Shown: positions 1 through 51,663 of the stretch, one piece after another | How positions within the stretch are numbered: position 1 is the first letter of the stretch | Layout: the number at the start of each line of letters is the position of its first letter | Source of the DNA: a virus | DNA: 51,663 bases | IMG/VR virus record: IMGVR_UViG_3300045988_097328 | Reading direction: 5' to 3' (one strand) | Notes under the pieces: generated by a model | Seen by the model: only the letters and a program-made list of their open reading frames with translations | What the model was told of the DNA's origin: nothing | Database searches by the model: none | Program-made: the position numbers and the translations under genes

Positions 1-119
1 ACGACTTGCGGGGCTGCTGTTCGCGTCGAAAAACAATTCCGCGATATGCGCAAAGTCGTGCGTGTCCATCAAAACGTTCTTGTTTTCGTAAAGGGCGACC
101 CTCGTAAAATCAAAAAAGG
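1..119. repeat. terminal direct repeat; bases 1-119 are identical to 51545-51663 (circular contig overlap or terminal redundancy)
   Basis: read directly: acgacttgcggggctgctgttcgcg...cgtaaaatcaaaaaagg is present at both ends. Confidence 0.95.
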
Positions 120-180
120 AGAATACGATTTTGACTTTGCAAGAAACGACGACGCAGAAACAAGTGAAGCTACACAATAA
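1..180 (+). CDS. C-terminal end of the ParB-domain DNA methyltransferase that starts at 50375 (ORF wraps the contig junction)
   Basis: position 1 equals 51545 and is codon phase 1 of the ORF open to 51663; reads ...VRVHQNVLVFVKGDPRK... with TAA at 178-180. Confidence 0.85.
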   Translation, partial: TTCGAAVRVEKQFRDMRKVVRVHQNVLVFVKGDPRKIKKGEYDFDFARNDDAETSEATQ

Positions 181-195
181 TCGAGGTATCCGCCC

Positions 196-951
196 ATGAA
201 GAAAGAGCCTGACGTTGACCTCGACATCCCGGAAATCCACTTCCCCGACACAATCGAGATTGACGACGACATAGACTTCTCCGTCGCCGACTTTTCCATT
301 GTAGACGAGGAAGAGCAGACGCGCATCATAAAGCCCAAGATGGCAAAGTCGGCAATCTACAACAAGGCCGATTTCCAGTATGCCCGCGACCTTGCCTCCA
401 AAATCAGCCTTGAGAAAAACACGCGGACAACCTGCATAGTCCCCGGCAATTTCATCTTTGGCGACCTGCCGGAAGCCCTTGTGATGTATCGCGGCATCGA
501 CCTCAAAACAATCTACTGCTCAACATTGTCGCTATCAGAAAACAACGTGGACAGCTTCAAGAATCTGCTGCTTTTCCGCAACGTGGAGAAAATCAATCTG
601 ATGCTATCCGGCTACTTCTACAGCCACTACAAAACGGATTTAATTCCGTACTTGTACGAAGAGCTGGACATCGACAACAAATTGCAAGTCGCTTTCACAA
701 ACACGCACATGAAAATCCTGCTGATGGAAACGCACAGGGGGAATCATTATGTGTTGACGGGAAGCGCGAATTTGCGGAGCGCATCCTGCTTGGAGCAGTT
801 CGACTTCGAGGAGAACGAGGAGCTTTTCAACTTCTACCGGGAAGCGTTCGACAATCTAATCGACAAGTATAAAACAATCGATTACACGAAACCTAAAATA
901 GTAAGGGGGAATAAAGCATGGCAAGCGGTTCTGGCAAAGGGCGAAAATTAA
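196..951 (+). CDS. PLD-superfamily (single HKD motif) Nuc-like nuclease/phosphodiesterase with an acidic N-terminus
   Basis: 251-aa ORF; HMKILLMETHRGNHYVLTGSANL fits HxK(x4)(D/E)...GSxN. Confidence 0.6.
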   Translation: MKKEPDVDLDIPEIHFPDTIEIDDDIDFSVADFSIVDEEEQTRIIKPKMAKSAIYNKADFQYARDLASKISLEKNTRTTCIVPGNFIFGDLPEALVMYRGIDLKTIYCSTLSLSENNVDSFKNLLLFRNVEKINLMLSGYFYSHYKTDLIPYLYEELDIDNKLQVAFTNTHMKILLMETHRGNHYVLTGSANLRSASCLEQFDFEENEELFNFYREAFDNLIDKYKTIDYTKPKIVRGNKAWQAVLAKGEN

Positions 952-1064
952 CGCTGAAAGGCTCATCGTCCGCAAAGGGCAGACGCAGAAAATACAGTTC
1001 GCGGTTCAAACTCAACCGCGTAACGGGCGAAATCACGAACGAAAAGCGCAGCACGAGGGCTTAA
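918..1064 (+). CDS. small very basic ORF (48 aa) overlapping the end of the PLD gene
   Basis: below the 60-aa track cutoff; AAGGGGGA 7 nt upstream of ATG 918; MASGSGKGRKLTLKG...; TAA 1062-1064. Confidence 0.3.
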   Translation: MASGSGKGRKLTLKGSSSAKGRRRKYSSRFKLNRVTGEITNEKRSTRA

Positions 1065-1086
1065 GCAATCAGGGAGGCGATAATGC

Positions 1087-1728
1087 ATGGAGTTCTCGCG
1101 TCTTTACGAGAATCTTTCCAAGTGGTTCCCTTCTCCATCCGAATGTGCAGGAGCGTATGACATCCCGGTTATCGCGCCAACAAGTGAACCAGACGTGATG
1201 GAGTGGATTCCATTCAACGACCTGTCCAAGCCTTTTAAGGCGACGCAGGGCATACATATGTTCGTGGACGACTACCGCATGAAGCGTCTATGGGCGCAAC
1301 CAGACAGGTATCTTGCGATTTTGGAGCTTGCCGGGTGCGTCGCATCGCCGGACTTCTCCATCTATCAGGACACGCCCGAAGCGCTGAACATATATTGCCA
1401 CTACATGAAGCACTGGCTTGCGGCTTATTGGCAATCATACGGCATCAAGGTAATCCCTACAATCTGCTGGGGAAGCAAAAAGACGTTCAGTTGGTGTTTT
1501 GACGGAGAGCCGACGAACGCACCGGTAATCGTTTCATCCGTCGGAACGCAAAAAAATCCAGAAAGCGCAAAAGCATTTTTGGATGGGTACAACACGATGC
1601 TGGAGCGACTATCACCAACTATAATTCTGCTTTACGGGAAAAAGCCGAAAGAATGCACGGGTAATATCGTAGAAATCGCGCCATTCTACGACAGCGTTGT
1701 CAGGAGGAGAAAAAATGTTTCAGTTTAG
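1087..1728 (+). CDS. DUF4417-like protein
   Basis: 213 aa; GIHMFVDDYRMKRLWAQPDRYL...SPDFSIYQDTP...YGIKVIPTICWG matches my memory of DUF4417. Confidence 0.55.
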   Translation: MEFSRLYENLSKWFPSPSECAGAYDIPVIAPTSEPDVMEWIPFNDLSKPFKATQGIHMFVDDYRMKRLWAQPDRYLAILELAGCVASPDFSIYQDTPEALNIYCHYMKHWLAAYWQSYGIKVIPTICWGSKKTFSWCFDGEPTNAPVIVSSVGTQKNPESAKAFLDGYNTMLERLSPTIILLYGKKPKECTGNIVEIAPFYDSVVRRRKNVSV

Positions 1729-1879
1729 GTTGCAAGCGTGGGGGGGGGAGAGGCGGCAGCCTTTCGGCGAAAAACACTTCTTCCACATATGTTTCCGGTG
1801 GTAAAGTCGCAACCGTCGAATACTACAACCCAAATAACGGCTCACGCATCGAAAAAATCCGGACATTCGCCAACAATGA
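1715..1879 (+). CDS. small ORF (54 aa) carrying the only strong RBS in this interval; possibly the true 5' part of the next gene
   Basis: AGGAGGAG 5-6 nt before ATG 1715; below the track cutoff; ends TGA 1877-1879; overlaps the stop of the DUF4417 gene. Confidence 0.4.
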
Positions 1880-1886
1880 CGGGTTT

Positions 1887-2267
1887 GTGAAAGACTTGGA
1901 AGTGTTTACAACATCAAATCTGGCTAAAAAACAATATGACGTGGTTGTACCACTTCGTATTTTGACCTGGAGAGAAGAGACTCCGTATCTTGGAAGCAGT
2001 AAGGAAGGTTTTACGCTGGGTAGAAAAACAGGGAGGTCGGAAACAGCTCATATCGGCATCAATGTCAACACGCCGAAGGGTGTATCTGAAAAGCAAGAGG
2101 CAGATGCCAAAAAGGCTGCAATAAGAATGATGCAACGAAGCGCCGAGCATTTCGTCAACGGTGTTGCATACAGGCAAACGACGCTTGAAAATCTTGGAGA
2201 AGTGTTCAAGAAGCAGCCTGCACTCTCTGCGATGCAGACGTTAGAATTAAATAGTAAAATCAGGTAA
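1887..2267 (+). CDS. hypothetical protein (126 aa from GTG 1887; frame is open back to about 1731, with an in-frame ATG at 1788)
   Basis: track ORF; no convincing RBS before 1887 or 1788. Confidence 0.45.
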   Translation: MKDLEVFTTSNLAKKQYDVVVPLRILTWREETPYLGSSKEGFTLGRKTGRSETAHIGINVNTPKGVSEKQEADAKKAAIRMMQRSAEHFVNGVAYRQTTLENLGEVFKKQPALSAMQTLELNSKIR

Positions 2268-2282
2268 TCAGGCGGTGAGTAA

Positions 2283-2690
2283 ATGCCAACGGAACAGGAA
2301 ACAAAACAGTATCCGCACGGGAAACATCCTAACAGCCTTGCGAATCTCAAAAAGGGAAAGCGCTTCGGGACTGGCGAGGGAAATACGCTGAACGCGCGAG
2401 ACGAAAACAAAAAGTCCGTCGCAGTTCGGAACGGCAACAAGACATTGCGTGAATTTGCGATTGACTTTGCAGATAAGCCGATGAAAAACGGAATAACATT
2501 CAAGGAAGCGTACATCATGCGCCTTGCAAAAATGGCTGCCGATGGTAACCTTGCCGCTATGCAGTTTTTCGCAAAACTCATCGGGGAAGACCCCGGCGAC
2601 ACCGTGACCGTCAAAACGCCGCAGTTGTCCGAGGACGCGAAAGCCGACATTGACAAGCTGCTGAAAGAGACGCGGGGAGAAGTAAAATGA
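2283..2690 (+). CDS. terS: terminase small subunit candidate
   Basis: 135 aa directly upstream of and overlapping TerL (ATGA overlap); basic N-terminus HPNSLANLKKGKRFG. Confidence 0.55.
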   Translation: MPTEQETKQYPHGKHPNSLANLKKGKRFGTGEGNTLNARDENKKSVAVRNGNKTLREFAIDFADKPMKNGITFKEAYIMRLAKMAADGNLAAMQFFAKLIGEDPGDTVTVKTPQLSEDAKADIDKLLKETRGEVK

Positions 2691-3958
2691 CGACGCTGAC
2701 GCGGGATGAAGTGTGGAACATCTGGCGATACCATCCCGCCGCCGTCGGAAGAATGTGCGGATTCCGTGACTTAACAGACGACCTTCACGGACGCTGGATG
2801 CAGCACATCATCTTCGGAGCAGAGGATTACACGCTTCAAGCGCACCGCTTATCCTACAAATCTTCCTGCCTTTCCGTTGCGCTTGCAATGTGGTGCGTTC
2901 TAAATCACGGCAAAAACGCGATTTTCATGCGCAAGACCGACAGCGACGTTGTGGAGAGCATTGCGCAAGCGAAAAAGGTATTCGCGAACGAAGCTTTTTG
3001 CTACATGGCGCAAATCCTCATGCAGCAGGATGTTCAACTGCTGAAATCAGGCGGAAACTGTATGACGGTGAGCGTGTACGATTCGCCGCGTGGCGCTGAC
3101 CAGCTAATCGGCATCGGCTGCGGTTCTTCCATGACGGGCAAGCACGCTGATTTGATTGTTTGCGACGACGTGGTAAACCTCAACGACCGCATCAGCCGGG
3201 CAGAACGAGAGCGCACCAAGGGCGTTATACAGGAGCTGCGAAACATCGTCACCCGCGACGGGCGAATCGTCTTCATCGGCACACCGTGGCACATCGAGGA
3301 CGCGTTCACGCTGGTTGCGCCGCCGGAGAAGCACGACTGCTACACGACCGGGTTGATTGTGCCGGAGAAGCTGGAAGAACTGCGGAAATCAATGTCGCCG
3401 TCTCTGTTTGCCGCGAACTACGAGTTGCGCCACATTGCCGCCGAAAATGCGCTGTTCGACACGCCGCCGACGTTCACGCCGGAAGCGGAAAAGCTGCGGG
3501 ACGGCATCGCGCACGTTGATGCTGCCTATGGCGGCGAGGACTACACCGCGCTGACGTGCGCCAAGAGGGACGGCGACACGCTGTACTTGTACGGGCGCTT
3601 GTGGCGCAAGCACGTTGACACGCTGATGGACGCACTGCAATCGGAGACGGAGCGCCTAATGTGCGCCCCGATTTACTGTGAGACAAACGGCGACAAGGGT
3701 TATTTGGCGCGGGAATTGCGCCGCCGCAATATGGCAGTACGCGCATACCCGGAGAAAATGAACAAGTACCTAAAAATCAGCACATACCTCAAAAAATGGT
3801 GGGGAAATATCGTGTTTTTGGAAGGCACAGACAGGGATTATATCGCGCAGATTATGGACTACACCGAGGACGCGGAGCATGACGACGCGCCGGACAGCGC
3901 CGCGTGCTGCTGCCGGATTCTCGACAGGAGCGGCGCGAGCTTATATGTTGGGGGGTGA
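2687..3958 (+). CDS. terL: terminase large subunit
   Basis: 423 aa; ATPase Walker-B-like HADLIVCDDVVN, nuclease region FIGTPWH...; lies between TerS and portal. Confidence 0.9.
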   Translation: MTTLTRDEVWNIWRYHPAAVGRMCGFRDLTDDLHGRWMQHIIFGAEDYTLQAHRLSYKSSCLSVALAMWCVLNHGKNAIFMRKTDSDVVESIAQAKKVFANEAFCYMAQILMQQDVQLLKSGGNCMTVSVYDSPRGADQLIGIGCGSSMTGKHADLIVCDDVVNLNDRISRAERERTKGVIQELRNIVTRDGRIVFIGTPWHIEDAFTLVAPPEKHDCYTTGLIVPEKLEELRKSMSPSLFAANYELRHIAAENALFDTPPTFTPEAEKLRDGIAHVDAAYGGEDYTALTCAKRDGDTLYLYGRLWRKHVDTLMDALQSETERLMCAPIYCETNGDKGYLARELRRRNMAVRAYPEKMNKYLKISTYLKKWWGNIVFLEGTDRDYIAQIMDYTEDAEHDDAPDSAACCCRILDRSGASLYVGG

Positions 3959-3963
3959 TACAG

Positions 3964-5436
3964 ATGTTCACAAAAATCACGTGGCAGGACTGGCAGAACG
4001 AGCCGGATAAAGCAAAGGCAACGCTGGCGGTTATTGGTGCATACAAACGCAGCGAGGACTTTAACAAGGCGGGAATCGCGCAACGATACTACGAGGCGCG
4101 GAACGACACCGTTTCCGCGAAAGTCGTGCTGCGAGCCACAACGTCGGAGACGGAGCAGACCACCGCCGACGGGAAAAAGGTCAAAAAGAAGGGGACGGCG
4201 ACGGAAGCAGTCCCCGGACAGCGCATTTACAGCGACTTTTTCCGCCGCTTTACCATGCAACAGGCGAATTATCTGCTTGGAAACGGCGTTGAGCTGGAAG
4301 ACGACGCAATGAAGGGCAAGTTAGGAATCGGGTTCGACACGACGCTTGCGAAAATCGGACTGTATGCGCTGGTGCATGGCGTTTGCTGGGGCTATTGGAA
4401 TCTCGACCACGTTGAGATTCTGCGAGCGTACACGGACAAAAATAGCGGGTTCGTGGCGCTGCTGGACGAGCTGACGGGCGAACCGATGGTTGGGGTGCAG
4501 TTCTGGCAGATTGGCGACGACAAGCCGCTGATGGCGCGTGTTTTTGAGCCGGACGGCGTGACGGTCTACAAAACGCGCGAAAATGCCTCTGATTTGGAGG
4601 TTGCGCAGGAAAAACGCGCCTACAAACGGACGTATGCGAGGGACATCACAGGCGAGCGCCTTGTGTCCGAGGAGAATTATAGTGCACTGCCGATTGTGCC
4701 GCTATACGCCAACGACAAGAAGCAGACGGAGCTGACGCTGGCGATTCGCTCAAAAATAGACATGTACGACATCGTTCTTTCCGACTTTGGAAACAATCTG
4801 GAAAAGGCGAACGATGTTTACTGGGTGCTTAATAACTTCGGGGGCAACTTCGACGAGGTTGCGCTGATGCTGGAACAGATTCACCGACTGAAAGCAATCG
4901 CGAACATTTCGGACGGTACGTCATCCAGCACGGTAACGCCGGAGACGTTTGAAGTGCCGTATGCCGCGCGTCAAACCGCGCTGGAACTGCTGGAACGGCA
5001 GCTATACCGCGATTATATGGCGCTGGATGTGTCGGAGCTGACGGGCGGAAGCCTAACGAACGTTGCAATTCGGGCAAGCATGGCGAATCTGGACTTGAAG
5101 GCGAACGCCTACGAATGGCAGTGCTTTGATTTCGTGCAGAAACTGCTTCGGATTCTGGGCATCGAGACCGAAACAATCCGCTTCAAGCGTCAGACGATTG
5201 CCAACGAGAGCGAAATTATCCAGAACATCTACACCGCGCAGGGCGATTTGGACAAGGAGACGCGATTGAAGCTGAACCCGATGATTCTGTCGGAGGAAAT
5301 CGACGACATCATGAAGCGTGGGGAGGAAGAATCGCTCCTTGGCATCCGCATGGCGCAACAGGCGATGCAGAAGACAGACGAGGAGGAAGAAGATGCTGTA
5401 TCTGATGGTGATTCTTCAAGTGCTGGCGGCAAATAA
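3964..5436 (+). CDS. portal protein (SPP1 gp6-like)
   Basis: internal ATG 3964 of track ORF 3904-5436, 6 nt after the TerL stop, GGGGGTG RBS; about 490 aa with an acidic C-terminus; synteny. Confidence 0.85.
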   Translation: MFTKITWQDWQNEPDKAKATLAVIGAYKRSEDFNKAGIAQRYYEARNDTVSAKVVLRATTSETEQTTADGKKVKKKGTATEAVPGQRIYSDFFRRFTMQQANYLLGNGVELEDDAMKGKLGIGFDTTLAKIGLYALVHGVCWGYWNLDHVEILRAYTDKNSGFVALLDELTGEPMVGVQFWQIGDDKPLMARVFEPDGVTVYKTRENASDLEVAQEKRAYKRTYARDITGERLVSEENYSALPIVPLYANDKKQTELTLAIRSKIDMYDIVLSDFGNNLEKANDVYWVLNNFGGNFDEVALMLEQIHRLKAIANISDGTSSSTVTPETFEVPYAARQTALELLERQLYRDYMALDVSELTGGSLTNVAIRASMANLDLKANAYEWQCFDFVQKLLRILGIETETIRFKRQTIANESEIIQNIYTAQGDLDKETRLKLNPMILSEEIDDIMKRGEEESLLGIRMAQQAMQKTDEEEEDAVSDGDSSSAGGK

Positions 5437-5548
5437 CGTCATCGTTCCGGACTGGCTTTTGTGCATCGGCTGGTGGCTGGTGGCGGTTCGACTTATCTTG
5501 CGCGTCCTGATTGCATTTTTTGATGTTGGGGAGACGGGCAAGCCGTGA
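5393..5548 (+). CDS. small hydrophobic protein (51 aa) overlapping the portal 3' end
   Basis: GAGGAGGAAGAAG then ATG 5393; MLYLMVILQVLAANNVIVPDWLLCIGWWLVAV... Confidence 0.3.
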   Translation: MLYLMVILQVLAANNVIVPDWLLCIGWWLVAVRLILRVLIAFFDVGETGKP

Positions 5549-6459
5549 CGGACGTGGAGCGCAACGACTTGCGCGAAGCCGCACTGCAAATGCGCATAAA
5601 GGCGATGTACCAAGAGGCGCTTGATATCGCCACGGAGCGCCTGAAAGACTTCTTGCGGAAAAAGCAACAAGTGGACGATGGCAAGATAAAGCCGCCCGCG
5701 TACTACGACACGCCGGAAAAGGTAGAGCGGTGGAAAGCGGGTTTTGTCCGCGAACTCATCCGCCAATATCGCGTGGAAGAAGTCATCATGGAGGAAATCT
5801 GCAAGGCAGGGAAACGGGCAACCGACGACATCCGGAACACGATGGGCGACGTGTACGCCGACAGCTTGGGAGAGGCGCAAACCGTCATTGAGGCGCAAGC
5901 AGACCGCGCGGGTATCAAGGTGTCATTCGCGCAGCCAAACAAACGAGAAATCAAGGCGATTTTCGCCGCGAACGAGACAGCGTTCACAAAGCTGGCGTAC
6001 AAGAATCTGGGGCAGAACACCGAAATTCGCCACAAGCTGCAAAACGCGCTGGCGCTTTCGTCCACGCTGGGCGAGGACAGGAAGAAACTGATGAACCGCA
6101 TCAGCGACATCACAGGACAGAGCGAGTGGCAAGCGCGGAGAGTAGCGCAGACGGAACGGACGCGTTCACAGAGCCAAGCGAGTTATGCCGCATCGCAGGA
6201 AGCAGCAGACCAAGGCGTGACGGTCTACAATAAATGGTTTTGCCGCTTCCAGAATAGCCGTGAGGCGCATATGGCACGGCACGGCAAGATGGCGAAGCAG
6301 GGCGAGTGCTTCCCGAACAGCAACATCCGCTTTCCTGGCGACCCGAACGGAAGCGCAGCGGAAACAATCAATTGCTACTGCATGATTATGCCGAAAGTCA
6401 TCCTGTCCACCGAGTATGTAGACGCAGATGGAAACATCCGAAAGAAGGGAAAGGAATGA
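5545..6459 (+). CDS. head morphogenesis protein (Mu F / SPP1 gp7 family)
   Basis: 304 aa; ...WQARRVAQTERTRSQS... plus a C-terminal Cys/His-containing region; follows the portal. Confidence 0.8.
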   Translation: MTDVERNDLREAALQMRIKAMYQEALDIATERLKDFLRKKQQVDDGKIKPPAYYDTPEKVERWKAGFVRELIRQYRVEEVIMEEICKAGKRATDDIRNTMGDVYADSLGEAQTVIEAQADRAGIKVSFAQPNKREIKAIFAANETAFTKLAYKNLGQNTEIRHKLQNALALSSTLGEDRKKLMNRISDITGQSEWQARRVAQTERTRSQSQASYAASQEAADQGVTVYNKWFCRFQNSREAHMARHGKMAKQGECFPNSNIRFPGDPNGSAAETINCYCMIMPKVILSTEYVDADGNIRKKGKE

Positions 6460-6875
6460 GCGGCTTTGTAGACCACACGCCGGAAATCAATCAAAAGCTG
6501 GAACAGGCAATGTTTGTCGGGCTTTTGGCGGTTGCACAAGAATCCGTCGGCATGGTGCGCGAGAAGATGGTGACAGGCTATGAGCATAAGGTCTACGACA
6601 CTGGCAATCTGGCGAGAAGCATCACCGCCGACATCGACCCCGACAACAACGAAGTAACCATCGGCACAAACGTCGAGTACGCGCATTATGTACACGATGG
6701 GCACGCGGGACACGCCGTTTTCTTTCCCAAGCTGGGCGACAAAGGCGAGTTTCGCGTCATGCCGGGAGGGTACACACCAGGCAGACCGTTCATGACGGAC
6801 ACGTTCGCAGATTCCGCAAACGCGGAACGCCTTGTGGACATCATGGCGGATGTAATCAAACAAAACATGGACTAA
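6456..6875 (+). CDS. HK97 gp10-like structural protein
   Basis: ATG 6456 overlaps the previous stop (ATGA); YDTGNLARSITADI...VTIGTNVEYAHYVHDG resembles gp10-family motifs. Confidence 0.5.
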   Translation: MSGFVDHTPEINQKLEQAMFVGLLAVAQESVGMVREKMVTGYEHKVYDTGNLARSITADIDPDNNEVTIGTNVEYAHYVHDGHAGHAVFFPKLGDKGEFRVMPGGYTPGRPFMTDTFADSANAERLVDIMADVIKQNMD

Positions 6876-7007
6876 TAACAGCAACATCAGCGCATGGCAA
6901 AGAACCGCCGTGCGCTGTTTGCATATAAGCGGAAAGGCAAAGCACCGCATTTCCGCAAACAATCAAAGGCGCAAAGCACCGCGCCCCGAAGCAAAGGAGA
7001 TTGAATC

Positions 7008-7604
7008 ATGAACATCCTCACCCGGAAAAACCTGAAAGCCCTGAATGTGCCTGATGAAGCGATTGACGCGATTGTGGAAGCCCACAGCGACGCAATCAAC
7101 GACATCAAGGCGGAGCGCGACAAGTACGCGGAACAGGCGAAGCAGATTGCAGCGCTGACCACGGAGCGCGACACGCTCAAGCAGCAGCTTGCCGACGCGC
7201 AGAAGAGCGGCGGCGACGCGCAGAAGATTCAGGAGGCGTTCGATGCCTACAAGCAGCAAGTGGAAACGGAAAAGAAAACCGCGACGCTGACAACCGCCGC
7301 AAGAAAGCTGCTGACCAGCAAAGGGATGCAAGAGAAACTTGCAGACCTTGTGATGGCAAAGCGCGGACTGGACGGAATCGAACTCGACGACAAGGGCGCA
7401 ATCAAGGACGGCGACAAGCTGATTGACGCGCTCAAGGGCGAGTATGGCGACCTTTTCTCCACGCAGCAGCAGCAGGGTACACCTACCACAACCCCGCCGA
7501 GCGGCGGCAATGCCACGCACGGCAGCGGACGCGCCGCAGCACTGGCGGCGAAGTACGCGCAAGATATGTATGGCGCAGTTGCGCCGGAAGGAGCAAACAA
7601 ATGA
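7008..7604 (+). CDS. scaffolding protein
   Basis: 198 aa, coiled-coil rich (AERDKYAEQAKQIAALTTERDTLKQQL), immediately upstream of capsid genes. Confidence 0.7.
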   Translation: MNILTRKNLKALNVPDEAIDAIVEAHSDAINDIKAERDKYAEQAKQIAALTTERDTLKQQLADAQKSGGDAQKIQEAFDAYKQQVETEKKTATLTTAARKLLTSKGMQEKLADLVMAKRGLDGIELDDKGAIKDGDKLIDALKGEYGDLFSTQQQQGTPTTTPPSGGNATHGSGRAAALAAKYAQDMYGAVAPEGANK

Positions 7605-7960
7605 GTTTTACCAGCAAGGCAACCGGGACTGTTTACCAGCCCGGTTATTTTCTTGAAAACGCGGAAGACGCAATCCGCGAAACCAAGCAGATTAAGCAGT
7701 CGGACGCTACAACCGCCGAAAACGGCGCGAAGTACGTCAAGATGGGGACTGTTTACCCCGCGAATGACGGCACTGCCGTCGGCATCGTGTACGAGGACGT
7801 GGACGTTACAAGCGGCGATATGCCCGGCAGCGTCGTGACGCGCGGCACGGTTTACGAGAGCCGTCTCCCCGTCGCAATCAACAGCACCGCCAAGAGCGCG
7901 CTGACGGCAAAGGGCTTCTACTTCATCGCCGCCGAAGCCGCGACGGTTCGCCCGTACTGA
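7601..7960 (+). CDS. hypothetical head protein (in the position of a decoration or head-fibre protein)
   Basis: 119 aa, ATGA overlap with the scaffold gene, lies between scaffold and major capsid. Confidence 0.5.
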   Translation: MSFTSKATGTVYQPGYFLENAEDAIRETKQIKQSDATTAENGAKYVKMGTVYPANDGTAVGIVYEDVDVTSGDMPGSVVTRGTVYESRLPVAINSTAKSALTAKGFYFIAAEAATVRPY

Positions 7961-7975
7961 CGAAAGGAGAATACT

Positions 7976-9334
7976 ATGCAGATTCCGTCTTTTGAGAACA
8001 ATATTTTCGGTCTTATCCCCAAGGAGGAGTGGCTGGACGTTGGCTTTAACGTCACTCGTCCGAACGACCCGGTTGATGCGCTGTTTCCCGACGAATACAG
8101 TGAAAATCTCGTGGCTAAGTGGCAGGAGATTGCCAACCAGTACCAGCTTCCCGTGATGGCTGACTTCCACAGCTTCGACAGCCGGACGAACATCGCCACC
8201 CGCATCCCAGTCGATACGCACAGCATTGAAAAGGGACTGATTAAGGTAAAGATTAACCAGTCCGAGCGTATGCGTGCGCTGCTACGTTCCGGCGTGCAGA
8301 ATGACGCTATGTATGACTACGTTATCCGAGACGGCATCACGCTTGCCGACCAAGTTGTTACGCGAACCAAGGTTGCGAAGAACGAGGTTCTGGCGACTGG
8401 CAAGATGACCATCAAGGAAAACAACCTCGACCTGACCATCGACTACGGCGTGAAGCCGGAACAGACGGAGTTCACGTTCGATTTCAGCGAGGACGCGGAC
8501 ATCCCGGCACAGATTCAGTTCGTGGTGGATACCGCGCTGGACGCTGGCACGACGCTGGACACCATCGTAACGAGCCGCAAGGTTATCAACAAGATTCGCG
8601 CAAACAGCGCAATCCAGAAGCGCATCAACGGCACGTTGAGCGAGGGCGCATATGTAAGTAACGCCGCGCTGAATACGTTCTTCTCCACGGAGTACGGCAT
8701 CAACCGCGTTATCACTAACGATTTGCAGTACGCCATTGATGGCGGCATCGGCGCGGACGGGCGACCGATTCGCACCACGAAGCGCTATTTCCCGCAGGAC
8801 AAGATGACGTTCATTGGAACGGGCAACGCCATGACGCGCATCGGCGCGGGCTTGTGGGGACAGACCCCGGAAGAAACGGTCAATACTGCCAACACGGGTC
8901 TCAACGTCAACCAGTCCGGTCAGCACCGCTATGTGATGGTGTCGCAGTGGGTGGAGAACGACCCCGTTGTTCTTTGGACGCGGGCATCCGGCTTGTTCAT
9001 GCCCGTTATCTTCAATCCGCAGAGCATCTGGATTGCAACCATCACGGACGCGGCGACAGGTCAGTTGACGGTTTCTTCCGCCGCTGGCACGGGCAAGGGC
9101 AACACGAAGCTGACTGTCAGCCCCGCGAAGGAATCCAGCTCCAACCTGTACAAGGTGAAAGCTGGTACGACCGCGCCGACTGCGACCTATGGACAGAATG
9201 TGCGCACTTGGAGTAACTGGGACGGCACGTCTGACCTTGCCATTGCTACCGGGCAGAAGGTGACGGTTGCGGAATGCACCAGCGACTACCGCGTGATTCG
9301 CTCCGGCAGCGCGACGGTGACGGCAGCGACCTAA
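7976..9334 (+). CDS. major capsid protein with a roughly 90-aa C-terminal beta-rich (Ig-like?) extension
   Basis: 452 aa, strong RBS (AAAGGAGA); position after scaffold; N-terminal 350 aa resemble the phage capsid E-like family by memory. Confidence 0.8.
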   Translation: MQIPSFENNIFGLIPKEEWLDVGFNVTRPNDPVDALFPDEYSENLVAKWQEIANQYQLPVMADFHSFDSRTNIATRIPVDTHSIEKGLIKVKINQSERMRALLRSGVQNDAMYDYVIRDGITLADQVVTRTKVAKNEVLATGKMTIKENNLDLTIDYGVKPEQTEFTFDFSEDADIPAQIQFVVDTALDAGTTLDTIVTSRKVINKIRANSAIQKRINGTLSEGAYVSNAALNTFFSTEYGINRVITNDLQYAIDGGIGADGRPIRTTKRYFPQDKMTFIGTGNAMTRIGAGLWGQTPEETVNTANTGLNVNQSGQHRYVMVSQWVENDPVVLWTRASGLFMPVIFNPQSIWIATITDAATGQLTVSSAAGTGKGNTKLTVSPAKESSSNLYKVKAGTTAPTATYGQNVRTWSNWDGTSDLAIATGQKVTVAECTSDYRVIRSGSATVTAAT

Positions 9335-9350
9335 TAATGGAGGTGGAAAC

Positions 9351-9779
9351 ATGGCTGTGACGCTGGAAATGGCAATGCGCGAGTGTAACAACTTTTTTGA
9401 GCGCTGCAAGTACACGGGGGAGATTCGCATCGCGGGCGGTAAAATCGTCCCTGATGTGGGTTCTCCCTATGTGTACATCAGCGGCAGCGCGCGGAACGAC
9501 GGCGTTCACAGCCTTGTTTCTAGCGCAATGGAGGACGCGGACGGGGAGGAAACTTTCGACGGCACGTTGTGGTTTCTGTACCCGCCGCGCCCGTTTATCG
9601 AGATTGCAAAAGAATGCGCGGAGTACGAGACGAAAAACCCGACGGGGGCTTATACGTCGGAATCGTTCGGGCATTACAGCTATTCGAGGGCGACTGGCAG
9701 CAATGGCGTTGTGACGTGGCAAGCGGCATTCGCGGACAAGCTGCGACCGTATAGGCACATGTATACGGAGGTGGGCTGA
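9351..9779 (+). CDS. hypothetical head-tail connector region protein
   Basis: 142 aa, GGAGGTGG RBS, first gene after the capsid. Confidence 0.55.
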   Translation: MAVTLEMAMRECNNFFERCKYTGEIRIAGGKIVPDVGSPYVYISGSARNDGVHSLVSSAMEDADGEETFDGTLWFLYPPRPFIEIAKECAEYETKNPTGAYTSESFGHYSYSRATGSNGVVTWQAAFADKLRPYRHMYTEVG

Positions 9780-10120
9780 TGGCGTGGACTGATTTTCTGG
9801 ATGACGCTTGCATCGTCGACAAGCGCACGGAATCCGACGGCATGGGCGGCATCGTTGTCACATGGACAGATGGCGCGCCGTTCCGCGCTGGATTCATCCG
9901 CAACAGCAGCACGGAAGCCCGGATTGCATACCAGAACGGAATCCGCGAACTCTTCACCATCGTGTTTTCCGATATGCTGGAACTGCTTCCGAACGACCGC
10001 GTGAAGCGGATTTCCGACGGCAAGGTCTTCCGCATCACGTCCGACGCGCGGGATATGACAACGCCGGAGCAGAGCGATATGCACTTCCGCGAGGCGGACG
10101 CGGAGGTGGTGACTGCGTGA
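9779..10120 (+). CDS. head-closure / head-tail adaptor candidate
   Basis: 113 aa, start overlaps the previous stop; synteny only. Confidence 0.5.
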   Translation: MAWTDFLDDACIVDKRTESDGMGGIVVTWTDGAPFRAGFIRNSSTEARIAYQNGIRELFTIVFSDMLELLPNDRVKRISDGKVFRITSDARDMTTPEQSDMHFREADAEVVTA

Positions 10121-10515
10121 TTGACTTGCAGCGGAAACTATACAAGTTTTGGAGCAGCTTCACCTACGAGGGCAAGCCAATCCCTGCATACGTCGAGGAT
10201 GCAGTGCCGGAGGAAGCGTCTTTTCCCTATTTCGCGTTTCAAGTGCAAGAGGGGGACGCCTTCGGAAAATCTACAATGATTTGCACGCTGTGCTGTCAGG
10301 CGGAAAACGGCAGCAACGTAAACTTGCAGCGTGCGGCAATCCTTGACGAGGTTCGCCGCGCTATTCCGCCGGAGGGAACTGCAATCTATTGCGACGATGG
10401 CTTTATCACCCTGTACCGCAATAATAGCAACTTTTTCCGCCTCGAAGTGGACACGACGCTCAAAAGCGTCTGCTATGGGCGGATTTACTATGAAATCGTG
10501 ACTTACTACACCTAA
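10117..10515 (+). CDS. neck or tail-completion protein candidate
   Basis: GTG 10117 overlaps stop 10118-10120 (GTGA); internal part of track ORF 9808-10515; synteny. Confidence 0.5.
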   Translation: MIDLQRKLYKFWSSFTYEGKPIPAYVEDAVPEEASFPYFAFQVQEGDAFGKSTMICTLCCQAENGSNVNLQRAAILDEVRRAIPPEGTAIYCDDGFITLYRNNSNFFRLEVDTTLKSVCYGRIYYEIVTYYT

Positions 10516-10529
10516 CAGGAGGTAACAAA

Positions 10530-11135
10530 ATGACGACTGGGCTTCGGGCAAGTACATTTGAGAATCTGCAGCTCAATGCCGGGATGTTTCTCGCCAATTT
10601 TGACTATTCCACCGCCACGGACGCGGCGACGCTGGGCGCGCTGCTGAAAACGGAGCGCGAAAAGACAAGCGGCTCTGCGCTGATTGGCGCAACGCGCGGC
10701 GGCGGCACGTTCGTCTGCACGCCCAACACGCGCAGCATCGAAGCGGACGGCAAGCGCGAGGAATGGAAAGGCAGCAGCGTCAACGATGGCTGGACTATCA
10801 AGCTGACGACTACCCTGCTGGAAATCAACGCCACCAACCTTAAGCGTTCTTTCGGCACTGCCGACGTGACGGACACGGAGAAGAAGCACACAATCAAGAT
10901 TCGCACCGACATTAAGGATGCGGATTATATTGATAGCCTTGTCTGGGTGGGCGACACCTCGAAGGGCTATGTGCTGATTGCCATCAAAAACGCGCTGAAC
11001 ACGGCGGGCGCAACGCTGACGTGGACGGACAAGGGCGAGGGCACTATTCCGGTGGAGTTTACCGCGCATCAGGACGGGCTGGAAACCGACGGATATGCCC
11101 CTTGCGAGGTTATTTTCTTCGACCCCGCCGCTTAA
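10530..11135 (+). CDS. major tail protein
   Basis: 201 aa, AGGAGGT RBS; precedes the chaperone pair and tape measure. Confidence 0.75.
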   Translation: MTTGLRASTFENLQLNAGMFLANFDYSTATDAATLGALLKTEREKTSGSALIGATRGGGTFVCTPNTRSIEADGKREEWKGSSVNDGWTIKLTTTLLEINATNLKRSFGTADVTDTEKKHTIKIRTDIKDADYIDSLVWVGDTSKGYVLIAIKNALNTAGATLTWTDKGEGTIPVEFTAHQDGLETDGYAPCEVIFFDPAA

Positions 11136-11141
11136 TAACAC

Positions 11142-11165
11142 GCGGCAGGGTTCGCGCCCTGCCGC
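11142..11165 (+). terminator. stem-loop after the major tail gene (attenuator or weak terminator)
   Basis: GCGGCAGGG-ttcgcg-CCCTGCCGC, then only a short T tract. Confidence 0.4.
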
Positions 11166-11194
11166 ACTTTCGTGAATTTTGAGGAGGAAAACGC

Positions 11195-11521
11195 ATGAAT
11201 ACCGCAACCGCATTTGAGCAGATGGCGAACGCCATTCCGTACATCGATAAGCTGGTAAACAGCAAGGAAATGAAAGCCTTTGTTGAAGAAAAGAGCAAGG
11301 GCGACGTTGTCGGGCGCGACATCCTGATGAAGATGCTGCCGATTTTGTACGCCAAGCATCCGAAGGAAACGATGGGGATTCTCGGCGCGATGCACGGCAA
11401 GACGGCGGAGGAAGTCGCAGAAATGGACTTCACGGAAACCGCCGCCATGATGGACAAGGACACGCTCGATTCGCTGTTTGCTTTTTTTACCTTTGCGCTT
11501 CGTCTGGGGTGCATCATGTAA
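11195..11521 (+). CDS. tail assembly chaperone (G-like, 108 aa)
   Basis: position between major tail and tape measure; overlapped by a -1 frame ORF. Confidence 0.75.
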   Translation: MNTATAFEQMANAIPYIDKLVNSKEMKAFVEEKSKGDVVGRDILMKMLPILYAKHPKETMGILGAMHGKTAEEVAEMDFTETAAMMDKDTLDSLFAFFTFALRLGCIM

Positions 11522-11808
11522 TCCCTGTGCTGTACAAGTACCGCCCGCAAAACGTTCACGCGCTGGGGGTGCTTCTGGCGCACGAAACGCAGGAGGAAGC
11601 AAAACGTTGCTACATGGCTAATATGGCATGGATGACGGTGCTCGCTATTTCGTCGTTCGGCGGCGCGAATCTGGAAATCCCGTCATACAGCGACGTTTTC
11701 GGCGAAGAGAAGCACGAAACAAAGCAAAAAACAGCAGAGGAAATCTGCGACGACATTATAAACGGACTAATGGCGAAGGGAGGTGCAGAAGATGGCGGAA
11801 GCATTTGA
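11195..11808 (+). CDS. tail assembly chaperone frameshift product (GT-like, about 204 aa) made by a -1 slip at 11482-11488
   Basis: heptamer T_TTT_TTT lies in the 0 frame (GCT TTT TTT ACC); the -1 frame is open from 11488 to 11808. Confidence 0.65.
11482..11488 (+). promoter_or_regulatory. -1 programmed ribosomal frameshift slippery heptamer
   Basis: TTTTTTT positioned as X_XXY_YYZ relative to the chaperone frame. Confidence 0.65.
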
Positions 11809-12509
11809 GTTGTACGCAAGTTTTAAGATTGATACAAGCGGATACACACAGGAACTGAATAAAATCCGGCAGGAAATGGAGCAGTTTCAGCAGGAACTTA
11901 ACAGCCTTGCTATTCATCCGACGTTTGACGGCGGACGTTTTCGGACGGAATTGCAGCAAGCGAAGCAGCAGTCCACGCAGGCGACGGAAGAAATCAAGCG
12001 TTTGCAGCAGCAAATCCAGTCTTTGCAGCAAGCCGCAGACGGCGGCGGTTCTGGCGATTCGGGCGGCGGTGTGCTGAGCGGATTTTTGAGCCGCCTTGAT
12101 GTGATTGGCGATATTGCAAGCGGGCAGTTCCTTGCTAACATGGCAGTGAACGGCATAAACAGCATTATCGACGGCATCACGGGTTCGATTGACGAATCAA
12201 TCGGACTTGCGTCCGACCTTGTGGAGACGCAGAACGTTGTGGACGTGACGTTTGAAGATTCCGCGTCCACCATCAACAAGTGGGCGCAGGAGGCGCTGAA
12301 CGCCTACGGCATCACGGAAACCAAGGCGAAACAGTATTCGTCTACACTGGGCGCTATGCTGAAATCCATGGGCATTGCCGATGACCAAGTTCTCCAAATG
12401 TCAATGGATATGGCGGGTCTGGCGGCGGATATGGCGTCATTCTACAACCTCGACCACGATACGGCATTTGAGAAAATCCGCTCCGGCATCTCCGGGGAAA
12501 CAGAACCGT
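11792..12509 (+). CDS. tail tape-measure protein, exon 1
   Basis: GGGAGGTG 6 nt before ATG 11792; ends in the conserved ...SGISGETEP(L) motif; the ORF then runs into intron sequence (stop 12524-12526). Confidence 0.8.
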
Positions 12510-12777
12510 TGATTTTAGCGGCTTAACGGAGGAATCCGTTTTGAAACTGCTGGTGAACGCAAGCAAAAGCGGTGTGCATGAAAATGCGCTAACGGTAAAA
12601 CTCTAAACTTGCCAATAGCAAGCACGACAATACCGTGCCAAGCCGTCACTGACGGAAGGTGTAACGACTAATTGTAGCGTCGGGATTAGCACGACGCGAA
12701 GTGCCAGCCGCCCCCCCGAAAGGGCGAAGAGATAGTCTAATCCCCTACAAAATATCGGGAAACCGAGGGTATAAATG
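12510..12777 (+). ncRNA. group I self-splicing intron, ORF-less (268 nt)
   Basis: hand-traced P1/P10 guide pairings, P2-P9 helices, J8/7-P7 AAGAGAUAGUC, terminal G at 12777; splicing restores the tape-measure frame. Confidence 0.8.
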
Positions 12778-15368
12778 TAAAATCTTTGGGCATCAATATG
12801 TCCGTTGCGAACCTGAACGCCTTTGCCCTCGAAAAGGGCATGAATAAGGCGTTTGATAAAATGTCGCAGGCGGAACAGGCGACGCTGCGCTATCAGTATC
12901 TTCTGGAAGCCACGAAGGACGCGCAGGGTGACTTTGCGCGAACCGGGGACAGCTTTTCAAACGAAATGCGCAAGCTGCAAACGAACCTTGACCGCATCAA
13001 GACGGAGTTCGGCAAGGGGCTGCTGGGCGTTGTAACGCCCGCGATTTCGCTGCTCAACAACGTGCTGTCGGATAAATCGTACCAGCAAACGGCAATCGAG
13101 AAAATCTATTCCGAGCGGGACGAATCACTGTTTGACGCAGAAGTGGCATACCAGCGTTCGCTCACAATCGTTGATTCCATGCGGAGTATAGAGGATGAGA
13201 GCGGCGACGCAGTAAAATCCACGGAGGAATGGCGCGCCGCGCTGGAGGCCTTGAAAGACGTTATGCCGGGGTTGTCACAGTACGTCGACCTTACAACGGA
13301 TGCAATCATCGGCAACGATGAAGCCATACAGAATTACGTTGACACATTGCATGGAGTAACGAAATACAACAGCTACGAACAAGCGGAATCCGATGCGCAG
13401 AAAAGATATGATGATTTGCAGACGCAAATCGCGGAGAAAGAAGCGGATATTGCCAAAAGGGAATTGCTCATTCAAAGCAGCGACGAACTACAAAAACTAT
13501 ACGACAAGCGCGTAGAAGACGCATGGCGCACATACGCACAACGATATGGCTACGAGCCTGACTACCAAACGGCTCGTAATATGCCAGCAAGCGATGTGAG
13601 AAGTTATGGCTATGCTGTTGGCAAGGAAAATCCGTATAGCAATGTGTTAGGACTTGCATCAGGACTTAACGCTGAGCAGGTTTACTATTTCGACCTTTTC
13701 CGCAACGCACAGACAGCCGCGAAAGACCCGCTTGCACAAGAAAAAGCGGAGCTTGAAAGCGAAAAGGAAGAACTTGCAGAGCTTGTTCCGCAAGCCGAAG
13801 CAGCAGCAGTCGCACTGGACGATGTAAAGAAAAGCCGGGAGGAATATGTAAATAGCCCAGAAGGGCGCAAGGCAAAACTAAATTCCGACTTCAAAGCCGC
13901 CGTTGACGCAGAGAAGAAAGCCCTCGAAGACCTTAAGACCGCGCTGAAAGACGTGGACACCTACCGCGCGGACACGCTGAAAAAGGCGCAGGAATCCTAC
14001 AAGGGCGTTGCGTCGGGCATGGGCTACATGGTAACGCACACGCAGGAGGAAATGAAGAAGCTCCTCGATACCGATTACAGCAAGGAAAACGTGCTTAGTT
14101 GGTACGGGACGAATGCGGATGCGCTACACGCCTACAATGATGCTTTGCAGCAAGCCGAAGCGGCTGGCGTTGACGTTGGTATCTTGTCAGGGCTTACTAC
14201 ATACTCCCGCGACAACGATGCGTACCTTTCGCGTCTGCTGAACCTAACGCCAGAAGAAATCAAGCAGCTAAATGCAGACTACCAGCGCGCCCGCGACGAA
14301 GAAAACGCGATGGCGGAAACCAAAACGCGGTATACGCTGGCAAACGATGAGACGTATCAGGCGATGCTGGAAACCGTGAAAAAGTCGCTCGAAGCGTTTG
14401 AGCAAAAGGACGAAATCGCGGCATACATGGCGGAAAATAACAACTCGTTATTAGCTGGCATTGACAAGATGCGCAAGACGCTGGAAGAGGAAATCCCCGG
14501 CATAAACGCGCTTCTCGAACAGTTGGGGTTCAAGCAGATTGATTATAAAATAAAAGATAAACCGTGGGTTCATGACTATGGTGGGGCGCGTGCTGGCTAT
14601 GCTGACCTGTTCGCCGACGTTGCAAAAGATAAAAACGCCTTCAATAAAGACGAAGCAAAAGCGCTACATGCGATAAAGGCACGAGCGCGAAGCGGCTATG
14701 CGGACATGATTGAAGATGGGCTAATGCCCGACGACATCAAAGCCCGCGCGCAGCGGTGGAATCGGCTTGTCGAGATGAAAACGCAGGAAATGAACGACAT
14801 CGTTGACATTTTGGAACAGCGCATGGAGGAAAACCAGCGTCAGCGGGAAGCCGAAGAAGCGGAGCAGTGGAACAATCGAGCAACAAAAGATATGCCGCCA
14901 CTATATATGATGGACACGATTATTGCCAACGCAGCGCACCCTAAATTTGTGCCGAATACATACATCGGCGCACCTTCGAGCGAACAGCAAGAAAAAACAA
15001 CGGGCGGCAATGTTTTCTCCGCCATCGAAAGCGCCATTGACGCAGCAAAAGAAATCGAAAGTAGAACGATACAGGAAGATTTTGTAACGCAGTCTATTTT
15101 CAATGCGCTTGGAGAAATGATGGAGAACTACAAGGAAAGCCTAAGAAACAACAGCGCACCCAACATTTTTAGCAATAGCGACGGCGTTCTTTTTGTGCAA
15201 GTAACAAACCCGGGCGAAATTGCGAACGCGGTTTCCGGGCTTCCGCCAACAACCATCAATAACACATTCAGCGTGGACGGCAAAACCGTCGCAACGGCGG
15301 TTGCGCCCATTGTCAACAAGATAATCGGCAGGGGCATCCGTGGAAATCTGATGGAGGTGGCGCGATAA
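12778..15368 (+). CDS. tail tape-measure protein, exon 2
   Basis: frame continues (L)KSLGINMSVANLNAF...; long coiled-coil protein; exons 1 and 2 together give 1102 aa. Confidence 0.8.
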
Positions 15369-16133
15369 ATGGTAACACGATACCGCGCGTGGATGGGTGA
15401 GGAAGCGCTGGAAGACCTCGACCCGTCCATTATCATCATCGACATTTCGGAGGACGCGCCGAAGGAAGCCGTGACGACCGAAGCACGCCCCGGCGGGGGG
15501 CTGTACCTCACCGGGCAGCTTCGGCAGTCCATCACGGTAACAATCGCCGTTGAGATTCACGACGCAAACACAATCCACAGGCAGCTTGTCCTCGGTAAAA
15601 TCATGCGCTGGGGCAGCGGTGGACAGTACCTGCGCACGTCATACCGCCCGGGACAGCGGTTGTACATCGACAGCATCGAGGCGGCGAGTGTTTCCGCGCT
15701 CAAGTGGACGGATACGCTGGAAATCAAGCTGACGGCATACCAGCGCCCGTGGTGGGAGGAAGCAACTGTTTCCAAAATGGAAACAGTTGAAGCAAGCAAA
15801 AGTGGCATCCTGACGGTTTACAATCGCGGGGACGTGGCGTGTCCGCTTGAAGCGGTTTTTGTGGCAATCGACCCGCTGACAAACGTTGCAATCAGTTGCG
15901 GAAGCGAAAAAATCGTGCTGACGAATATCAGCGTGAAAACGGGCGAGGAAATCCGCATAATACACGACGATAACGGCATCCAGCAAATCACGGCGGCAGG
16001 GCAATCCGCGATGGGCAACCGAAACGGACAATCTGCCGACGAAATCACGCTAAAGCCCGGAATCAACAAGGTGTCGTTCAGCGGCGACGGGCTTTTGTCG
16101 CTGACGGTCACGGCGAGGGGGCGGAAATATTAA
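15369..16133 (+). CDS. distal tail protein (Dit-like)
   Basis: 254 aa directly after the tape measure; synteny. Confidence 0.65.
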   Translation: MVTRYRAWMGEEALEDLDPSIIIIDISEDAPKEAVTTEARPGGGLYLTGQLRQSITVTIAVEIHDANTIHRQLVLGKIMRWGSGGQYLRTSYRPGQRLYIDSIEAASVSALKWTDTLEIKLTAYQRPWWEEATVSKMETVEASKSGILTVYNRGDVACPLEAVFVAIDPLTNVAISCGSEKIVLTNISVKTGEEIRIIHDDNGIQQITAAGQSAMGNRNGQSADEITLKPGINKVSFSGDGLLSLTVTARGRKY

Positions 16134-16209
16134 CTACAAAGCATATGGCACACCGCAGGAAGTAACCCTAACGTCCAAAATAAAATGCCGTCTTGAGGTA
16201 AACCCTGAT

Positions 16210-17664
16210 GTGGAAAATCCCACTGGTTGGCAGATGGAGGTCGGCTATCCAACAATCGGGAGGACAAAGGTCACTTTTCCGGTTGTTCTTCCAGCCGACG
16301 CAGTAATCACCTCCGCACGAGTACACGCAGATTTTCAGCGCGACCTTTGGGGCAATCAACAAAAGCAGGACGTAAACGACGTCCATGTTGACGAGGCTGG
16401 ATTTTCGTCCATCACGCTTCCAGACGGAGCAAGTACAACATCGTTTGTTGCAATACTCTCTTTCCAAATGTGGAAAAAGATTTACACAGACAGCGACGAA
16501 CGAACGTTTAACGTAGACGTCCGCGACATCTACATCACAATCGACTATGTTTCCGGCATCATCCCCGACCCAGACGCAAGCAAAGCATACACAAACAACG
16601 TTCGTTTGCCGCGTCTGCTGGACAAAAATCTGCGAGAAATCAAGCGCTTGCGCCCGTCTTCGCTGTCTCTATCGCTAACAATCGACGACATTTCCACCGC
16701 AAGCATGACGCTTGTGGACGGCACATGGATGGACGCAACGCAGTTTGTGGAGCTGTACCACATCGGCGGCAGCGTCGGCATCTTCCGATTGCGCTCGGAC
16801 ACGCAGACTTATAGAAATTACGCGACGCAGGAAGTAAACCTTGACCACGCCATTTCCACGCTGATGGACGGGCTTCTGCCGGAGCAGCTCAAAATAGGCA
16901 GTGCATCCGTTGACGCGGTTGATGTGCTGGCACAGCTTCTCACCTACCAGCCGGAAACGCGCTGGCAGATGGGAACGTGCGAATTATCGCAACACCTCAC
17001 ATACGACTTTGACGCGGGAACGAACATCTGGACAGCAATCAACAACGTCAAGAACTTGTCGCCCGCAGAAATGATGTGGCAGTACGACTTTTCCACCCAT
17101 CCGTGGACGCTCAACCTCGTTAATATGCCAAATACCGTCTCCTGCGAAGCACGTTTTAATGGCGCGCTAACCAGCGCAACTGTCAGCACCGACCGCGATG
17201 ACCTTGTGACCCGTATGTACGCATACGGCAAAAACGGCATCACCGTTGGCACGGTAAACGATGGCAAGGACTACATCGACGCGGACACCATCGAAGAGTG
17301 GGGCATCGTGTGCGGCAAGTACTCGGATAACAGCATCACGGACAAGGAGACGCTGCTGGAAAACGCAAAGAAGGAACTGGCGAAAAAGAAAACCCCGCCA
17401 ATTTCCATCGACGTTTCACTTGTGGAGCTTTCCGCCATCACGGGATTACCCTACGACCATTTCCGGCTGGGGAGCATCTGCCGGGTTGCAATGCCTAAAT
17501 TCGGGCGCTGCTATGATGAGCGCATCCTGACACTTAACGCGGATAACGTGCTGCTTGAGCCACAAAAGGTACAAGTCACCATGTCGACGGAGGGCAAGAG
17601 CGTCAGCGGCATCATCGAGGCGCTGGGCGGCAAGAGTGGACTTATTTCCGCCGGAACGGAATAA
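16210..17664 (+). CDS. tail-associated (Tal-like) baseplate hub / prophage tail endopeptidase-family protein
   Basis: 484 aa after Dit; GTG start is the first start after an in-frame stop at 16165. Confidence 0.6.
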   Translation: MENPTGWQMEVGYPTIGRTKVTFPVVLPADAVITSARVHADFQRDLWGNQQKQDVNDVHVDEAGFSSITLPDGASTTSFVAILSFQMWKKIYTDSDERTFNVDVRDIYITIDYVSGIIPDPDASKAYTNNVRLPRLLDKNLREIKRLRPSSLSLSLTIDDISTASMTLVDGTWMDATQFVELYHIGGSVGIFRLRSDTQTYRNYATQEVNLDHAISTLMDGLLPEQLKIGSASVDAVDVLAQLLTYQPETRWQMGTCELSQHLTYDFDAGTNIWTAINNVKNLSPAEMMWQYDFSTHPWTLNLVNMPNTVSCEARFNGALTSATVSTDRDDLVTRMYAYGKNGITVGTVNDGKDYIDADTIEEWGIVCGKYSDNSITDKETLLENAKKELAKKKTPPISIDVSLVELSAITGLPYDHFRLGSICRVAMPKFGRCYDERILTLNADNVLLEPQKVQVTMSTEGKSVSGIIEALGGKSGLISAGTE

Positions 17665-17673
17665 GGAGGACGC

Positions 17674-18636
17674 ATGAATGAGTTAAATTATACTTGCAAC
17701 TTGTCTGCCGGGTTGCGGATGACACCGCTCAAAGCGGCGCTCGTGCAAGGCGAGGCGAACGCTCACACGCTGAAAATCGCGTTTGAGAAGGATGGCGCGC
17801 CGTACAGCATGGATTCGGGCGCAACGATTGTTGGCAGCTTTATCAGGCTGGATAGCGTCGCAAGCACAGACGATAACCCGACGATTCTTCTCCAAGGTGC
17901 AGTCAGCGACGGTGTGGCATCCGTGACGCTTTCCGCTGCTTGCTATGCTGTTGTTGGGCGCTTCCGCCTGATGGTCACGGCGACGGTCGGCGAGGACACG
18001 ACGGCTATCTTGTGGCTTGAGGGTCGCGTCGCGGCAGGAGCAACCGGGACGGTGTACGACCCGGATAACGTCATCCCCGACATCACAACGGTGCTGGCAA
18101 AGGTGGAAGACTGCAAAAACGCAGCGGCAAGCGCGAATGCAGCGGCAGAAAGCGCAACATCCGCAGCGCAGCAGTTCCTGGGGAAGTACATTACGGATGA
18201 GGAAAAATTGTTGCTGCTGGAACTGCTGCAAATGTGTGCATATCGCTCCAACACCGCCGCGCAAAATTATAGCAAACTATACGCAGCGTGGAAGGACGAT
18301 GTATCAGCGCTTGAGGCACAGCGCCCGCAAATCATCAGCGTTGAGGCGGACAAAACGACAATCGCCGTCGGCGAGAGCGTGACATTCACGGTGACGCAGA
18401 AGAACGCGGCATCAATCCGTTTCCTTGTGGACGGCACAGTAAACGAACGAATCTATGACGTTCAGCAGGAAACGATAACGTTCACAAAGCAGTTTCAATT
18501 TACCGGGAGCGGAACGCGGATTGTTGCATTCCAGGCGGTTGACGCGAGCAGCAACGTCGGGCTGGAATCGGATAGTATCATCATCACAATTAAGGAGGCG
18601 GCACAAAATGGCGTGGAATCTAATCCGCAGGAATAA
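17674..18636 (+). CDS. baseplate or tail-fibre protein (BppU-N-like?) with a C-terminal Ig-like domain
   Basis: 320 aa; central Ala-rich coiled coil; C-terminal VTFTVTQKN...IVAFQAVDASSN beta-sandwich-like segment. Confidence 0.5.
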   Translation: MNELNYTCNLSAGLRMTPLKAALVQGEANAHTLKIAFEKDGAPYSMDSGATIVGSFIRLDSVASTDDNPTILLQGAVSDGVASVTLSAACYAVVGRFRLMVTATVGEDTTAILWLEGRVAAGATGTVYDPDNVIPDITTVLAKVEDCKNAAASANAAAESATSAAQQFLGKYITDEEKLLLLELLQMCAYRSNTAAQNYSKLYAAWKDDVSALEAQRPQIISVEADKTTIAVGESVTFTVTQKNAASIRFLVDGTVNERIYDVQQETITFTKQFQFTGSGTRIVAFQAVDASSNVGLESDSIIITIKEAAQNGVESNPQE

Positions 18637-18823
18637 CGGCGAGACTATCCACACGGACTATGTTGAGTGGATGTTGGATAGCGCCGCCGACATCTCCAAT
18701 GGCACAGAGCCGGGGAAGTCCGGAAGCATCGGCAGTCTGGCGTACACCGCCGGTTTTGGGTCGATGTGGCAGAAGAACGCGCAGGGCGCGTGGGTGAAGC
18801 TGGGAGGTGGCACGAATGGTTGA
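18608..18823 (+). CDS. small tail-module protein (71 aa)
   Basis: AGGAGG then ATG 18608; overlaps both neighbouring genes. Confidence 0.5.
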   Translation: MAWNLIRRNNGETIHTDYVEWMLDSAADISNGTEPGKSGSIGSLAYTAGFGSMWQKNAQGAWVKLGGGTNG

Positions 18824-19784
18824 CGCAAGCACGATTGGTGTGATTCAGGCGCTTTACGGCACAGGCGCAAACGGTGGGATTCCAACGGCGCTGGTGACGG
18901 ACAAGACGCTGACGCTGGAGAACCGCGCGGCGGACGCAAAGGCTGCTGGCGACGCTATCCGCGCGGTTGCGAATACCGCCAACACGCTTTCCGCGCGCGC
19001 GAATGTTTTATCTGGCAGTGTGTCCGGCTCGTCGATTACTGCGACGGATTCTTTCGCCGCGCCTTTTGTCGGGCTGCGTGTCTGCGGCAAAAGCACGCAG
19101 GACGGCACGCCGCTCCCGACTGCGCCCGTGCCGATTGTCAGCGCGGGCGACGGCGGAACGGTGGTGGTCACGGTGTCGGACGGCGCGAATGAATCGCAGA
19201 CGCTGACACTGCAAACGCCGAACGCACTGCCGGGCATCCCGGTTTCCTCCGGCGGGAACTACACGGACGAGAACGGTCAGCAGTGGGTCTGCGATGAGGT
19301 GGACTTGGCGCGCGGGGTGCGCGTGCAGCGCATCACCAAAATCAAGGTGACGTCTTCGCTCAACTGGCAGACGTCCGGACAAAAGGTTGATAGATACTTT
19401 GCTTGGTTCGCTGGCACTTCTGCGACAAATGTTCTTTGTACGCACTTTTCCACCACCGTAGGTTCGGAAGTTGTCGGCGGTGCTATCGCCAATCAAAACA
19501 ACCTCATCGGCTTTGCATACGCACAAAAAGGCGCATCAACATTTGATGAGTTCAAAGCATTCCTCGACGCGAACGAGGTATATGTTTGGGCATCGCTTGC
19601 AACTCCCGTCGAAACCGCCCTTTCCGCTGCTGAAATTGCCGCGTACAAGGCGCTGACCACCTACGCCCCGACGACCAGCATCAGCGTTACTGATGGCGCT
19701 GGCGCAGAAATGAAGTATCAGCGTGACGTAAACATTGTAATCAAAAATCTTGAGGATGCGATTGCATCCATGACGCAAAATTAA
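18816..19784 (+). CDS. tail fibre / receptor-binding protein candidate
   Basis: GGGAGGTG 6 nt before ATG 18816; 322 aa; last large gene of the tail module. Confidence 0.5.
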   Translation: MVDASTIGVIQALYGTGANGGIPTALVTDKTLTLENRAADAKAAGDAIRAVANTANTLSARANVLSGSVSGSSITATDSFAAPFVGLRVCGKSTQDGTPLPTAPVPIVSAGDGGTVVVTVSDGANESQTLTLQTPNALPGIPVSSGGNYTDENGQQWVCDEVDLARGVRVQRITKIKVTSSLNWQTSGQKVDRYFAWFAGTSATNVLCTHFSTTVGSEVVGGAIANQNNLIGFAYAQKGASTFDEFKAFLDANEVYVWASLATPVETALSAAEIAAYKALTTYAPTTSISVTDGAGAEMKYQRDVNIVIKNLEDAIASMTQN

Positions 19785-19796
19785 GGGGGTATCTTT

Positions 19797-20018
19797 ATGG
19801 CAATCAATAGTAAGGCACGGCACGACCTGACGCTGCGCGCGATTAAGCGCGAGATTTCCGCTGGACGCGATGTGGCGTTTTGGCTCGATAAGGCGTACAC
19901 GCACCTCGACAACGGGCTGCTGACGGAGGACGACATCGCGGAAATTGAGAAGCTGGCGCAGGCGTACTATGATTCGCTGGACGCGGCGGAAAATAAGGAA
20001 GACGCGGCAACAATCTAA
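19797..20018 (+). CDS. small protein between the tail fibre and lysis genes (XkdX-like position)
   Basis: 73 aa, GGGGGT RBS. Confidence 0.5.
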   Translation: MAINSKARHDLTLRAIKREISAGRDVAFWLDKAYTHLDNGLLTEDDIAEIEKLAQAYYDSLDAAENKEDAATI

Positions 20019-20073
20019 GTTGCAATTGGTAGCAAGTTAGTTGCAAGTTAGTACCAAGTTAGTACCAAGTTTG
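20019..20073 (+). repeat. five tandem 11-nt units, consensus T(A/T)(G/C)CAAGTTAG
   Basis: gttgcaattgg tagcaagttag ttgcaagttag taccaagttag taccaagtttg, running into the endolysin RBS. Confidence 0.85.
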
Positions 20074-20086
20074 AGGAGGTGTCATC

Positions 20087-20866
20087 ATGCCCAAAATCGC
20101 AGTATCCGCCATTCTGGGCGACTTCCAGCGGATGCTTTCCGAGCACTGGAAGTATACGGCTGGTGCAGCGGAGGCGGGGAACGTTGACTGCTCCGGCGCG
20201 TTTGTCTGGTCATACCGTCAGCACGGACAGAGCATCTACCACGGCAGCAACCGCATTGCGCGGACGGAAATTGTTGAGCTTGTCCCAATCTCCGCCGCAA
20301 AGCCCGGAATGGCAGTTTTTAAGTGCCGGAATCCGGGTGATTCGCGGTATGCCTTGCCGTCAGGCTACAAGCAGGGCGGCAAATACTACAACGGCGACTT
20401 GAGGGACTTTTACCACATCGGGCTGATGGGTGAGGACGGCAAGATTCTTAATGCGCAGAGCAGCGCAACGGGCTTCGTCGCTTCACCCGTCAAGTCGTGG
20501 ACGTGTGCAGGATACCTCAAGAAAGTCGATTACAAGGAGGAAAAGCAAGTGGAAGATTCTTATACCGCCGGGGTTTCCTACGTTGGGCGGGTTTATGCCA
20601 CGAGCGGCAGCACGGTCAATCTTCGCGCCGAGCCGAGCAAATCCGCAAAGGTGCTTGAAAAGGTCAAAATCGGCACTTCCGTCAACGTCATCGGGAATAG
20701 TGGCGGTTGGCTGCACATCGAGACGGAGACGAATCAGGGCTACATGATGGAGGATTTTGTCGATGTGGGTATTTCCAAAACGGAAACACCCACGGTCTCT
20801 GAGCTTGCGGAACGCATCGAAAAGCTGGAGGAACGCGTCACAGCACTGGAAGGCGGGGTAGGTTGA
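20087..20866 (+). CDS. endolysin: NlpC/P60-type cysteine peptidase with a C-terminal SH3 domain
   Basis: NVDCSGAF catalytic-Cys context, downstream His; VNLRAEPSKSAKVLEKVKIGTSVNVIGNSGGWLHIE is SH3_3-like. Confidence 0.8.
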   Translation: MPKIAVSAILGDFQRMLSEHWKYTAGAAEAGNVDCSGAFVWSYRQHGQSIYHGSNRIARTEIVELVPISAAKPGMAVFKCRNPGDSRYALPSGYKQGGKYYNGDLRDFYHIGLMGEDGKILNAQSSATGFVASPVKSWTCAGYLKKVDYKEEKQVEDSYTAGVSYVGRVYATSGSTVNLRAEPSKSAKVLEKVKIGTSVNVIGNSGGWLHIETETNQGYMMEDFVDVGISKTETPTVSELAERIEKLEERVTALEGGVG

Positions 20867-20867
20867 G

Positions 20868-21242
20868 ATGGAGAACATCACCGCCGATAAACTGATTCTG
20901 GCGCTGGGCGTGATTCTCGTTCTGCTGGGAGCATACAATACATTTTACACCGCGCGAAAAAATGTGAGGGACGAACGCAAGCGACAGGAGCAGCCAACAA
21001 ACACGCTTGCATCCAGCGTCGCTGACATCAATCGCAAGCTGGACACAGACAAGCGCCGCCTCGATGGGCACGAAGAGCGCATCGGCGGCTTACGTGACGG
21101 ACTGATGGTAACGTGCGCCGGAGTACAAGCACTTTTGGAGCATGAGTTACACAACGGCAACGCCGACGAAATGACGGCGGCAAGCAGGGGAATTGATAAT
21201 TGGTTGAGGGACAATGCCATAAAGGGAGGAAATGCAAAATGA
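20868..21242 (+). CDS. membrane-anchored coiled-coil protein of the lysis cassette (holin accessory, BhlA-like?)
   Basis: 124 aa, N-terminal TM segment LILALGVILVLLGAY. Confidence 0.45.
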   Translation: MENITADKLILALGVILVLLGAYNTFYTARKNVRDERKRQEQPTNTLASSVADINRKLDTDKRRLDGHEERIGGLRDGLMVTCAGVQALLEHELHNGNADEMTAASRGIDNWLRDNAIKGGNAK

Positions 21243-21460
21243 GTGAGAATTTGAAGCGCAAACTGACAAGCCGCAAGTTCTGGGCGGCAGTTGTATCCTT
21301 TGTAACCATGCTGATTATGGCGTTCGGCGTGGCGGATGAAACCGCAACACAGGTCGGCAGCATCATCATGGCGGGTGCTACGGTCATCGCCTACATCATC
21401 GGCGAGGGAATGACGGACGCGGCGGCAGTCGCGGAGGGCAAGGATAAACCGAAGGAGTAA
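21239..21460 (+). CDS. holin
   Basis: GGAGGA RBS, ATG 21239 (ATGA overlap); 73 aa with SRKFWAAVVSFVTMLIMAF and a second TM, charged C-terminus. Confidence 0.7.
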   Translation: MSENLKRKLTSRKFWAAVVSFVTMLIMAFGVADETATQVGSIIMAGATVIAYIIGEGMTDAAAVAEGKDKPKE

Positions 21461-21463
21461 CGC

Positions 21464-21715
21464 ATGAGCCGCGAAGTCGTATGGACAAAAGCGGTTGTAG
21501 ATGCTTTTGTGGATGAAGCCTGTTTGTCCGAGGAAGAAGAACTGATTATCAGGTCGAGGGCGAAGGGCTGGACACGCACAAAGCAATCAATGCAGTACAA
21601 TATGAGCATTCGCAAGATTGACTATATTATACATACGCTGAAAAACAAGTACGACGAAGCGCAGAAATACTCCGAGATTTTACCCAAGCGGAATACAAAG
21701 AAAGCCGGGACGTAA
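21464..21715 (+). CDS. small HTH protein (sigma region-4/LuxR-like)
   Basis: 83 aa; LSEEEELIIRSRAKGWTRTKQSMQYNMSIRKIDYIIHTL. Confidence 0.45.
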   Translation: MSREVVWTKAVVDAFVDEACLSEEEELIIRSRAKGWTRTKQSMQYNMSIRKIDYIIHTLKNKYDEAQKYSEILPKRNTKKAGT

Positions 21716-21731
21716 TGTCCCGGTCTTTTTT
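21704..21731 (+). terminator. rho-independent terminator ending the late operon
   Basis: GCCGGGAC-gtaat-GTCCCGGT followed by CTTTTTTG. Confidence 0.85.
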
Positions 21732-21751
21732 GTGTTCTATTCGATTTTGTA

Positions 21752-21780
21752 TTGACAAAACAGGTTGACGATGGTATAAT
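21752..21780 (+). promoter_or_regulatory. perfect sigma-70 promoter TTGACA-N17-TATAAT
   Basis: TTGACA 21752-21757, TATAAT 21775-21780; palindrome CAATCGttCGATTG at the predicted start site. Confidence 0.75.
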
Positions 21781-21786
21781 ACAATC

Positions 21787-21885
21787 GTTCGATTGCAAAT
21801 GCGGTCGTGGATTAAAAAGCTAAGATGAGCATTTCTGTGCTCAACGGGGGAAGGCATCGGCAGTAGTCGATGCCTTTTTCTTTTT
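21787..21885 (+). ncRNA. candidate small RNA of about 100 nt (promoter-to-terminator unit with no ORF)
   Basis: between the promoter at 21752 and terminator GGCATCG-gcagtagt-CGATGCC plus TTTTTCTTTTT (21853-21885); antisense to the 3' end of the minus gene 21841-22197. Confidence 0.5.
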
Positions 21886-22197
21886 CCGGCATTTCTGGAT
21901 TCGTTTAGCGTTTTCGCTGTACGGGGCAAGGCAATATCCGCCTTTTGTATATGGAAGATGGGAAAGGATGGTATCCGGCGTTACACCAAATTTCCGCGCT
22001 GCATCTTCAAGGCTGTCCCCTGCGGCAATGGCGGCAGCTATGGCGGCATCGTAATCGCTCAAAATGCCGTTGTCGATGAGGATGCGCCGCACACGGTATT
22101 CGGACAAGCCCAATTCGCGGGCAACCTGCTTTCTGGAATGCGTCTGGTTGTACAAGCCGATGACGCAAGCAATGTCTTTCTGAGTAAGTGGCTGCAA
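21841..22197 (-). CDS. DNA-binding protein with two HTH-like segments
   Basis: 118 aa; SRKQVARELGLSEYRVRRIL and LEDAARKFGVTPDTILSHL. Confidence 0.55.
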   Translation of the reverse strand: MQPLTQKDIACVIGLYNQTHSRKQVARELGLSEYRVRRILIDNGILSDYDAAIAAAIAAGDSLEDAARKFGVTPDTILSHLPYTKGGYCLAPYSENAKRIQKCRKKKKASTTADAFPR

Positions 22198-22212
22198 ATT
22201 GATTTTTCTCCT

Positions 22213-22644
22213 TTACGCAAGAAATATTTTCTCGTTTGTCCTTTTTTCTTCGGCTTCAAGGTCGATTGGACAGACTTTCTGCAAAGTTCCACCGGGAGAC
22301 AGACGAAGACCATCGAAGCGGATGCGCCCGGAGAACAGCCCTGCGACCGTCTCCTTTTGCGCTTCTGTCGCCGTGTAGGTTTCCGGCGTTTCCGCCGTGT
22401 GCAAATAGTTGTTTGCGTAGCCGCTCCAATTCCACGAGCGGAACACAATTTCGCCGGATTTGCAAATAGCAATTTCGAGCGTCAGCGGAATGCCCGCCGT
22501 CTCCCACGGTGCAATCCTACAAATAAGAGAATCGGGCGGGTCGTCGTCCCTTTGGCGGTCAAGGTCGATAACATACTCGTCGCCGGGGAAATAATAATCC
22601 TTGTCAACCAGATAGGTTTTGTCTTTCTTGATGCTAATTTTCAT
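22213..22644 (-). CDS. hypothetical protein (143 aa)
   Basis: AAAGGAG 7 nt before ATG 22644 (internal to track ORF 22213-22758). Confidence 0.55.
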   Translation of the reverse strand: MKISIKKDKTYLVDKDYYFPGDEYVIDLDRQRDDDPPDSLICRIAPWETAGIPLTLEIAICKSGEIVFRSWNWSGYANNYLHTAETPETYTATEAQKETVAGLFSGRIRFDGLRLSPGGTLQKVCPIDLEAEEKRTNEKIFLA

Positions 22645-22806
22645 TTTTTTGCTCCTTTTGCTCATTTGATTGTTTCGATGCTTTCCATTCGTCCATATAG
22701 CGAGCATAATTCTATCTTGTTCTCGGTTGCAACACACTGCGTAATACCGGTTTTTCACCTTTCCTGCCGGGGTTATACCGCCCCGCCCGGTATCGTCTCG
22801 TTGCCG

Positions 22807-23088
22807 TTAGTCGCCGATGATGGTCAGCATCCGCGTGTGGTGACTGCCGTTTGCAACCCAGCGCAAAGCTGGCTTGTCGTTGACGGAGGTCAGCACCTCA
22901 GACAGCAGATAATCTTGACCATCAAGGTTGAGGATGGGTTCGTCCACGACGTTTGCACCGGAAACGTTAGGGATGATGACACGGACGGTATCGCAGATGT
23001 TGGTAGCTTGGGCGAGGGTGTAGACGGTTTGCTTTTCGTGGGCAAGCAGCCCGTAGTTTGCGTAGATGGTCATCTCAACATTCTTCAT
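22807..23088 (-). CDS. hypothetical protein (93 aa), first gene of cassette A
   Basis: start fixed by the conserved leader ...GAAAGAGGTAAGAATT-ATG. Confidence 0.6.
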   Translation of the reverse strand: MKNVEMTIYANYGLLAHEKQTVYTLAQATNICDTVRVIIPNVSGANVVDEPILNLDGQDYLLSEVLTSVNDKPALRWVANGSHHTRMLTIIGD

Positions 23089-23174
23089 AATTCTTACCTC
23101 TTTCTGTCGGGTGCTTTTATTTTGTACCGCCCCTTGACATAATTTATTATAGCACAAGTTGCACAACTTGTCAA
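23089..23174 (-). promoter_or_regulatory. promoter-leader cassette A: TTGACA-N17-TATAAT with spacer palindrome and conserved 5' leader
   Basis: -35 at 23169-23174, -10 at 23146-23151 (minus strand); ACAAGTTG-CA-CAACTTGT at 23154-23171; leader GTCAAGGGGCGGTACAAAATAAAAGCACCCGACAGAAAGAGGTAA. Confidence 0.8.
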
Positions 23175-23181
23175 CACTTTT

Positions 23182-23355
23182 TCAAGATTTTTCGCAAGTT
23201 TTTTGCGTTCTTTCCGAAAGCCACTGCGATAGGGCAAGGCGGACAACCGCCGAATCACTTAGCCCAATTCGCTGCCCAATCGCCTTAATTTGCTCATTCT
23301 GCTCGTGCGTCACAATGACGTTCTTAACAATCCGATTTCCATCTTTTTTTAACAT
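23182..23355 (-). CDS. ribbon-helix-helix (CopG/Arc-like) DNA-binding protein, last gene of cassette B operon
   Basis: 57 aa from ATG 23355 (GGAGG 6 nt upstream); VIVTHEQNEQIKAIGQRIGLSDSAVVRLAL. Confidence 0.6.
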   Translation of the reverse strand: MLKKDGNRIVKNVIVTHEQNEQIKAIGQRIGLSDSAVVRLALSQWLSERTQKTCEKS

Positions 23356-23368
23356 TTTCATCCTCCTA

Positions 23369-23449
23369 TCAGTTAAGCAGATTATCAATTGCCATTGCGC
23401 GCGCTACGATTGGCGCAATGTCAACGCTGACGCGCCCTGCGTTCTTCAT
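23369..23449 (-). CDS. micro-ORF (26 aa) with a strong RBS
   Basis: AAAGGAG 7 nt before ATG 23449; MKNAGRVSVDIAPIVARAMAIDNLLN; stop 23369-23371. Confidence 0.3.
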   Translation of the reverse strand: MKNAGRVSVDIAPIVARAMAIDNLLN

Positions 23450-23481
23450 TGTGCTGCTCCTTTCATCGCCTAAAATGATTT

Positions 23482-23532
23482 CGCCGCGTTGCGGCGGCGG
23501 ATTTTTGTGCGGTCCGCCGCCGCAACGCGGCG
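23482..23532 (-). terminator. 20-bp perfect hairpin immediately after the stop of gene 23535-24173
   Basis: CGCCGCGTTGCGGCGGCGGA / TCCGCCGCCGCAACGCGGCG with an 11-nt loop; only a moderate U tract on the minus strand. Confidence 0.5.
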
Positions 23533-23534
23533 GG

Positions 23535-24173
23535 TCAGGCTTCCTTGCGCTGGTAGAGCTTAAAACTACGTCCCCGCGCCTTGATTTCGTAGCATTCCAG
23601 CTCCGTCGCTGGAATCAGGGACGAAAGCGTAACCTTATTCAGGCGGCTGACGCTTTGAACCTCATCAAGGCGGCACGTTTTCATGCGCGGCTGGTTGCGC
23701 AGCCAGCGAATGACGCCAACTTTTGCGCACGCGGGAAGTTCACGGCGGCGACTGACCTGCCGCATCTGCTGCCGCTTTTGCCGCTTCTCTTGTGCAGCCT
23801 TTGCCGTCGCTTCGTCGCCGAACACCCGTGCCCCGTACAGGGAATGCTTGTCAACAGGATAGAAGCAGGTTTCCTTGATGGTTTCAAATGTGCAGTTGTT
23901 GATGATTTCGCGCTCCACGGAGTCTTTTGCGCGCGGGAGTGAGCGCTGACCTACGCTCAGAACATAGAACTCATAGCGCTCACGTTTCGTGGTGTAAATC
24001 CGCACGCGCAAAAGGTCATTTTCTTTGCGCAAATCAACGCAGGCAATTTCTCCGGAGTATTGCCTGCCGCAGAGGTCGCTCCGGCTTCCAGTGTTGATTT
24101 GGTAGCCATGCGAAAGGAACTCCGCGACCGTCTCCGTAAAGGCGCGGTCGATGTCCTGCTGCTTGTAAATCAT
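23535..24173 (-). CDS. hypothetical protein (212 aa)
   Basis: GGAGG 6 nt before ATG 24173 (internal to track ORF 23535-24311). Confidence 0.6.
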   Translation of the reverse strand: MIYKQQDIDRAFTETVAEFLSHGYQINTGSRSDLCGRQYSGEIACVDLRKENDLLRVRIYTTKRERYEFYVLSVGQRSLPRAKDSVEREIINNCTFETIKETCFYPVDKHSLYGARVFGDEATAKAAQEKRQKRQQMRQVSRRRELPACAKVGVIRWLRNQPRMKTCRLDEVQSVSRLNKVTLSSLIPATELECYEIKARGRSFKLYQRKEA

Positions 24174-24235
24174 ATAATCCTCCATTCTGCCGGGCGTGCC
24201 CGGACTTGATTTACAAACCATGCGCCGAACTTGTC

Positions 24236-24712
24236 TTAGCGGGCTGTAAGCGTATCGATGATGTCCCTCGCCTCGGTGGCGGTTGAGACGACATAGGCAG
24301 CATATAGCCACTTATACGGAAACTTGTCAAGGTTTTGGCGAATAAATTCCGCTATGGTCACACCTGCTTTTTCCGCCGCCGCCGCAATCGCGGCTTGCTT
24401 GTCGGGGTCGTCGCGGGTAGCGATAGCATCCGCGACTGTCTTTTCGTGCTGCGCAACAAATTTCGCACGCAGGTCTGTTGCGTATTCGACTTGTTTTTCG
24501 CTCACGCCGTGAATGGTCGGAAGGCTTAATGCCGCCGCCGCTTCGCGCTGCTGCTTGCGCTGCTGCTTGCGGTAGCAGTCGGCGCAAAGAAGGGGATGAG
24601 CTTCCGCCCATTCCTTTTTGCTGTCCGCGTCCCGGCGATTGAAGCCGTCAATGCGGCGTTCAACGGTAGCGCCGCAATCAGGGCATTTGTAGGTGGCAAT
24701 TGCTTTTGCCAT
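24236..24712 (-). CDS. zinc-ribbon protein (158 aa), first gene of cassette B
   Basis: start set by the conserved leader; CPDCG...CADC. Confidence 0.6.
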   Translation of the reverse strand: MAKAIATYKCPDCGATVERRIDGFNRRDADSKKEWAEAHPLLCADCYRKQQRKQQREAAAALSLPTIHGVSEKQVEYATDLRAKFVAQHEKTVADAIATRDDPDKQAAIAAAAEKAGVTIAEFIRQNLDKFPYKWLYAAYVVSTATEARDIIDTLTAR

Positions 24713-24797
24713 GGTCATTACCTCTTTCCGTCCGGGGCTCTGTTTTGTACCGCCCCTTGACACTATGTATTATATCACAGGTTGCACAACTTGTCAA
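24713..24797 (-). promoter_or_regulatory. promoter-leader cassette B: TTGACA-N17-TATAAT with spacer palindrome and conserved leader
   Basis: -35 at 24792-24797, -10 at 24769-24774 (minus strand); ACAGGTTG-CA-CAACTTGT at 24777-24794. Confidence 0.8.
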
Positions 24798-24903
24798 CAC
24801 TTTTCCAGGATTTTTCGCAAGTTTTTTTGCAACTTTCTCGCGTTTTGTTTGCACTCCACAACCGTCCGAATCGCCTATACTATAATCAGTAGGAGGTGGT
24901 GCG

Positions 24904-25281
24904 GTGTATATCCACTACAACCCTAATCCGCGCGGCTTGCGCGTCGGAGATTGCGCTGTCCGCGCAGCATCCAAGGCAGCAGGAGAGACGTGGGGAAGCA
25001 CCTATGCAGCGCTCTGTGCGCTGGGCTATGACTGCGGAGATATGCCAAACGCCAACCACGTTTGGGGACGGTACTTGCATGAGCGCGGATTCTCGCGCCA
25101 CGCCCTGCCGGATACTTGTCCAATCTGCTATACTGTCGCGGATTTCTGCCGTGACCATCCGCGCGGTGTCTACGTCCTCGGTATCGGCGACCACGTTGTG
25201 TGCTCCATTGATGGCGATTGGTACGACGCATGGGACAGCGGCGCGGAAATACCAGCGTACTATTGGGAGAGGGAGGATTGA
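24904..25281 (+). CDS. hypothetical protein with a possible Cys/His (papain-like?) motif pair
   Basis: AGGAGGTGG then GTG 24904; YNPNPRGLRVGDCAVRA...GDHVVCSIDGDWYDAWD. Confidence 0.55.
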   Translation: MYIHYNPNPRGLRVGDCAVRAASKAAGETWGSTYAALCALGYDCGDMPNANHVWGRYLHERGFSRHALPDTCPICYTVADFCRDHPRGVYVLGIGDHVVCSIDGDWYDAWDSGAEIPAYYWERED

Positions 25282-25284
25282 TGT

Positions 25285-25725
25285 ATGGCGTATGGTTATC
25301 CACAATATTATCCACAGATTCCGTACTATAACGCGCAGCAGACGGCAATGCCAGACCAACTTGCGCAACTTCGAGCCGCACAGCAGCCGATGATGCAGCA
25401 GCCAGCGCAGCCATCAAGCAACGGACTGATTTGGGTGCAGGGTGAAGCCGGGGCGAAGAGCTACCTTGTCGCCAACGGTTCGAGCGTGCTGCTGATGGAC
25501 AGCGAGAAACAGACGTTTTACATCAAGTCAGCGGACGCGGCAGGAATGCCGTCTATGCGCACGTTTGACTACACGGAGCGAAACGCATCCGTAAAGCCAT
25601 CCAGCAGCGCGCAGGACGCGCCGGAGTATGTAACGCGGGAAGAACTTAACACACTGACGAAACGCCTTGAAGCGCTGGAAGGGCGCAAGAAGAAGGGGGT
25701 AACGCAGGATGAACCCACTGTTTAA
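25285..25725 (+). CDS. hypothetical protein with a Q/P/Y-rich N-terminus
   Basis: 146 aa; MAYGYPQYYPQIPYYNAQQ... Confidence 0.55.
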   Translation: MAYGYPQYYPQIPYYNAQQTAMPDQLAQLRAAQQPMMQQPAQPSSNGLIWVQGEAGAKSYLVANGSSVLLMDSEKQTFYIKSADAAGMPSMRTFDYTERNASVKPSSSAQDAPEYVTREELNTLTKRLEALEGRKKKGVTQDEPTV

Positions 25726-25927
25726 TGCACTTGGCGGCGGGCAGATGCCCGGAGCGCTGGGAAATTTTCAGCAGATGATGCAGCAGTTTCAGCAGTTCCG
25801 CGCGACGTTTCAAGGCGACCCGGAGCAGGAGGTGCGCAAGCTGATTGCATCCGGCAAAATCTCGCAAAGCCAGCTTAACCAGCTGCAACAGGCGGCGCAA
25901 ATGTTTCAATCGTTCCTCGGTTCTTAA
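25709..25927 (+). CDS. hypothetical Q-rich small protein
   Basis: 72 aa; NFQQMMQQFQQFRATFQGDPEQEV. Confidence 0.5.
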   Translation: MNPLFNALGGGQMPGALGNFQQMMQQFQQFRATFQGDPEQEVRKLIASGKISQSQLNQLQQAAQMFQSFLGS

Positions 25928-25991
25928 CTTTGGCTATATTTGTTGCGCAACAATTTAGCATATACTTCAAAATTCCGAAAGGAGAAAAAAA

Positions 25992-26744
25992 ATGAGCATG
26001 ACTTCGGAACTCTCCGCGTCTGACGTGGCTCTGCTTTCCGGGCGGAACAGCAACCAGAACGGCGACGGCTTCTTCGGTGGCAATGGCGCATACTGGATTA
26101 TCATCCTTTTCCTCTTCGTCTTCTGCGGGTGGGGCAATAATGGATGGGGTGGCTTTGGCAATCGCAACGGTGGACAGGGTTCTGTCATGGACGGTTACGT
26201 CCTCACCTCCGACTTCGCCAATATCGAGCGAAAAATCGACAACGTGAACAGCGGCTTGTGTGATGGATTCTACGCACAGGCACAGCTCACAAACGGCGTA
26301 CAGATGCAGATGGCTAACGGCTTCGCTCAGGCAGAACTCTCTCGCGCCAATCAGCAGACCGCGCTGATGCAGCAGCTTAACGCGATGCAGGCACAGGCGG
26401 CGGATTGCTGCTGCAAAACGCAGACGGCGATTCAGGGCGTGAACTACAACCTTGCCACTCAGGCTTGCGACACTCGCAACACCATTCAGAGCGGCGTTCG
26501 CGACATTTTGGACAACGCCAACGCTAACGCCCGAGCGGTGATTGACGCACTGACGGCACAGCGCATCGAGGCGAAGGACGAGAAGATTGCGGCGCAGAAT
26601 CAGCAGATTTTCGGCTTGCAGCTCGCCGCGTCTCAGGCAGCACAGAACCAGTATCTTGTGAATACGATTCGTCCTTGCCCTGTTCCGGCGTACACGGTAG
26701 CCAATCCGTTCTGCTGCAATCAGGCGCAGTATTGCGCTGGTTAA
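25992..26744 (+). CDS. membrane-anchored Gly-rich / coiled-coil / Cys-cluster protein
   Basis: 250 aa; TM segment AYWIIILFLFVFCGWG, GWGGFGNRNGG, DCCCKTQ, C-terminal PCPVPAY...PFCCNQAQYCAG. Confidence 0.6.
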   Translation: MSMTSELSASDVALLSGRNSNQNGDGFFGGNGAYWIIILFLFVFCGWGNNGWGGFGNRNGGQGSVMDGYVLTSDFANIERKIDNVNSGLCDGFYAQAQLTNGVQMQMANGFAQAELSRANQQTALMQQLNAMQAQAADCCCKTQTAIQGVNYNLATQACDTRNTIQSGVRDILDNANANARAVIDALTAQRIEAKDEKIAAQNQQIFGLQLAASQAAQNQYLVNTIRPCPVPAYTVANPFCCNQAQYCAG

Positions 26745-26848
26745 GCTCCAAACAGCTTCCTGCCTGTGCAGGATGAGCCGATAACGGCAACTGAAAAAGC
26801 GGCGGGGCGTTGATTGATTCGCGCCCTGCCGCTGAAAGGAGAAAAATC

Positions 26849-27274
26849 ATGGCTGAATATACTGCGGCGGCGGCGCAAACCGTCGCCAATGGCAACAACG
26901 TCCTTTTTACTGCAACGCCCGTCTGCGCCACGCGGTGCATCGTCCATCGTGAGGGGTCTGGAATCGTAACGCTGCGGGGCATCACCAACGGACAGTGCCG
27001 CGCGCGTTTTCGCGTAAACTTTGGCGGCAATATCGCCATTCCGACGGGCGGCACTGCTGGTGCTATCTCTGTTGCGCTTGCAATCGCAGGGGAGGCGCTT
27101 CCGGCTTCTACCGCCATCGTCACCCCTGCTGCGGCGGCGCAGTACCAGAACGTCAGCATTGATACCTTTGTTGATGTTCCGGCGGGGTGCTGCACGACCA
27201 TCAGCGTCAAAAATACCGCTGGCGTGGATATTGACGTGCAGAACGCCAACCTGATTGTCACGCGGGTTGCGTGA
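26849..27274 (+). CDS. TNF/C1q-like (BclA C-terminal-domain-like) beta-jelly-roll protein candidate
   Basis: GAAAGGAG RBS, ATG 26849; 141 aa, Ala/Gly/Thr-rich beta pattern; family assignment from memory only. Confidence 0.4.
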   Translation: MAEYTAAAAQTVANGNNVLFTATPVCATRCIVHREGSGIVTLRGITNGQCRARFRVNFGGNIAIPTGGTAGAISVALAIAGEALPASTAIVTPAAAAQYQNVSIDTFVDVPAGCCTTISVKNTAGVDIDVQNANLIVTRVA

Positions 27275-27290
27275 GGAAAGGAGAAACGCA

Positions 27291-27668
27291 ATGAAATATC
27301 TTCACGAACTTAAAGAAAAACTCTGCGAAGAGCTGCAAGAGATTGCGGAAAAGCAGGATATGTCGGCGGGCGACCTCGAAGCCGTTCACAAGCTGACAGA
27401 CACCATCAAAAATATCGACAAGATTGAGATGCTGGAAGCGGACGGGTATAGCAATAACGGCGGCGACTGGGAAGCGCGCGGAAGCTATGACGGTATGTAT
27501 CGCGATGACCGATACAGCCGCCGTGGGCGCGATATGCGCGGACGGTACAGCCGCCACGACGGCACGGACAAGCGCCTGATGGACGAGTTGGAAGAGCTGA
27601 TGCGCACCATCGAGCCGGGGAAGCGTGACGTGATTCGGCGGGCGCTTGAAGAACTAAAAGAAGCATAA
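27291..27668 (+). CDS. hypothetical helical protein with an R/D/Y-rich centre
   Basis: GAAAGGAG RBS, ATG 27291; 125 aa. Confidence 0.55.
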   Translation: MKYLHELKEKLCEELQEIAEKQDMSAGDLEAVHKLTDTIKNIDKIEMLEADGYSNNGGDWEARGSYDGMYRDDRYSRRGRDMRGRYSRHDGTDKRLMDELEELMRTIEPGKRDVIRRALEELKEA

Positions 27669-27686
27669 CGGAAAGGGGCTGGCTGC

Positions 27687-28049
27687 GTGGTTACGCTGAC
27701 GTGGATTGATGGGCAGATTGAGAAGGCAATCGAAGAAGGCAACAATCCGCAGAACATCCGCGATTTGGCGGCGCTGATTACAGTGCGTGAGTACCTCGTC
27801 ACGCGGTCAGCCCCGAAAGCCGATGCACAGAGTGTGCAGGAATCCGCCGATGACAAGAAGCGCCGGGATGCGGTTGTCCTCATGACGCATAGCGCGGACT
27901 TGGACACCGTACCGACAATCCAGCAAGTGGAGACAGCGCTGCAATCCATCAGCGTCAACACGCCGGAGGAACGAAAGCGTGTACAGGATGCGAAGAAGTG
28001 GGCGCAGATTATCTCGCAGAAAACGCTTGACAAAAAATCCCCTCCATGA
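27687..28049 (+). CDS. hypothetical protein (120 aa)
   Basis: GTG start; last gene before the terminator. Confidence 0.5.
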   Translation: MVTLTWIDGQIEKAIEEGNNPQNIRDLAALITVREYLVTRSAPKADAQSVQESADDKKRRDAVVLMTHSADLDTVPTIQQVETALQSISVNTPEERKRVQDAKKWAQIISQKTLDKKSPP

Positions 28050-28071
28050 ATGCAACACGGAGGGGATTTTT
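28034..28071 (+). terminator. rho-independent terminator
   Basis: AAAATCCCCTCC-13 nt-GGAGGGGATTTT followed by T. Confidence 0.8.
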
Positions 28072-28281
28072 GACCCCCGTTTTGACTACTTTGCACGACG
28101 GAAAGAGGGTCAAAATTGCGAATCTGGGGATTTCGTATTTCGGATGATTGTGCTACAATCAAGCATTATCAATGGATTGCAGCGGGTGCAAAAATGCAGT
28201 CATAAAAACATCAGTTCCTTTTTGAGGAGAATTAAAAAATCCGCAATCAGTTGAAAGCACAAGGTTTCTGTGCTGTGCGCA

Positions 28282-29352
28282 TCAATTTTGACTACCATTT
28301 TGACTACTTGCCCTCCTCGCAAGCACATTTTCCACTTTCTTAACAGCGCTTTCCTCCTTCTTTGCTGTGAGGTGTGCGTAAATCCTCATTATCATTTCCT
28401 CGTTTGCGTGCCCCATCCATTTTACAGCAGTTTTAATGTCAACGTCCGCATCATATAGCATTGTTGCGAACGTATGTCTACAATCGTGCTGACGTATCGC
28501 AACTTTCTTCCGCGCAACCGATGACAAAAAGCTCAAATATCTGCGCCATTCCACATCCACGTCGTTTATTGACATTTTTTTGCCATCTTTTGGCGTAAAA
28601 ATATTACCGTGCTTGCCTGTTAGTGCCTTCCTCAGTGGCAGGAACAGGGGAACATCACGGATTCCTGCTTTTGTTTTTGGCTGGACGATAACACACGAGG
28701 AATGTTCGGCGCGCAGAGAGTGCCGAACGTGAATTACGCCATTTTCAAAATCAACGTCCTTGTCAATGTCGAGTGCAAGCGCTTCACCACGCCGCAACCC
28801 TGCATAGAGCATCACCATAGCAAACAGTCCCATCGGATTTTCTTTGTATGTATCTTCGATTATCTGCACTTCCCAATCTTCAAGGTTGCGGTGCGTTCCA
28901 ACTTCGCCTTTCGCCGGCTTGATGTTTTCGCATGGATTTTTTGTTACAATTCCATCACCTAACGCGGCGCGGAAAACCGCTCGTACCGTCATTGCTACTT
29001 TTTTTCGTGTCGCATCCCCACGATTAGCAAAAGCGTTATATAGCCGTTGTATGTCCGACGGCGTAATTAGTCGCATCTCAACTTTTGGCAAGATTGACGC
29101 TATCTTGTTAAGCCTTGCCACATAGTCATCATACACTTTCGCCGTCACCTCGCTCTTGTACGTCGGCAGCCACTCCGCCGCGTACTCCGCGAACGTGTAC
29201 TTTTCCCGTGGTTTCCTGCCGTATTTTTCCTGCTTCTTGTACTCTTCGCGGGCTGCAAGGGCTTCGGACTGCGTTCGCCCGTAGAAGGAAAACCCCTTAT
29301 ATTTACAAACGTAACGCCCATCTGGGCGCTTTTTTAGTGTCTGGCGTGGCAA
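28282..29352 (-). CDS. int: tyrosine recombinase / phage integrase
   Basis: LRRGEALAL (R), HDCRHTF (HxxR), GHANEEMIMRIYAHL (H..Y); start chosen at TTG 29352 (AAAGGAG 8 nt upstream); in-frame ATGs at 29403 and 29460 are alternatives. Confidence 0.85.
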   Translation of the reverse strand: MPRQTLKKRPDGRYVCKYKGFSFYGRTQSEALAAREEYKKQEKYGRKPREKYTFAEYAAEWLPTYKSEVTAKVYDDYVARLNKIASILPKVEMRLITPSDIQRLYNAFANRGDATRKKVAMTVRAVFRAALGDGIVTKNPCENIKPAKGEVGTHRNLEDWEVQIIEDTYKENPMGLFAMVMLYAGLRRGEALALDIDKDVDFENGVIHVRHSLRAEHSSCVIVQPKTKAGIRDVPLFLPLRKALTGKHGNIFTPKDGKKMSINDVDVEWRRYLSFLSSVARKKVAIRQHDCRHTFATMLYDADVDIKTAVKWMGHANEEMIMRIYAHLTAKKEESAVKKVENVLARRASSQNGSQN

Positions 29353-29528
29353 GTATATCACTCCTTTTCTCTCATTGTGCCGCAAAACGCAGCAAAGTGC
29401 CATCGTAAATTGTGAACAAATTGAAAACATTTCGCAAACGCACGGGAAATTTTTAGTCATATTCCGCGGCGCGTCAGCATATGGTATTGCGGTTGACGGT
29501 AAAAAAATACGCGACTGGAGAGGAAAAT

Positions 29529-29657
29529 ATGCCTGTTTTTGATAAAAAGTTTGTTGTTAAAACGCTCGTCGAGAAGGTGAAGGAACTGCCGGATGACCTG
29601 CAAGCGGAATTTTTTTCGTGGCTGGAAAAGAAAATATCTGCAAAGAAAACGTTATGA
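29529..29657 (+). CDS. small ORF (42 aa) divergent from int
   Basis: GGAGAGGAAAAT then ATG 29529; below the track cutoff; no recognisable motif. Confidence 0.3.
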   Translation: MPVFDKKFVVKTLVEKVKELPDDLQAEFFSWLEKKISAKKTL

Positions 29658-29870
29658 ATATATAAACAATACGGACTGCGGAGAGCATCGAATCCGAAAG
29701 CAAGTAAAAAAAAATTAAGCAAGTAAGAAGCAATCCGTGGGAAATAACGGAAAAAAATTAGCTTCATTATTATTTCCATCCAGATTCGTGATTCCGCCGT
29801 TCTATCAATTTGCAACAATTCTACTTGGTAGTATTGTGATGTTCTTGAATGGTTAATTTTGGGATGCGAA

Positions 29871-29975
29871 AGTAAGGGAAGGTCAAACTCCGCTTGTGAA
29901 AGTCAGGGAAAGTCAGGGAAAGTCAGGGAAGCAGGTACAGAATAGCAAAAGTAAAAGTCAGAGAAGGTCAGAAAC
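29871..29975 (+). repeat. cluster of AGTCAGGGAA-type 10-mers (3 perfect tandem copies at 29901-29930 plus degenerate copies)
   Basis: agtcagggaa x3; flanking AGTAAGGGAAGGTCAAA (29871) and AGTCAGAGAAGGTCAGA (29956). Confidence 0.85.
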
Positions 29976-30060
29976 TCGAAGGAATGTGACGGACATCAGC
30001 GAATAAAAAGTGTCTGAAACGTAGTAATTGCAAGGTTTTGCGCCACTTTTGCGAACATGC

Positions 30061-30189
30061 TGCATTAGCACAAAAAATATGCTATTCATTGCTTAGCTCG
30101 AAAAATACGCTATTCGTTGCTTAGCATAAAAAAAGTGCTTAGCATATTTTTTGTGCTATTCAGCAAATAGCACATTTTTTTTGCTTAGC
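30061..30189 (+). repeat. array of GCTTAGC palindromes separated by A/T tracts
   Basis: GCTTAGC at 30091, 30119, 30137 and 30183; GCTATTC(A/G)TTGCTTAGC duplicated at 30081 and 30109; hairpin GTGCTATT/AATAGCAC at 30153-30173. Confidence 0.85.
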
Positions 30190-30254
30190 TATAAAAAAAG
30201 AAAACAAGAAAAGAAAAAACGCTGACGCGCTGTGGCAGTGGCTGTCTTTTTTTT

Positions 30255-30358
30255 ACAAACGAACGTTATTCCTTCGCGCGCGACATAGTATTCGGGCGAT
30301 GATTTGCCGGCGTCGGCAAAATGTTCGTTTGTTTCCTCTCGCGCGCGCGACATAGTAT
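30255..30358 (+). repeat. nested inverted and direct repeats
   Basis: ACAAACGAAC (30255-30264) / GTTCGTTTGT (30323-30332); TCGCGCGCGACATAGTAT (30274-30291) repeated at 30339-30358; hairpin TTTGCCG-gcgt-CGGCAAA at 30303-30320. Confidence 0.85.
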
Positions 30359-30360
30359 AT

Positions 30361-30448
30361 TATATATCCATACTTGTGTGTAATATATATATATTATATA
30401 TCATACAGTGTAATATAAGCTTCTATACAGTACAAGTATGGATATATA
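30361..30448 (+). repeat. 17-bp perfect inverted repeat in nearly pure AT DNA
   Basis: TATATATCCATACTTGT (30361-30377) / ACAAGTATGGATATATA (30432-30448), 54-nt spacer. Confidence 0.9.
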
Positions 30449-30461
30449 AAAAATATATAAT

Positions 30462-30637
30462 AAAAGACCACTACTACCACCACAAGAACACATACTCGAC
30501 AGAGTGGGGTAGGGGGATAATAGGGGGTATAGAGTAATAGGGGGTATGGGGGAAGAGAGAAAAGGGGGGAAGAAGCGGGAGGGGAGAGGGACGGGCGGTG
30601 GTTTTGTGGTGGTGGCAGCGGCGGTGGTCTTTTTTTT
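30462..30637 (+). other. long imperfect hairpin enclosing a run of G3-G6 tracts and ending in T8
   Basis: arm AAAAGACCACTACTACCACCACAAG (30462-30486) pairs, with G.U pairs and a bulge, to 30603-30633; at least 10 G tracts in 30506-30598; T8 at 30630-30637. Confidence 0.7.
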
Positions 30638-30780
30638 ATCCAGCACCTTTCTGCGCATCCGCAGCATGGTCGTCTTCGCGGCTTCGCGAAATTGATAGTC
30701 ACGGGGCAGACCATTTTCGTGGTGTCGCGCAAATGGTTCTCACTGCCATTTTTGCCCAACAAAAAAATTAGCAGGGGTGC

Positions 30781-30809
30781 TTGACAAGCGGGGCAATCTG
30801 GCATATAAT
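30781..30809 (+). promoter_or_regulatory. perfect sigma-70 promoter with no downstream ORF
   Basis: TTGACA 30781-30786, N17, TATAAT 30804-30809; points into the antisense of the decayed repressor gene. Confidence 0.7.
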
Positions 30810-30946
30810 CATGGCATCTTGCTTCTCCGCTCTGCTCCTCTGCTGATTCTCCTGCTTGTCCTCACGCGCTTGCCGCTCTCAGGCGTTCGTGGATGTGCGG
30901 TTCTTTCTCGCCGGTTCTCATGTTCCCGACATTCGCGCCGGGGACA

Positions 30947-31253
30947 TCACGGTTCGCCCTTTTTAGCATCTCCCTTGTCCGCCATGCGCTTTAAGCTATG
31001 TTCCTTGCGCTCCTGCCGCATCCGACGTTCTGCTTTCGCGGTTAGGTACTCAACGTAGTCCATCGCCTCGCGCACAACGTCATCCGGCGCACCCATCAGC
31101 TTGGCGATAATCGCCTCGCAGGTTGCGTCGAGAATCGGGCGGTCAGACGTTCCTTGCGGGTTGTCGGACAGTCCGCAAAGGTAGTCGGTGGTCACGCCGT
31201 AGTATTCAGCGATTTTTTTTGCGCAATTCTACAAGACGTTCCGACAAAACCAT
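30947..31253 (-). pseudogene. decayed CI-like XRE repressor (HTH core deleted, frame broken at an A8 run)
   Basis: ATG 31253 gives MVLSERLVELRKKNR*; the next frame continues KKIAEYYGVTTDYLCGLSDNP... to 30947; helices 2-3 of the HTH are missing. Confidence 0.6.
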
Positions 31254-31286
31254 ATATTTACACCACACTTTTTTTCTTTCACCCTC

Positions 31287-31315
31287 TTGACAAATAGAAC
31301 TGAAAGAAATATAAT
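31287..31315 (+). promoter_or_regulatory. perfect sigma-70 promoter for the 31358 gene
   Basis: TTGACA 31287-31292, N17, TATAAT 31310-31315. Confidence 0.75.
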
Positions 31316-31357
31316 ACAGACGTGAAATAAAATTATTTTGACATATGGAGGGGCACG

Positions 31358-31558
31358 ATGGCTAACCGCTTGCGTGAGTTTCGCAAGAATCAGGGCATGA
31401 CGCAAATGCAGATTGCAGACGTGCTCAGATGTCAGCAGACCCTTGTATCTCAGTATGAGAGGGGTGTACATACACCGTCACTGCATAACGCTATCCGCCT
31501 TGCCCGTGCGCTTGGCACGACGGTCGAAGAACTCTTCGGGGGCGAGGTCGATGGCTGA
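31358..31558 (+). CDS. XRE-family HTH regulator (Cro-like)
   Basis: 66 aa; GMTQMQIADVLRCQQTLVSQYERG. Confidence 0.8.
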   Translation: MANRLREFRKNQGMTQMQIADVLRCQQTLVSQYERGVHTPSLHNAIRLARALGTTVEELFGGEVDG

Positions 31559-32090
31559 GAAGCTGCGGCATTTTCTCCACGTCGCCGGGGTGCAAGGAAT
31601 CAGCGTCGCCGCGCTGTCCGAAAAGTCGGGTATCTCGAAGCCGACTATTTACCGATACGCCAACGGACAGGGAAGTCCAACTGTTGACGCGATGAAGCGC
31701 ATTGCGAAAGCCCTCGGATGCACAGTCAGAGAGGCGTTTCCTGAGGTTTACAGCGAGAAGGTGGACGTGCCGACAGTCAACATCACGGACACGCAGCCTA
31801 TCAGCACGGCAAAGCTGGCGATGCAGTACGGCATGTCAACACGCGAGTTTAATCAGGCGCTGTTCCGCGCTGGCATCCAGATACAGCGCTCCGATGGCAC
31901 TTGGGTGGTCGCCGGGAACTATGCCGATATGGCGACTTACAAGCCCGTTAAAACGGAGAAAGGCACTGTGCGACTGTTCGCAATGTGGACGCTGACGGCG
32001 CGAAAGGTGATTCAGTCCTTGCTGGAGGAGCAAGGGATAGTTCCGACGGACGGCGTGAACGTGGGGTCATCGGAGCGCCCGACAAGATAG
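31551..32090 (+). CDS. HTH protein with a KilA-C/ANT-like C-terminal domain (antirepressor-like)
   Basis: ATG 31551 overlaps the previous stop; ISVAALSEKSGISKPTIYRYANG; C-terminal similarity from memory. Confidence 0.5.
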   Translation: MAEKLRHFLHVAGVQGISVAALSEKSGISKPTIYRYANGQGSPTVDAMKRIAKALGCTVREAFPEVYSEKVDVPTVNITDTQPISTAKLAMQYGMSTREFNQALFRAGIQIQRSDGTWVVAGNYADMATYKPVKTEKGTVRLFAMWTLTARKVIQSLLEEQGIVPTDGVNVGSSERPTR

Positions 32091-32275
32091 TCGAGCGACA
32101 CGCCGTAGAAGTCGGCAATGCGGACAAGTGCCGAAAGCGTCGGTTCGCTGCATCCAGACTTGTAAAGCTGGTACGCGCGAACAGTAATCCCTGCTGCCTC
32201 TGCAATCTGCGCATTGCGATAGTCAAAAAACGTCTGCAAGTCGCAGAGACGAGAGCGAAAGTCAGACAAAAACAA
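32012..32275 (-). CDS. XRE-family HTH repressor
   Basis: 87 aa; AQIAEAAGITVRAYQLYKSG...IADFYGVSLDYLVGRSDDP; 3' end overlaps the convergent gene by 79 nt. Confidence 0.75.
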   Translation of the reverse strand: MFLSDFRSRLCDLQTFFDYRNAQIAEAAGITVRAYQLYKSGCSEPTLSALVRIADFYGVSLDYLVGRSDDPTFTPSVGTIPCSSSKD

Positions 32276-32296
32276 TCACCAACTTTCAGAAATCGC

Positions 32297-32325
32297 TTGA
32301 CGTGAAGAATAATTCGTGCTATAAT
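32297..32325 (+). promoter_or_regulatory. near-consensus promoter TTGACG-N17-TATAAT
   Basis: direct repeats TGAAGAATA at 32303 and 32331 flank the -10. Confidence 0.7.
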
Positions 32326-32358
32326 GAGCATGAAGAATACTTCATGGAAGGAGTGGAG

Positions 32359-32550
32359 ATGCAGAATGTTCAGCTTGTCAATGCGCGGAAAGCCTCGAAT
32401 ATGACGCAAGTCGAGGTTGCAAGCCGCTGCGGGGTTACAGTTCGCGCATATCAGCACTACGAAGCAGGACAGCAAACCCCCAGCGTTACGACAGCGATTC
32501 GCATTGCCGACGCGCTGGGGGTGGAAGACATCAGGGCGCTGTTTTGCTAA
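32359..32550 (+). CDS. XRE-family HTH regulator (Cro-like)
   Basis: AAGGAG 5 nt before ATG 32359; 63 aa; NMTQVEVASRCGVTVRAYQHYEAG. Confidence 0.75.
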   Translation: MQNVQLVNARKASNMTQVEVASRCGVTVRAYQHYEAGQQTPSVTTAIRIADALGVEDIRALFC

Positions 32551-32556
32551 CGGGTA

Positions 32557-33333
32557 TCACTTGCTAAGATACAAGCAAGTCATATCTTGTCCGGGCTGAC
32601 AGGAGGCGTAGAAAAACAGATTGCCATCGTCATCGAGGAAAACGAGCGAGTAGTTCAATGTGTCGAAGTCGGCAAGTTGGGAGAAGTCGTCGAGGTAATC
32701 TTGCGTCAAAGTTACCTTCGCTGCTTTGCCCTTGTAACCGGCGAACATATCGGCAACATACGCGCCGTTCATCTTCACCATGTAAGCCTTATCCTTCTTG
32801 CTGTAATAATAGCCGACGTAGCCGTCCTTCTTTCCGTACACTTCGACGACTTTTGCGAGGAAATCGGCATCCGCGCCCCAAGAGACGTAAACGTTAGAAT
32901 CAGCGTCAATCGGAACGTCAAAATCCTCATGGACGGTTTCGCCGCTCTTGTTGCTGAACTCACAGTATACGTCGCCGGTAAAGTCGCTCTTTGTGCAGAA
33001 GCTCAGCTTGAGATAATAGCCACTTGCCCAATGGCTCACAGTCTCAGCAGCAGTTTCAAAAATGCGCGTGTAGGAATCAACCATGGAAGCGTATTCCGCA
33101 ACGTCGCACGTCTTGAGCGTCGAGAATACCGGGTGGTAGCATTTAACCTCTATGCACTTTTCCGCCGTATCAGCGGAAAGCGAATAGTAATAGCCATCAT
33201 CCGAATGGTCGCCGAACGGAGACATTTGCAGAAAGCGAATGACGAAAGCTTCGTCATCGGTCAGCGCCAGCGCGGGGACGCAGGAAGCCATCAGGCAGCA
33301 GAGAACCAGCAGGACGGAAACAAACTTCTTCAT
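32557..33333 (-). CDS. secreted protein or lipoprotein (superinfection-exclusion candidate)
   Basis: 258 aa; signal peptide MKKFVSVLLVLCCLMASC with a lipobox-like MASC. Confidence 0.6.
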   Translation of the reverse strand: MKKFVSVLLVLCCLMASCVPALALTDDEAFVIRFLQMSPFGDHSDDGYYYSLSADTAEKCIEVKCYHPVFSTLKTCDVAEYASMVDSYTRIFETAAETVSHWASGYYLKLSFCTKSDFTGDVYCEFSNKSGETVHEDFDVPIDADSNVYVSWGADADFLAKVVEVYGKKDGYVGYYYSKKDKAYMVKMNGAYVADMFAGYKGKAAKVTLTQDYLDDFSQLADFDTLNYSLVFLDDDGNLFFYASCQPGQDMTCLYLSK

Positions 33334-33369
33334 CGTGATACCCCTTTCGTGTATCAGAGCAAACGGCAG

Positions 33370-33675
33370 TTAGAACCTCGAATCAAAGAAATGCAGAAGC
33401 GAATCAAAAGTTTCGAGCAATAAGCGAAAGCGACCTGACCGATACCGTTCCATCTCTTCCAGAGCGTGACGGTTTAACTGCGGTACATAGTCCGGCGGAT
33501 GTGCTTCAATGTCTGCGGGGCATAGCGGTTGCTCCAAGAAGCCAGATGAACGCAACCGCGCAATCTGTTCCGCCGAAAGTTGTTTGCCGCGCTGAAAGTC
33601 ACGGCAGAGACGATATTCTGATTCAAGCAAGGCATACTCACCTCCATTCCTGCATAGGATATGACTGCATAGCAA
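33370..33675 (-). CDS. hypothetical protein (101 aa) abutting the RHH gene
   Basis: track ORF; start adjacent to the stop of the RHH gene. Confidence 0.45.
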   Translation of the reverse strand: MLCSHILCRNGGEYALLESEYRLCRDFQRGKQLSAEQIARLRSSGFLEQPLCPADIEAHPPDYVPQLNRHALEEMERYRSGRFRLLLETFDSLLHFFDSRF

Positions 33676-33876
33676 TCATTCCTGATTTTGAGGGAGGACG
33701 ATTTCGCCGTGCTTGTCCTCATAGTCCGCGATATGCTGACGCATTAGCATCTCCAATTCGCGGTTGACGGTTCGCAGGTTCTTTTGCGCAACCACGCGGA
33801 ACTTGTCAAGCGTCTGCTTGTCGGTGCGGAGCGTAAACTTCGGGAGGTCGGACGGCAAGGGAATCACCACCTTCAA
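33676..33876 (-). CDS. ribbon-helix-helix (Arc-like) protein
   Basis: 66 aa (TTG start); FTLRTDKQTLDKFRVVAQKNLRTVNRELEMLM. Confidence 0.6.
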   Translation of the reverse strand: MKVVIPLPSDLPKFTLRTDKQTLDKFRVVAQKNLRTVNRELEMLMRQHIADYEDKHGEIVLPQNQE

Positions 33877-33896
33877 AAAAAATTTCGGTCAGCACC

Positions 33897-33925
33897 TTGA
33901 CAGCAAGGTGACGGCACTATATAAT
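33897..33925 (+). promoter_or_regulatory. perfect sigma-70 promoter with direct-repeat operators
   Basis: TTGACA 33897-33902, N17, TATAAT 33920-33925; GGTGACGGCAC at 33907-33917 and 33934-33944. Confidence 0.75.
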
Positions 33926-33945
33926 AAAAGAGAGGTGACGGCACA

Positions 33946-34092
33946 ATGACGGCAGACAGCAGGAAAGTCACACTGCGAATGGGCGCGGGGCTTCATCGCA
34001 AGCTGCAAGTCCTTGCAGAGCGCGAAAACCGAAGCGTCAACCAGCAGATGATTCACATCATCCAGCACGCCATTGATGGGAGCGAGAAGTAG
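33946..34092 (+). CDS. ribbon-helix-helix (CopG-like) protein, 48 aa
   Basis: below the track cutoff; AGAGAGGTGA RBS; KVTLRMGAGLHRKLQVLAERENRSVNQQMIHIIQHAI. Confidence 0.6.
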   Translation: MTADSRKVTLRMGAGLHRKLQVLAERENRSVNQQMIHIIQHAIDGSEK

Positions 34093-34269
34093 TCTGGGCG
34101 ACACAGGCGGACGCGAAAAAGGCTTTGCGCGGAAGCAACGTCTAATTCGCACAAAAACGCCCTCAGGAGCGCTTGCACGTCCAGACTGGTATTTCCTCAC
34201 CTGATGGGCTGGAAGCGATCAGAACGCCGTTTTTGTCCTTGTAGAGTGTGTGTCCAGCGCAAACGCGCA

Positions 34270-34581
34270 TCAGGAGCGCGATGTGATGAACTCGATGTAC
34301 TTCATCACATCCGCACGCTGGAGCGCGGAAAGAGACTTCACCTGTTCTGTCAGCGGGTCGAAGTCGGGCGGCGAGAACGCGTTCTCATCACGTCCAACGA
34401 GTGTATCAAGAGAAACGCCGAGGACATCCGCGATTGCGATAAGCCGCGTCGGAACGGGGTTGCTTCTTCCAGATTCATAGTTCTGGATTGTAATCTCTGC
34501 GACATTGGCGCGTTCTGCAAGCTGTTGCTGGCTCAGCCCGTTCGAGAGCCGAAGCGCAAGCAGAATTTCCGGGAACGGCAC
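34270..34581 (-). CDS. XRE-family HTH repressor paralogue
   Basis: 103 aa; GLSQQQLAERANVAEITIQNYESG; C-terminal ...QRADVMKYIEFI. Confidence 0.75.
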   Translation of the reverse strand: MPFPEILLALRLSNGLSQQQLAERANVAEITIQNYESGRSNPVPTRLIAIADVLGVSLDTLVGRDENAFSPPDFDPLTEQVKSLSALQRADVMKYIEFITSRS

Positions 34582-34592
34582 GGTGCATCACC

Positions 34593-34919
34593 TCACTTGT
34601 GCGGGTTCGCCCGGACGTATCGAGCGTACCGCATGACTTCTTCCCGGTCTGACGGAGCAAGCGCGGAAATCTCCAAGTAGAGCGTGTCCGTTTCTTTGGG
34701 AGACGGCGCACCGTCACTGCCGGAAAGATAGTCAACCGTTACGCCGAGCAAGTCCGCCATCTTGCAAAGAAGCTCGACACTTGGCGAACGATTTGCCTTT
34801 TGGAGCATCGACAACGCACCGGGAGTGATGCCGCAGGAATCAGCAAACGCCGCGTTTGTAATGCCAGCTTCTTTACACAGATTAGTCAGTCGAGAAGCAA
34901 AAATTTCGCGTGAAAACAT
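34593..34919 (-). CDS. XRE-family HTH repressor (CI-like), divergent from the 35007 gene
   Basis: 108 aa; ITNAAFADSCGITPGALSMLQKA; C-terminal ...DREEVMRYARYV. Confidence 0.75.
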   Translation of the reverse strand: MFSREIFASRLTNLCKEAGITNAAFADSCGITPGALSMLQKANRSPSVELLCKMADLLGVTVDYLSGSDGAPSPKETDTLYLEISALAPSDREEVMRYARYVRANPHK

Positions 34920-34929
34920 GGTTTACCCC

Positions 34930-34958
34930 TTGACATTCACGCAAAGTGAATGTATAAT
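34930..34958 (+). promoter_or_regulatory. perfect sigma-70 promoter with a spacer palindrome (early rightward promoter)
   Basis: TTGACA 34930-34935, N17, TATAAT 34953-34958; CATTCAC-gcaaa-GTGAATG at 34934-34952. Confidence 0.8.
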
Positions 34959-35006
34959 GTTATCAGAGGTAAGTCAAGAAATTACCTCAAGCAAGAAGGG
35001 AGAGCA

Positions 35007-35198
35007 ATGTACAGGCAACTGAAACGGATGCGCGAAGCAAACGGTTGGTCGCGCGAGAACGTTGCGCAGCGTGTCGGTGTGAATGTACCAATGCTGTGCA
35101 TGATTGAGACTGGGAAGCGTGACCCGTCCTACAAAGTGTTGGTAGCGCTGGAGGACGTATTTCACACTTCCCACCGAGACCTATTACGAGAGGAGTGA
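35007..35198 (+). CDS. XRE-family HTH regulator (Cro-like)
   Basis: AAGGGAGAG RBS, ATG 35007; 63 aa. Confidence 0.75.
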   Translation: MYRQLKRMREANGWSRENVAQRVGVNVPMLCMIETGKRDPSYKVLVALEDVFHTSHRDLLREE

Positions 35199-35205
35199 CA
35201 CGGAG

Positions 35206-35349
35206 ATGCCACACGCAGACCCGGCAGGATTCGTCCTTTTGGGCTTGAGCATCGCACTCATCGCCGCGCTATGGCTGATTAACGAGGTAGCAACCTACAT
35301 CAGCGTAGACCGCGAGGGACGACGCGAAAACAGAATCCTGCACAAGTAG
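35206..35349 (+). CDS. small membrane peptide (47 aa)
   Basis: below the track cutoff; GFVLLGLSIALIAALWLI; weak RBS. Confidence 0.3.
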   Translation: MPHADPAGFVLLGLSIALIAALWLINEVATYISVDREGRRENRILHK

Positions 35350-35460
35350 TCTATCACGGGGAAGGGTGGAAAATCAAACACCCCCTCCCGAAGAAGAAAG
35401 AAAATCAATTTTTTTTAGCGGAAAACTTGACCGCTGGGCAAGTCAAGGAAAGGAGAAACG

Positions 35461-35643
35461 TTGGTAAACATTAGAAACCTTGCAGAAAGCAGGGGGTTGA
35501 AGATGGCGGACATTGCGCGAATCACGGGGATTTCGGAATCAATGCTTTCGCGGATTGCGAATGGTGAACGCAACGTTACGCCGAAAGTTGCAAAAAGCAT
35601 TGCGCCGACTTTGGGCGTGGACTGGTGGACACTTATCGACTGA
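35461..35643 (+). CDS. XRE-family HTH protein
   Basis: AAGGAG then TTG 35461; KMADIARITGISESMLSRIANG. Confidence 0.7.
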   Translation: MVNIRNLAESRGLKMADIARITGISESMLSRIANGERNVTPKVAKSIAPTLGVDWWTLID

Positions 35644-35680
35644 TAGCGCAAAAAGCGCAAAGATAGAAAGGGGTATCACA

Positions 35681-35929
35681 ATGGAAAAGGATTCTATCAA
35701 GTTGCAAATTGCAAACCAGCGCGGTTGCGTATCGCGCGGGGACGCGAACAAGACGATTTTCGCCATTCGTCAGAGCGCGCGGAAGCTGAAAGCCATGACG
35801 CGCGACGAGTTCGCGAGGCTGGGGGGCTGGGACGATATCAACAAAGCATACGGCGCGTATGAAGCCGTGATGGAAGCCCTGCTGTTGGCGGTTGAGTACG
35901 AAATGGACAAGACGGCGGTAGCCGTCTAA
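35681..35929 (+). CDS. hypothetical protein (82 aa)
   Basis: AAAGGGG RBS, ATG 35681. Confidence 0.55.
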   Translation: MEKDSIKLQIANQRGCVSRGDANKTIFAIRQSARKLKAMTRDEFARLGGWDDINKAYGAYEAVMEALLLAVEYEMDKTAVAV

Positions 35930-35942
35930 GGGGGGGAAGAAA

Positions 35943-36266
35943 ATGCAAATCCTGAATCTTGAGAAAATCGTGCCGGACGAGGAAGCCAGGAAAGAACTCT
36001 TTGAGCAGCACATGATGGAAACCACGCTGCGGCTTAATGCGCCGCGCATCATCCGCGAACTCGACAACGCTTGCGACAGCAAGCGCACCGCCGACCACAT
36101 TTGGAAGATTATCTGGATGGACGTACGGAGCGGGAAGGTGAAGGACTACGGAGCCTTTCAGAAGGTTTTCCCCGGCGAATTTGATGCCTACGTTGTCTAC
36201 GGAGACATCATGAATAAGCTGCTTGAAGAAATCAGCGACAAGATGGGGGCGCTTTGGAATGACTGA
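35943..36266 (+). CDS. hypothetical protein (107 aa)
   Basis: GGGGGGAAGAAA then ATG. Confidence 0.55.
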   Translation: MQILNLEKIVPDEEARKELFEQHMMETTLRLNAPRIIRELDNACDSKRTADHIWKIIWMDVRSGKVKDYGAFQKVFPGEFDAYVVYGDIMNKLLEEISDKMGALWND

Positions 36267-36606
36267 CTTCCAGCGAGCAACCGGGATAACGATGCAGCCG
36301 GAGGAAGGAGAAGGCTTGCGGTGGTGTCCCATCGACGCGGTAATTGTCAAGCAGATTCGCAACCATCTGGGCGACAGCGCCGCAATGCGCATCGTCTACG
36401 ACGCCGTCTGCAACATGGCGGGCATTAACACGCCGGACGACATCACCAAGCTGACGTTCGAGCGGGCGTATAGCCGCGCACTGTCCGAGACGGGGCGGTA
36501 TCAGGCGGGGGAAATTGACGCACAGGGCAATTTCATCGCGGAGGTAATCGCGACGGCTTTCGCCCTTGCGCCTACTAATATTGTAGCAGATAGGGGGGCT
36601 AAGTAA
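36259..36606 (+). CDS. hypothetical protein (115 aa)
   Basis: ATG 36259 overlaps the previous gene end. Confidence 0.55.
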   Translation: MTDFQRATGITMQPEEGEGLRWCPIDAVIVKQIRNHLGDSAAMRIVYDAVCNMAGINTPDDITKLTFERAYSRALSETGRYQAGEIDAQGNFIAEVIATAFALAPTNIVADRGAK

Positions 36607-37059
36607 ATGCCGGAATTTCGCGGTTATGAGCTGCGAACCGCCAGAGAGCAAGCAGGGCTGCGCTTGTGGCAGGTGGCGCAGGAAATCCACACGTCGGAAT
36701 CGTGCATCCGCCGCTGGGAAGGAGACGAAGCAGAGCCGTCGCCAGAAGTCATCGACCAGATTGAGGAGCTGTACAAATGCCCTATGCTGTGGCATCGCTG
36801 GATGCTGTCACACAGTGACAGTTATCGGCGGCATTACAGCCCGATTAGCGACACGACGACGATGGGGAGCGTCCTGCGAAATCGGTACGCAATCGAGGAC
36901 ATTCTGCGATTGCAGGAAGCCATTGAGCGCGACGTGAGCGACGACGGGAAAATCGACAACCTGATGAACAGCGACAAGTATGTCGAGTTAATCAAAAAGG
37001 CGGTTGCTTGCCTCTCTGACACGCTTGCGCGAATCGAGAAAAGGAGTGGCGCGAAATGA
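36607..37059 (+). CDS. HTH (XRE-like N-terminus) protein
   Basis: 150 aa; AGLRLWQVAQEIHTSESCIRRWEG. Confidence 0.6.
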   Translation: MPEFRGYELRTAREQAGLRLWQVAQEIHTSESCIRRWEGDEAEPSPEVIDQIEELYKCPMLWHRWMLSHSDSYRRHYSPISDTTTMGSVLRNRYAIEDILRLQEAIERDVSDDGKIDNLMNSDKYVELIKKAVACLSDTLARIEKRSGAK

Positions 37060-37340
37060 CGCAGTACCTCAACACCGAGCGCGTCGCCGAAATTCTCTGC
37101 ATCAGCAAGGAGAGCGCCCGGAAATTCATGCGCGAAATGCCGCACATCTGCATCGGCGGAAAGGCGCACGAAACCATCCGCGTAACGGTCAGCGACTTTG
37201 AGCAGGAGATGGAGCGGCGCAAGCGTTACCCGACGCAGGAGCAGGAGAACGAGGTCATTCGCCAGCGGAAGAAGCGCAATGACCTTGTGGCGCGCGGACT
37301 GATGAACCCTGACGGCACAATTGCCCGGAGACGGGCATAA
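37056..37340 (+). CDS. excisionase/MerR-type HTH DNA-binding protein
   Basis: 94 aa; LNTERVAEILCISKESARKFM. Confidence 0.5.
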   Translation: MTQYLNTERVAEILCISKESARKFMREMPHICIGGKAHETIRVTVSDFEQEMERRKRYPTQEQENEVIRQRKKRNDLVARGLMNPDGTIARRRA

Positions 37341-37450
37341 AAAAAGCGCCCGTGACGCGGGTACAAAGCGCATCACGAGCAGACAGAAAGGGTAATGTGG
37401 CGGTTAAGCCACTGCCATTCTACCACAAAAACGAAAGGAAGTCAACATAT

Positions 37451-37966
37451 ATGGAGCAGTTTATCAACGAAATCGAGGAAAACGAACAGGAAGACCGCGC
37501 GGGTTTTGTCATCGACAACGACCAGAAGGCGGACTGGGCGGTTCGCCGCATCGCAGAGCTGGAAGCCGACACGCAGAAATGGAAGGACTACTACAAGGCA
37601 CAGAGTGAGCGCGTGGCGCAGTCCAACCAGCAGAGCATTGACTACTTCACCGCGCTGCTGGAAAGCTACTTCGACACCGTTCCGCACAAGGCGACGAAGA
37701 CCAGCGAGAAGTACAAGCTGCCGAGCGGCGTTCTGGTTCGCAAGACGCAAGCGCCGGAGTACGAGCGCGACGATGCGCAGATTATCGCGTGGTGCGCAGA
37801 GAATGCGCCGTCCTGCGTGGAGAACGTGCCGAAGCTGAAATGGACGGCGCTGAAAGGGCTGCTTGTAGAAAACAACGGACAGGCGATTGATGAAATTACG
37901 GGCGAAGTCGTTCCCGGCATCAAAATCATCCCGCGCGACCCGGTTTTCGCGGTGCAGAAGGGGTGA
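37451..37966 (+). CDS. Mu Gam-like host-nuclease inhibitor candidate
   Basis: 171 aa from ATG 37451; N-terminal coiled coil plus KYKLPSGVLVRKTQ pattern, from memory. Confidence 0.5.
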   Translation: MEQFINEIEENEQEDRAGFVIDNDQKADWAVRRIAELEADTQKWKDYYKAQSERVAQSNQQSIDYFTALLESYFDTVPHKATKTSEKYKLPSGVLVRKTQAPEYERDDAQIIAWCAENAPSCVENVPKLKWTALKGLLVENNGQAIDEITGEVVPGIKIIPRDPVFAVQKG

Positions 37967-37971
37967 GGCGA

Positions 37972-38169
37972 ATGGCGAGACGCTGCTGCTTATGTGGGGC
38001 ATATCTGGATAGCGGAGAGTGCTGCGACTGCGGATGCAGCCAAACGGACGAAGTGCCGCGAGGGTGCAGGAAGCCCGTGCGAAGGGTTGATGAAGCCAGC
38101 CGCACGGGAGAGGATTGGCGCTGGGAGAAGTACATAAACGAGCAGTATCAGCGATGGTACGAGTGCTGA
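37972..38169 (+). CDS. small Cys-rich (zinc-finger-like) protein
   Basis: CCLCGAYLDSGECCDCGC. Confidence 0.45.
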   Translation: MARRCCLCGAYLDSGECCDCGCSQTDEVPRGCRKPVRRVDEASRTGEDWRWEKYINEQYQRWYEC

Positions 38170-38183
38170 CAGGAGGAACGAGC

Positions 38184-38864
38184 ATGGAAAACGGGCAGAT
38201 TTACGCCGCAATTAGCGCGGCGATGGCGGACATCGGGGCAATCAGCAAGGACAAATACAGCAAAGAGATAGGCTATAAATTTCGTGGCATCGACGATGTC
38301 ATGAACGCACTAAAGCCAGTGCTAACCAAAAACAAGATTTTCACCGTTCCGCAGGTGTTGGAGCAAACACGCGAAGAGAGGGTAACGGTGAAGGGTGTAA
38401 AGCTGCGGTACAGTCTGCTGAAAATCGCGTTCCGCTTCTACACCACCGACGGTAGCTTTGTCGAGGCGGTAACGCTGGGCGAGGGCATGGACAGCGGCGA
38501 CAAGGCAAGCAATAAGGCGATGGCAATTGCCTATAAGTACGCGCTGTTCCAGGTGTTCTGCATCCCGACCGAGGAAATGACCGACCCGGACGGTGAAAGC
38601 TACGAGACAAAGCACGAGCCGCCGAAGAAGCCGGAGCAGCCGAAGCCGCAGAGCAAGCCGGCAGAGAACCCGGCAGAAACGCCGACGAACTACATCATGC
38701 GCGAATGCAGCAACATCGGCATGGATATGCAGGAGTTGGGCAGAGTTCGCGCCGCGCTTGTGGAAGAAAACATCGTCCGCAACATCCCGACGAAAGAGAT
38801 GACGATGGCGGACGCAAAGGCGCTGATGGACGCGGTGAAAGCTAATTTCCGGGAGGCGTCATGA
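38184..38864 (+). CDS. erf: ERF-family single-strand annealing protein
   Basis: AGGAGGAA RBS; ...IGYKFRGIDDVMNALKPVL...SNKAMAIAYKYALFQVF... Confidence 0.7.
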   Translation: MENGQIYAAISAAMADIGAISKDKYSKEIGYKFRGIDDVMNALKPVLTKNKIFTVPQVLEQTREERVTVKGVKLRYSLLKIAFRFYTTDGSFVEAVTLGEGMDSGDKASNKAMAIAYKYALFQVFCIPTEEMTDPDGESYETKHEPPKKPEQPKPQSKPAENPAETPTNYIMRECSNIGMDMQELGRVRAALVEENIVRNIPTKEMTMADAKALMDAVKANFREAS

Positions 38865-39217
38865 TGAATAGGGCAGAACGCAGGAAAGCGGCGCGGGACA
38901 TGACCCACGCCACGCAGAGCATCATGAGGGCGCGGGGAGGCTACGAACGCGAGTATGAGCGCGGAGCGAAGGACGCGGAACGCCACGCAATCAAGATGAT
39001 TTTCGCCGGAATGTGCCTTGCGATGAAAGAGGAGTTCGGGTTTGGCGCACAGCGGATTCATCGGATGCTGACGGCGACGCAAAAGTATCTGCAACCCGGC
39101 GCGTACTTCACAACGGCAGAATTGATTGATGAGGTGTTGGAGAAGACGGGCATCAGGCTGGATTTCGATGACCCGTTTGACATGGTGGAGCGAATTGAGA
39201 AAGGGGAAAGGCAATGA
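38861..39217 (+). CDS. hypothetical protein (118 aa)
   Basis: ATGA overlap with erf. Confidence 0.55.
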   Translation: MMNRAERRKAARDMTHATQSIMRARGGYEREYERGAKDAERHAIKMIFAGMCLAMKEEFGFGAQRIHRMLTATQKYLQPGAYFTTAELIDEVLEKTGIRLDFDDPFDMVERIEKGERQ

Positions 39218-39786
39218 ATGTAGTCAGCAACGTGGAAATCATGGGGCTTGCGTCGAGCGTAAAGGCAAGCCGCTATCCGATGGCAACCGACACGGAGAAT
39301 TGCAGCGCGGAAGTCACAGAGCGGACGATGGCGCTTGCAAACTGCCAGACGGGGAGCGGACACGACCAGTTTTTGACGGGAATCGTCGTGCAGTTTGACC
39401 TCACGTTCACCGTCAAGGCGTGGGTGGAAGCGGAACGGTATCATTTTCTGGACTTCGTTTCGAGCCAGTCCACAATGCACCGAATTATGAGCATGGACAT
39501 CGACAAGCAATGTATCGACTATGTGCGCCGGGAAACAATCGAGCTTGTGGAGAAGCTGATTGCGGAGTACAAGGAAGCCCCCACGCCGGAACGGTATCTT
39601 GCAGTCCTCTACAACGTGCCTGTTGGCTTGCGGCTGACGGCGCGGATGACAACCAACTACCGGCAGCTTAAAACCATCTACCAGCAGCGTGGAAACCACC
39701 GTCTGCCGGAATGGAGGGCGTTCTGCGCATGGATTGAGACGCTGCCGAGGGCGGAATTTATCACAGGGAGAGCAAAGGAGGTATAA
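39214..39786 (+). CDS. divergent ThyX-like (flavin-dependent thymidylate synthase fold) protein
   Basis: 190 aa; ERYHFLDFVSSQSTMHR in place of the RHR..S...SxR signature; C-terminal NYRQLKTIYQQRGNHRLPEWR. Confidence 0.4.
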   Translation: MNVVSNVEIMGLASSVKASRYPMATDTENCSAEVTERTMALANCQTGSGHDQFLTGIVVQFDLTFTVKAWVEAERYHFLDFVSSQSTMHRIMSMDIDKQCIDYVRRETIELVEKLIAEYKEAPTPERYLAVLYNVPVGLRLTARMTTNYRQLKTIYQQRGNHRLPEWRAFCAWIETLPRAEFITGRAKEV

Positions 39787-39790
39787 AGGC

Positions 39791-40282
39791 GTGAACGAAG
39801 AGGCAAAGGCAGCAAGGCGTGAATACTACCGTGCGTATTACAGAACGCATAAACAAGAGCTGCAAAAACACAAGGAACGCTATTGGGAGAAATATGTCCA
39901 ACGCGCAAAGCAGACGAAAACAACCAAAGATGGAGACCGAACGCATTGCCCATATTGCGGAGCAAGCCTCAAAGAAGAGCCGAATCGCCTATTGTCTATT
40001 GAAGAAATAAAGGATTCGGATGATAAAATCATATGGATTGAAATGGCTTATATAGATGGACGAAAAATACCATATCTCAGAAAAGGGCTGCTGTACACGG
40101 TAAGAGACTATGGAGTAATAGAGATTTTGAGCGAATCTGTTAAAGTCGGCGGTTATATAGCGGATATAATACGATTAGATACGAGACTTAACAATCTGAC
40201 GTGGCGTTGTTGGTTACGCAAGCCAACAGATGAAGAGAGAGAAGCAATGCTGTGGGAGGAGGAAAGCAACAATGCCGACTAA
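39791..40282 (+). CDS. zinc-ribbon protein with C-terminal WRCW domain (paralogue 1)
   Basis: AAGGAGG then GTG 39791; HCPYCGASL; PNRLLSIEEI...TWRCWLRKPTDEEREAMLWEE. Confidence 0.6.
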   Translation: MNEEAKAARREYYRAYYRTHKQELQKHKERYWEKYVQRAKQTKTTKDGDRTHCPYCGASLKEEPNRLLSIEEIKDSDDKIIWIEMAYIDGRKIPYLRKGLLYTVRDYGVIEILSESVKVGGYIADIIRLDTRLNNLTWRCWLRKPTDEEREAMLWEEESNNAD

Positions 40283-40544
40283 GCAGCGAAACCGCGTTCT
40301 GACGTTTGCCGAAGCAATCACGCAGAACCAAAAGACGGCGCGTGTTTGGGTGGAACTGCGCTACAATATTCCAATCTGCGCGTATTTCCTCGTGCGCACA
40401 AACAAAACGTGCCGAGTGATTCCGTACAATCTTGGTATTGGCAGCTTCGTCGTCGGAGAAGAGGACTACGGCACAAAGTGGCGGTGCTGGGAAAAAGAGC
40501 CGACACGAGAAGAAACCAAACGCGAGCCGTGGAGTGCGCCATGA
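40272..40544 (+). CDS. WRCW-domain protein (paralogue 2)
   Basis: GGAGGAGG RBS; NRVLTFAEAI...KWRCWEKEPTREETKREPW. Confidence 0.6.
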   Translation: MPTKQRNRVLTFAEAITQNQKTARVWVELRYNIPICAYFLVRTNKTCRVIPYNLGIGSFVVGEEDYGTKWRCWEKEPTREETKREPWSAP

Positions 40545-41254
40545 TTGCGACAGTCGGCAAAGTCATCGAGAAACCGGGCAGCCTGACAATCCAGACTGCC
40601 CGCCCCGATGCGGAAAACCTATCCGATACAGTCACCGTGCTATGGCAGGATTGCCGCACGATTAGTCCAGAGCAACGACGTAAGGCGTGGGCGCTGATTG
40701 GCGAGATAGCCGCCGCGACGGGATACCTCGGACAGGGGGACAAAAGCGACCTCAACACAATGCTCAAGGCGGAGTTTCTGCGAGCGCGAATTGATAAGCT
40801 ACAAGCGGAGGCAATCAAGGCATTCAGCCTGTCCGACGTGGATATGACAACCGCACGGCTCTATATTGATTGGCTTGTTGAGTTCTGCGTGGTAAACGAC
40901 ATCCAAACAAAACAGCCGCTTGTGGAGTACGCGGAGGACATTGGCGCGTATATCTATGCTTGCGTGATGCACAAGCAATGCGCCGTCTGCGGACGCAGAC
41001 CGTCAGAACTCCATCACTGGGAGCGCGTCGGAATGGGCGCAGACCGAACGGAAATCAATCATATCGGGCTGACTTGCGAACCGCTTTGCCGGGTACATCA
41101 CACGGAGTGCCACACGATGGCACAGGCGGAGTTCGACGAGAAGTACCACATTCAGCCCGTTAAAATCGACGAAAAAATAGCTAAGCTGTATAAGCTTGGG
41201 AGGAAAAGCAATGAACAAGCTGACAATCATCGGAAATCTGACGCGCGACGTTGA
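40541..41254 (+). CDS. phage Zn/His-Cys (HNH-like, DUF968-like) protein
   Basis: ATGA overlap; CAVCGRRPSELHHWERVGMG...CEPLCRVHHTECH. Confidence 0.5.
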   Translation: MIATVGKVIEKPGSLTIQTARPDAENLSDTVTVLWQDCRTISPEQRRKAWALIGEIAAATGYLGQGDKSDLNTMLKAEFLRARIDKLQAEAIKAFSLSDVDMTTARLYIDWLVEFCVVNDIQTKQPLVEYAEDIGAYIYACVMHKQCAVCGRRPSELHHWERVGMGADRTEINHIGLTCEPLCRVHHTECHTMAQAEFDEKYHIQPVKIDEKIAKLYKLGRKSNEQADNHRKSDARR

Positions 41255-41612
41255 GTTGCGCACAACGCAGAGCGGCAAGAGCGTCGCCAATTTCACGGTT
41301 GCGGTCAATCGCCGCGCGAAACCGGGCGAAAAGGCGGAAGCAGACTTTTTTCGGGTATCTGTCTGGGATAAGCAAGCGGAAACGTGCCAAAAGTATCTTG
41401 CCAAGGGACGCAAGGTGTGTGTGATTGGCAGCGTCAGCGTCAGCACATACAACGCCAACGACGGAAGCACACGCGCGACGCTGGAAGTTTTCGCGCAGGA
41501 TGTTGAGTTTTTGGACAGCGCGAAACAGGATGCACCGCAGACAGCGCACGAGGCGGCTCAACCGCCCGCGCCGCAGTACACCCCGGTATACAACGAGGAT
41601 TTGCCGTTCTAA
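41211..41612 (+). CDS. ssb: single-stranded DNA-binding protein
   Basis: MNKLTIIGNLTRDVELR...FFRVSVWDKQAE...; acidic tip EDLPF. Confidence 0.9.
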   Translation: MNKLTIIGNLTRDVELRTTQSGKSVANFTVAVNRRAKPGEKAEADFFRVSVWDKQAETCQKYLAKGRKVCVIGSVSVSTYNANDGSTRATLEVFAQDVEFLDSAKQDAPQTAHEAAQPPAPQYTPVYNEDLPF

Positions 41613-41634
41613 CGGCGGCTGATTGAGGTAGCAA

Positions 41635-42393
41635 ATGGCGAAGGTAAAGTATGTGCCGATACCGCTCGATATGGCTGACGACATCGAAGAACTGTCCGAC
41701 GAGGAAATCGGGCTTGTTGTCAGGGCGTACCTGCAATATGGAAGGAGCGGAGAAACGGCTGAAATGCCGCGTACAATCAAGTACCTTTATAACGCACTTG
41801 TCCGTGAACTGGACAGAGCGAGCGAGGGATATGAGAAAAAAGTTGCGGCTGGCAAATCAGGTGGGCGTGGTCGCCCAAAGAAAGAACTGCCCGAAGAAAT
41901 CCAGCAGCCAGAACAGGCACAGCTCAACCCCAAACAAGAGCAGAAACCAGAAGTGCACACCCCTGCACCCTTCATCAGCGACGAAGCAGCCGCAGAAATC
42001 CAGCAAGGCACAAACGAGGTGCTGGACGAAGCGAAACGGCAAGGATTCCCCGACACGACGGCGACGATGGAGACGCTCAACCAGCTTGTAGCAGACAACA
42101 GCGCGGAAGAAGTGCTGGAATGCGTGAAAATCGCCGGAGAATCTGGGAAGCCTAACATCCGATACCTCAAGGGTGTAATCAATGGACGCGCGAAAGAGAA
42201 ACAGGAGAAAGAGCGACGAGAGCAAGCGCGGATTGAGGCGGAAAAGCACCCGATAAGGTTTATCAACAGCACGGATGAAATTGAAGTACACGAACCGCCG
42301 AAAGTCAAACAAAGAGATGTATTTATGAATAGCGTTGGGTATCCAGAGGTACGGACGAAGTTGGAAGAAATAGCGAGAAAATGGAGTAGTTAA
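41635..42393 (+). CDS. DnaD-like replisome organiser / replication initiation protein
   Basis: 252 aa upstream of DnaB; C-terminal ...NIRYLKGVINGRAKE typical of DnaD-domain proteins. Confidence 0.6.
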   Translation: MAKVKYVPIPLDMADDIEELSDEEIGLVVRAYLQYGRSGETAEMPRTIKYLYNALVRELDRASEGYEKKVAAGKSGGRGRPKKELPEEIQQPEQAQLNPKQEQKPEVHTPAPFISDEAAAEIQQGTNEVLDEAKRQGFPDTTATMETLNQLVADNSAEEVLECVKIAGESGKPNIRYLKGVINGRAKEKQEKERREQARIEAEKHPIRFINSTDEIEVHEPPKVKQRDVFMNSVGYPEVRTKLEEIARKWSS

Positions 42394-42395
42394 AG

Positions 42396-43703
42396 ATGGA
42401 CGCATACATCAATGAGGACGCGGAAAAGAGCCTGATTGGACTTGCAATGCAAGACGCAATCGTGGCGCAAGAGGTTGCCGCACTGCCTGATGCACTCTTT
42501 GGCTTAAAGCAGATGCAAGCCTGTCAGCGCGGAATCATGCGACTTGTGAAGCAGGGGAAACAAGTTGACCTTGTGACGCTGGATGCAGAAGTGCAATGCG
42601 ACTTCCAAGATACCGCCCTCTTGATGCAATGCGTACAAATGGGCATTTCGCCCGTCATGTCGCGGCAGTACATAGCGATTTTGGCGGAGTGCGCGAAACG
42701 CCGCGAACTGGCGACGCTGGCGCGAAAAATCCTGCAAGATGTAGGAAATCCGGGCGTGTCGGTTGCAGCGCTGCAAGCGGATTGCGCAGCGGCGGCACAG
42801 TCGTCAACCGCTATCAACGACGGGGTGACGATGCACGAAGCGTCGCTCATGCTTGCGAATTCTTTCGACAAGAAGGATGGCGTAACTTGCGGAATCGCAG
42901 ACCTTGACGTGATGCTGGGCGGTTTCAAGCCGGGACAGCTAATCTATATCGGCGCACGTCCCGGCGTTGGCAAAACGTCACTTGCTATCTGCATGGCGAA
43001 GTACGTTGCGGAACACGGTGGCGGTGTGCTGCTCGTGTCGCTGGAGATGAACCCGGTGGAGATTGCAGCGCGATTCATGGCGAACGAATCAGGCGTAGAC
43101 TTGCAGAAAATCTCCACAGGCAAGATGGAATTAGAGGATTTCGCGCAGATTTCGCCCTGCTATCAGGCGCTTGCAGATTTACCAGTCACAATCGAAGAAA
43201 GAGCGGTCACGCCCTTGCAAATCCGCAACGCGGCAGCAAAAATGAAGGCAAGCAAGCAGGGGTTGAGCCTGATTGTAGTTGACTACATCCAGCTCATGCG
43301 AGCCGATGAGAAGTGCGGAAACCGCACGGAGGAAGTCACGCAAATCAGCCGCGAATTGAAGCTGATGGCGATGGATTTTGGCGTTCCGCTGCTGTGCATG
43401 ACGCAGTTCAACCGCGAAAGCGAGAAGGGGTTTGGCAAGTCGGCAAAAAGCGAGCCGGATATGTCACAAGCGCGAGACAGCGGCGCGATTGAGCAGGACG
43501 CGAACGTGTTTCTCATCCTGCACGAGCCGGAAGAGCCGCAGGACGAGAACAGCGACAGATGGCAGATGTACCACAATTGTCAAGCGAACGGTTTGACGTG
43601 GCAGACGTGCCGAATCAGGAAGAACAGAAACGGCGCAACGGGGCTTGTTCATCTTGGCTTCGACAAGCCGCATATGCGATATACTTGCCTAAAAAAGGAA
43701 TAG
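42396..43703 (+). CDS. dnaB: replicative DNA helicase DnaB
   Basis: 435 aa; Walker A GARPGVGKTS, Walker B LIVVDYIQLM, QLNRE-type motif TQFNRESE. Confidence 0.9.
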   Translation: MDAYINEDAEKSLIGLAMQDAIVAQEVAALPDALFGLKQMQACQRGIMRLVKQGKQVDLVTLDAEVQCDFQDTALLMQCVQMGISPVMSRQYIAILAECAKRRELATLARKILQDVGNPGVSVAALQADCAAAAQSSTAINDGVTMHEASLMLANSFDKKDGVTCGIADLDVMLGGFKPGQLIYIGARPGVGKTSLAICMAKYVAEHGGGVLLVSLEMNPVEIAARFMANESGVDLQKISTGKMELEDFAQISPCYQALADLPVTIEERAVTPLQIRNAAAKMKASKQGLSLIVVDYIQLMRADEKCGNRTEEVTQISRELKLMAMDFGVPLLCMTQFNRESEKGFGKSAKSEPDMSQARDSGAIEQDANVFLILHEPEEPQDENSDRWQMYHNCQANGLTWQTCRIRKNRNGATGLVHLGFDKPHMRYTCLKKE

Positions 43704-43716
43704 GAGGATGGAAGTC

Positions 43717-44061
43717 ATGCACAAAATCATCATTTTGGAAAGCGAACAGTTTGGAAACATCCGAGTGTTCGTCGAAGAGGGAGGACCAAGACTGTGGTTT
43801 GTGACGATTGACATTTGTCGAGCGCTGGACATCGACCCAACAGCGACGCGCCGCCTTGATAAGGACGAAAGAGTTACAGTGCGTTTAACGCATACCAGCT
43901 CGGACGGAACGTTCCAAGAACGCAAATTGGCTTGCGTCAGCGAAAGCGGTCTGTATGCTCTCGTTCTCGGTAGCAGCAAGCCCGAAGCAAAAACCTTTAA
44001 GAGCTGGATTACGCAAGAGGTCTCTGCTATATCAAAAAGTTTAGGATGGGAGCGGGCGTAA
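43717..44061 (+). CDS. Bro-N domain protein (antirepressor-like)
   Basis: FGNIRVFVEEGGPRLWFVTIDICRALDI...SESGLYALVLGSSKPEAKTFKSWI. Confidence 0.7.
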   Translation: MHKIIILESEQFGNIRVFVEEGGPRLWFVTIDICRALDIDPTATRRLDKDERVTVRLTHTSSDGTFQERKLACVSESGLYALVLGSSKPEAKTFKSWITQEVSAISKSLGWERA

Positions 44062-44255
44062 TGCGAGTAAAACCAAAACCTTGCCCGAATTGCGGGGGCA
44101 AGTACGTAGAAATGTGTTGTAAATTCTTCGACGGTAACGGTTTTGAGGTAAGATGCTTGGACTGTGGCTATATCGGTGAGTTCGGGAAAACAAGAGCCGC
44201 AGCCGTGAGAGCGTGGAATAACGACGAAAGGAGAAAGAAGAATGCAGGATTATAA
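44061..44255 (+). CDS. lar: Lar-family restriction-alleviation-like zinc-ribbon protein
   Basis: 64 aa; KPKPCPNCGG...RCLDCGY...AAAVRAWNN. Confidence 0.55.
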   Translation: MRVKPKPCPNCGGKYVEMCCKFFDGNGFEVRCLDCGYIGEFGKTRAAAVRAWNNDERRKKNAGL

Positions 44256-44421
44256 ACTGAAACCGTGCCCGTTCTGCGGGGGACGAAAAATCGAACTGGT
44301 AGAACCTGAGTATTTTTTCGGCAGTTGGTTTTGCGAATGCGCTACGTGTAGACAAGCCATTGCAGCAGGAAAAACGGCAGAGGAAGAACAAAAAAAGAAT
44401 GGAGGGGACGGAAATGAGTGA
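44242..44421 (+). CDS. second Lar-like zinc-ribbon protein (59 aa)
   Basis: below the track cutoff; GGAG RBS; KLKPCPFCGGRKIE...CECATC. Confidence 0.5.
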   Translation: MQDYKLKPCPFCGGRKIELVEPEYFFGSWFCECATCRQAIAAGKTAEEEQKKNGGDGNE

Positions 44422-44860
44422 GAAAAAGCCGATGCCGAAATGCCCGTACTGCGGATGGGAAATGCAACATCATTTTGATTATCCAATGAAGTATTGCGAT
44501 GTGCAGTTTTATTGTAAACACTGCAATGCAATGTCTCCGAGTGCAAGAGGCTGTCAGACAAGCACGGAAAGTGTCGAAAAGGCATTAGAAGAAGCCTATG
44601 AGAAGGCTATGAAACGGTATGAAGAGCCTAACCGGGTGCTGACGCTGGAAGAATTGCAAACGTATATCGGTTACGCTTGGTATGAAGGAGACCATAAGTG
44701 GTATCACAGCAGCTTTGACTACCCGGTCTGGATTCAAGATGGCAGGTACAACTACGAAGGAGATTTGTACGATATACCTGATGTGGAAGGACGCTTCTGG
44801 CTGCGGAAGCCGACGAAGGCAGAATTGGACGCGAAAAGGGAGGACGAAGATGAAAGATAA
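44414..44860 (+). CDS. zinc-ribbon protein with WRCW-type domain (paralogue 3)
   Basis: GGAGGGGA RBS; CPYCGW...CKHCNA; PNRVLTLEEL...GRFWLRKPTKAELD. Confidence 0.6.
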   Translation: MSEKKPMPKCPYCGWEMQHHFDYPMKYCDVQFYCKHCNAMSPSARGCQTSTESVEKALEEAYEKAMKRYEEPNRVLTLEELQTYIGYAWYEGDHKWYHSSFDYPVWIQDGRYNYEGDLYDIPDVEGRFWLRKPTKAELDAKREDEDER

Positions 44861-45128
44861 CAAAAACCGGGTACTGACACTTGCGGAATTGGCAATCAGC
44901 GCAGAAACGCTCGTATGGATTGAAGATAACAACGGGGACGACGAGCCGTGCGTCCGTGCGCGAATGTTAACGTACTGGGAACCTAAAAGCCATCGCATAT
45001 ATTTCGACGGCGGACGCACATGGTACGCCGATTATACATACGGCGAGACGTGGCGCTGCTGGTTGAGGAATCCGACGGAGCAGCAGATGAGGGACACGCC
45101 GTGGGAGGAAAGCAAAAATGAAGTATGA
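44850..45128 (+). CDS. WRCW-domain protein (paralogue 4)
   Basis: GGGAGGA RBS; NRVLTLAELA...TWRCWLRNPTEQQMRDTPWEE. Confidence 0.6.
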   Translation: MKDNKNRVLTLAELAISAETLVWIEDNNGDDEPCVRARMLTYWEPKSHRIYFDGGRTWYADYTYGETWRCWLRNPTEQQMRDTPWEESKNEV

Positions 45129-45897
45129 GTTCACTGGCGAAGTGAAATACATCGGCCGTAAGATATTGCATCGAATCCGCGCAGTGCGAGACATCCCGGA
45201 ATACGAGATTAAAAGCGGCGACATGGGAGGATGGCTCGAAACAGAGAAAAATCTTTCACATAACGGCTCAGCGTGGGTGACGGATTCTGCGGTGGTGATG
45301 GACGCGGCGTTCGTGACGGGAGATGCGCGTGTGATGGATTCTGCGTTGGTGATGGGAAATGCGCGTGTGATGGGCGCGGCGCGGGTGATGGACGAGGCGT
45401 TCGTGACGGGAGATGCGCGTGTGACGGATTCTGCGCGGGTGACGGGTTTGTCGCTGGTGGCTGGAAATGCGTTGGTGATGGAAAATGCGCGTGTGATGGA
45501 TTCTGCGCGGGTGACGGGTTTGCCGCTGGTGGCTGGAAATGCGTTGGTGATGGAAAATGCGCGTGTAATGGGCGTGGCGCGGGTGACGGGCGCAGCGTGC
45601 GTAAGGGGCGCAGCGTGCGTAAGGGGCGCAGCGTGGGTGACGGGAAATGCGCATATAATGAACTCGGCTGATTACATCACCATCAATACAATCAAAAACT
45701 GTGACGATACAACCACCTTTTATCGCGGCGCAGATGGGGGAATATATGTCGCCTGCGGACGCTTCAGCGGCTCAATTGACGACTTCGCCGCAAAAGTCAA
45801 GCAAGTCCATGCCGGGACAAAGCACGAAAGGACGTACCTGTTGGCAATCGAACTGGCAAAGGCGCAGATTGCGACGGAGGAGGAAAATGATGGCTGA
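45118..45897 (+). CDS. beta-helix-like repeat protein (hexapeptide/bactofilin-like A-R-V-x-G/D periodicity)
   Basis: 259 aa; GDARVMDSALVMGNARVMGAARVMDEAFVTGDARV... Confidence 0.6.
   Translation: MKYEFTGEVKYIGRKILHRIRAVRDIPEYEIKSGDMGGWLETEKNLSHNGSAWVTDSAVVMDAAFVTGDARVMDSALVMGNARVMGAARVMDEAFVTGDARVTDSARVTGLSLVAGNALVMENARVMDSARVTGLPLVAGNALVMENARVMGVARVTGAACVRGAACVRGAAWVTGNAHIMNSADYITINTIKNCDDTTTFYRGADGGIYVACGRFSGSIDDFAAKVKQVHAGTKHERTYLLAIELAKAQIATEEENDG
45415..45558 (+). repeat. two tandem 72-nt (24-codon) units inside the repeat-protein gene
   Basis: 45415-45486 versus 45487-45558 differ at about 3 positions; additional 18-nt repeats at 45589-45640. Confidence 0.85.
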
Positions 45898-46195
45898 CCG
45901 AAAAATCACGGCTATGCACCGAGTATACGGGCAAGACGATGCGCATAAGTGCGCGGATTGCTTGAACCTCTGCATCTATGTAACGTCGAGCCATACGCAA
46001 TATAAGTGCATGGCGTACGGAGCGAGCGCTTCCGCGGCGACTGACTGGGCGAAGCGCTGGACAGCTTGTGGATTGCACGGAAAAACGCTTGCGATTGACC
46101 ATGTGCCGCTCATGAAGCGCCTAAAACCTGCGAGGCGGCAGGAAGAGCCGCTTGATGGGCAGATGACATTCTTGGCAACGGAGGATGGAAGCTGA
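45887..46195 (+). CDS. hypothetical Cys-containing protein
   Basis: GGAGGAGG RBS, ATG 45887 or 45890. Confidence 0.5.
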   Translation: MMADRKITAMHRVYGQDDAHKCADCLNLCIYVTSSHTQYKCMAYGASASAATDWAKRWTACGLHGKTLAIDHVPLMKRLKPARRQEEPLDGQMTFLATEDGS

Positions 46196-46383
46196 TGAAA
46201 ACTGTGACGCTGCCCGCGGCGGTGATTTTCGGCACGATGATTGGTCTGGGGCTGACGGGCTTCCTGCTGGCGAAGGAAACGCGCCCGTGGTACATTTACA
46301 TTCTGCTGGCGCTCGTCAACTGTATCATTTCGATTCTTGTGTACGCCGGAACGGATACGCTTGCCGCGTGGTTATGGGGATGA
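46195..46383 (+). CDS. small membrane protein (2 TM)
   Basis: 62 aa; AAVIFGTMIGLGLTGFLL and YIYILLALVNCIISILVY. Confidence 0.5.
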   Translation: MKTVTLPAAVIFGTMIGLGLTGFLLAKETRPWYIYILLALVNCIISILVYAGTDTLAAWLWG

Positions 46384-46459
46384 CAATGACGGTTATCGGT
46401 CTGCTGTGTCTGCTGGCGGCTACGGTGTGCGTGGCTTGCGCATTTATCAACAAGGAGTG

Positions 46460-46804
46460 ATGATGGTTGTGAAAGAATTGCAAGATGAAATTGTAACGGT
46501 TGTGTTCTCCGAGCTTCTCCGAGCGCAAAAAGAGCATGGAGAAACGTTCAACTCCATGCCGGAGGCGTTCTCCGTCATCTGGGAGGAAATCGAGGAAGCG
46601 AATGAAGAGATGCAGCGCGTTCGGCAAAAGGCGAATGACGTGTGGCTGGCAAATCGACGGGACGATGCAGACGCGTTTCGGATGTGCGCGAGCAAAACAG
46701 CGGCGGCAGCTACACTGCTGGCTTGCGAAGCTGTGCAGGTTGCCGCTATGTGCATCAAGGCGCAGAAAGGAGGTGCAGCATGGTCGAAAAGCAAGATTGG
46801 CTGA
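46460..46804 (+). CDS. hypothetical helical protein (MazG-like pyrophosphohydrolase?)
   Basis: AAGGAG RBS; ...EHGETFNSMPEAFSVIWEEIEEANEE...; weak resemblance only. Confidence 0.35.
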   Translation: MMVVKELQDEIVTVVFSELLRAQKEHGETFNSMPEAFSVIWEEIEEANEEMQRVRQKANDVWLANRRDDADAFRMCASKTAAAATLLACEAVQVAAMCIKAQKGGAAWSKSKIG

Positions 46805-46938
46805 ACGCATTGACAATCTGCCCGGTTTGTAACGCAGTAATGAAACGATACACTACGATTGATGTGCAAGGAGGCGCATGGGTAAAATGTACAAATCCAA
46901 AGTGCGGACTACACGGCGTTCTATTTATGCCGATATAA
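46780..46938 (+). CDS. small zinc-ribbon protein (52 aa)
   Basis: AAAGGAGGTG RBS; CPVCN...CTNPKCG. Confidence 0.45.
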   Translation: MVEKQDWLNALTICPVCNAVMKRYTTIDVQGGAWVKCTNPKCGLHGVLFMPI

Positions 46939-47297
46939 TCCCGACGGAGGATGAAGAGCAGGAAGCCCTTTTCCGCTGGGCAGATGCTCAAAGCGCAACG
47001 AAGCCGTGGCTGAAAGGGATGTTCGCCATCCCGAACGGCGGTTATCGCGCCAAAGCAACCGCCGCAAGAATGAAGCGAACCGGGACGCGTGCAGGAGTGC
47101 CGGACATCTTCCTGCCTGTCTCCAACGGGCGCGAACACGGGCTTTTCATCGAGATGAAGCGGCGCAAGGGCGGGACGGTATCGTCATCGCAGAAGGTGCG
47201 CATGAAGATGCTGACTGCCGAGGGTTACCGTTGCGTTGTGGCAAAGGGCTGCCAAGAAGCGATTGACGCAATTATGCAATACATGGACGGAGAGTGA
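46878..47297 (+). CDS. VRR-NUC domain nuclease
   Basis: GVPDIFLPVSNGREHGLFIEMKRRKGGTVSSSQ (PD-ExK core). Confidence 0.7.
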   Translation: MGKMYKSKVRTTRRSIYADIIPTEDEEQEALFRWADAQSATKPWLKGMFAIPNGGYRAKATAARMKRTGTRAGVPDIFLPVSNGREHGLFIEMKRRKGGTVSSSQKVRMKMLTAEGYRCVVAKGCQEAIDAIMQYMDGE

Positions 47298-47301
47298 GAC
47301 A

Positions 47302-47583
47302 ATGGTGGACACAGACGAAATCCGTTACTCCTTTTGGCTTGAGAAAGAGCTGGAAAAGAACGTCAAGCGGCTTGCAGGGAACGTTTCGCGCGGATGCAAA
47401 AGCCGCCACGATGCCTACAAAGTCAGGGCGACGCAGGACGCAATCAGGCGGCTAAACGGCGAGAAGGAGGCAAACGGAGCAATCGAGAAGGTACAAGATA
47501 TGCTGTACACGGAGCTAATGAGCGGACAGATTCGCCCTGCGCTGTATACAGCTATCGTTAAGGCGTTTGAAGGGGTAAAATAA
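47302..47583 (+). CDS. hypothetical protein (93 aa)
   Basis: GGAGAG RBS. Confidence 0.55.
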   Translation: MVDTDEIRYSFWLEKELEKNVKRLAGNVSRGCKSRHDAYKVRATQDAIRRLNGEKEANGAIEKVQDMLYTELMSGQIRPALYTAIVKAFEGVK

Positions 47584-47610
47584 TCGTTGGGCGGTTTGCG
47601 GGAGGGGAAA

Positions 47611-48006
47611 ATGGTTGACTTAAAGCGGATGCGGTATCTCATCAGGCGGTATCCTATGGCTTGCTTGCGAGCAGAACAGGCGCGAATCCGGGCGCAGAAG
47701 CTGACGCGGACAATCAGCGACGCGCCGCGCGGGGGCGGAAGTATGAACAGCACGGAGGAAGGGCTGCTGTATCGCATCGAGGCACTGGAACGCAAGAAAG
47801 CAATCTGGGACGAGTTGTGCAGGATGCGCGAAGAGCTTGCGCCGCTGGTGGATGCGCTGGAAAGTCCGCTGGAAGTGCAGTGCATGAGAATGCGGTATCT
47901 GGAGGGAAGGAGCGTCCGGGAAATCAGCTACAATCTGGCGTATTCCGAGCAGCATGTTTTTCGCGTGATTGGTAACGCGGAGCGGAAAATCCAGAGCGCG
48001 GAATAA
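47611..48006 (+). CDS. sigma-70 region-4-like late transcription regulator (ArpU/RinA/DUF1492-like)
   Basis: GGGAGGGG RBS; ...VQCMRMRYLEGRSVREISYNLAYSEQHVFRVIGNAERKI. Confidence 0.5.
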   Translation: MVDLKRMRYLIRRYPMACLRAEQARIRAQKLTRTISDAPRGGGSMNSTEEGLLYRIEALERKKAIWDELCRMREELAPLVDALESPLEVQCMRMRYLEGRSVREISYNLAYSEQHVFRVIGNAERKIQSAE

Positions 48007-48011
48007 GGTGG

Positions 48012-48040
48012 TCGCGCATCGAAAGGTGCGCGATTTTCTT
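48012..48040 (+). terminator. rho-independent terminator ending the early/replication operon
   Basis: TCGCGCA-tcgaaagg-TGCGCGA then TTTTCTT. Confidence 0.8.
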
Positions 48041-48073
48041 TGCAAAAAATCTCAAAAAAATGTGATTTACCCC

Positions 48074-48160
48074 TTGACATATACGACAGTATATGTTATA
48101 ATAATTAGTGTCAAGGGGGCGGTACAAAATAAAGCACCCAGACAGAAAGAGGTAACGATT
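48074..48160 (+). promoter_or_regulatory. promoter-leader cassette C: TTGACA-N17-TATAAT with spacer palindrome and conserved leader
   Basis: TTGACA 48074-48079, TATAAT 48097-48102; ACATATAC-gaca-GTATATGT at 48077-48096; leader GTCAAGGGGGCGGTACAAAATAAAGCACCCAGACAGAAAGAGGTAA. Confidence 0.8.
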
Positions 48161-48547
48161 ATGGGCTTTTTGAATAATATGTTTGGCGACTTGGGCATCC
48201 ATCGCATTTCTAATAACTACTTCTCGATGAGCCATATAAACGAGGACGGGACGAAAATCATTGTCCGTGTCGATAGGGGACAGGTGTTCAAGACAAAGTA
48301 CGGTTACGGATTGATTCTCGACCAAAATCATGTTCAGTTTTTGAAGTCATGGGCGGTCAACGATAACTGGTACGGAATGTATATCATGCTGGATAAGCAG
48401 TATTTTACCCCGAAAGAATGGGGTGAGTTCGAGGACTATCCGGTAGAAAAAGAAAATCTTGACTTTGAAACATGGGTAAAAACTGCAAAAGAACAGGAGA
48501 ATATGGCAAAGAAAGACCGCATAAATTTTCAAGTTTACTGGCGTTAA
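48161..48547 (+). CDS. hypothetical protein (128 aa), first gene of cassette C
   Basis: start set by the conserved leader. Confidence 0.6.
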   Translation: MGFLNNMFGDLGIHRISNNYFSMSHINEDGTKIIVRVDRGQVFKTKYGYGLILDQNHVQFLKSWAVNDNWYGMYIMLDKQYFTPKEWGEFEDYPVEKENLDFETWVKTAKEQENMAKKDRINFQVYWR

Positions 48548-48574
48548 GTAAAAGAAATGGGAGGAGTAAAGCAT

Positions 48575-49399
48575 ATGATTGATACCCAAAAGGCGCGAAA
48601 AGCACTGACGGAAAATGAAACAACCGTCATAAATTACCTAAACAAGCACGGCATTGATGGCGAATTGACCGTGCAGACCTGCACACGGACGAAGTTCACC
48701 ATTCGGCGCAGCGACGGCGAAGAAATCACGTTCAACCTTCCTGCGCGTCTCTATCGCGCTGGTTATCCAAACATCAATTCTTATCTCGCGACAGTCCGAG
48801 ACCTCATCCAGCCGCCGAAGAGGCGCGAGCCAAACGAAGTTTCCGAGGAAGAAATCGCGCGATACATGCCGGGAAAATGGTCGCCGGACTACATTGCCGC
48901 TATTATCGCCTATGTTAAGCGAGTAAAAAAAGTCGGTATGATACTGTACATCGTGTCGGAGTACGACATCGAGGCGCAGTCATGTTTTCGCGGTTCTCAT
49001 GAAGACTTACTTCGCCTCGACAAATTCGACGGCTACGACCGTGCAGAAGAAAGTGGGCATCCTCTGCTGGTTACGGAGGACAAGGAAAAGGCAGAAAAAC
49101 TTTTTGCCGGAAAAACATCAGGCTTCTACGGGCACGGAGGAATCGCATATAAGCATGGATTCTTTTACGGCGAATATCAAGTCAATGCGCCGGAAGATGA
49201 AGATGACACCATGCCGGAAATCGAATGTGTTGGTTCGTCGGACGCGCCAGTTGAAATCAACGTGTACCGCCGCGACAATGACGCGGATTGGGATGAAGAG
49301 GGCGAAGTCGTTGCAACCTTCTCCACCTACGCGGAAGCCTTCGCAGAACGCGATTTGTCCGCAACCTGTGACAGGGACAGCGAATACTACGTCCAATAA
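48575..49399 (+). CDS. hypothetical acidic protein (274 aa)
   Basis: GGGAGGAG 8 nt before ATG 48575. Confidence 0.6.
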   Translation: MIDTQKARKALTENETTVINYLNKHGIDGELTVQTCTRTKFTIRRSDGEEITFNLPARLYRAGYPNINSYLATVRDLIQPPKRREPNEVSEEEIARYMPGKWSPDYIAAIIAYVKRVKKVGMILYIVSEYDIEAQSCFRGSHEDLLRLDKFDGYDRAEESGHPLLVTEDKEKAEKLFAGKTSGFYGHGGIAYKHGFFYGEYQVNAPEDEDDTMPEIECVGSSDAPVEINVYRRDNDADWDEEGEVVATFSTYAEAFAERDLSATCDRDSEYYVQ

Positions 49400-49413
49400 G
49401 AAGAGGATACAAA

Positions 49414-49632
49414 ATGCGTAAAGAGTATTACCAAGGCGACGTGTCAGTCCGAGCGATGCGGAAGTATCGCGAAAAAGAAGGAATCAAGACGGTGCGCTTC
49501 GACGTTCGCGCTGGGAGCAAAGAGGCGCTGGAAGAAGAAGCAAAGCGCCGTGGTCTTTCGGTGGCGCAGCTAATCGTTGATTCCGTAAACGCCTATGTCG
49601 GGCGTGAGATAATTGCAAACAAAAAACAATAA
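49414..49632 (+). CDS. ribbon-helix-helix-like DNA-binding protein, last gene of cassette C
   Basis: 72 aa; VRFDVRAGSKEALEEEAKRRGLSVAQLIVDSVNAYV. Confidence 0.5.
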   Translation: MRKEYYQGDVSVRAMRKYREKEGIKTVRFDVRAGSKEALEEEAKRRGLSVAQLIVDSVNAYVGREIIANKKQ

Positions 49633-49639
49633 TAGAATG

Positions 49640-49667
49640 GGCGCATCCAATGGGGGTGCGCCTTTTT
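49640..49667 (+). terminator. rho-independent terminator
   Basis: GGCGCA-11 nt-TGCGCC then TTTTT. Confidence 0.75.
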
Positions 49668-49726
49668 CGTTGCGAAAAAAGTTTGCAAAAATCGCAGAAA
49701 AAATGTGATTTACCCCTTGACATATA

Positions 49727-49803
49727 CGGCAGTATATGCTATAATAATAGTGTCAGGAGGGCGGTACAAAAAATAAAGCCCCCGACAGAAAGAGGTAATG
49801 ATT
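49727..49803 (+). promoter_or_regulatory. promoter-leader cassette D: TTGACA-N17-TATAAT with spacer palindrome and conserved leader
   Basis: TTGACA 49727-49732, TATAAT 49750-49755; ACATATAC-ggca-GTATATGC; leader GTCAGGAGGGCGGTACAAAAAATAAAGCCCCCGACAGAAAGAGGTAA. Confidence 0.8.
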
Positions 49804-50007
49804 ATGAAGACCATCAAGCTGAGCACCAAGGCGCTGGAAACCCTCAACCGCATCGGTGACTATCCCACCCGAAATTGGATTTACGTCCGTGATTATTATA
49901 CTGGCAAGTACAAGCGCATCTCGAAAGCAGTGTTTGATGACCCGGCGACGGTTTGCTTTAAGATGCAGACCGAGTGGGAATACATCAAAGTCAAAGCGAT
50001 AAAGTAA
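49804..50007 (+). CDS. hypothetical protein (67 aa), cassette D
   Basis: start set by the conserved leader. Confidence 0.55.
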   Translation: MKTIKLSTKALETLNRIGDYPTRNWIYVRDYYTGKYKRISKAVFDDPATVCFKMQTEWEYIKVKAIK

Positions 50008-50042
50008 GACTTGTTCACACAATCCCGCCTAATCGCAACAAA

Positions 50043-50079
50043 ATGCCGCCTGAGAGCCGCCGGAGCAATCAGGCGGCAT
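50043..50079 (+). other. 11-bp stem-loop after cassette D (no U tract)
   Basis: ATGCCGCCTGA-15 nt-TCAGGCGGCAT; a third copy of AGGCGGCAT at 50120-50128. Confidence 0.4.
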
Positions 50080-50374
50080 AATTATGAGCAAAAACAAGCA
50101 AGCCGTTAGAACGCGAAATAGGCGGCATTTCTGGCAATGACAAAGAAACAAAAACATATAGAAATAAAAAAATGAGAGTTATGAGAGTAATTTCCGTGCT
50201 ATAATGTAAAATGTAAAAGCAGCAAAAAAGACGTGAGCAGTGATGCAAGCGCCTTTTTTGTTGGAAGAGGCGACTATGGAAGTGCCGCTCTTACCTCTTC
50301 GGCGGCGGGAGTTATGCGCGAGTGCGCTTTGTTGCGTTGGTGGGGACGCGACGGAAGAAGAGGAGGGAAAACCA

Positions 50375-51663
50375 TTGCTTGAATGGAACGGCATCAAAAT
50401 CGTCGAAACGGATTGTATGCTGCCGGTTGACCGCGTAAAACCCTACGCGAGAAACGCAAAGCGGCATCCGCAGGAGCAAATCGACGAAATCAAGGCAAGC
50501 ATCAAGCGGTTCGGCATGGACGACCCCATCGGCATCTGGGGCAAGGAAAACCTGATTGTCGAGGGTCACGGGCGGCTGGAAGCGTGCAAGCAGCTCGGCA
50601 TCCCGACAGTGCCGTGCATCAGGCTCGACCACCTTACGAAGGAAGAGCGCAAGGCGTACACTCTGGCGCACAACAAAACCAACATGGACAGCGGCTGGGA
50701 CTTTACGGCGCTTGACCAAGAGCTGGCGGAAATCGTTAATATTGACATGAGCGAATTCGGCTTCGGAGCCTCCCTTCCTGAAGAAGAAATCTGGCAAGCA
50801 AACGAAAACAGCATATCATTGACTGACAAATATACATTCGCGCCATTTTCTGTCCTTGATGGCAGGAGTGGAGAATGGCAGAAACGGAAAAATCAATGGC
50901 ATTCCGTTATTGGCGACAGCAGGGAAGGACGAGCTGATTCGCTAATTGGCAGTCTCGGTTCTCTTGCAAAGGCGCAAGGGCATAAATACAGCGGGACAAG
51001 TGAGTTTGACCCGGTTCTCTGCGAGATTTTGGTAAAATGGTTCTGCCCCCCCAATGGGAAAATCGTTGACCCGTTTGCTGGCGGAAACGTTCGCGGCGTA
51101 ATTTCCGCAATCCTCGGCAACGAGTATCACGGAGTAGATATTCGCCCGGAGCAGATTGCAGAAAATGAATCGTCTCTACAAAAAATCCGTGCAGATTACG
51201 CACAAGCGCCGAAGTGGCATTGCGGCGACAGCGCGAATATTGACGCGATGCTCGAAAAAGAAGCACCGTTTGATTTTTTGTTGATGTGTCCGCCGTATGG
51301 AGACTTAGAAAAGTACAGCGACAATCCAAAAGACCTATCAACGATGAAGTACGAGGATTTCATCGCTGCGTATAGAGACATAATCGAAAAGACGGCAGCG
51401 CTTCTTTCGGAAAACGCGTTTTGCGCCGTAGTTGTATCCGACATACGCGACAGAAAGGGAATGTATCGCGGATTCACTTCTGAAACAATCAAGGCATTTG
51501 CAGACTGCAACGTAAAACTATATAACGATATGGTAAAACTAGACACGACTTGCGGGGCTGCTGTTCGCGTCGAAAAACAATTCCGCGATATGCGCAAAGT
51601 CGTGCGTGTCCATCAAAACGTTCTTGTTTTCGTAAAGGGCGACCCTCGTAAAATCAAAAAAGG
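50375..51663 (+). CDS. ParB-like nuclease domain fused to a SAM-dependent DNA methyltransferase (continues at 1-180; 449 aa from TTG 50375)
   Basis: ORF absent from the track because it runs off the window; GAGGAGGG 7 nt before TTG 50375 (in-frame ATG at 50276 is an alternative); ParB box KPYARNAKRHP...LIVEGHGRLEA; motif I VDPFAGGNVRG; motif IV LLMCPPYGD. Confidence 0.8.
   Translation, partial: MLEWNGIKIVETDCMLPVDRVKPYARNAKRHPQEQIDEIKASIKRFGMDDPIGIWGKENLIVEGHGRLEACKQLGIPTVPCIRLDHLTKEERKAYTLAHNKTNMDSGWDFTALDQELAEIVNIDMSEFGFGASLPEEEIWQANENSISLTDKYTFAPFSVLDGRSGEWQKRKNQWHSVIGDSREGRADSLIGSLGSLAKAQGHKYSGTSEFDPVLCEILVKWFCPPNGKIVDPFAGGNVRGVISAILGNEYHGVDIRPEQIAENESSLQKIRADYAQAPKWHCGDSANIDAMLEKEAPFDFLLMCPPYGDLEKYSDNPKDLSTMKYEDFIAAYRDIIEKTAALLSENAFCAVVVSDIRDRKGMYRGFTSETIKAFADCNVKLYNDMVKLDTTCGAAVRVEKQFRDMRKVVRVHQNVLVFVKGDPRKIKK
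51545..51663. repeat. second copy of the terminal direct repeat
   Basis: identical to 1-119. Confidence 0.95.

Follow-up and report, generated by a model that had tools for sequence, protein, structure and literature searches.

The 268 nt at positions 12510–12777 of an uncultured phage genome most probably constitute a group I intron of subgroup IA type, which interrupts the gene for the tail tape measure protein (TMP; 11792–15368) of a siphovirus-like phage; judged from sequence comparison and predicted structure, the probability of this reading is put at about 0.93. The DNA analysed, called the window below, is one strand of 51,663 nt, IMG/VR record IMGVR_UViG_3300045988_097328. The features assigned are listed in Table 1.

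Table 1. Features of the interrupted TMP gene and predicted structural elements of the intron (window coordinates)
Feature	Position	Strand	Sequence and support
TMP exon 1	11792..12509	+	239 codons and first base of a Leu codon; PHROG 1535 match
TMP exon 2	12778..15368	+	last two bases of the Leu codon, 862 codons and stop; PHROG 1535 match; colinear homologues
Group I intron, ORF-less	12510..12777	+	268 nt; empty site, RF00028, insert homology, covariation
P1	12506..12521	+	CCGU of the exon and UG (12506-12511) / UAGCGG (12516-12521); sequence, Rfam alignment
P10 guide	12511..12517	+	GAUUUUA; pairs with exon 2 UAAAAUC (12778-12784), seven contiguous Watson-Crick pairs
P2 hairpin	12526..12539	+	ACGGA-GGAA-UCCGU; covariation at 12527/12538
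P3, 5' strand	12549..12553	+	GCUGG; pairs with 12704-12708
P3.1 hairpin	12558..12571	+	CGC-AAGCAAAA-GCG; between P3 and P4, flanked by invariant UGAAC and GGUGU
P3.2 hairpin	12574..12589	+	GUGCAU-GAAA-AUGCGC; second hairpin between P3 and P4
P4	12592..12597 / 12631..12636	+	ACGGUA / UACCGU; encloses P5 (domain 12592..12636)
P5	12608..12612 / 12618..12622	+	CUUGC / GCAAG; loop CAAUA; present in MFE fold
P6	12638..12659	+	CC (12638-39) / GG (12658-59) and CCGUC (12643-47) / GACGG (12651-55); both segments covary
P7, 5' strand	12664..12670	+	A12664, bulged C12665, GACUA (12666-12670); pairs with UAGUCU (12733-12738)
P7.2-like hairpin	12677..12697	+	GCGUCG-GGAUUAGCA-CGACGC; between P7 and P3 3' strand
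P3, 3' strand	12704..12708	+	CCAGC; directly 3' of conserved GAAGUG
P8 hairpin	12709..12726	+	CGCCC-CCCCGAAA-GGGCG; all 5 pairs changed on both sides
J8/7 and P7, 3' strand	12727..12732 and 12733..12738	+	AAGAGA and UAGUCU; nearly invariant in alignment; fits RF00028 consensus GAAGAUAUAGUC
P9 domain	12742..12769	+	CCC (12742-44) / GGG (12767-69), internal loop, UCGG-GAAA-CCGA (12755-12766)
Terminal G (omega G), 3' splice site	12777	+	sequence; fits the empty site of two relatives

The gene is split into two reading frames. The first runs from GTG 11783 to 12526 and is closed by a TAA (12524–12526) five codons past the start of the insert, so that translation of unspliced RNA would yield a 244 amino acid fragment; the second long ORF runs from 12786 onwards in another frame. 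Joining 12509 to 12778 gives a single frame that reads ...SGISGETEPLKSLGINMSVANL... (in other renderings of the junction, ...GETEPLKSLGINM... and ...KIRSGISGETEPLKSLGINMSVANL...) and reproduces the protein of 1102 amino acids predicted by the sequence-only reading of this DNA when counted from ATG 11792, or 1105 from GTG 11783. The former start is the one seen in relatives, whose TMPs begin with MAEAFELY. Exons 1 and 2 match consecutive stretches of one profile (positions 108–292 and 295–395, respectively, of PHROG 1535, 'tail length tape measure protein'), which points to a single TMP gene; both exons also match PHROG 8462. The neighbourhood (major head, major tail, TMP, Dit) has the major tail gene upstream and Dit downstream of the TMP. 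When the spliced core was used as a tblastn query, 481 of 484 phage records aligned as one unbroken piece that covered at least 80% of the query and included the junction (tape measure annotation is stated for the records listed among the 484). Metagenomic protein homologues with 52–66% identity are likewise uninterrupted and read SGISGETEPLKQLGINMSVANL. The motif in which the break lies, the most strongly conserved of the TMP, runs on uninterrupted in homologues, and both the identity of the interrupted gene and the expected colinearity at the EPLKSLGI junction are borne out. Searches of the spliced TMP against Pfam returned spurious coiled-coil matches only and against NCBIfam only a weak phage-tail match far under cutoff; no relative was found when genome contigs were searched for a host with exon 1.

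Downstream of the major tail gene and ahead of the TMP come two short overlapping ORFs (11195–11521 and 11509–11808), the second of which is overlapped by the start of the TMP at 11792. This is the usual place of tail assembly chaperones with a programmed frameshift.

The boundaries of the insert are set by relatives without it. Two 49.4-kb sequences, one viral contig and one metagenome contig (L134 and L135), whose TMP DNA is 89% identical to that of the window, contain exactly the ligated sequence GGGGAAACAGAACCGT|TAAAATCTTTGGGCAT. The proposed splice junction, 12509|12778, is matched to the letter, and the stops, ORFs, coordinates, 268-nt length and base-paired strings quoted in the sequence-only reading were all present and complementary as claimed. 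A T|T repeat at the junction leaves an ambiguity of 1 nt in boundaries that are otherwise exact to the nucleotide. The 3' end of a group I intron must be G, and 12510–12777 was chosen because no other option is consistent with the empty site while ending in G.

The second type of intron-less relative (L001, a Logan contig from ERR4086721) encodes a TMP that is 98% identical in protein sequence, and its site is scrambled: the alignment of 1546 bases holds 75 mismatches, 10 of which cluster between −9 and +10 of the junction, and the flanks are free of mismatches for a further 40 to 70 bases in each direction; at the target, 10 of 20 bases are changed versus about 4% elsewhere. It is no clean reference, since its TMP is called as several short ORFs. 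Its TMP frame (66–2630) seems broken, and either error-rich sequence or a decaying copy is possible.

When a 1801-nt query was compared with 50,697 phage records, the insert alone matched cultured phages. Interrupted genes, among them terminase, recA and nrdD (the nrdD example is from Enterococcus), are the sites of these matches, next to CDSs that carry the annotation 'mobile intron protein' or 'group I intron protein'. RF00028, applied to a 501-nt stretch, gave an end-to-end match of 18.4 bits (E = 0.023), in which the J8/7–P7 segment GAAGAGAUAGUC (12726–12737) aligns with the AAGAUAUAGUC-like consensus. This score is under the gathering cutoff of 50 bits, so that the Rfam check proposed with the sequence-only reading gave a full-length match with J8/7 and P7 on consensus at a score below threshold; scans of the whole window with Rfam, at gathering thresholds and by E-value, reported nothing. 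Four relatives located in interrupted genes served as a control and scored 32.2, 24.1, 20.1 and 40.9 bits, all <50, which indicates that the low score reflects the model rather than the element. The family to which the intron belongs can be recognized by the pattern UGAAC-hairpin-GGUGU-hairpin-GCUAACGGU, found in at least 119 viral contigs, from which 36 distinct ORF-less members were taken for tests of complementarity. No further copy was found within the window by an nhmmer profile and core motifs.

Several signatures of the family can occur close together: a 102-kb viral contig (L084, IMGVR_UViG_3300043080_000589) has three P3–P4 signatures within 1.4 kb (6028–7413), which suggests several introns packed in one gene, and another locus (L012) carries two copies about 500 nt apart. 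Staphylococcus phage PMBT8 (locus L007, 22–281) contains a different group I intron, well over threshold at 101 bits with RF00028, between two pieces of an N-acetylmuramoyl-L-alanine amidase CDS; the record carries no intron annotation for it.

The secondary structure was examined by comparison of relatives. Starting from 15 aligned sequences, RNAalifold found unaided P3, the two hairpins between P3 and P4, P4, P6, the hairpin between P7 and the 3' strand of P3, and P8, with compensatory change in 27 of 38 pairs. The structure as finally counted over these 15 sequences has 89% paired cells and 30 pairs changed on both sides; its covariation score is 0.505 versus 0.08–0.11 for slid controls, and none of 500 shuffles reached it. 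The insert also folds better than 200 of 200 shuffled sequences (z = −2.46), and the MFE fold holds the P2, P4, P5, P6, P3.2, P7.2-like and P9 tetraloop hairpins together with the P10 pairing.

P3 was assigned to 12549–12553/12704–12708 because the 5-nt segment that precedes UGAAC is fully complementary (5/5) to the one that follows the conserved GAAG(U/C)G in 36 of 36 distinct members, in many sequence versions; in the 15-sequence alignment this helix is 100% paired with all 5 pairs changed on both sides. P3.1, a recognized optional group I helix, is 95% paired with two of three pairs changed on both sides. The four variable pairs of P3.2 (a label coined here) are all changed on both sides, the hairpin being GUCGUC-GUAA-GACGGC in the recA intron of Bacillus phage 0305phi8-36. 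P4 (99% paired, last pair covarying) and P7 (five invariant pairs) are nearly invariant and so give little covariation signal, the exception in P7 being the 12664–12738 pair (AU in 10, GC in 3 and UA in 2 sequences). P7 is pseudoknotted with P3. For the P7.2-like hairpin, 24 of 36 members have a complementary 5-mer at the corresponding location, with 20 versions of the stem, and RNAalifold finds a helix with compensatory changes (columns 179–184/198–203); the assignment rests on the anchor-based count, since MAFFT misplaced the window's own 5' strand. The closing stem of P8 is retained in 34 of 36 members (24 versions), and P9 has six covarying versions among the 23 members that share the 3' domain. 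The length of the C-run in the P8 loop (12710–12717 in the window) varies by several bases among near-identical relatives, a difference that may stem either from true slippage at the homopolymer or from noise in the assemblies.

Comparison of the eight copies at this TMP site, window and L002 included, gives the same picture: paired positions that vary all covary or keep a wobble, the remaining variation lies in loops and joining strands, and neither the P10 guide nor the exon bases engaged in P1 and P10 vary. Positions 12527 and 12538 of P2, for instance, switch together (C-G in three copies, U-A in five).

Much of the fold traced by hand in the sequence-only reading agrees with this structure, namely P1 with its U.G pair, P10, P2, P4, P5, P6, P7, J8/7 and the terminal G, and so does its overall conclusion of a group I intron, given the empty site, the homology of the insert and the covarying core. 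Other helices had to be replaced. The pairing proposed as P3 (GCGCUA/UAGCGU, 12586–91/12675–80) is 69% paired across relatives with no compensatory change, its GCGC belonging instead to the covarying GAAA-capped hairpin P3.2. One of two extra hairpins placed between P3' and P7' (12689–12704) is 62% paired without compensation, the conserved hairpin being 12677–12697; the other (12709–12726) exists as a helix, which is P8. In P9, the CCC at 12742–44 has GGG 12767–69 as its partner and not the GGGA at 12757–60. As to subgroup, the assignment to IA is safe, and the earlier comparison with IA holds loosely, although the details differ: in the window copy, P3 and P4 are separated by two hairpins, and P7 and P3' by a single one, where two (P7.1 and P7.2) are the mark of IA2. 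P7.1, present in many relatives, is missing.

These data bear on three other explanations. That the insert is no intron at all, but an assembly artefact, an element for translational bypassing or a non-coding stretch that separates two genes, is effectively refuted by the empty site and the covarying core. Such explanations would account for the two ORFs that gene callers annotate, yet the empty site in L134/L135 is precise, the insert has a covarying group I core and is homologous to inserts in interrupted phage genes, and the same insert recurs in many independent assemblies; by inference, 268 nt is also far beyond known bypass gaps. Alternatively, the element might be a decayed relic that no longer splices, the TMP being either a pseudogene or made as two polypeptides (exon 1 extended by ILAA, and a product restarted at TTG 12786). 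The lack of an endonuclease in the window copy corresponds to the stage of the homing cycle at which decay begins, the RF00028 score is low, and splicing itself is predicted from sequence. However, all core elements are intact with pairing preserved across the eight same-site copies, many independent assemblies contain the interrupted form, on contigs of up to 52–54 kb (∼39 protein clusters, also from independent assemblies, stop at the identical end of exon 1), no convincing ribosome-binding site is visible by eye ahead of TTG 12786, and the break falls within a motif that homologues keep continuous. A splicing-dead relic is accordingly regarded as very improbable.

Somewhat less remote, though still unlikely, is a group I intron that needs a protein cofactor from host or phage and is not truly self-splicing. 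Many group I introns require chaperones or maturases in vivo, and this one is small and lacks P7.1; against this, the related phage IA introns of T4 td, Twort and SPO1 self-splice in vitro.

If the preferred reading, a functional group I intron, is correct, P1 with its U.G pair, the 7-bp P10, the site in P7 and a terminal G are all in place for the standard two-step splicing initiated by guanosine. By analogy with the established group I pathway, the pre-mRNA would fold into the P1–P9 core, and exogenous guanosine bound in P7, the presumed guanosine-binding helix, would attack after U12509, held in P1 as a wobble with G12518. The guide 12511–12517 would then line up exon 2 through P10, the freed 3'-OH of U12509 would attack after G12777, and the ligated exons would encode the continuous 1102 amino acid TMP.

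As the sequence-only reading stated, the window copy has no ORF and no homing endonuclease gene (its P5 loop is 5 nt), and for lack of that gene it should be unable to home alone. Six of the other same-site relatives are likewise ORF-less. The exception is L002, which has the same intron at the identical site (exon 1 82% identical) with a 261-aa ORF in the P5 loop; this ORF has a GIY-YIG domain (25 bits versus a Pfam cutoff of 22.6) and a stretch resembling the NUMOD region of I-HmuI, just under cutoff. The P6 of L002, CCAACAA/UUGUUGG, is fully compensated relative to that of the window. Upstream of its ORF (3833–3880) are an extended −10-like sequence, TGTGATATAAT, a GAGGTG ribosome-binding site and a TTG start, so this endonuclease may have its own expression signals.

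One lineage thus contains four states: the cognate empty site (L134/L135), the diverged empty site (L001), the ORF-less intron, and the intron with a GIY-YIG gene (L002). From their sequences, these states would fit the intron homing cycle. The site also seems to be a recurrent target: in a more distant TMP (L036, IMGVR_UViG_3300048923_000238, minus strand, ∼3270–3640 of the reversed locus), which reads ...FTGETESL|KDLGVVMTQ..., a related ORF-less intron lies 1 nt off the insertion position of the window intron, which points to the GETExL|K motif. The P1 of this intron, read by eye as exon GCCU/GGGC, is re-matched to its own exon and would be compensatory.

It is doubtful that the intron is more than a neutral passenger, and two roles can be considered. 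The in-frame stop lies five codons into the intron, within the P1/guide region, so translation and splicing may compete; if they do, splicing efficiency would set the ratio of full-length TMP to the 244-aa N-terminal fragment. The other role lies in rivalry among co-infecting phages: if intron and endonuclease act there, rivals with an L134-type empty site would be converted or excluded, and scrambled targets of the L001 type would be escape variants.

The claim that a group I intron in a TMP gene, with no homing endonuclease, is unusual does not hold, since group I introns have been described at three TMP sites in prophages of the Bacillus cereus group (Tourasse and Kolsto, NAR 2008; PMC2504315), and the find is in this respect ordinary. 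The introns TMP-IVS1, IVS2 and IVS3 of lambdaBa01-like prophages, some of them without a complete homing endonuclease gene, are similar to the present one in being IA-type introns at conserved TMP sites with P1/P10 adapted to the target. They are classed there as IA1 or IA2, whereas the window intron has two P3–P4 hairpins and no P7.1; they occur in Bacillus prophages, whereas the window phage is uncultured and possibly gut-associated. The TMP family and insertion site appear to differ as well. Several other papers that mention both group I introns and tape measure proteins do not describe introns in TMP genes. TMP introns being known already, what is new here is the phage lineage and the apparently recurrent site.

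Outside TMP genes, a close known relative is the recA intron of Bacillus phage 0305phi8-36 (EF583821; 'coding region interrupted by a mobile intron'). From P3 to P6 it shares 88% identity with the query, counted over the part that matches, and it has the same UGAAC-hairpin-GGUGU-hairpin-GCUAACGGU layout with P3 and P3.2 compensated. It differs in residing in recA, in having an endonuclease ORF upstream of P3 and a longer P7–P3' region, and in its 3' domain; it is a partial match to Bacillus introns described with IA3, or with IA1 and IA3, features. The 3' part of the window intron (J8/7, P7', P9 domain and last bases) is 91–92% identical to that of inserts in the terminase genes of Enterococcus phage EH93P1 and Staphylococcus phage Romulus. 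The EH93P1 match (91%) is the gap of a split terminase gene, and the Romulus insert adjoins a CDS annotated 'group I intron protein'. Both differ from the window intron in their location (the terminase large-subunit gene), in carrying ORFs and in their P1/P10 guides. The ORF of EH93P1 ends immediately ahead of the P4' strand, a place occupied in L002 by the endonuclease.

The intron of T4 td, whose homing enzyme I-TevI joins a GIY-YIG nuclease to a DNA-binding region of the NUMOD type, has an in-frame stop early in the intron and its ORF in the P6 region. L002 fits this pattern with its ORF in the P5 loop, whereas the window copy has no ORF and no detectable sequence relationship to td beyond the shared core consensus.

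These findings leave knowledge of how group I introns work unchanged; their consequences are for annotation and detection. In a widespread lineage of uncultured phages, the TMP is annotated by gene callers as two 'hypothetical' ORFs, and the ∼39 public protein clusters mentioned above are really exon 1 fragments. RF00028 at its curated threshold misses this large family, and many split phage genes would be found with a model built for it. The lineage with its four states also offers a compact natural system for the intron homing cycle.

One further TMP-like gene of a cultured phage contains related intron sequence. In Streptococcus phage Javan271 (MK448723; locus L008, ∼1560–2760), two CDSs annotated 'minor tail protein' form a split gene that reads ...QGFAKGNFT / MLDNLKLG / YGGSREEMQRLL..., where, with boundaries read by eye, a mini-exon of ∼22 nt seems to separate intron sequences.

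Follow-up and report, generated by a model that had tools for sequence, protein, structure and literature searches.

The phage analysed here is a common temperate phage of the gut, and the examined stretch of its DNA (IMG/VR record IMGVR_UViG_3300045988_097328, 51,663 nucleotides, in the following referred to as the window) carries two operons of uncharacterised genes, arranged head to tail on the minus strand and each preceded by its own consensus promoter. These operons, termed B and A, raise the question of what controls them and what their cargo may do for the phage. A preliminary description of the sequence had proposed strongly promoted cargo genes under a small autoregulatory DNA-binding protein. 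Based on the results presented below, operons B and A are best explained, and probably so, as one small regulon run by RHH1, a predicted ribbon-helix-helix (RHH) protein of 57 aa.

Promoters, Operators and Expression Cassettes

At the positions previously given for them, both promoters showed the full consensus and a TG upstream of the -10 hexamer (Table 1). Perfect 12/12 promoters occur ten times in 51.6 kb, compared to approximately 0.006 expected (2 x 51,663 x 4^-12). The 8-2-8 palindrome described for the two -35/-10 spacers was likewise recovered, reaching from within the -35 hexamer (ACA) to the TG of the extended -10. Allowing up to three mismatches, this class P1 palindrome is found in 51.6 kb only at promoters A and B (0.07 sites expected by chance; count reached in 0 of 100 shuffles), and the whole-window search placed none in the immunity region. 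The RHH1 gene adjoins promoter A as described, the distance between stop codon and -35 hexamer being 7 nt and not 8 nt.

Promoters A and B, including the 5'UTR, are copies of a repeat of approximately 110–140 nt. The two cassettes agree as direct repeats over 85 nt at 92% and, in another comparison, over 110–139 nt at 85–89%. Each is composed of an A-rich upstream part, which in cassette A extends into the 3' end of RHH1, followed by promoter, operator, conserved 5'UTR hairpin and strong ribosome-binding site. The stem-loop sequence is kept in 99 cassettes (45 distinct UTRs) caught by a stricter UTR pattern. Since the same hairpin stands behind four operator and RHH types, it more likely serves mRNA stability or translation in general, or is recognised by one common factor. 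Furthermore, two sister cassettes, C and D, were observed in the window. They differ from A and B in their palindrome (P2, present in the window at promoters C and D only), and operon C possesses its own RHH gene.

Table 1. Features of operons B and A and of the sister cassettes C and D (window coordinates).
Feature	Position	Strand	Description
Expression cassette B	24718..24827	-	A-rich element through 5'UTR and ribosome-binding site to start codon; repeat of cassette A
Promoter B	24797-24769	-	12/12 vs TTGACA-17-TATAAT; TG before -10; -35 24797-24792, -10 24774-24769
Operator O-B, class P1	24777-24794		ACAAGTTGTGCAACCTGT; 8-2-8 palindrome, one mismatch, in promoter spacer
5'UTR stem-loop, cassette B	24730..24761	-	GTC..GGGGC / GCCCC..GAC, then AAAGAGG ribosome-binding site; -15.9 kcal/mol
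Cargo 1, Zn-ribbon protein	24236-24718	-	160 aa, 158 from second ATG; CxxC..CxxC and LPxIxGVSEKQxxYAxxLR
Cargo 2, 212-aa protein	23535-24173	-	Carried by 716-nt insertion (24210->23494) absent from L098 and L016
Perfect hairpin, 20 bp	23482..23532	-	Arms 23513-23532 and 23482-23501, 3' of 212-aa gene; -52 kcal/mol, z = -7.25
26-aa micro-ORF	23369-23449	-	Left in frame after deletion within a 437-aa gene (20 codons from its start, 6 from its end)
RHH1, 57 aa	23182-23355	-	Putative RHH autorepressor acting on both promoters; GLS turn, beta-strand KNVIVTH
Expression cassette A	23077..23215	-	Promoter, 5'UTR hairpin 23105-23139, ribosome-binding site
Promoter A	23174-23146	-	12/12 vs TTGACA-17-TATAAT; TG before -10; -35 23174-23169, -10 23151-23146
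Operator O-A, class P1	23154-23171		ACAAGTTGTGCAACTTGT; perfect 8-2-8 palindrome
Cargo 3, 93-aa protein	22807-23088	-	No family
Cargo 4, 143-aa protein	22213-22644	-	No family
Cargo 5, double-HTH protein, 118 aa	21841-22197	-	TTG start; Pfam HTH_28 and HTH_23
Weaker hairpin	21826-21843		Near operon A end
Bidirectional intrinsic terminator	21705..21723		Ends operon A and convergent lysis-side transcript; -19.2 kcal/mol, z = -6.2
Sister operon C	48074..49632	+	Cassette with operator P2, 128-aa gene, 274-aa gene, RHH2
Operator P2 of operon C	48077-48096		ACATATAC-GACA-GTATATGT
Operon C 128-aa gene	48161-48547	+	
Operon C 274-aa gene	48575-49399	+	
RHH2, 72 aa	49414-49632	+	Operon C
Sister cassette D	49717..50007	+	Promoter with operator P2 at 49720-49738, then 67-aa gene (49804-50007)

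Covariation of Operator Class and RHH Strand

In order to compare the operators with the encoded RHH proteins, 121 cassettes from 83 related viral loci and the window were considered, which share a common 5'UTR and comprise four operator classes. In the related loci, a small RHH protein is always encoded just before the next cassette. Operator P1 accompanied the RHH strand KNVIVTH in 13/13 cases, P4 the strand KCII[LV]T[KR] in 4/4, P2 the strand KTVRFDVR in 16/18 and P3 the strand KITIEVQ in 5/6, counts that do not represent independent events, because many loci are close kin and mostly originate from IMG dataset 3300045988. The match is kept across at least 20 cargo layouts, the operon's own promoter lying approximately 0.6–2.1 kb from the RHH gene; part of the covariation could be due to linkage alone, since the RHH gene directly adjoins the next promoter downstream. 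A natural chimera in L014 and L025, 81% identical to RHH1 and carrying the RHH4-like strand KCIIVTR, is flanked by P4 operators on both sides. The pairing is broken in three mosaic loci, with RHH3 behind a P2 promoter (L004, L056) or RHH2 behind a P3 promoter (L077).

Because operator class tracks the RHH beta-strand and the chimera pairs with P4 operators, RHH1 and not the double-HTH protein is likely the autorepressor of promoters A and B. The latter protein had been taken for the terminal regulator of operon A, an assignment that is not retained: both promoters carry the RHH-linked operator, and the HTH gene is internal, dispensable cargo in relatives, where it is the second gene of class P4 operons and missing from most class P1 relatives. 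Judging from this distribution, it is variable cargo rather than an operator-linked regulator. Regarding the fold of RHH1, Pfam provided no confirmation, and the best PDB profile matches found were weak (CopG, E=0.15; ORF56, E=0.47). For RHH2, a weak match to the PHROG 'Arc-like repressor' (E=0.009) was obtained, while the RHH2/3 profile matched antitoxin VapB26 best in PDB (E=0.033, sub-threshold). Depositors named members of the RHH1 cluster 'repressor' and 'TraY domain', and, for the RHH protein of operon C, one cluster member 'ParG ribbon-helix-helix'.

Cargo Genes and Their Exchange between Conserved Flanks

The gene lists previously given for both operons were reproduced, the Zn-ribbon ORF of operon B being two codons longer when read from its first start. 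Most relatives likewise have this gene at the head of their first operon at the site (family F4; 12 P1, 3 P4 and 1 P2 operons). Its product corresponds to phrog_16123, a PHROG without assigned function, and has homologues in 577 clusters at 50% identity (E<1e-3), almost all of them stand-alone proteins of approximately 150–165 aa; a PDB profile search yielded zinc-finger noise only. For the 212-aa protein, an AlphaFold model of pLDDT 80 was obtained, whose best Foldseek match in PDB reached E=0.16 and TM 0.25, and distant homologues adjoin Amidoligase_2 clusters or DUF3560 genes. The hairpin following this gene, already noted earlier, proved to be real by folding energy and z-score. One of its arms is native and the other stems from the 716-nt insertion (junction mapped). 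Flagged as terminator-like on both strands by a terminator scan, it is possibly a partial terminator or 3' stabiliser ahead of the RHH gene. Most relatives possess an intact 437-aa gene where the window has the micro-ORF (deletion corresponding to L016 6255->7486); the micro-ORF retains the ribosome-binding site of that gene and its stop/start junction with the RHH gene. In operon A, the 93-aa protein occurs with identical sequence on 336 contigs. The model of the 143-aa protein is confident (pLDDT 89.7, pTM 0.85) and found no match in PDB or BFVD; homologues of this protein are located in early regions of other phages.

Apart from the HTH domains of cargo 5, the window cargo had no match in Pfam, function-bearing PHROGs, NCBIfam, PADLOC (5027 defence models) or PDB, and sequence, profile and structure searches assigned it to no known anti-defence or defence family and no solved fold, in agreement with its earlier placement outside recognised families. 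In sister cassettes of relatives, the commonest cargo carries an ArdC-N domain (Pfam 26.8 bits vs. cut-off 22.6; PHROG 'anti-restriction protein' at 1e-6). Other cargo there includes a DNPPF-motif protein and a C5-type methyltransferase-like protein, both recognised by sequence motifs only, as well as DUF3560 proteins. The ArdC-N and methyltransferase-like genes reside in other cassettes of other genomes and not in the window. By analogy, and in view of the hotspot behaviour of the locus described below, an anti-defence role of the window cargo is plausible; counter-defence as its actual function is proposed tentatively, at somewhat less than even chances.

On the two sides of the locus, proteins p83 and isl125 show 95–100% identity across approximately 25 relatives compared, and the content between them differs. 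Whole-gene insertions and deletions were mapped at the locus, and L110 showed yet another arrangement. According to these alignments, the locus represents a hotspot at which cargo is exchanged and the flanks are conserved. Moreover, it is located 3–6 kb from the prophage end: in the integrated copy L098, homology to the phage genome ends at window position 28234, in a GNAT gene of the host and within its 3' end.

Proposed Regulon and Alternative Explanations

The RHH1 regulon proposed here builds on the observed sequence anatomy, operator-site exclusivity, strand-class covariation, cargo flux and location close to the end of the prophage. Each operon would be headed by a uniform high-output cassette (A-tracts, sigma-70/sigma-A consensus with extended -10, 5' stem-loop, strong ribosome-binding site). 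On naked incoming DNA, host RNA polymerase would fire both promoters at full strength because RHH1 is not yet present, and this early firing would result in a burst of cargo proteins and RHH1. RHH1 would then bind the 18-bp palindrome, which reaches from the -35 hexamer to the extended -10, and block polymerase, so that transcription from both promoters would fall to a low level set by autoregulation and also kept in the lysogen. The cargo would most likely serve establishment or counter-defence, needed right after DNA entry. It may be swapped, inserted and deleted between the conserved flanks because the shared cassettes act as portable homology. The earlier regulatory reading (very strong promoter, uncharacterised cargo, small predicted autoregulator, operator in the -35/-10 spacer) gains support from the RHH-operator covariation and from the layout of Aca14 and Reg576, and this regulatory logic is regarded as highly probable.

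The operons could instead hold lysogenic-conversion or prophage protection genes, with the operons expressed from the resident prophage at a steady level fixed by RHH1 autoregulation. Their products would then benefit the lysogen, e.g., by excluding superinfecting phages or defending against others, and not the incoming phage. The position near the prophage end fits this explanation equally well; transcription opposite to the late genes, insulated by the bidirectional terminator, host-type consensus promoters that require no phage activator, and negative autoregulation leading to stable low output are likewise in its favour. However, the combination of a perfect promoter with an operon-end repressor corresponds to the burst-then-shut-off design that has been demonstrated in the Aca and Reg576 systems (PMC13551039, PMC6294495). 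Furthermore, the cargo matched none of the PADLOC defence models, and elsewhere in the phage family the cassette drives ArdC-N-type and methyltransferase-like genes, which are functions of incoming DNA. Lysogenic conversion is considered unlikely, while retaining a noticeable share of the probability.

Clearly less probable is a module of the immI type known from P22 (Pant-arc-ant), in which an antirepressor or some other modulator of the lysis-lysogeny decision would be among the cargo and the RHH protein would limit its expression as Arc does. A very strong promoter with an RHH operator in its -35/-10 spacer, located in the late/accessory part of a temperate phage genome, resembles Arc at Pant, and the 'Arc-like repressor' match of RHH2 points in the same direction; yet Pfam and PHROGs gave the cargo no match to antirepressors of the Ant, KilAC or Bro type, the RHH gene is last and not first in its operon, a divergent Mnt-like gene is absent, and cargo differing between close relatives would be unexpected for a core decision circuit. 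Least credible of all is that the palindromes are bound by something else, e.g., the double-HTH protein, a host factor or the immunity repressor of the phage, and RHH1 is otherwise employed, for instance as an antitoxin paired with the following gene. Dimeric HTH proteins also bind 18-bp palindromes, and RHH proteins are commonly antitoxins, as the VapB26 match recalls. Against this stand the operator class following the RHH strand, chimera included, the rarity of the HTH gene among P1 relatives, and the lack of P1 sites in the immunity region. Moreover, relatives differ in the gene that follows RHH (93, 138, 192 or 99 aa); it is preceded by a promoter of its own, and no match to a toxin family was obtained for it.

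Comparison with Known Systems

Counter-defence loci of phages and plasmids already provide examples of a switch composed of a promoter and a small repressor. In the immI region of P22, the operator of the RHH protein Arc lies between -35 and -10 of the very strong promoter Pant, and the DNA specificity of Arc is set by its N-terminal strand. The window shares with it the spacer operator, the very strong promoter, the temperate phage context, a predicted RHH repressor with specificity in the N-terminal strand and a proposed negative feedback after the burst. In contrast, arc is the first gene and its cargo the antirepressor Ant, whereas here the RHH gene is last and no Ant homologue was found; P22 also encodes a second RHH protein, Mnt, divergently. 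The Arc operator is a two-subsite, 21-bp element (PMC6294495).

The anti-CRISPR operons of Aca1 and Aca2 resemble the window in the inverted repeat in the promoter and in a conserved hairpin right after the transcription start, which ends approximately 20 nt before the start codon and in which a bulge separates the upper stem from a short conserved lower one (PMC13551039). However, these regulators are HTH proteins, each binding its own RNA motif (PMC13551039), whereas one hairpin type occurs here behind four operator and RHH types.

Aca14 of Pasteurella multocida and relatives is an RHH anti-CRISPR-associated regulator for which repression of both promoters was demonstrated by EMSA and reporter assays (PMC13551039). 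Compared by layout, the loci share the order promoter with inverted repeat, cargo, RHH, promoter with inverted repeat, cargo, which was experimentally shown for Aca14 (PMC13551039): a small RHH protein ends an accessory or anti-defence operon, the repeat recurs in its own and the next downstream operon promoter, and the cargo is variable and often unannotated. Differences concern the repeat, which overlaps the -10 for Aca14 and fills the spacer from -35 to extended -10 here; the 5'UTR, for which no conserved RNA motif was found for Aca14, whereas all window cassettes share the 5' hairpin; the known acr genes of Aca14 operons, absent from the window operons; and the hosts, Proteobacteria vs. 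a Clostridia-type gut host and phage (weak host assignment).

Reg576 controls the EGeRS2 establishment regulon of Bacillus plasmid p576 of the pLS20 family (PMC6294495, PMC8708921). Here the setting is a temperate phage instead of a conjugative plasmid, the operator is a single spacer palindrome instead of a TTATCCC direct repeat that is placed ahead of -35 and close to the ribosome-binding site and is bound by two dimers, and the window itself lacks an ArdC homologue. Common to both are an RHH repressor acting on its own and several other strong sigma-A promoters (predicted here), a conserved upstream regulatory sequence reused before several operons, transient high expression upon entry of naked DNA followed by shut-off (proposed here), and gene content differing among close relatives. 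The cargo of the plasmid regulon is mostly uncharacterised and includes ardC, and ArdC-N is the commonest cargo in the sister cassettes of the phage family. By analogy, the locus would belong with the RHH-controlled burst-expression regulons of the Aca14 and Reg576 type.

Regulatory Cassettes of the Accessory Operons

All elements listed for the two minus-strand operons in the preliminary description were found at the locus (see the table of features). Both operon promoters match TTGACA-17-TATAAT at 12 of 12 positions and carry the extended -10 TG, and the palindrome ACAAGTTGTGCAACTTGT is perfect in the spacer of promoter A and has one mismatch in that of promoter B. With up to three mismatches allowed, these two sites are the only ones in the whole genome, compared with an expected number of 0.07. 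The hairpin 3' of the 212-aa gene was likewise recovered (20 perfect pairs, -52 kcal/mol, z = -7.25). The gene for RHH1, the predicted ribbon-helix-helix (RHH) protein closing operon B, lies close upstream of promoter A as described, the distance between its stop codon and the -35 hexamer being 7 nt instead of 8 nt.

Positions of features in the window
Feature	Position (nt)	Strand	Remarks
Terminal repeat	1-119 and 51545-51663		Exact repeat
Structural and lysis genes	to ~21.7 kb	+	First in genome order
Candidate small RNA	21752-21886	+	Directed into the 3' end of operon A
Operons A and B	after the lysis genes	-
Palindrome of promoter A	23154-23171		Perfect
RHH1 gene	23182-23355	-	Last gene of operon B
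Insertion relative to L098	24210->23494	-	716 nt
Palindrome of promoter B	24777-24794		One mismatch
Island of unknown genes	24904-28254	+
Predicted attachment site	28200-28282		L098: 5103-5137
End of homology to prophage L098	28234
Tyrosine integrase gene	28282-29460		phrog_1, E = 4e-65
Early genes, then packaging genes	after the integrase gene
Perfect promoters, early region	30781, 31287, 33897, 34930	+
Near-perfect promoter, early region	32297	+	11/12
ORF, 259 aa	45118-45897	+
Tandem array within this ORF	45252-45665	+	18-nt period, 14 copies in register
Cassette C	48074	+	Followed by 128-aa, 274-aa and 72-aa RHH-like genes and a terminator
Cassette D	49717	+	After the terminator of operon C; drives a 67-aa gene
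Putative ParB-like/methyltransferase fusion	50370-51663, on to 1		Just downstream of cassette D

Promoters A and B are located within a direct repeat extending from an A-rich upstream part to the start codon, which comprised 85 nt at 92% identity in one comparison and 110-139 nt at 85-89% in another. In total, ten perfect 12/12 promoters were counted in the genome, whereas approximately 0.006 are expected (2 x 51,663 x 4^-12). The promoters of the sister cassettes C and D have the 5'UTR TGTCA..GGGCGGTACAAAA..GCCCC.GACAGAAAGAGGTAA..ATG in common with A and B, but their spacer palindrome (ACATATAC-N4-GTATATG) differs and occurs at those two sites only. Right after the expected start of transcription, the common UTR forms a short stem-loop (-9 to -16 kcal/mol, z from -1.2 to -2.9), for which Rfam contains no matching family; searching the whole window against Rfam gave nothing at gathering thresholds and, for 21600-25000, sub-threshold noise only. 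Each RHH type is represented by two promoters in the window, with cassettes that are 85-92% identical, and the same pattern was observed in relatives. We infer that one RHH protein controls its own and other strong promoters sharing the conserved upstream sequence, this control being putative.

Among the early-region promoters, the one at 34930 carries the spacer motif CATTCAC-GCAAA-GTGAATG, and GGTGACGGCAC occurs in the spacer of the one at 33897 and is repeated just downstream. Such individual spacer motifs suggest further operator/regulator pairs. A perfect TTGACA-17-TATAAT promoter with TG also faces into operon A at its 3' end and is followed by ~100 nt forming three hairpins, the last of which is an intrinsic terminator (AAGGCATCG..CGATGCCTT plus T-run). 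The predicted transcript (minimum free energy -43.2 kcal/mol, z = -5.66) qualifies as a candidate small RNA, antisense to the final part of the double-HTH gene; Rfam gave no significant match for it, and conservation is confined to two related loci (L098 and L099).

Operator Classes Covary with the Predicted Beta-Strand of the RHH Proteins

Scanning of IMG/VR with an 18-base UTR pattern yielded 83 loci and, together with the window's four copies, 121 cassettes. Their spacers fall into four classes, with the outer five bases common to P1 and P4, likewise to P2 and P3, and the inner eight differing within each pair. In operons closed by a next cassette, the final gene always encodes a small RHH-like protein; in the one apparent exception, locus L028, a 311-nt gap is present in which the RHH gene was probably missed by the simple ORF caller.

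Operator classes and strands of the associated RHH proteins; the match counts overstate the number of independent events, because a large share of the loci are closely related and come mostly from a single dataset
Class	Operator	RHH strand	Matches
P1	ACAAGTTGyrCAACTTGT	KNVIVTH	13/13
P4	ACAAGGTATATAyCTTGT	KCII[LV]T[KR]	4/4
P2	ACATATAC-N4-GTATATG	KTVRFDVR	16/18
P3	CATATTGCCGGGAATATG	KITIEVQ	5/6

This correspondence does not result from linkage alone, since the RHH gene is ~0.6-2.1 kb away from the promoter of its own operon and at least 20 cargo layouts were encountered. The most telling case is a chimera in loci L014 and L025, whose RHH protein shares 81% identity and the C-terminus with RHH1, yet carries the strand KCIIVTR and is flanked by P4 operators both upstream and downstream. 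Moreover, RHH2 and RHH3 diverge most at residues 24-32, representing the predicted strand. This comparative evidence points to the N-terminal beta-strand as the carrier of DNA specificity. The pairing is broken in three mosaic loci, all within the P2/P3 pair: L004 and L056 have an RHH3 gene behind a P2 promoter, and in L077 an RHH2 gene behind a P3 promoter is followed by a P2 promoter. These mosaics may originate from recombination within the common cassette or from cross-recognition, which is conceivable because P2 and P3 have the same outer half-sites.

Assignment to the RHH fold is likely but not proven. Pfam has no RHH family for RHH1; its sequence features a GLS turn and an alternating strand. 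The RHH1/4 profile gave sub-threshold matches to CopG (2cpg/1b01, E = 0.15) and ORF56 (E = 0.47), the RHH2/3 profile to VapB26 (E = 0.033), each in the correct register, and sub-threshold matches of the family profiles were RHH proteins without exception. Furthermore, RHH2 weakly matches the PHROG 'Arc-like repressor' (0.009), and depositors named cluster members 'repressor', 'TraY domain' or 'ParG ribbon-helix-helix'. In profile-profile comparison, the two RHH groups align in the same register, so weakly (E = 0.007, probability 5.5%) that common ancestry is not shown.

Proposed Regulatory Circuit and Alternative Readings

Based on these results, the inverted repeat in the spacer of both promoters, covarying with the RHH protein, is a putative repressor site. 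When naked DNA enters the cell, the consensus promoters would fire without any phage factor; RHH1 would build up alongside the cargo and then bind the palindrome, which stretches from within the -35 hexamer to the extended -10, and close both promoters. In this variant of the locus, the hairpin before the RHH gene may, speculatively, cut RHH output relative to cargo and lengthen the burst. In the lysogen, the same loop would keep expression low.

Both the terminal RHH gene and the terminal HTH gene had previously been viewed as Aca-like regulators. For the RHH protein this view is well supported by operator covariation; for the HTH protein it found no support. The double-HTH protein shows clear matches to HTH_28 and HTH_23 (Pfam), but was rejected as the regulator of operon A, since both promoters carry the RHH-linked operator. 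In relatives, its gene is the second one of P4-class operons and is absent from most P1-class loci. We read the double-HTH protein as cargo, not as a regulator.

RHH proteins also act as antitoxins of type II toxin-antitoxin systems. This reading was rejected because the RHH-adjacent genes vary among closely related loci and gave no match to a toxin family, so that a conserved adjacent toxin gene is missing. The classical phage analogue of an RHH-controlled promoter is Arc at Pant in P22. However, an immI-type antirepressor locus, with Ant as cargo, arc as the first gene and mnt in divergent orientation, does not correspond to the window in any of these features: neither Ant nor KilAC nor Bro was matched (Pfam, PHROGs), the RHH gene is the last in its operon, and a divergent RHH gene is absent.

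Cargo Exchange between Conserved Flanks

In ~25 relatives compared, the proteins flanking the locus (p83 towards the lysis genes, the first protein of the island on the other side) show 95-100% identity, and the content between them differs.

Cargo arrangements at the locus (protein lengths in aa)
Arrangement	First operon	Second operon
1	160, 437, RHH	138, 239, about 200
2	160, RHH	93, 143, HTH
3	216, 145, 437, RHH	99, 272, 197
4	165, 88, 169, RHH4	192, HTH, 87

Mapping at base level revealed that the window corresponds to the backbone of L098 plus an insertion holding the 212-aa gene and one hairpin arm. An in-frame deletion of 1.2 kb has reduced the 437-aa gene to the 26-aa micro-ORF, with the original ribosome-binding site and the stop/start junction to the RHH gene retained. 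By this comparison, the locus is a cargo-exchange hotspot, for which the cassettes probably supply the homology.

Cargo Proteins and Putative Counter-Defence Role

The cargo proteins had been described as belonging to no known family, which holds true: sequence searches of Pfam, PHROGs, NCBIfam, PADLOC and PDB provided no function. In particular, four cargo proteins had no match in PDB, and cargo of operons A and B did not match annotated anti-CRISPR or anti-restriction families (PHROGs, Pfam). NCBIfam and PADLOC gave nothing useful; nine of ten proteins had no PADLOC family at E<=0.01, the sole match being a marginal one between the HTH region of the 118-aa protein and mad1 (E = 0.0099, 14.2 bits). 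Structure prediction resulted in a fair model for the 212-aa family (pLDDT 80) and a confident one for the 143-aa family (pLDDT 89.7, pTM 0.85). Foldseek retrieved no structure at E<=0.001 for the former from PDB or for the latter from PDB and BFVD.

The Zn-ribbon protein is one of a large family whose members, ~150-165 aa in length, are stand-alone proteins (577 clusters at 50% identity, E<1e-3). Its gene leads the first operon in most relatives at the locus; against PDB, the family profile returned C2H2-type zinc-finger noise only. For the 212-aa protein, tblastn revealed distant homologues (34-37% identity) that are encoded directly after an Amidoligase_2 gene, in a cluster divergent from ParB-methyltransferase-terminase. 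In loci L100-L105 (e.g., L103 3583-6724), this cluster consists of Amidoligase_2, the 212-like gene, small genes and then a gene for a GGACT/AIG2 protein or one with a GATase-like N-terminus (MCIIC...), the latter read from sequence only. A 70-aa neighbour recurs beside 212-like genes in locus L112. Close relatives of both the 212-aa and the Zn-ribbon protein occur together with a DUF3560 protein in a further lineage, in a small-gene array adjoining an integrase gene; literature on DUF3560 in an anti-defence context offered nothing usable. Homologues of the 143-aa protein are found among small early genes of other phages. A 212-aa ORF near one of them (L106) is unrelated to the 212-aa protein of the window.

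The commonest sister-cassette cargo in relatives possesses an ArdC N-terminal domain (26.8 bits vs. a cut-off of 22.6) and matches the PHROG 'anti-restriction protein' at 1e-6; this cargo is limited to sister cassettes of relatives, and the window contains no ArdC homologue. Methyltransferase-like proteins (judged by sequence motifs only), a DUF3560 protein and a protein weakly matching PAPS reductase are also among the sister cargo. In many relatives, the second P2 cassette directly drives the ArdC-N gene plus a methyltransferase-like or PAPS-reductase-like gene. Downstream of cassette D, the sequence reads as a fusion gene joining a ParB-like N-terminal domain to a DNA methyltransferase; in relatives of this arrangement, both ParB_N and N6_N4_Mtase were scored. 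A putative anti-defence role of the cargo is a reasonable hypothesis with no more than indirect support.

Temperate Lifestyle and Host

Its identical 119-nt ends show the window to be a circular assembly, corresponding to a genome of 51,544 bp. An integrated copy (locus L098) was identified in the NCBI metagenome-assembled genome GCA_048241625.1, where homology to the window breaks off inside a host GNAT acetyltransferase gene, at its 3' end. Accordingly, the phage is temperate. Operons A and B lie 3-6 kb from the prophage end, and the attachment site is predicted to adjoin the integrase gene directly. In L098, the GNAT gene is followed by a 361-aa gene without family and then by host yidC, yidD and rnpA. 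The tandem array in the 259-aa ORF would encode a six-residue repeat protein.

Exact copies of the locus proteins were present on hundreds of assembled contigs. Among deposited phages, the locus had no match by DNA similarity and the left half of the genome an 89-bp match only. GTDB genomes scanned with the 5'UTR pattern provided no host, since all 14 matches were due to chance and none was accompanied by a promoter. Cluster names of the GNAT neighbour (Lachnospiraceae/Clostridiales) are the only hint and point weakly to gut Clostridia.

Significance and Comparison with Known Systems

In a phage lineage that is very common in the human gut, the locus marks a hotspot of accessory genes, and the 160-, 212-, 93-, 143- and 437-aa proteins are candidates for function screens. 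To our knowledge, few anti-defence or establishment proteins have been described for Clostridia, which makes such screens worthwhile in this group. The conserved cassette is an effective handle for finding more cargo. Furthermore, the four RHH/operator pairs and the strand swap appear to illustrate how RHH specificity changes, and the pairs could serve as orthogonal repressor/promoter parts.

A wider reading, possible but rather doubtful when all of its parts are taken together, is that an abundant gut temperate phage family runs a phage version of the plasmid 'establishment regulon', built from one swappable cassette combined with four or more orthogonal RHH/operator pairs. The common 5'UTR hairpin would then add a second, post-transcriptional control, new counter-defence effectors would be represented by the conserved Zn-ribbon protein and by the 212-, 143- and 93-aa proteins, which are fold orphans, and the 212-aa family may act with neighbouring amidoligase/GATase/GGACT peptide-modification clusters of other phages.

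Compared with Aca loci, an inverted repeat is present in the operons' own promoter, and no acr gene or homologue was recognised in the operons (Pfam, PHROGs). Aca14 (WP_005725436.1), an RHH protein, represses its own and an adjacent anti-defence operon via inverted repeats in both promoters (PMC13551039); the present locus is alike in layout and in its proposed mode of control. Conserved 5'UTR hairpins of Aca1 and Aca2 are bound by the regulator (PMC13551039), whereas here one hairpin serves four different regulators, and a general stabilising or translational role is therefore more likely than that of a regulator-bound element. The RHH repressor Reg576 acts on four strong promoters of p576 establishment genes, including ardC, which have conserved upstream sequence in common (PMC6294495, PMC8708921). 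Likewise, each RHH type here has two strong promoters with conserved upstream sequence under its putative control. The Reg576 regulon belongs to a conjugative plasmid and contains ardC, in contrast to the window, which represents a temperate phage with an integrase and without an ArdC homologue. Hence, the mechanism is not new, autoregulated multi-operon control by RHH proteins having already been demonstrated for Aca14 and Reg576; the present system adds four specificity classes and a strand swap, all of natural origin, as well as a handle by which gut-phage cargo can easily be searched for.

What the first reader, a model, noticed from the sequence alone, without database searches (positions are those of the whole stretch)
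29660..30780. About 1.1 kb ORF-poor, heavily structured island between the integrase and the immunity region
In temperate Gram-positive phages the int-to-repressor interval usually holds accessory genes. Here it holds no credible ORF. Both long six-frame ORFs across it are low-complexity artefacts. Instead it is a mosaic of unrelated repeat families: 10-mer tandems, GCTTAGC palindromes separated by A/T tracts, nested inverted and direct repeats, an AT-only 17-bp inverted repeat, and a G-tract block inside a long hairpin that ends in T8. Composition swings from nearly pure AT (30355-30460) to purine- and G-rich (30500-30600). Possible roles are an origin or partition-type site, a cluster of structured ncRNAs, or recombination and arm-type binding sites. 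I cannot tell which from sequence alone.
Basis: seen in the sequence. Interest (0 to 1): 0.65.

Follow-up and report, generated by a model that had tools for sequence, protein, structure and literature searches.

The report
Phage replication origin beside the integrase
The gene-free, repeat-filled kilobase between the integrase and the repressor of this gut phage is most likely its replication origin, because in related phages its repeat families change in step with the DNA-binding end of the replication initiator encoded 12 kb away.

Summary
Window 29660-30780 is non-coding, and its repeats and hairpins exceed chance. It is not attP: integrated copies place the att core at about 28213-28236, on the other side of int. 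It is not decayed genes either: 40 relatives keep a 518-1392 nt non-coding mosaic there.

The left half (about 29704-30190) occurs in discrete sequence types. Across 35 related contigs these match the type of the N-terminal roughly 85 residues (DUF6291) of the DnaD-like initiator at 41635-42393: 29 of 29 for three types, Cramér V 0.93, p≤5e-5. They do not match its C-terminus, the helicase, the integrase or any 300-nt tile between 30.8 and 41.3 kb. Each initiator type goes with its own repeat family, and the window's type goes with the RGTCA 10-mers. A fourth, composite island carries all three families and pairs with all three initiators.

I read the left half plus its A-tract as an iteron-type origin, most like SPP1 oriR.

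The right cassette (30255-30640: AT block, G-block hairpin) is optional among relatives. It holds the least stable duplex in the genome. It also holds a 16-mer, GGGGGATAATAGGGGG, that recurs in unrelated phages beside iterons and upstream of terminase genes. Its function is unknown.

The parts
29529..29657 (+). Conserved 42-aa ORF that bounds the island on the left; function unknown.
   Evidence: Open and free of indels in 36 relatives. Substitutions are not concentrated at third codon positions (19/12/16 by position). No Pfam or PHROG hit.
29704..30190 (.). Initiator-type-specific segment (type I1): the proposed initiator-binding part of the origin.
   Evidence: Replaced by unrelated sequence in non-I1 relatives. 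Its type matches the initiator N-terminal type in 29 of 29 contigs, with a composite type I3 as the exception.
29866..29975 (+). Seven RGTCA 10-mer direct repeats, spaced 10 or 20 nt within two clusters (29869-29929; 29955-29974), 74% purine, unstructured. Candidate iterons of the N1-type initiator.
   Evidence: There are 4-6 copies in N1-linked islands against 0-2 in N0- or N2-linked islands.
30010..30046 (.). Block GTGTCTGAAACGTAGTAATTGCAAGGTTTTGCGCCAC, recognisable in all four island types (only its 5' half in I2) but absent from the shortest I2 island (L002); role unknown.
   Evidence: Read from the variant sequences.
30065..30190 (.). 28-nt repeats carrying GCTTAGC quasi-palindromes and GCTATT/AATAGC half-sites between A/T tracts. 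Folds into a long hairpin or cruciform. Second candidate binding array.
   Evidence: TGCTTAGC occurs 3-4 times in N1-linked islands against 0-1 elsewhere.
30191..30254 (+). Polypurine A-tract (87% purine, 84% A+T), a short GC hairpin and T8. Conserved in nearly all relatives. Proposed core unwinding element and boundary.
   Evidence: (sixth least stable 60-bp window in the genome).
30255..30340 (.). Inverted repeat ACAAACGAACG.../...CGTTCGTTTGT around a GC hairpin, with 17-nt direct repeats at 30275-30291 and 30342-30358. This is the start of the optional cassette.
   Evidence: z = -5.2. Present or absent among relatives.
30355..30464 (.). 82% A+T block with nested inverted repeats. Contains the least stable 60-bp duplex in the whole 51.6-kb window.
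   Evidence: -58.5 kcal/mol against a mean of -88.1, sd 5.8; z = -4.0.
30465..30640 (+). Long hairpin enclosing a block of G tracts, followed by T8. Contains GGGGGATAATAGGGGG at 30512-30527.
   Evidence: The 16-mer recurs in at least 46 unrelated context families.
30710..30737 (.). Palindrome ACCATTTTCG-N8-CGCAAATGGT, operator-like, about 45 nt upstream of the -35 hexamer of the promoter at 30781.
   Evidence: Half-sites conserved in 40 of 42 islands while the centre varies.
30781..30809 (+). Consensus promoter TTGACA-17-TATAAT, reading towards and antisense to the repressor gene.
   Evidence: 12 of 12 hexamer positions match. Hexamers kept in 40 of 42 relatives with several different spacers.
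41635..42393 (+). Initiator (replisome organiser): a DUF6291 N-terminal domain, a disordered linker and a helical C-terminal part with a sub-threshold DnaD/DnaB_2-like match. The first ~85 residues are the partner of the island. No repeats inside the gene.
   Evidence: The type-specific tile is 41600-41899.
42396..43703 (+). DnaB-like replicative helicase. Its type follows the initiator's C-terminal type.
   Evidence: C0 goes with H0 and C1 with H1 in all 35 contigs.

Best explanation
The island is the phage's iteron-type replication origin region.

Proposed mechanism:
1. The N-terminal three-helix DUF6291 domain of the initiator (41635-42393) binds the type-specific direct repeats in 29704-30190. 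In this phage these are most likely the seven RGTCA 10-mers, possibly together with the GCTTAGC / 28-nt array.
2. The bound array, helped by phased A-tracts, destabilises the adjacent A/T-rich DNA. This is the polypurine tract at 30191-30220 in all relatives. Where the optional cassette is present it is also the AT block at 30355-30464.
3. The initiator's C-terminal part brings in the DnaB-type helicase (42396-43703).

What is shown: the region is non-coding and repeat-rich. It is not attP. Its sequence type co-varies only with the initiator's N-terminal type. It contains the least stable duplex in the genome. The initiator gene has no internal repeats.

What is inferred: physical binding, unwinding, and that initiation starts here.

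The right-hand cassette (30255-30640) is accessory, because about half of the relatives lack it while keeping the same initiator and helicase. The 30641-30809 segment is a separate, conserved, operator-controlled promoter that faces the repressor gene.
For: 1. Type matching across 35 contigs: I0 with N0 12/12, I1 with N1 10/10, I2 with N2 7/7. Cramér V 0.93, p≤5e-5; after reduction to 24 distinct gene-type combinations, V 0.91. Mantel r = 0.51 for the whole initiator and 0.48 for its first 85 residues. By contrast r = 0.01 for its C-terminal 110 residues, 0.05 for the helicase and 0.00 for the integrase.
2. Not linkage: tiles of 300 nt were scanned over 26.3-47 kb. Only tiles 29600/29900 and 41600 separate the I1 type (AUC 1.00 and 0.96-1.00). 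Every tile from 30.8 to 41.3 kb gives AUC 0.24-0.66. The result repeats with I0/N0 and I2/N2 references.
3. Each initiator type has its own repeat family. N0 goes with TAGCTNAGCT palindromes (2-3 copies against 0). N1 goes with RGTCA 10-mers (4-6 against 0-2). N2 goes with AAGCAAA arrays (12-21 against 0-2). The composite I3 island carries all three families and pairs with N0, N1 and N2.
4. Anatomy typical of an origin: direct repeats spaced 10 nt apart with no single-strand structure, phased A-tracts, and the genome's least stable duplex.
5. The initiator gene has no repeats in its linker. An unrelated phage with a DUF6291 initiator (L096) carries tandem repeats inside the gene.
6. Precedent: SPP1 gp38 binds direct repeats next to an AT-rich unwinding element both inside gene 38 (oriL) and in a long intergenic region about 13 kb away (oriR) (PMC6316719).
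Against: - No experiment or expression, coverage or marker-frequency data is available.
- The I3 island pairs with all three initiator types. I explain this by its composite content, but that is an inference.
- Co-variation shows a functional coupling with the initiator, not that replication starts here. An iteron control locus or a fork-stalling site would look the same.
- The 0-26 kb and 47-51.6 kb parts of the genome were not scanned for other co-varying loci.
- The N-terminal domain has no detectable structural relative, so its DNA-binding role is assumed by analogy.
- No DnaA boxes occur in the island.
Confidence: 0.62

Rival explanations
1. The island binds the initiator, but it is not where replication starts. 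It would be a distal control site: either an iteron array that titrates or 'handcuffs' the initiator, or a fork-stalling site like the role proposed for SPP1 oriR, with the true origin elsewhere.
For: The co-variation shows only a coupling with the initiator. In SPP1, gp38 bound to the distal oriR is proposed to stall forks and trigger the switch to concatemer synthesis (PMC6316719).
Against: No other cluster of these repeats exists in the window, and none lies in or near the initiator gene. The island has its own strongly unstable A/T elements.
Confidence: 0.15
2. The island is mainly a transcription boundary with one or more small RNA genes. The hairpins followed by T-runs would be terminators, or sRNAs expressed from the prophage. 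The optional cassette 30255-30640 would be a non-coding 'moron' whose C-rich minus-strand or G-rich plus-strand transcript acts on host or phage RNAs.
For: There are three hairpin-plus-T8 elements on the + strand and terminator-like sites on the - strand. The hairpins fold significantly better than shuffles. The cassette is optional and 97-99% conserved where present.
Against: No Rfam family matches. Only one weak (9 of 12) promoter-like match lies inside the cassette, on the minus strand. No compensatory changes are available. This reading does not explain why the left half tracks the initiator's N-terminal domain.
Confidence: 0.12
3. The island holds recombination sites: extra arm-type sites for the integrase or an excisionase (an extended attP).
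For: The RGTCA core resembles the arm-type motif RGTCAAAA next to attP, and one island copy (AGGTCAAAC) fits that motif.
Against: Integrated copies place the crossover at about 28213-28236, 3' of int, with five arm-type sites at 28068-28298. The whole int gene separates the island from the core. Island type is independent of integrase type (Mantel r = 0.00; V 0.42, p 0.44).
Confidence: 0.03
4. The island is the decayed remnant of accessory genes.
For: Two ORFs of 114 and 136 aa cross it, and gene callers sometimes call ORFs here in relatives.
Against: Both ORFs are broken by stops and frame-shifting indels in close relatives. No relative carries a gene at this position. The sequence is organised as repeat arrays, not as degraded coding sequence.
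Confidence: 0.03

Closest known systems
Bacillus phage SPP1 origins oriL/oriR with the origin-binding protein gp38, loader gp39 and DnaB-type helicase gp40
   Same: An initiator binds direct repeats next to an AT-rich unwinding element. One site (oriR) lies in a long intergenic region bracketed by transcription signals, about 13 kb from the initiator gene. The helicase is of the DnaB type (PMC6316719).
   Different: SPP1 also has an origin inside the initiator gene; here the gene has no repeats. The initiator here is DUF6291 with a weak DnaD-like match. The site lies between int and the repressor of a temperate phage. No separate loader was identified.
Phage lambda ori / O protein (lambdoid origin specificity; from textbook knowledge)
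   Same: Iterons plus an A/T-rich region. The N-terminal part of the initiator sets origin specificity, and the C-terminal part matches the helicase-delivery partner. The same split is seen here: the N-type follows the island and the C-type follows the helicase.
   Different: Lambda's ori lies inside the O gene, whereas here it is 12 kb away and non-coding. The protein family differs. Phage_rep_O-type initiators with internal iterons do appear among the unrelated phages that share the 16-mer.
Non-coding, RNA-based prophage origins of cluster A mycobacteriophages (Wetzel et al. 2020, PMC7157519)
   Same: A non-coding region at the integration or partition cassette position of a temperate phage provides replication function.
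   Different: Those phages lack an integrase, are maintained extrachromosomally, and use an initiator RNA rather than a protein-iteron pair. Here a protein initiator co-varies with the repeats, and the phage integrates.
G-rich R-loop priming elements (ColE1 RNA II, mitochondrial CSB II; from memory, as a lead for the G block only)
   Same: A run of G tracts lies close to an easily melted region.
   Different: No promoter, transcript or RNase H site was shown. The G block is optional among relatives. Not tested.

Membership tests
Iteron-type replication origin | Several direct repeats in helical register that are the binding sites of a cognate initiator | tested here: met
   Seven RGTCA 10-mers spaced 10 or 20 nt within two clusters. 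Cognate status is inferred from type-for-type co-variation with the initiator's N-terminal domain. Binding itself was not measured.
Iteron-type replication origin | Adjacent A/T-rich DNA unwinding element | tested here: met
   The polypurine tract 30191-30220 is 84% A+T. The block starting at 30357 is the least stable 60-bp duplex of the window, more than 5 sd below the mean.
Iteron-type replication origin | Supports initiator-dependent replication | not testable with these tools
   Needs plasmid replication assays or marker-frequency data.
Phage attachment site (attP) | Contains the crossover core shared with attB and flanking arm-type sites | tested here: not met
   Homology between phage and integrated forms breaks at about 28213-28236, 3' of int. 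The arm sites lie at 28068-28298.
Partition (centromere-like) site | Repeat array accompanied by ParA/ParB-type or ParM/ParR-type genes on a non-integrating replicon | tested here: not met
   No Par protein appeared among the ORFs scanned. The phage has an integrase and is found integrated. Not every ORF was scanned.
Known structured RNA families (Rfam 15) | Match at or above a family's gathering score | tested here: not met
   Zero matches in the whole window. Only sub-threshold hairpin-type hits in 29300-31400.
Protein-coding gene or pseudogene | Reading frame conserved among relatives | tested here: not met
   In-frame stops and indels of 1, 2, 16, 17 and 31 nt.
DnaA-dependent origin | Cluster of DnaA boxes (TTATCCACA) | tested here: not met
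   No box with up to 1 mismatch lies inside 29660-30780.

The most novel reading that the evidence does not exclude
GGGGGATAATAGGGGG (window 30512-30527) is an undescribed, self-contained DNA signal shared by phages of very different hosts and G+C contents. It sits at replication-origin and packaging-module junctions: beside iterons inside four different initiator gene families, and upstream of terminase genes. It may be a loading, priming or structure-forming element. The island's optional cassette would be a portable, G-block-extended copy that supplements the origin.
Probability: 0.3. Interest if true: 0.8.

Novelty: new variant of a known kind. Interest (0 to 1): 0.6.

Why it matters
- It places a replication origin in an uncultivated family of gut temperate phages using comparative sequence alone. 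It also identifies DUF6291 as the probable origin-recognition domain of a replisome organiser.
- The three initiator types, each with its own repeat family, plus a natural composite origin, form a ready-made specificity system. It can be tested directly by swapping types, and it could supply orthogonal replicons.
- The position is unusual. An origin sitting between int and the repressor, next to a promoter that fires against the repressor gene, suggests a link between the lysis-lysogeny switch and replication control.
- The cross-phylum 16-mer is a lead of its own. No paper in the searched library contains it.

Tried and rejected
- Rfam, at gathering and permissive thresholds: nothing. tRNA/tmRNA scan: none.
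- blastn of the island against 50,697 phage records: no match. The terminase has no relative above 60% identity among isolates (best listed 48.6%), so no cultured reference exists.
- Integrase scan of species-representative genomes found nothing, and the cluster look-up gave no organism names. The host therefore remains unidentified.
- A 14-mer, 2-mismatch comparison of the island with the rest of the window gave only chance-level noise. The TAGCTNAGCT palindromes occur nowhere else in the regulatory regions of relatives, so they are not distal copies of the switch operators.
- 'The AT block and G block are the essential origin' was rejected. Relatives that lack them have the same initiator and helicase, and no copy of the motif within 5 kb of the helicase. 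Cassette presence co-varies only with the adjacent tile.
- 'The 16-mer is a protein motif' was rejected. It is read in all frames and on both strands.
- 'The 16-mer is exclusive to origins' was rejected. Large terminase subunits are the most frequent PHROG match among the nearest ORFs, with replication proteins the other recurrent class.
- There is no conservation beyond the 16-mer apart from avoidance of C at the flanking positions.
- A sequence search of the PDB, and AlphaFold2 plus Foldseek on the initiator, gave no relative.
- Literature searches for the motif and for DUF6291 returned nothing.
- There are no DnaA boxes in the island.

Full report
**Context.** The window is a roughly 51.6-kb temperate phage genome in the circularly permuted, virion-type order. 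Packaging, head, tail and lysis genes occupy about 1-28 kb. A tyrosine integrase lies on the minus strand (28282-29352). The island follows. After it come a cluster of HTH regulators (30947-35200), then recombination genes (Mu Gam-like, Erf-like), a DUF6291/DnaD-like initiator (41635-42393) and a DnaB-like helicase (42396-43703). No cultured phage is close to it. Many near and distant relatives exist in gut-type metagenome viral contigs.

**The observation.**
- TRF finds a perfect 10-mer tandem at 29898-29930 and a 28-nt repeat at 30065-30133.
- The repeat finder gives the GCTTAGC sites, the 17-nt perfect direct repeat (30275 / 30342), the 18-nt perfect inverted repeat in the AT block, and the 24-nt stem that encloses the G block.
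- The 10-mer pattern has 8 hits in the window against 1.36 expected. No shuffle reaches 8, and five of the hits lie in a 100-nt stretch.
- Four sub-regions fold far better than dinucleotide shuffles (z from -3.6 to -5.2). The 10-mer array does not (z +1.3), as expected for protein-binding direct repeats.
- Both long ORFs are artefacts. Close relatives carry in-frame stops and indels of 1, 2, 16 and 31 nt, and the G block has 1- and 17-nt indels.
- No Rfam family and no tRNA matches.

**It is not attP.** Contigs that encode the identical integrase include integrated forms. In L045, L046 and L050, host genes follow directly 3' of int. Phage and prophage sequences diverge within TTAATTCTCCTCAAAAAGGAACTG, which is window ~28213-28236. 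Five RGTCAAAA arm-type sites lie at 28068-28298. The island is on the opposite, 5' side of int.

**It is not decayed genes.** In 40 relatives the interval between the 42-aa ORF and the repressor's 3' end varies from 518 to 1392 nt and is always non-coding. It is a mosaic.
- Conserved in nearly all relatives: 29300-29635, the polypurine-plus-T8 block 30191-30254, 30620-30737, and the sequence from 30954 onward.
- 29704-30190 is replaced wholesale by other repeat-rich sequence.
- 30255-30620 is present or absent as a unit.

**The key result.** The left half falls into four sequence types, I0 to I3.
- I fetched the replication module of the same contigs. The initiator's first ~85 residues fall into three types, N0, N1 and N2. 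These are homologous but highly divergent (the N1 tile scores 92 in I1-type relatives against 7-11 in the others).
- The two sets correspond one to one: I0-N0 12/12, I1-N1 10/10 (this window's pair), I2-N2 7/7.
- Cramér V is 0.93 (p≤5e-5), and 0.91 after collapsing to 24 distinct combinations of gene types. Against helicase type V is 0.17 (p 0.86), and against integrase type 0.42 (p 0.44).
- Mantel correlations say the same: r = 0.51 for the whole initiator and 0.48 for its first 85 residues. By contrast r = 0.01 for its C-terminal 110 residues, 0.05 for the helicase and 0.00 for the integrase.
- Linkage does not explain this. In a 300-nt tile scan from 26.3 to 47 kb, only the island tiles and tile 41600-41899 separate I1 from the rest (AUC 0.96-1.00). 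All tiles between 30.8 and 41.3 kb give AUC 0.24-0.66. That includes the 35.3-37.4 kb gap, which I filled with a further fetch.
- The result repeats with I0/N0 and I2/N2 phages as reference.
- The breakpoint lies inside the initiator gene. The C-terminal type follows the helicase type in all 35 contigs. This is the pattern known from lambdoid O/P systems.

**Which repeats go with which initiator.** Counts per island separate cleanly.
- N0-linked islands have 2-3 TAGCTNAGCT palindromes about 20 nt apart; the others have none.
- N1-linked islands have 4-6 RGTCA 10-mers (0-2 elsewhere) and 3-4 TGCTTAGC sites (0-1 elsewhere).
- N2-linked islands have 12-21 AAGCAAA units (0-2 elsewhere).

The exceptional I3 island is nearly identical in six contigs that carry N0, N1 or N2. 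It is a composite. Its first ~65 nt match I2's AAGCAAA array, positions ~97-155 match I1's RGTCA array, and positions ~250-340 match I0's palindrome array. I read it as a natural multi-specificity origin. That turns the apparent exception into support, but this step is an inference.

**Mechanism.** The initiator model has a confident three-helix N-terminal domain (residues 6-64, pLDDT 75-89), a disordered linker (65-113) and a helical C-terminal part. Its gene has no repeats. An unrelated phage with a DUF6291 initiator (L096) carries tandem repeats in the linker-coding DNA. The island supplies what that gene lacks:
- direct repeats in helical register on a 74% purine strand;
- phased A-tracts;
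- an 84% A+T polypurine tract conserved in all relatives;
- in this phage, the least stable 60-bp duplex of the whole genome (-58.5 against -88.1 ± 5.8 kcal/mol).

The closest documented parallel is SPP1. There, gp38 binds direct repeats beside an AT-rich unwinding element both within gene 38 and in a long intergenic region about 13 kb away, and a DnaB-type helicase is then loaded (PMC6316719). I therefore take 29704-30254 to be the origin proper, with confidence about 0.6. The main alternative is that it is an initiator-binding control or fork-stalling site.

**The right-hand cassette (30255-30640).** About half of the relatives lack it, yet they keep the same initiator and helicase. Its presence co-varies only with the adjacent 30.8-kb tile. 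It is 97-99% conserved where present. It is therefore accessory.

Its G block contains GGGGGATAATAGGGGG.
A composition-matched control has 12.
- The hits fall into 46 unrelated context families.
- The motif is read in every frame and on both strands, so the constraint is on the DNA. Nothing is conserved around it except avoidance of C at the flanks.
- It lies directly beside iterons inside initiator genes of four kinds: Phage_rep_O-type, Lin1244_N-type, DUF6291-type and an unclassified type.
- A Klebsiella phage has a G5-ATTTA-G5 variant in the same arrangement.
- Among the three nearest ORFs of each family, replication proteins and terminase large subunits dominate. It is therefore not exclusive to origins.
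- Similar G blocks occur in non-coding gaps of other phages.
- No paper in the library contains the sequence.

I cannot assign a mechanism to the motif. A priming, loading or structure-forming signal is possible but untested.

**The right edge (30641-30809).** A perfect sigma-70-type promoter reads towards the repressor gene. Its hexamers are kept in 40 of 42 relatives across several different spacers. A palindrome whose half-sites are conserved in 40 of 42 islands lies about 45 nt upstream of the -35 hexamer. This is a separate regulatory element of the genetic switch and not part of the repeat mosaic.

**Limits.**
- Everything rests on comparative sequence.
- The co-variation proves a coupling, not initiation.
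- 0-26 kb and 47-51.6 kb were not scanned.
- The host is unidentified.
- The N-terminal domain has no structural relative.

Noticed in passing
window 31212/31213 (repressor gene 30947-31290, minus strand): Compared with the 99.9%-identical contig L043, the window lacks 107 nt next to a T-run. The deletion removes most of the HTH and shifts the frame of the 137-aa XRE-type repressor, leaving an 82-aa C-terminal ORF. This copy may be a repressor-defective (clear-plaque-like) variant.
   Followed up: yes
window 28060-28310: attP: the crossover region is about 28213-28236, and five RGTCAAAA arm-type sites lie at 28068, 28080, 28108, 28286 and 28298. This was defined by comparison with the integrated copies L045, L046 and L050, which have two different host flanks.
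   Followed up: yes
window 30512-30527; loci L051-L174, L242: GGGGGATAATAGGGGG is at least 10-fold over-represented in viral contigs compared with a composition-matched control. It is found beside iterons in four initiator families, upstream of terminase genes, and inside G blocks. It is a perfect mirror repeat and is often preceded by a C4-5 run that could pair with the first G5.
   Followed up: partly
window 30710-30809: A conserved consensus promoter faces the repressor gene (antisense or convergent). It has a conserved ACCATTT...AAATGGT palindrome upstream. In many relatives there is also a second palindrome, TTTTGTTG-N4-CAACAAAA, which a 31-nt deletion has removed from the window.
   Followed up: partly
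window 41635-43703 and loci L175-L229: The initiator's C-terminal type (C0/C1) follows the helicase type (H0/H1) in all 35 contigs, with a recombination breakpoint in the linker-coding part of the initiator gene. This fits a C-terminus-helicase interaction, but the two segments are adjacent, so linkage is not excluded.
   Followed up: partly
loci L003, L009, L010, L016, L022, L024 (island type I3): A composite island carries the repeat families of all three other types and is found with all three initiator types. It may be a natural multi-specificity origin.
   Followed up: partly
window 25296-25316: Two perfect DnaA-box nonamers (TTATCCACA) lie 12 nt apart at the start of ORF 25285-25725. They are the only perfect boxes in the window.
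   Followed up: no
window 20018-20071: An 11/22-nt tandem repeat (AGTTGCAAGTTAGTACCAAGTT, 2.5-5 copies) sits just upstream of ORF 20087-20866 in the late region.
   Followed up: no
window 45271-45635: Long 18/36/54/72-nt tandem repeats lie inside ORF 45118-45897 (PHROG 5070, unknown function), so the encoded protein is repetitive.
   Followed up: no
window 29529-29657: A 42-aa ORF diverges from int and stays open and free of indels in 36 relatives. Its substitutions are not biased towards third codon positions, and its 3' end changes with island type I0. It is unclear whether it is a gene.
   Followed up: partly

Follow-up and report, generated by a model that had tools for sequence, protein, structure and literature searches.

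What is the role of a short 5' leader that stands behind perfect promoters and in front of genes bearing no resemblance to one another? The question is posed by the window, that is, the whole stretch of 51,663 nucleotides of IMG/VR virus record IMGVR_UViG_3300045988_097328, in which a sequence-only reading had picked out four copies of such a module. All four are present, and TTGACA-N17-TGnTATAAT followed by a leader of ~57 nt occurs exactly four times (copies A, B, C and D; Table 1); the start of copy D, placed earlier at 49727, is corrected to 49717. A profile HMM of the leader recovered only these four sites in the window (E 1e-14 to 1e-18), the next match having an E value of 0.37.

Genome context and promoters

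The genome is circular, ~51.5 kb, temperate and siphovirus-like, and comes from the human gut. It encodes an integrase and a tape-measure protein, as well as a large terminase that shares 48% identity with its counterparts in siphophages of Enterococcus and Lactococcus; this similarity, together with the style of the promoters and Shine-Dalgarno sequences, suggests that the host is a gut Firmicute. A scan of 185,579 species-representative bacterial genomes with the leader pattern identified no prophage copy or host, returning only two chance matches within coding or unrelated sequence, and GenBank phages gave zero nucleotide matches to this phage. The sole match of the lysin is an unannotated human-faecal phage, the exact sequence of the major capsid protein is found in metagenome assemblies only and the integrase is not on record. 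The cassettes form two arrays of two copies, one in each of two accessory regions: A and B lie between the lysis module and the integrase side, C and D between a late-activator-like gene and the packaging genes.

The promoters match the consensus at all 12 of 12 positions, as had been read, and carry in addition a TG extended -10. Perfect TTGACA-N17-TATAAT sites number nine, where chance alone would give ~0.006 for 2 x 51.6 kb, and five of the nine are without the leader. Phased A-tracts lie upstream of the cassette promoters, and the terminator that precedes cassette C is conserved in a sample of loci anchored on the late-activator-like gene. The promoters of C and D had also been described as flanked by CCCCTTGACA and its mirror TGTCAAGGGG. 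This arrangement holds for C, but among 109 unique family cassettes only 14 have it in perfect form and those of the A/B type lack it, and we therefore regard it as incidental.

Table 1. Positions of the four cassettes and of their component features in the window
Feature	Position	Strand	Details
Copy A	-35 23174-23169; -10 23151-23146; ATG 23088	-	
Copy B	-35 24797-24792; -10 24774-24769; ATG 24712	-	
Copy C	-35 48074-48079; -10 48097-48102; ATG 48161	+	
Copy D	-35 49717-49722; -10 49740-49745; ATG 49804	+	
Intrinsic terminator before cassette C	48010..48043	+	11-bp stem then T run; ends late-activator-like gene 47587-48006
A-tract, UP-like region of C, TTTGCAAAAAATCTCAAAAAAATGTGATTTACCCC	48044..48073	+	read directly; conserved in 38 unique orthologous copies
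Promoter C, TTGACA-N17-TGTTATAAT	48074..48102	+	spacer palindrome ACATATAC-N4-GTATATGT; operator type T1
Leader hairpin C	48109..48144	+	UGUC-AA-GGG.GC (13-nt loop GGUACAAAAUAAA) GC.CCC-A-GACA; RNAfold -12.5 kcal/mol
Shine-Dalgarno AGAAAGAGG + 8-nt spacer + ATG of cargo C	48144..48163	+	cargo gene 48161-48547, 128 aa, no family
RHH gene C3	49414..49632	+	closes operon C; putative repressor for operators of type T1
Intrinsic terminator between operon C and cassette D	49639..49669	+	predicted from sequence
Promoter D, TTGACA-N17-TGCTATAAT	49717..49745	+	spacer palindrome CATATAC-N4-GTATATG; T1
Leader hairpin D	49751..49787	+	UGUC-A-GG-A-GGGC (15-nt loop) GCCCCC-GACA; RNAfold -14.5 kcal/mol, z -2.4
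Shine-Dalgarno + ATG of cargo D	49787..49806	+	cargo gene 49804-50007, 67 aa, no family
Promoter B, TTGACA-N17-TGATATAAT	24769..24797	-	spacer palindrome ACAAGTTG-TG-CAACCTGT; operator type T2
Leader hairpin B	24729..24762	-	UGUC-AA-GGGGC (13-nt loop) GCCCC-G-GACG, U.G closing pair; RNAfold -16.6 kcal/mol
Shine-Dalgarno GGAAAGAGG + ATG of cargo B	24710..24729	-	cargo gene 24236-24712, 158 aa, zinc-ribbon-like, phrog_16123
RHH2, RHH-like gene	23182..23355	-	57 aa; immediately precedes promoter A; putative repressor for operators of type T2
Promoter A, TTGACA-N17-TGCTATAAT	23146..23174	-	spacer palindrome ACAAGTTG-TG-CAACTTGT; T2
Leader hairpin A	23105..23139	-	UGUC-AA-GGGGC (14-nt loop) GC(A)CCC-GACA; RNAfold -9.1 kcal/mol
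Shine-Dalgarno AGAAAGAGG + ATG of cargo A	23086..23105	-	cargo gene 22807-23088, 93 aa, no family

Promoter spacers as candidate operators

The 17-nt promoter spacers are palindromes, whose 8-bp half-sites fill the spacer in both the A/B (T2) and the C/D (T1) class; four to five such operator types occur in the family. Two small genes adjoining the cassettes may encode ribbon-helix-helix (RHH) regulators, although the scores for this fold are weak in both. C3 matches Pfam RHH_1 (E 0.006), an Arc-like PHROG and, by profile, the RHH antitoxin VapB26 (E 0.035), and its AlphaFold2 model has a beta-alpha-alpha topology (pLDDT 61). Since RHH2 has zero Pfam matches, we infer its fold; its profile matches the CopG-like ORF56 (E 0.058), and AlphaFold2 models an N-terminal extended segment followed by two helices (pLDDT 70). 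Profile-profile comparison revealed no significant similarity between C3 and RHH2.

Across relatives the beta-strand allele of the RHH protein goes with the operator type (35/36, 6/7, 24/24 and 11/11 in the four tallies, the first being T1 with KTVRFDV, the third T2 with the RHH2 allele KNVIVT and the fourth T3 with the RHH2 allele KC[IV]I[VL]T), an association to which physical linkage could contribute in part. Because the type of spacer palindrome tracks the allele of the adjacent RHH gene, the binding site for a shared regulator that the sequence-only reading had entertained for the leader is likely to exist, but in the promoter: the spacer palindromes are its candidate sites. The leader itself is constant across all four operator types.

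A predicted hairpin followed by an extended Shine-Dalgarno sequence

The leader consists of one nucleotide, a hairpin of 34–38 nt, the extended Shine-Dalgarno sequence AGAAAGAGG, eight nucleotides and the ATG. RNAfold predicts the proposed 5'-terminal hairpin in every copy and extends the inner helix GGGGC/GCCCC, which closes an A-rich loop, by an outer helix UGUC/GACA. The helix begins 6–7 nt past the -10 hexamer, at U48109 for copy C and at U49751 for copy D, which would place its start at about +1 to +2 if the usual distance from -10 to start applies; from the promoter geometry, transcription of C is predicted to begin at G48108 or G48110. The 3' third of the leader is an extended Shine-Dalgarno sequence of Gram-positive type. 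It is unpaired in the predicted folds, and neither the minimum-free-energy nor the centroid folds of copies A–D and the family variants contain an alternative pairing with this region. No U-tract follows the hairpin, the next sequence being GAAAGAGG. As had been surmised, the element matches no Rfam family: a scan of the window at gathering thresholds gave 0 matches, and in a permissive scan of cassette C (E up to 10) the best match, Clostridium-PBP, scored 20.6 bits (E 0.93), short of its threshold of 94.4.

Family-wide the hairpin is predicted in 78 of 82 variants, with a median of -11.2 kcal/mol and a z-score of about -3; the common variants GTGCCA and GTATCA break the outer helix. The loop measures 13–16 nt and its 5' half, GGUACAAAA, is ~89% conserved, being kept in ~56 of 63 unique members retrieved with a search pattern that placed no constraint on the loop. 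The hairpin is probably a 5' mRNA stabiliser, but the size of the loop and its conserved 5' half exceed what a simple stabiliser needs.

Does the helix covary? The weakness of covariation recognized at the outset extends through the close clade, where RNAalifold found 0 compensatory pairs among 40 unique leaders; among single changes, pairing was kept by wobble in four and broken in three. Since MAFFT had set the inner stem of this alignment out of register, folds were tallied per sequence, which gave the 78 of 82 variants above. Compensatory changes occur only in two divergent homologues, L201 and L094. The L201 hairpin is UGUAAGGG/CCCUUACA, in which A-U stands in place of C-G and the bases of the AA bulge have become paired, and a UACAA-like loop motif is present there too; the L094 helix is GGGGA/UCCCC, and loops vary freely in the related L094 array. 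A search for further hairpins of L201 type (TATAAT..TGTAAGGG..CCCTTACA) hit one other phage species, on four contigs, and the matches were set aside as ambiguous because the sequence may be coding, an ATG following GGGGGAG inside the 'loop'. The perfect promoter at 21752 is predicted to yield a transcript that was considered as a small RNA partner of the leader and rejected, because only 7–9 nt of purine/pyrimidine complementarity were seen by eye and the region occurs in only ~8 related loci.

Conservation stops where the cargo begins

Between copies A–D the leaders are 0.77–0.91 identical, against 0.44–0.58 for the opening 90 nt of their coding sequences, which is the alignment background; the leader is indeed the better conserved part. 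Its similarity is independent of promoter class, A and C reaching 0.91 and A and B 0.77. Promoter spacers of different classes are 0.35–0.47 identical, a random level, and in different-class cassettes of the window the upstream regions reach 0.53–0.57 and the leaders 0.81–0.91. Among orthologues, leader identity (0.91–0.97) is not clearly above that of third codon positions (0.76–0.93) in what is a shallow clade, so orthologues alone do not demonstrate purifying selection on the leader.

Wider conservation had been named beforehand as the test against a recent duplication and nothing else. It is extensive: the leader family comprises 293–299 copies with 82 unique hairpin variants in 173 loci on ~60 IMG/VR contigs, in front of many different genes. 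In the sample anchored on the upstream late-activator-like gene the full leader is present in 48 of 53 loci, and conservation runs from the terminator through the Shine-Dalgarno sequence and then collapses. Three loci are without the leader, and there the GGAGG of the 5' arm serves as Shine-Dalgarno sequence.

Homology with relatives breaks at all four leaders. At C, 41 of 43 homology blocks end at 48149-48163; at D, 34 blocks reach as far as 49809, with homology taken up again at 50020; at B, 24 blocks start at 24718/24719; and at A, 39 of 41 start at 23077-23094. Because homology thus ends at the Shine-Dalgarno sequence and ATG, we interpret the cassette as the constant junction of swappable cargo. 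The cargo genes of the window are shared by 0–4 related loci (16 for B), C3 by 46, and C3 and its adjoining cargo differ accordingly in their spread, the latter occurring in 3–4. Across relatives the first gene behind the leader belongs to at least 17 unrelated families of 56–196 aa, one of which is found behind different operator types. None of 10 cargo families tested has a Pfam match, the cargo proteins match nothing in Pfam, PHROG functions or the PDB, and the cargo genes match no known anti-defence protein. From reading of the sequences, several cargo proteins look rich in Asp/Glu.

A model for the cassette

How might these parts work together? We propose that each copy works as a phage expression cassette complete in itself, like the PeSL cassettes and the acr-aca operons (anti-CRISPR genes with their Aca repressor) discussed below, a view that we consider reasonably likely to be correct. 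In order, the parts are an upstream terminator (C and D only), UP-element-like phased A-tracts, a promoter-operator and a 5' UTR. The promoter is a perfect extended -10 promoter of sigma-A/sigma-70 type, whose 17-nt spacer would be the operator for an RHH repressor encoded in the same array, and the 5' UTR would comprise a hairpin from about +2, followed at once by the extended, unpaired Shine-Dalgarno sequence, and nothing else. On entry or induction, the consensus promoter would fire a burst of transcription of short operons of small genes without database match. The 5'-terminal hairpin, together with a ribosome on the strong Shine-Dalgarno sequence, may then shield the 5' end from 5'-end-dependent decay, by RNase J1/Y in Firmicutes or RNase E/RppH elsewhere, and would ensure translation of any gene plugged in behind it. 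Finally, the RHH protein made from the first operon would shut the promoters that bear its operator. Relatives retain the unit of RHH gene, promoter and leader, the cargo behind the leader being swapped presumably by homologous recombination, so that the cassette would double as a linker for modular shuffling.

Relation to known systems

The closest parallel is offered by the promoter-early stem-loop (PeSL) cassettes, which reside in T4-type myoviruses, form mini-circles and carry a stem-loop that is assumed to be a terminator or attenuator (Arbiol et al. 2010, PMC2839356; Comeau et al. 2014, PMC4122927). Both kinds of cassette pack an AT-rich upstream region, a near-consensus sigma-70-type promoter, a G-run/C-run stem-loop, a Shine-Dalgarno sequence and an ATG into ~100–150 bp, and both stand in variable regions, ahead of small genes that match nothing in the databases. 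The stretches by which close relatives differ are bordered by PeSLs at their beginning and end, which corresponds to the breakpoint pile-ups seen here. One PeSL subclass has its stem-loop between the -10 and the Shine-Dalgarno sequence, exactly as in the present phage, and the PeSL stem-loop GGGG...CCCC recalls GGGGC/GCCCC with UGUC/GACA (-9 to -17 kcal/mol), here followed by AGAAAGAGG-N8-ATG. The two nevertheless have zero sequence homology. PeSL phages are lytic T4-type myoviruses, whereas the present phage is a temperate siphovirus-like phage of ~51.5 kb with a probable gut-Firmicute host; and although several copies per genome are common to both, PeSLs are many and the copies here only four, in two arrays. 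PeSLs have no repressor palindrome in the spacer tied to an adjacent RHH gene. Moreover, the stem-loop described here is without a U-tract and separate canonical terminators stand upstream of C and D, which makes a terminator or attenuator role unlikely as far as sequence can tell.

The proposed control logic resembles that of acr-aca operons. The RHH regulator Aca14 represses its own and a neighbouring anti-defence operon via an inverted repeat over the -10 (PMC13551039). Shared with this system are a very strong promoter, an inverted repeat over the core promoter that recurs at the neighbouring operon and the arrangement of variable small cargo followed by a conserved small putative DNA-binding regulator; a conserved hairpin in the 5' UTR is shared with Aca2 and Aca1 operons. 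However, no cargo here matches a known anti-defence protein, and the hairpin is no operator mimic and is common to four operator types.

The T7 gene 10 leader is a 5'-terminal stabiliser leader. Stabilisers composed of a 5' stem-loop and a ribosome-binding site are further established (references in PMC3997798) for E. coli ompA hp1, the B. subtilis aprE leader and the cryIIIA STAB-SD. Like these leaders, the one described here is short (~50 nt), would act independently of the downstream gene and has a predicted hairpin that would lie 1–2 nt from the 5' end, with a strong Shine-Dalgarno sequence left unpaired behind it; it differs in having no sequence similarity to them and in its loop, which is unusually large (13–16 nt), A-rich and conserved in its 5' half. 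Morons, the promoter-gene-terminator units of temperate phages, are also independent accessory transcription units between conserved modules, and C and D each have a promoter and a terminator; but no conserved flanking cassette common to all of them defines morons, whereas here the regulatory part is conserved and repeats and the genes vary.

What are the implications of such a cassette? The leader and the repressor-bearing perfect promoter, ~150 bp in all, provide a sequence-defined marker for accessory genes of widespread human-gut temperate phages, which may well be anti-defence or superinfection genes, by the same guilt by association through which aca genes led to anti-CRISPRs. The findings do not overturn current understanding. 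They extend the PeSL idea of conserved regulatory cassettes as linkers for modular exchange from lytic T4-type phages to temperate siphoviruses and add to it the joining of linker cassettes with a switching of repressor-operator specificity, in four to five operator types with their RHH alleles. In addition, the unit of promoter, hairpin and Shine-Dalgarno sequence is compact and a candidate for a portable part that would give high expression in Gram-positive gut bacteria.

Alternative roles for the leader

The hairpin might instead be an RNA operator, whose loop GGUACAAAA and stem are read by a phage or host RNA-binding factor, so that a single protein could govern the four operons together at the level of translation or decay. 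The preserved 5' half of the loop, the persistence of a UACAA-like motif in L201 and the identity of the leader across four DNA operator types, which would suit a second control layer common to them all, are consistent with such a role, and Aca2 and Aca1 set a precedent by binding 5' UTR hairpins of acr-aca mRNAs (PMC13551039). Mimicry of the Aca2 kind by an RHH protein is unlikely, because the hairpin resembles no spacer operator, and no significant RNA motif has been reported for the RHH Aca14 family (PMC13551039). Loops vary freely in the L094 array, the shallow divergence of the clade can explain the conserved loop and no candidate RNA-binding protein was identified, and we judge an RNA operator unlikely. 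A bolder proposal joins this role to gene capture: the hairpin and Shine-Dalgarno leader would be an RNA handle by which a putative phage or host factor controls interchangeable anti-defence genes post-transcriptionally at one stroke, and the unit of RHH gene, promoter and leader an integron-like, homology-driven gene-capture platform in temperate gut-Firmicute phages. We offer it as speculation with a small chance of being right.

The leader could also act mainly as DNA, as a homology patch of ~50 bp kept uniform by gene conversion and used for recombination between cassettes, the RNA hairpin being incidental; in a variant, the G-run/C-run stem-loop might be recognised by a recombination protein. 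Breakpoints at the 3' edge of the leader, leader similarity that ignores promoter class and the mosaic manner in which operator types, leader subtypes and cargo are combined all fit this reading, and the same role was proposed for the GGGG...CCCC stem-loops of PeSLs, where crossovers were mapped between the -10 and the ATG (PMC2839356). Yet homology suffices for recombination and makes a hairpin unnecessary, and the flanking late-activator-like and RHH genes already supply longer stretches of it. The divergent homologues keep the hairpin through compensatory changes despite their altered sequence, and its location, which fills the interval from the predicted start site to the Shine-Dalgarno sequence, fits an RNA role. 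A DNA role as the main one seems improbable to us.

A leader without function of its own, hitch-hiking as a remnant of recently duplicated promoter cassettes, would accord with the shallow clade, the pair-breaking mutations of some copies and the few cassettes without most of the leader; this is quite improbable, given that leaders stay alike between classes whose spacers and upstream regions do not, are retained at most orthologous sites and keep their helix in divergent copies. Finally, a riboswitch or transcription attenuator sensing a ligand or protein, which a conserved structured 5' UTR directly before the Shine-Dalgarno sequence might call to mind, is hardly credible for a lone simple hairpin with no Rfam family, U-tract or alternative pairing with the Shine-Dalgarno sequence in any predicted fold, and with cargo that is unrelated from copy to copy, unlike the genes of metabolite control.

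The cassette and its exchangeable cargo

As read from the sequence, the module is a promoter-leader cassette, portable and under putative repressor control, placed at the head of exchangeable cargo (the genes behind the leader). The sequence-only reading had reported four copies: its positions for A, B and C are correct, but D starts at 49717, not 49727. Each copy carries the perfect promoter claimed for it, TTGACA, a 17-nt spacer and TGnTATAAT, and the order is constant: -10, 5-6 nt, (G/A)TGTCA, conserved block, ATG. Nine perfect TTGACA-N17-TATAAT sites were observed in the window against ~0.006 expected, and the leader is present at only four of the nine (A-D). A leader profile HMM finds exactly four sites in the window (E 1e-14 to 1e-18; next E 0.37). 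The leader was also said to be better conserved than the coding sequence, and this is borne out: the copies are 77-91% identical, whereas the beginnings of the coding sequences show background identity (44-58%). Promoter spacers compared between the two classes are 35-47% identical.

In BLASTN comparisons of both regions with all related loci, homology blocks end or start at the 3' edge of the leader. Cargo is rarely shared (loci sharing A, 2; B, 16; C, 3; D, 3; further cargo genes A2, 0; B2, 1; C2, 4), unlike one small gene common to 46 loci. Across the family the first genes behind the leader form 17 unrelated families of 56-196 aa, and none of the 10 families tested matched Pfam. One cargo family occurs with different promoter-spacer types. 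A and B have a common spacer, yet the leader nearest to that of A is the one in C and not the one in B; parts of the cassette have thus been reassorted.

Features of the window, by position on the whole stretch, and of one related locus
Feature	Position	Strand	Context	Homology breakpoints
Cassette A		- (leftward)	between lysis module and rightward gene cluster	39/41 blocks start at 23077-23094
Cassette B		- (leftward)	between lysis module and rightward gene cluster	24 blocks start at 24718/24719
Cassette C		+	between late-activator-like gene and packaging end	41/43 blocks end at 48149-48163
Cassette D		+	between late-activator-like gene and packaging end	34 blocks end at 49809
Conserved unit, small gene-(terminator)-promoter-leader	49413-49809			
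Conserved unit, small gene-(terminator)-promoter-leader	23077-23397			
Small gene common to 46 loci	49414-49632			
Late-activator-like gene	47587-48006		weak Sigma70_r4/DUF1492 assignment	
Gene before A	23182-23355			
26-codon ORF (MKNAGRVSVDIAPIVARAMAIDNLLN)	23370-23451	-	between terminator-like hairpin and RHH-like gene	
Hairpin, bidirectional terminator-like	23480-23501			
394-aa ORF, probably spurious	21958-23142	+	antisense to cargo A and A2; low coding score; overlaps leader A	
Candidate small RNA	21752-21885	+	convergent towards A operon	
Arc-like unit	33897-34092	+		
Further perfect or 11/12 promoters	34930-34958, 30781, 31287, 32297	+	immunity and early region	
Identical 119-nt ends	1-119, 51545-51663			
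Locus L094	whole 12.8-kb locus	-	IMGVR_UViG_3300045988_127823; 118 kb, 38% G+C	

The leader and its predicted fold

The hairpin proposed earlier holds as a prediction, RNAfold giving the same fold in every copy and variant (-9 to -17 kcal/mol). A single unpaired purine at the 5' end is followed by an outer helix UGUC/GACA, a bulge or internal loop of 1-3 nt, and an inner helix GGGGC/GCCCC that closes a 13-16-nt A-rich loop. The hairpin shares its final A with the Shine-Dalgarno sequence AGAAAGAGG, which begins there and is single-stranded in the predicted fold, with the ATG 8 nt further on; these elements fill the leader, so that its ~57 nt consist of hairpin and ribosome site alone. If transcription starts 6-8 nt past the -10, the hairpin would begin at +1 to +2.

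The leader is found widely among related stretches. IMG/VR scans returned 88 stretches with the pattern GGCGGTACAAAA-N5-20-GAAAGAGG and at least 116 with a second pattern that left inner stem and loop unconstrained, while the 173 loci fetched contain 299 copies detected by the HMM, mostly two in a locus and never more than three. For a leader-independent sample, 57 loci were fetched by their late-activator-like protein (75-99% identity); in 53 of them the gene is directly followed by a promoter that is perfect or nearly so, and of these 53 the leader is full in 48, truncated in 3 and divergent in 1. Conservation in this sample is high from an upstream terminator through A-tracts and promoter to the leader, and collapses just after the Shine-Dalgarno sequence. 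At the cassette-C position of L147, L184 and L202 the leader stops at GTGTCAGGAGGGC with the ATG directly joined, so the 5'-arm GGAGG acts as Shine-Dalgarno sequence; these loci are a natural 'hairpin-less' control.

Covariation had been called weak, and among 40 unique leaders inside the clade no pair has changed on both sides; for one-sided changes, wobble keeps the pairing in four cases and pairing is broken in three. The single-hairpin fold is kept in 78 of 82 unique variants (median -11.2 kcal/mol). The clade is shallow (orthologous leaders 91-97% identical, third codon positions 76-93%), so that evidence from within it says little. The fold appears instead to draw its support from two divergent homologues. 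In L201, whose activator-like protein is 75% identical, UGUAAGGG-17 nt-CCCUUACA forms a perfect 8-bp helix, with an outer-helix C-G replaced by A-U and the former AA bulge now paired. The L094 leader reads UGUC-AAGA-GGGGA-loop-UCCCC-GAGC-GACA, with the loop-closing C-G changed to A-U, and its cassette is 66-70% identical to those of the window, against 43-50% for leaderless promoters. L094 has ~17 consensus promoters in 10 kb, ~0.4-0.7 kb apart, each with an aaaaattttt..a-tract and a purine-rich leader; ~9 have G-run/C-run hairpins whose purine-rich loops differ. The locus resembles an array of early genes in a large phage of low G+C that uses related cassettes.

Operators and presumed regulators

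The promoter spacer is a palindrome in every case: CATATAC-N4-GTATATG in C and D (type T1) and ACAAGTTG-N2-CAACTTGT in A and B (T2), with ACAAGGTAT/ATACCTTGT (T3) and CATATT-N6-AATATG (T4) in relatives and a fifth type, CATAGT-N6-ACTATG, in L201. The 72-aa gene before D gives weak ribbon-helix-helix (RHH) signals (Pfam RHH_1, E 0.006; an Arc-like PHROG) and a weak VapB26 match (E 0.035); its AlphaFold2 model has a strand at 27-32 and two helices. The 57-aa gene before A resembles CopG-like ORF56 (E 0.058), and its predicted structure consists of an extended segment and two helices. Alleles of the presumed DNA-reading strand are paired with the operator at the next promoter, KTVRFDV with T1 (35/36), KITIEV with T4 (6/7), KNVIVT with T2 (24/24) and KC[IV]I[VL]T with T3 (11/11), counts that linkage may inflate. 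On sequence grounds, the promoter spacer is the likely site of the presumed RHH regulator. The leader, earlier suggested as a shared-regulator site, is the same with all operator types and hence is not the RHH target.

Relation to known systems

Is the cassette a new kind of element? The promoter-early stem-loop (PeSL) cassettes of T4-type phages combine an AT-rich stretch and a strong sigma-70 promoter with a GGGG...CCCC stem-loop, which can sit at any one of five places, a Shine-Dalgarno sequence and ATG. The genes that these cassettes flank are small and without database match, and crossovers fall between -10 and ATG (PMC2839356; PMC4122927). The parts list is the same, but the window cassette occurs in another phage type, its hairpin is without any terminator feature, and it adds a putative repressor operator. 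The operon logic resembles that of anti-CRISPR (acr-aca) loci. There the RHH protein Aca14, which binds to an inverted repeat lying over the -10, represses both its own operon and a neighbouring anti-defence operon (PMC13551039). In its design, predicted hairpin plus ribosome site, the leader matches 5' stabilisers that are already established: the 5' stem-loop of the ompA type, the leader of aprE, and STAB-SD (cited in PMC3997798). Given these likenesses, the cassette varies known kinds and is not itself a new one.

A role for the hairpin as mRNA stabiliser is the most economical reading. Aca2 and Aca1 bind 5' UTR hairpins too (PMC13551039); that the leader hairpin is an RNA operator nevertheless seems unlikely to us. 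With homology breaks at the leader edge, the leader might instead act as DNA homology, which we consider similarly improbable. The original observation stands, and its interpretation is partly supported.

Phage genome and leaderless promoters

The identical ends show the window to be a circularly closed assembly of ~51,544 bp (~51.5 kb). There are genes for a large terminase, portal, major capsid protein, tape-measure protein and amidase-like lysin, and also for an integrase of the tyrosine type and an HTH protein of the Cro/CI type. The terminase is 48% identical to Enterococcus and Lactococcus siphophage counterparts; GenBank phages gave no DNA-level match to the window, the exact capsid protein was found in metagenomes only, and the sole match of the lysin is a human-faecal phage. 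Compared with AGAAAGGAGG, which is complementary to the 3' end of Bacillus-type 16S rRNA, AGAAAGAGG is shorter by one nucleotide; this ribosome site and the TG-extended promoters would fit a Gram-positive host.

Other promoters are leaderless. The candidate small RNA has a fifth perfect promoter, TTGACA-N17-TGGTATAAT, followed by ~95 nt in which ORFs reach 12 codons at most and none is credible, and then by a terminator made up of GGCATCGGCAGTAGTCGATGCC and a T run; the region was found in ~8 related loci only. The Arc-like unit is another small, putatively autoregulated unit: its perfect promoter has the spacer motif GGTGACGGCAC, repeated directly after the -10, and precedes a 48-aa Arc-like RHH gene (Pfam Arc, E 5e-4). 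Among the further promoters, the spacer at 34930 is a palindrome, ACATTCAC-N5-GTGAATGT, the promoter at 31287 lies before an HTH_3 plus KilAC/ANT-like protein, and the one at 30781 falls inside the start of the minus-strand ORF 30394-30804.
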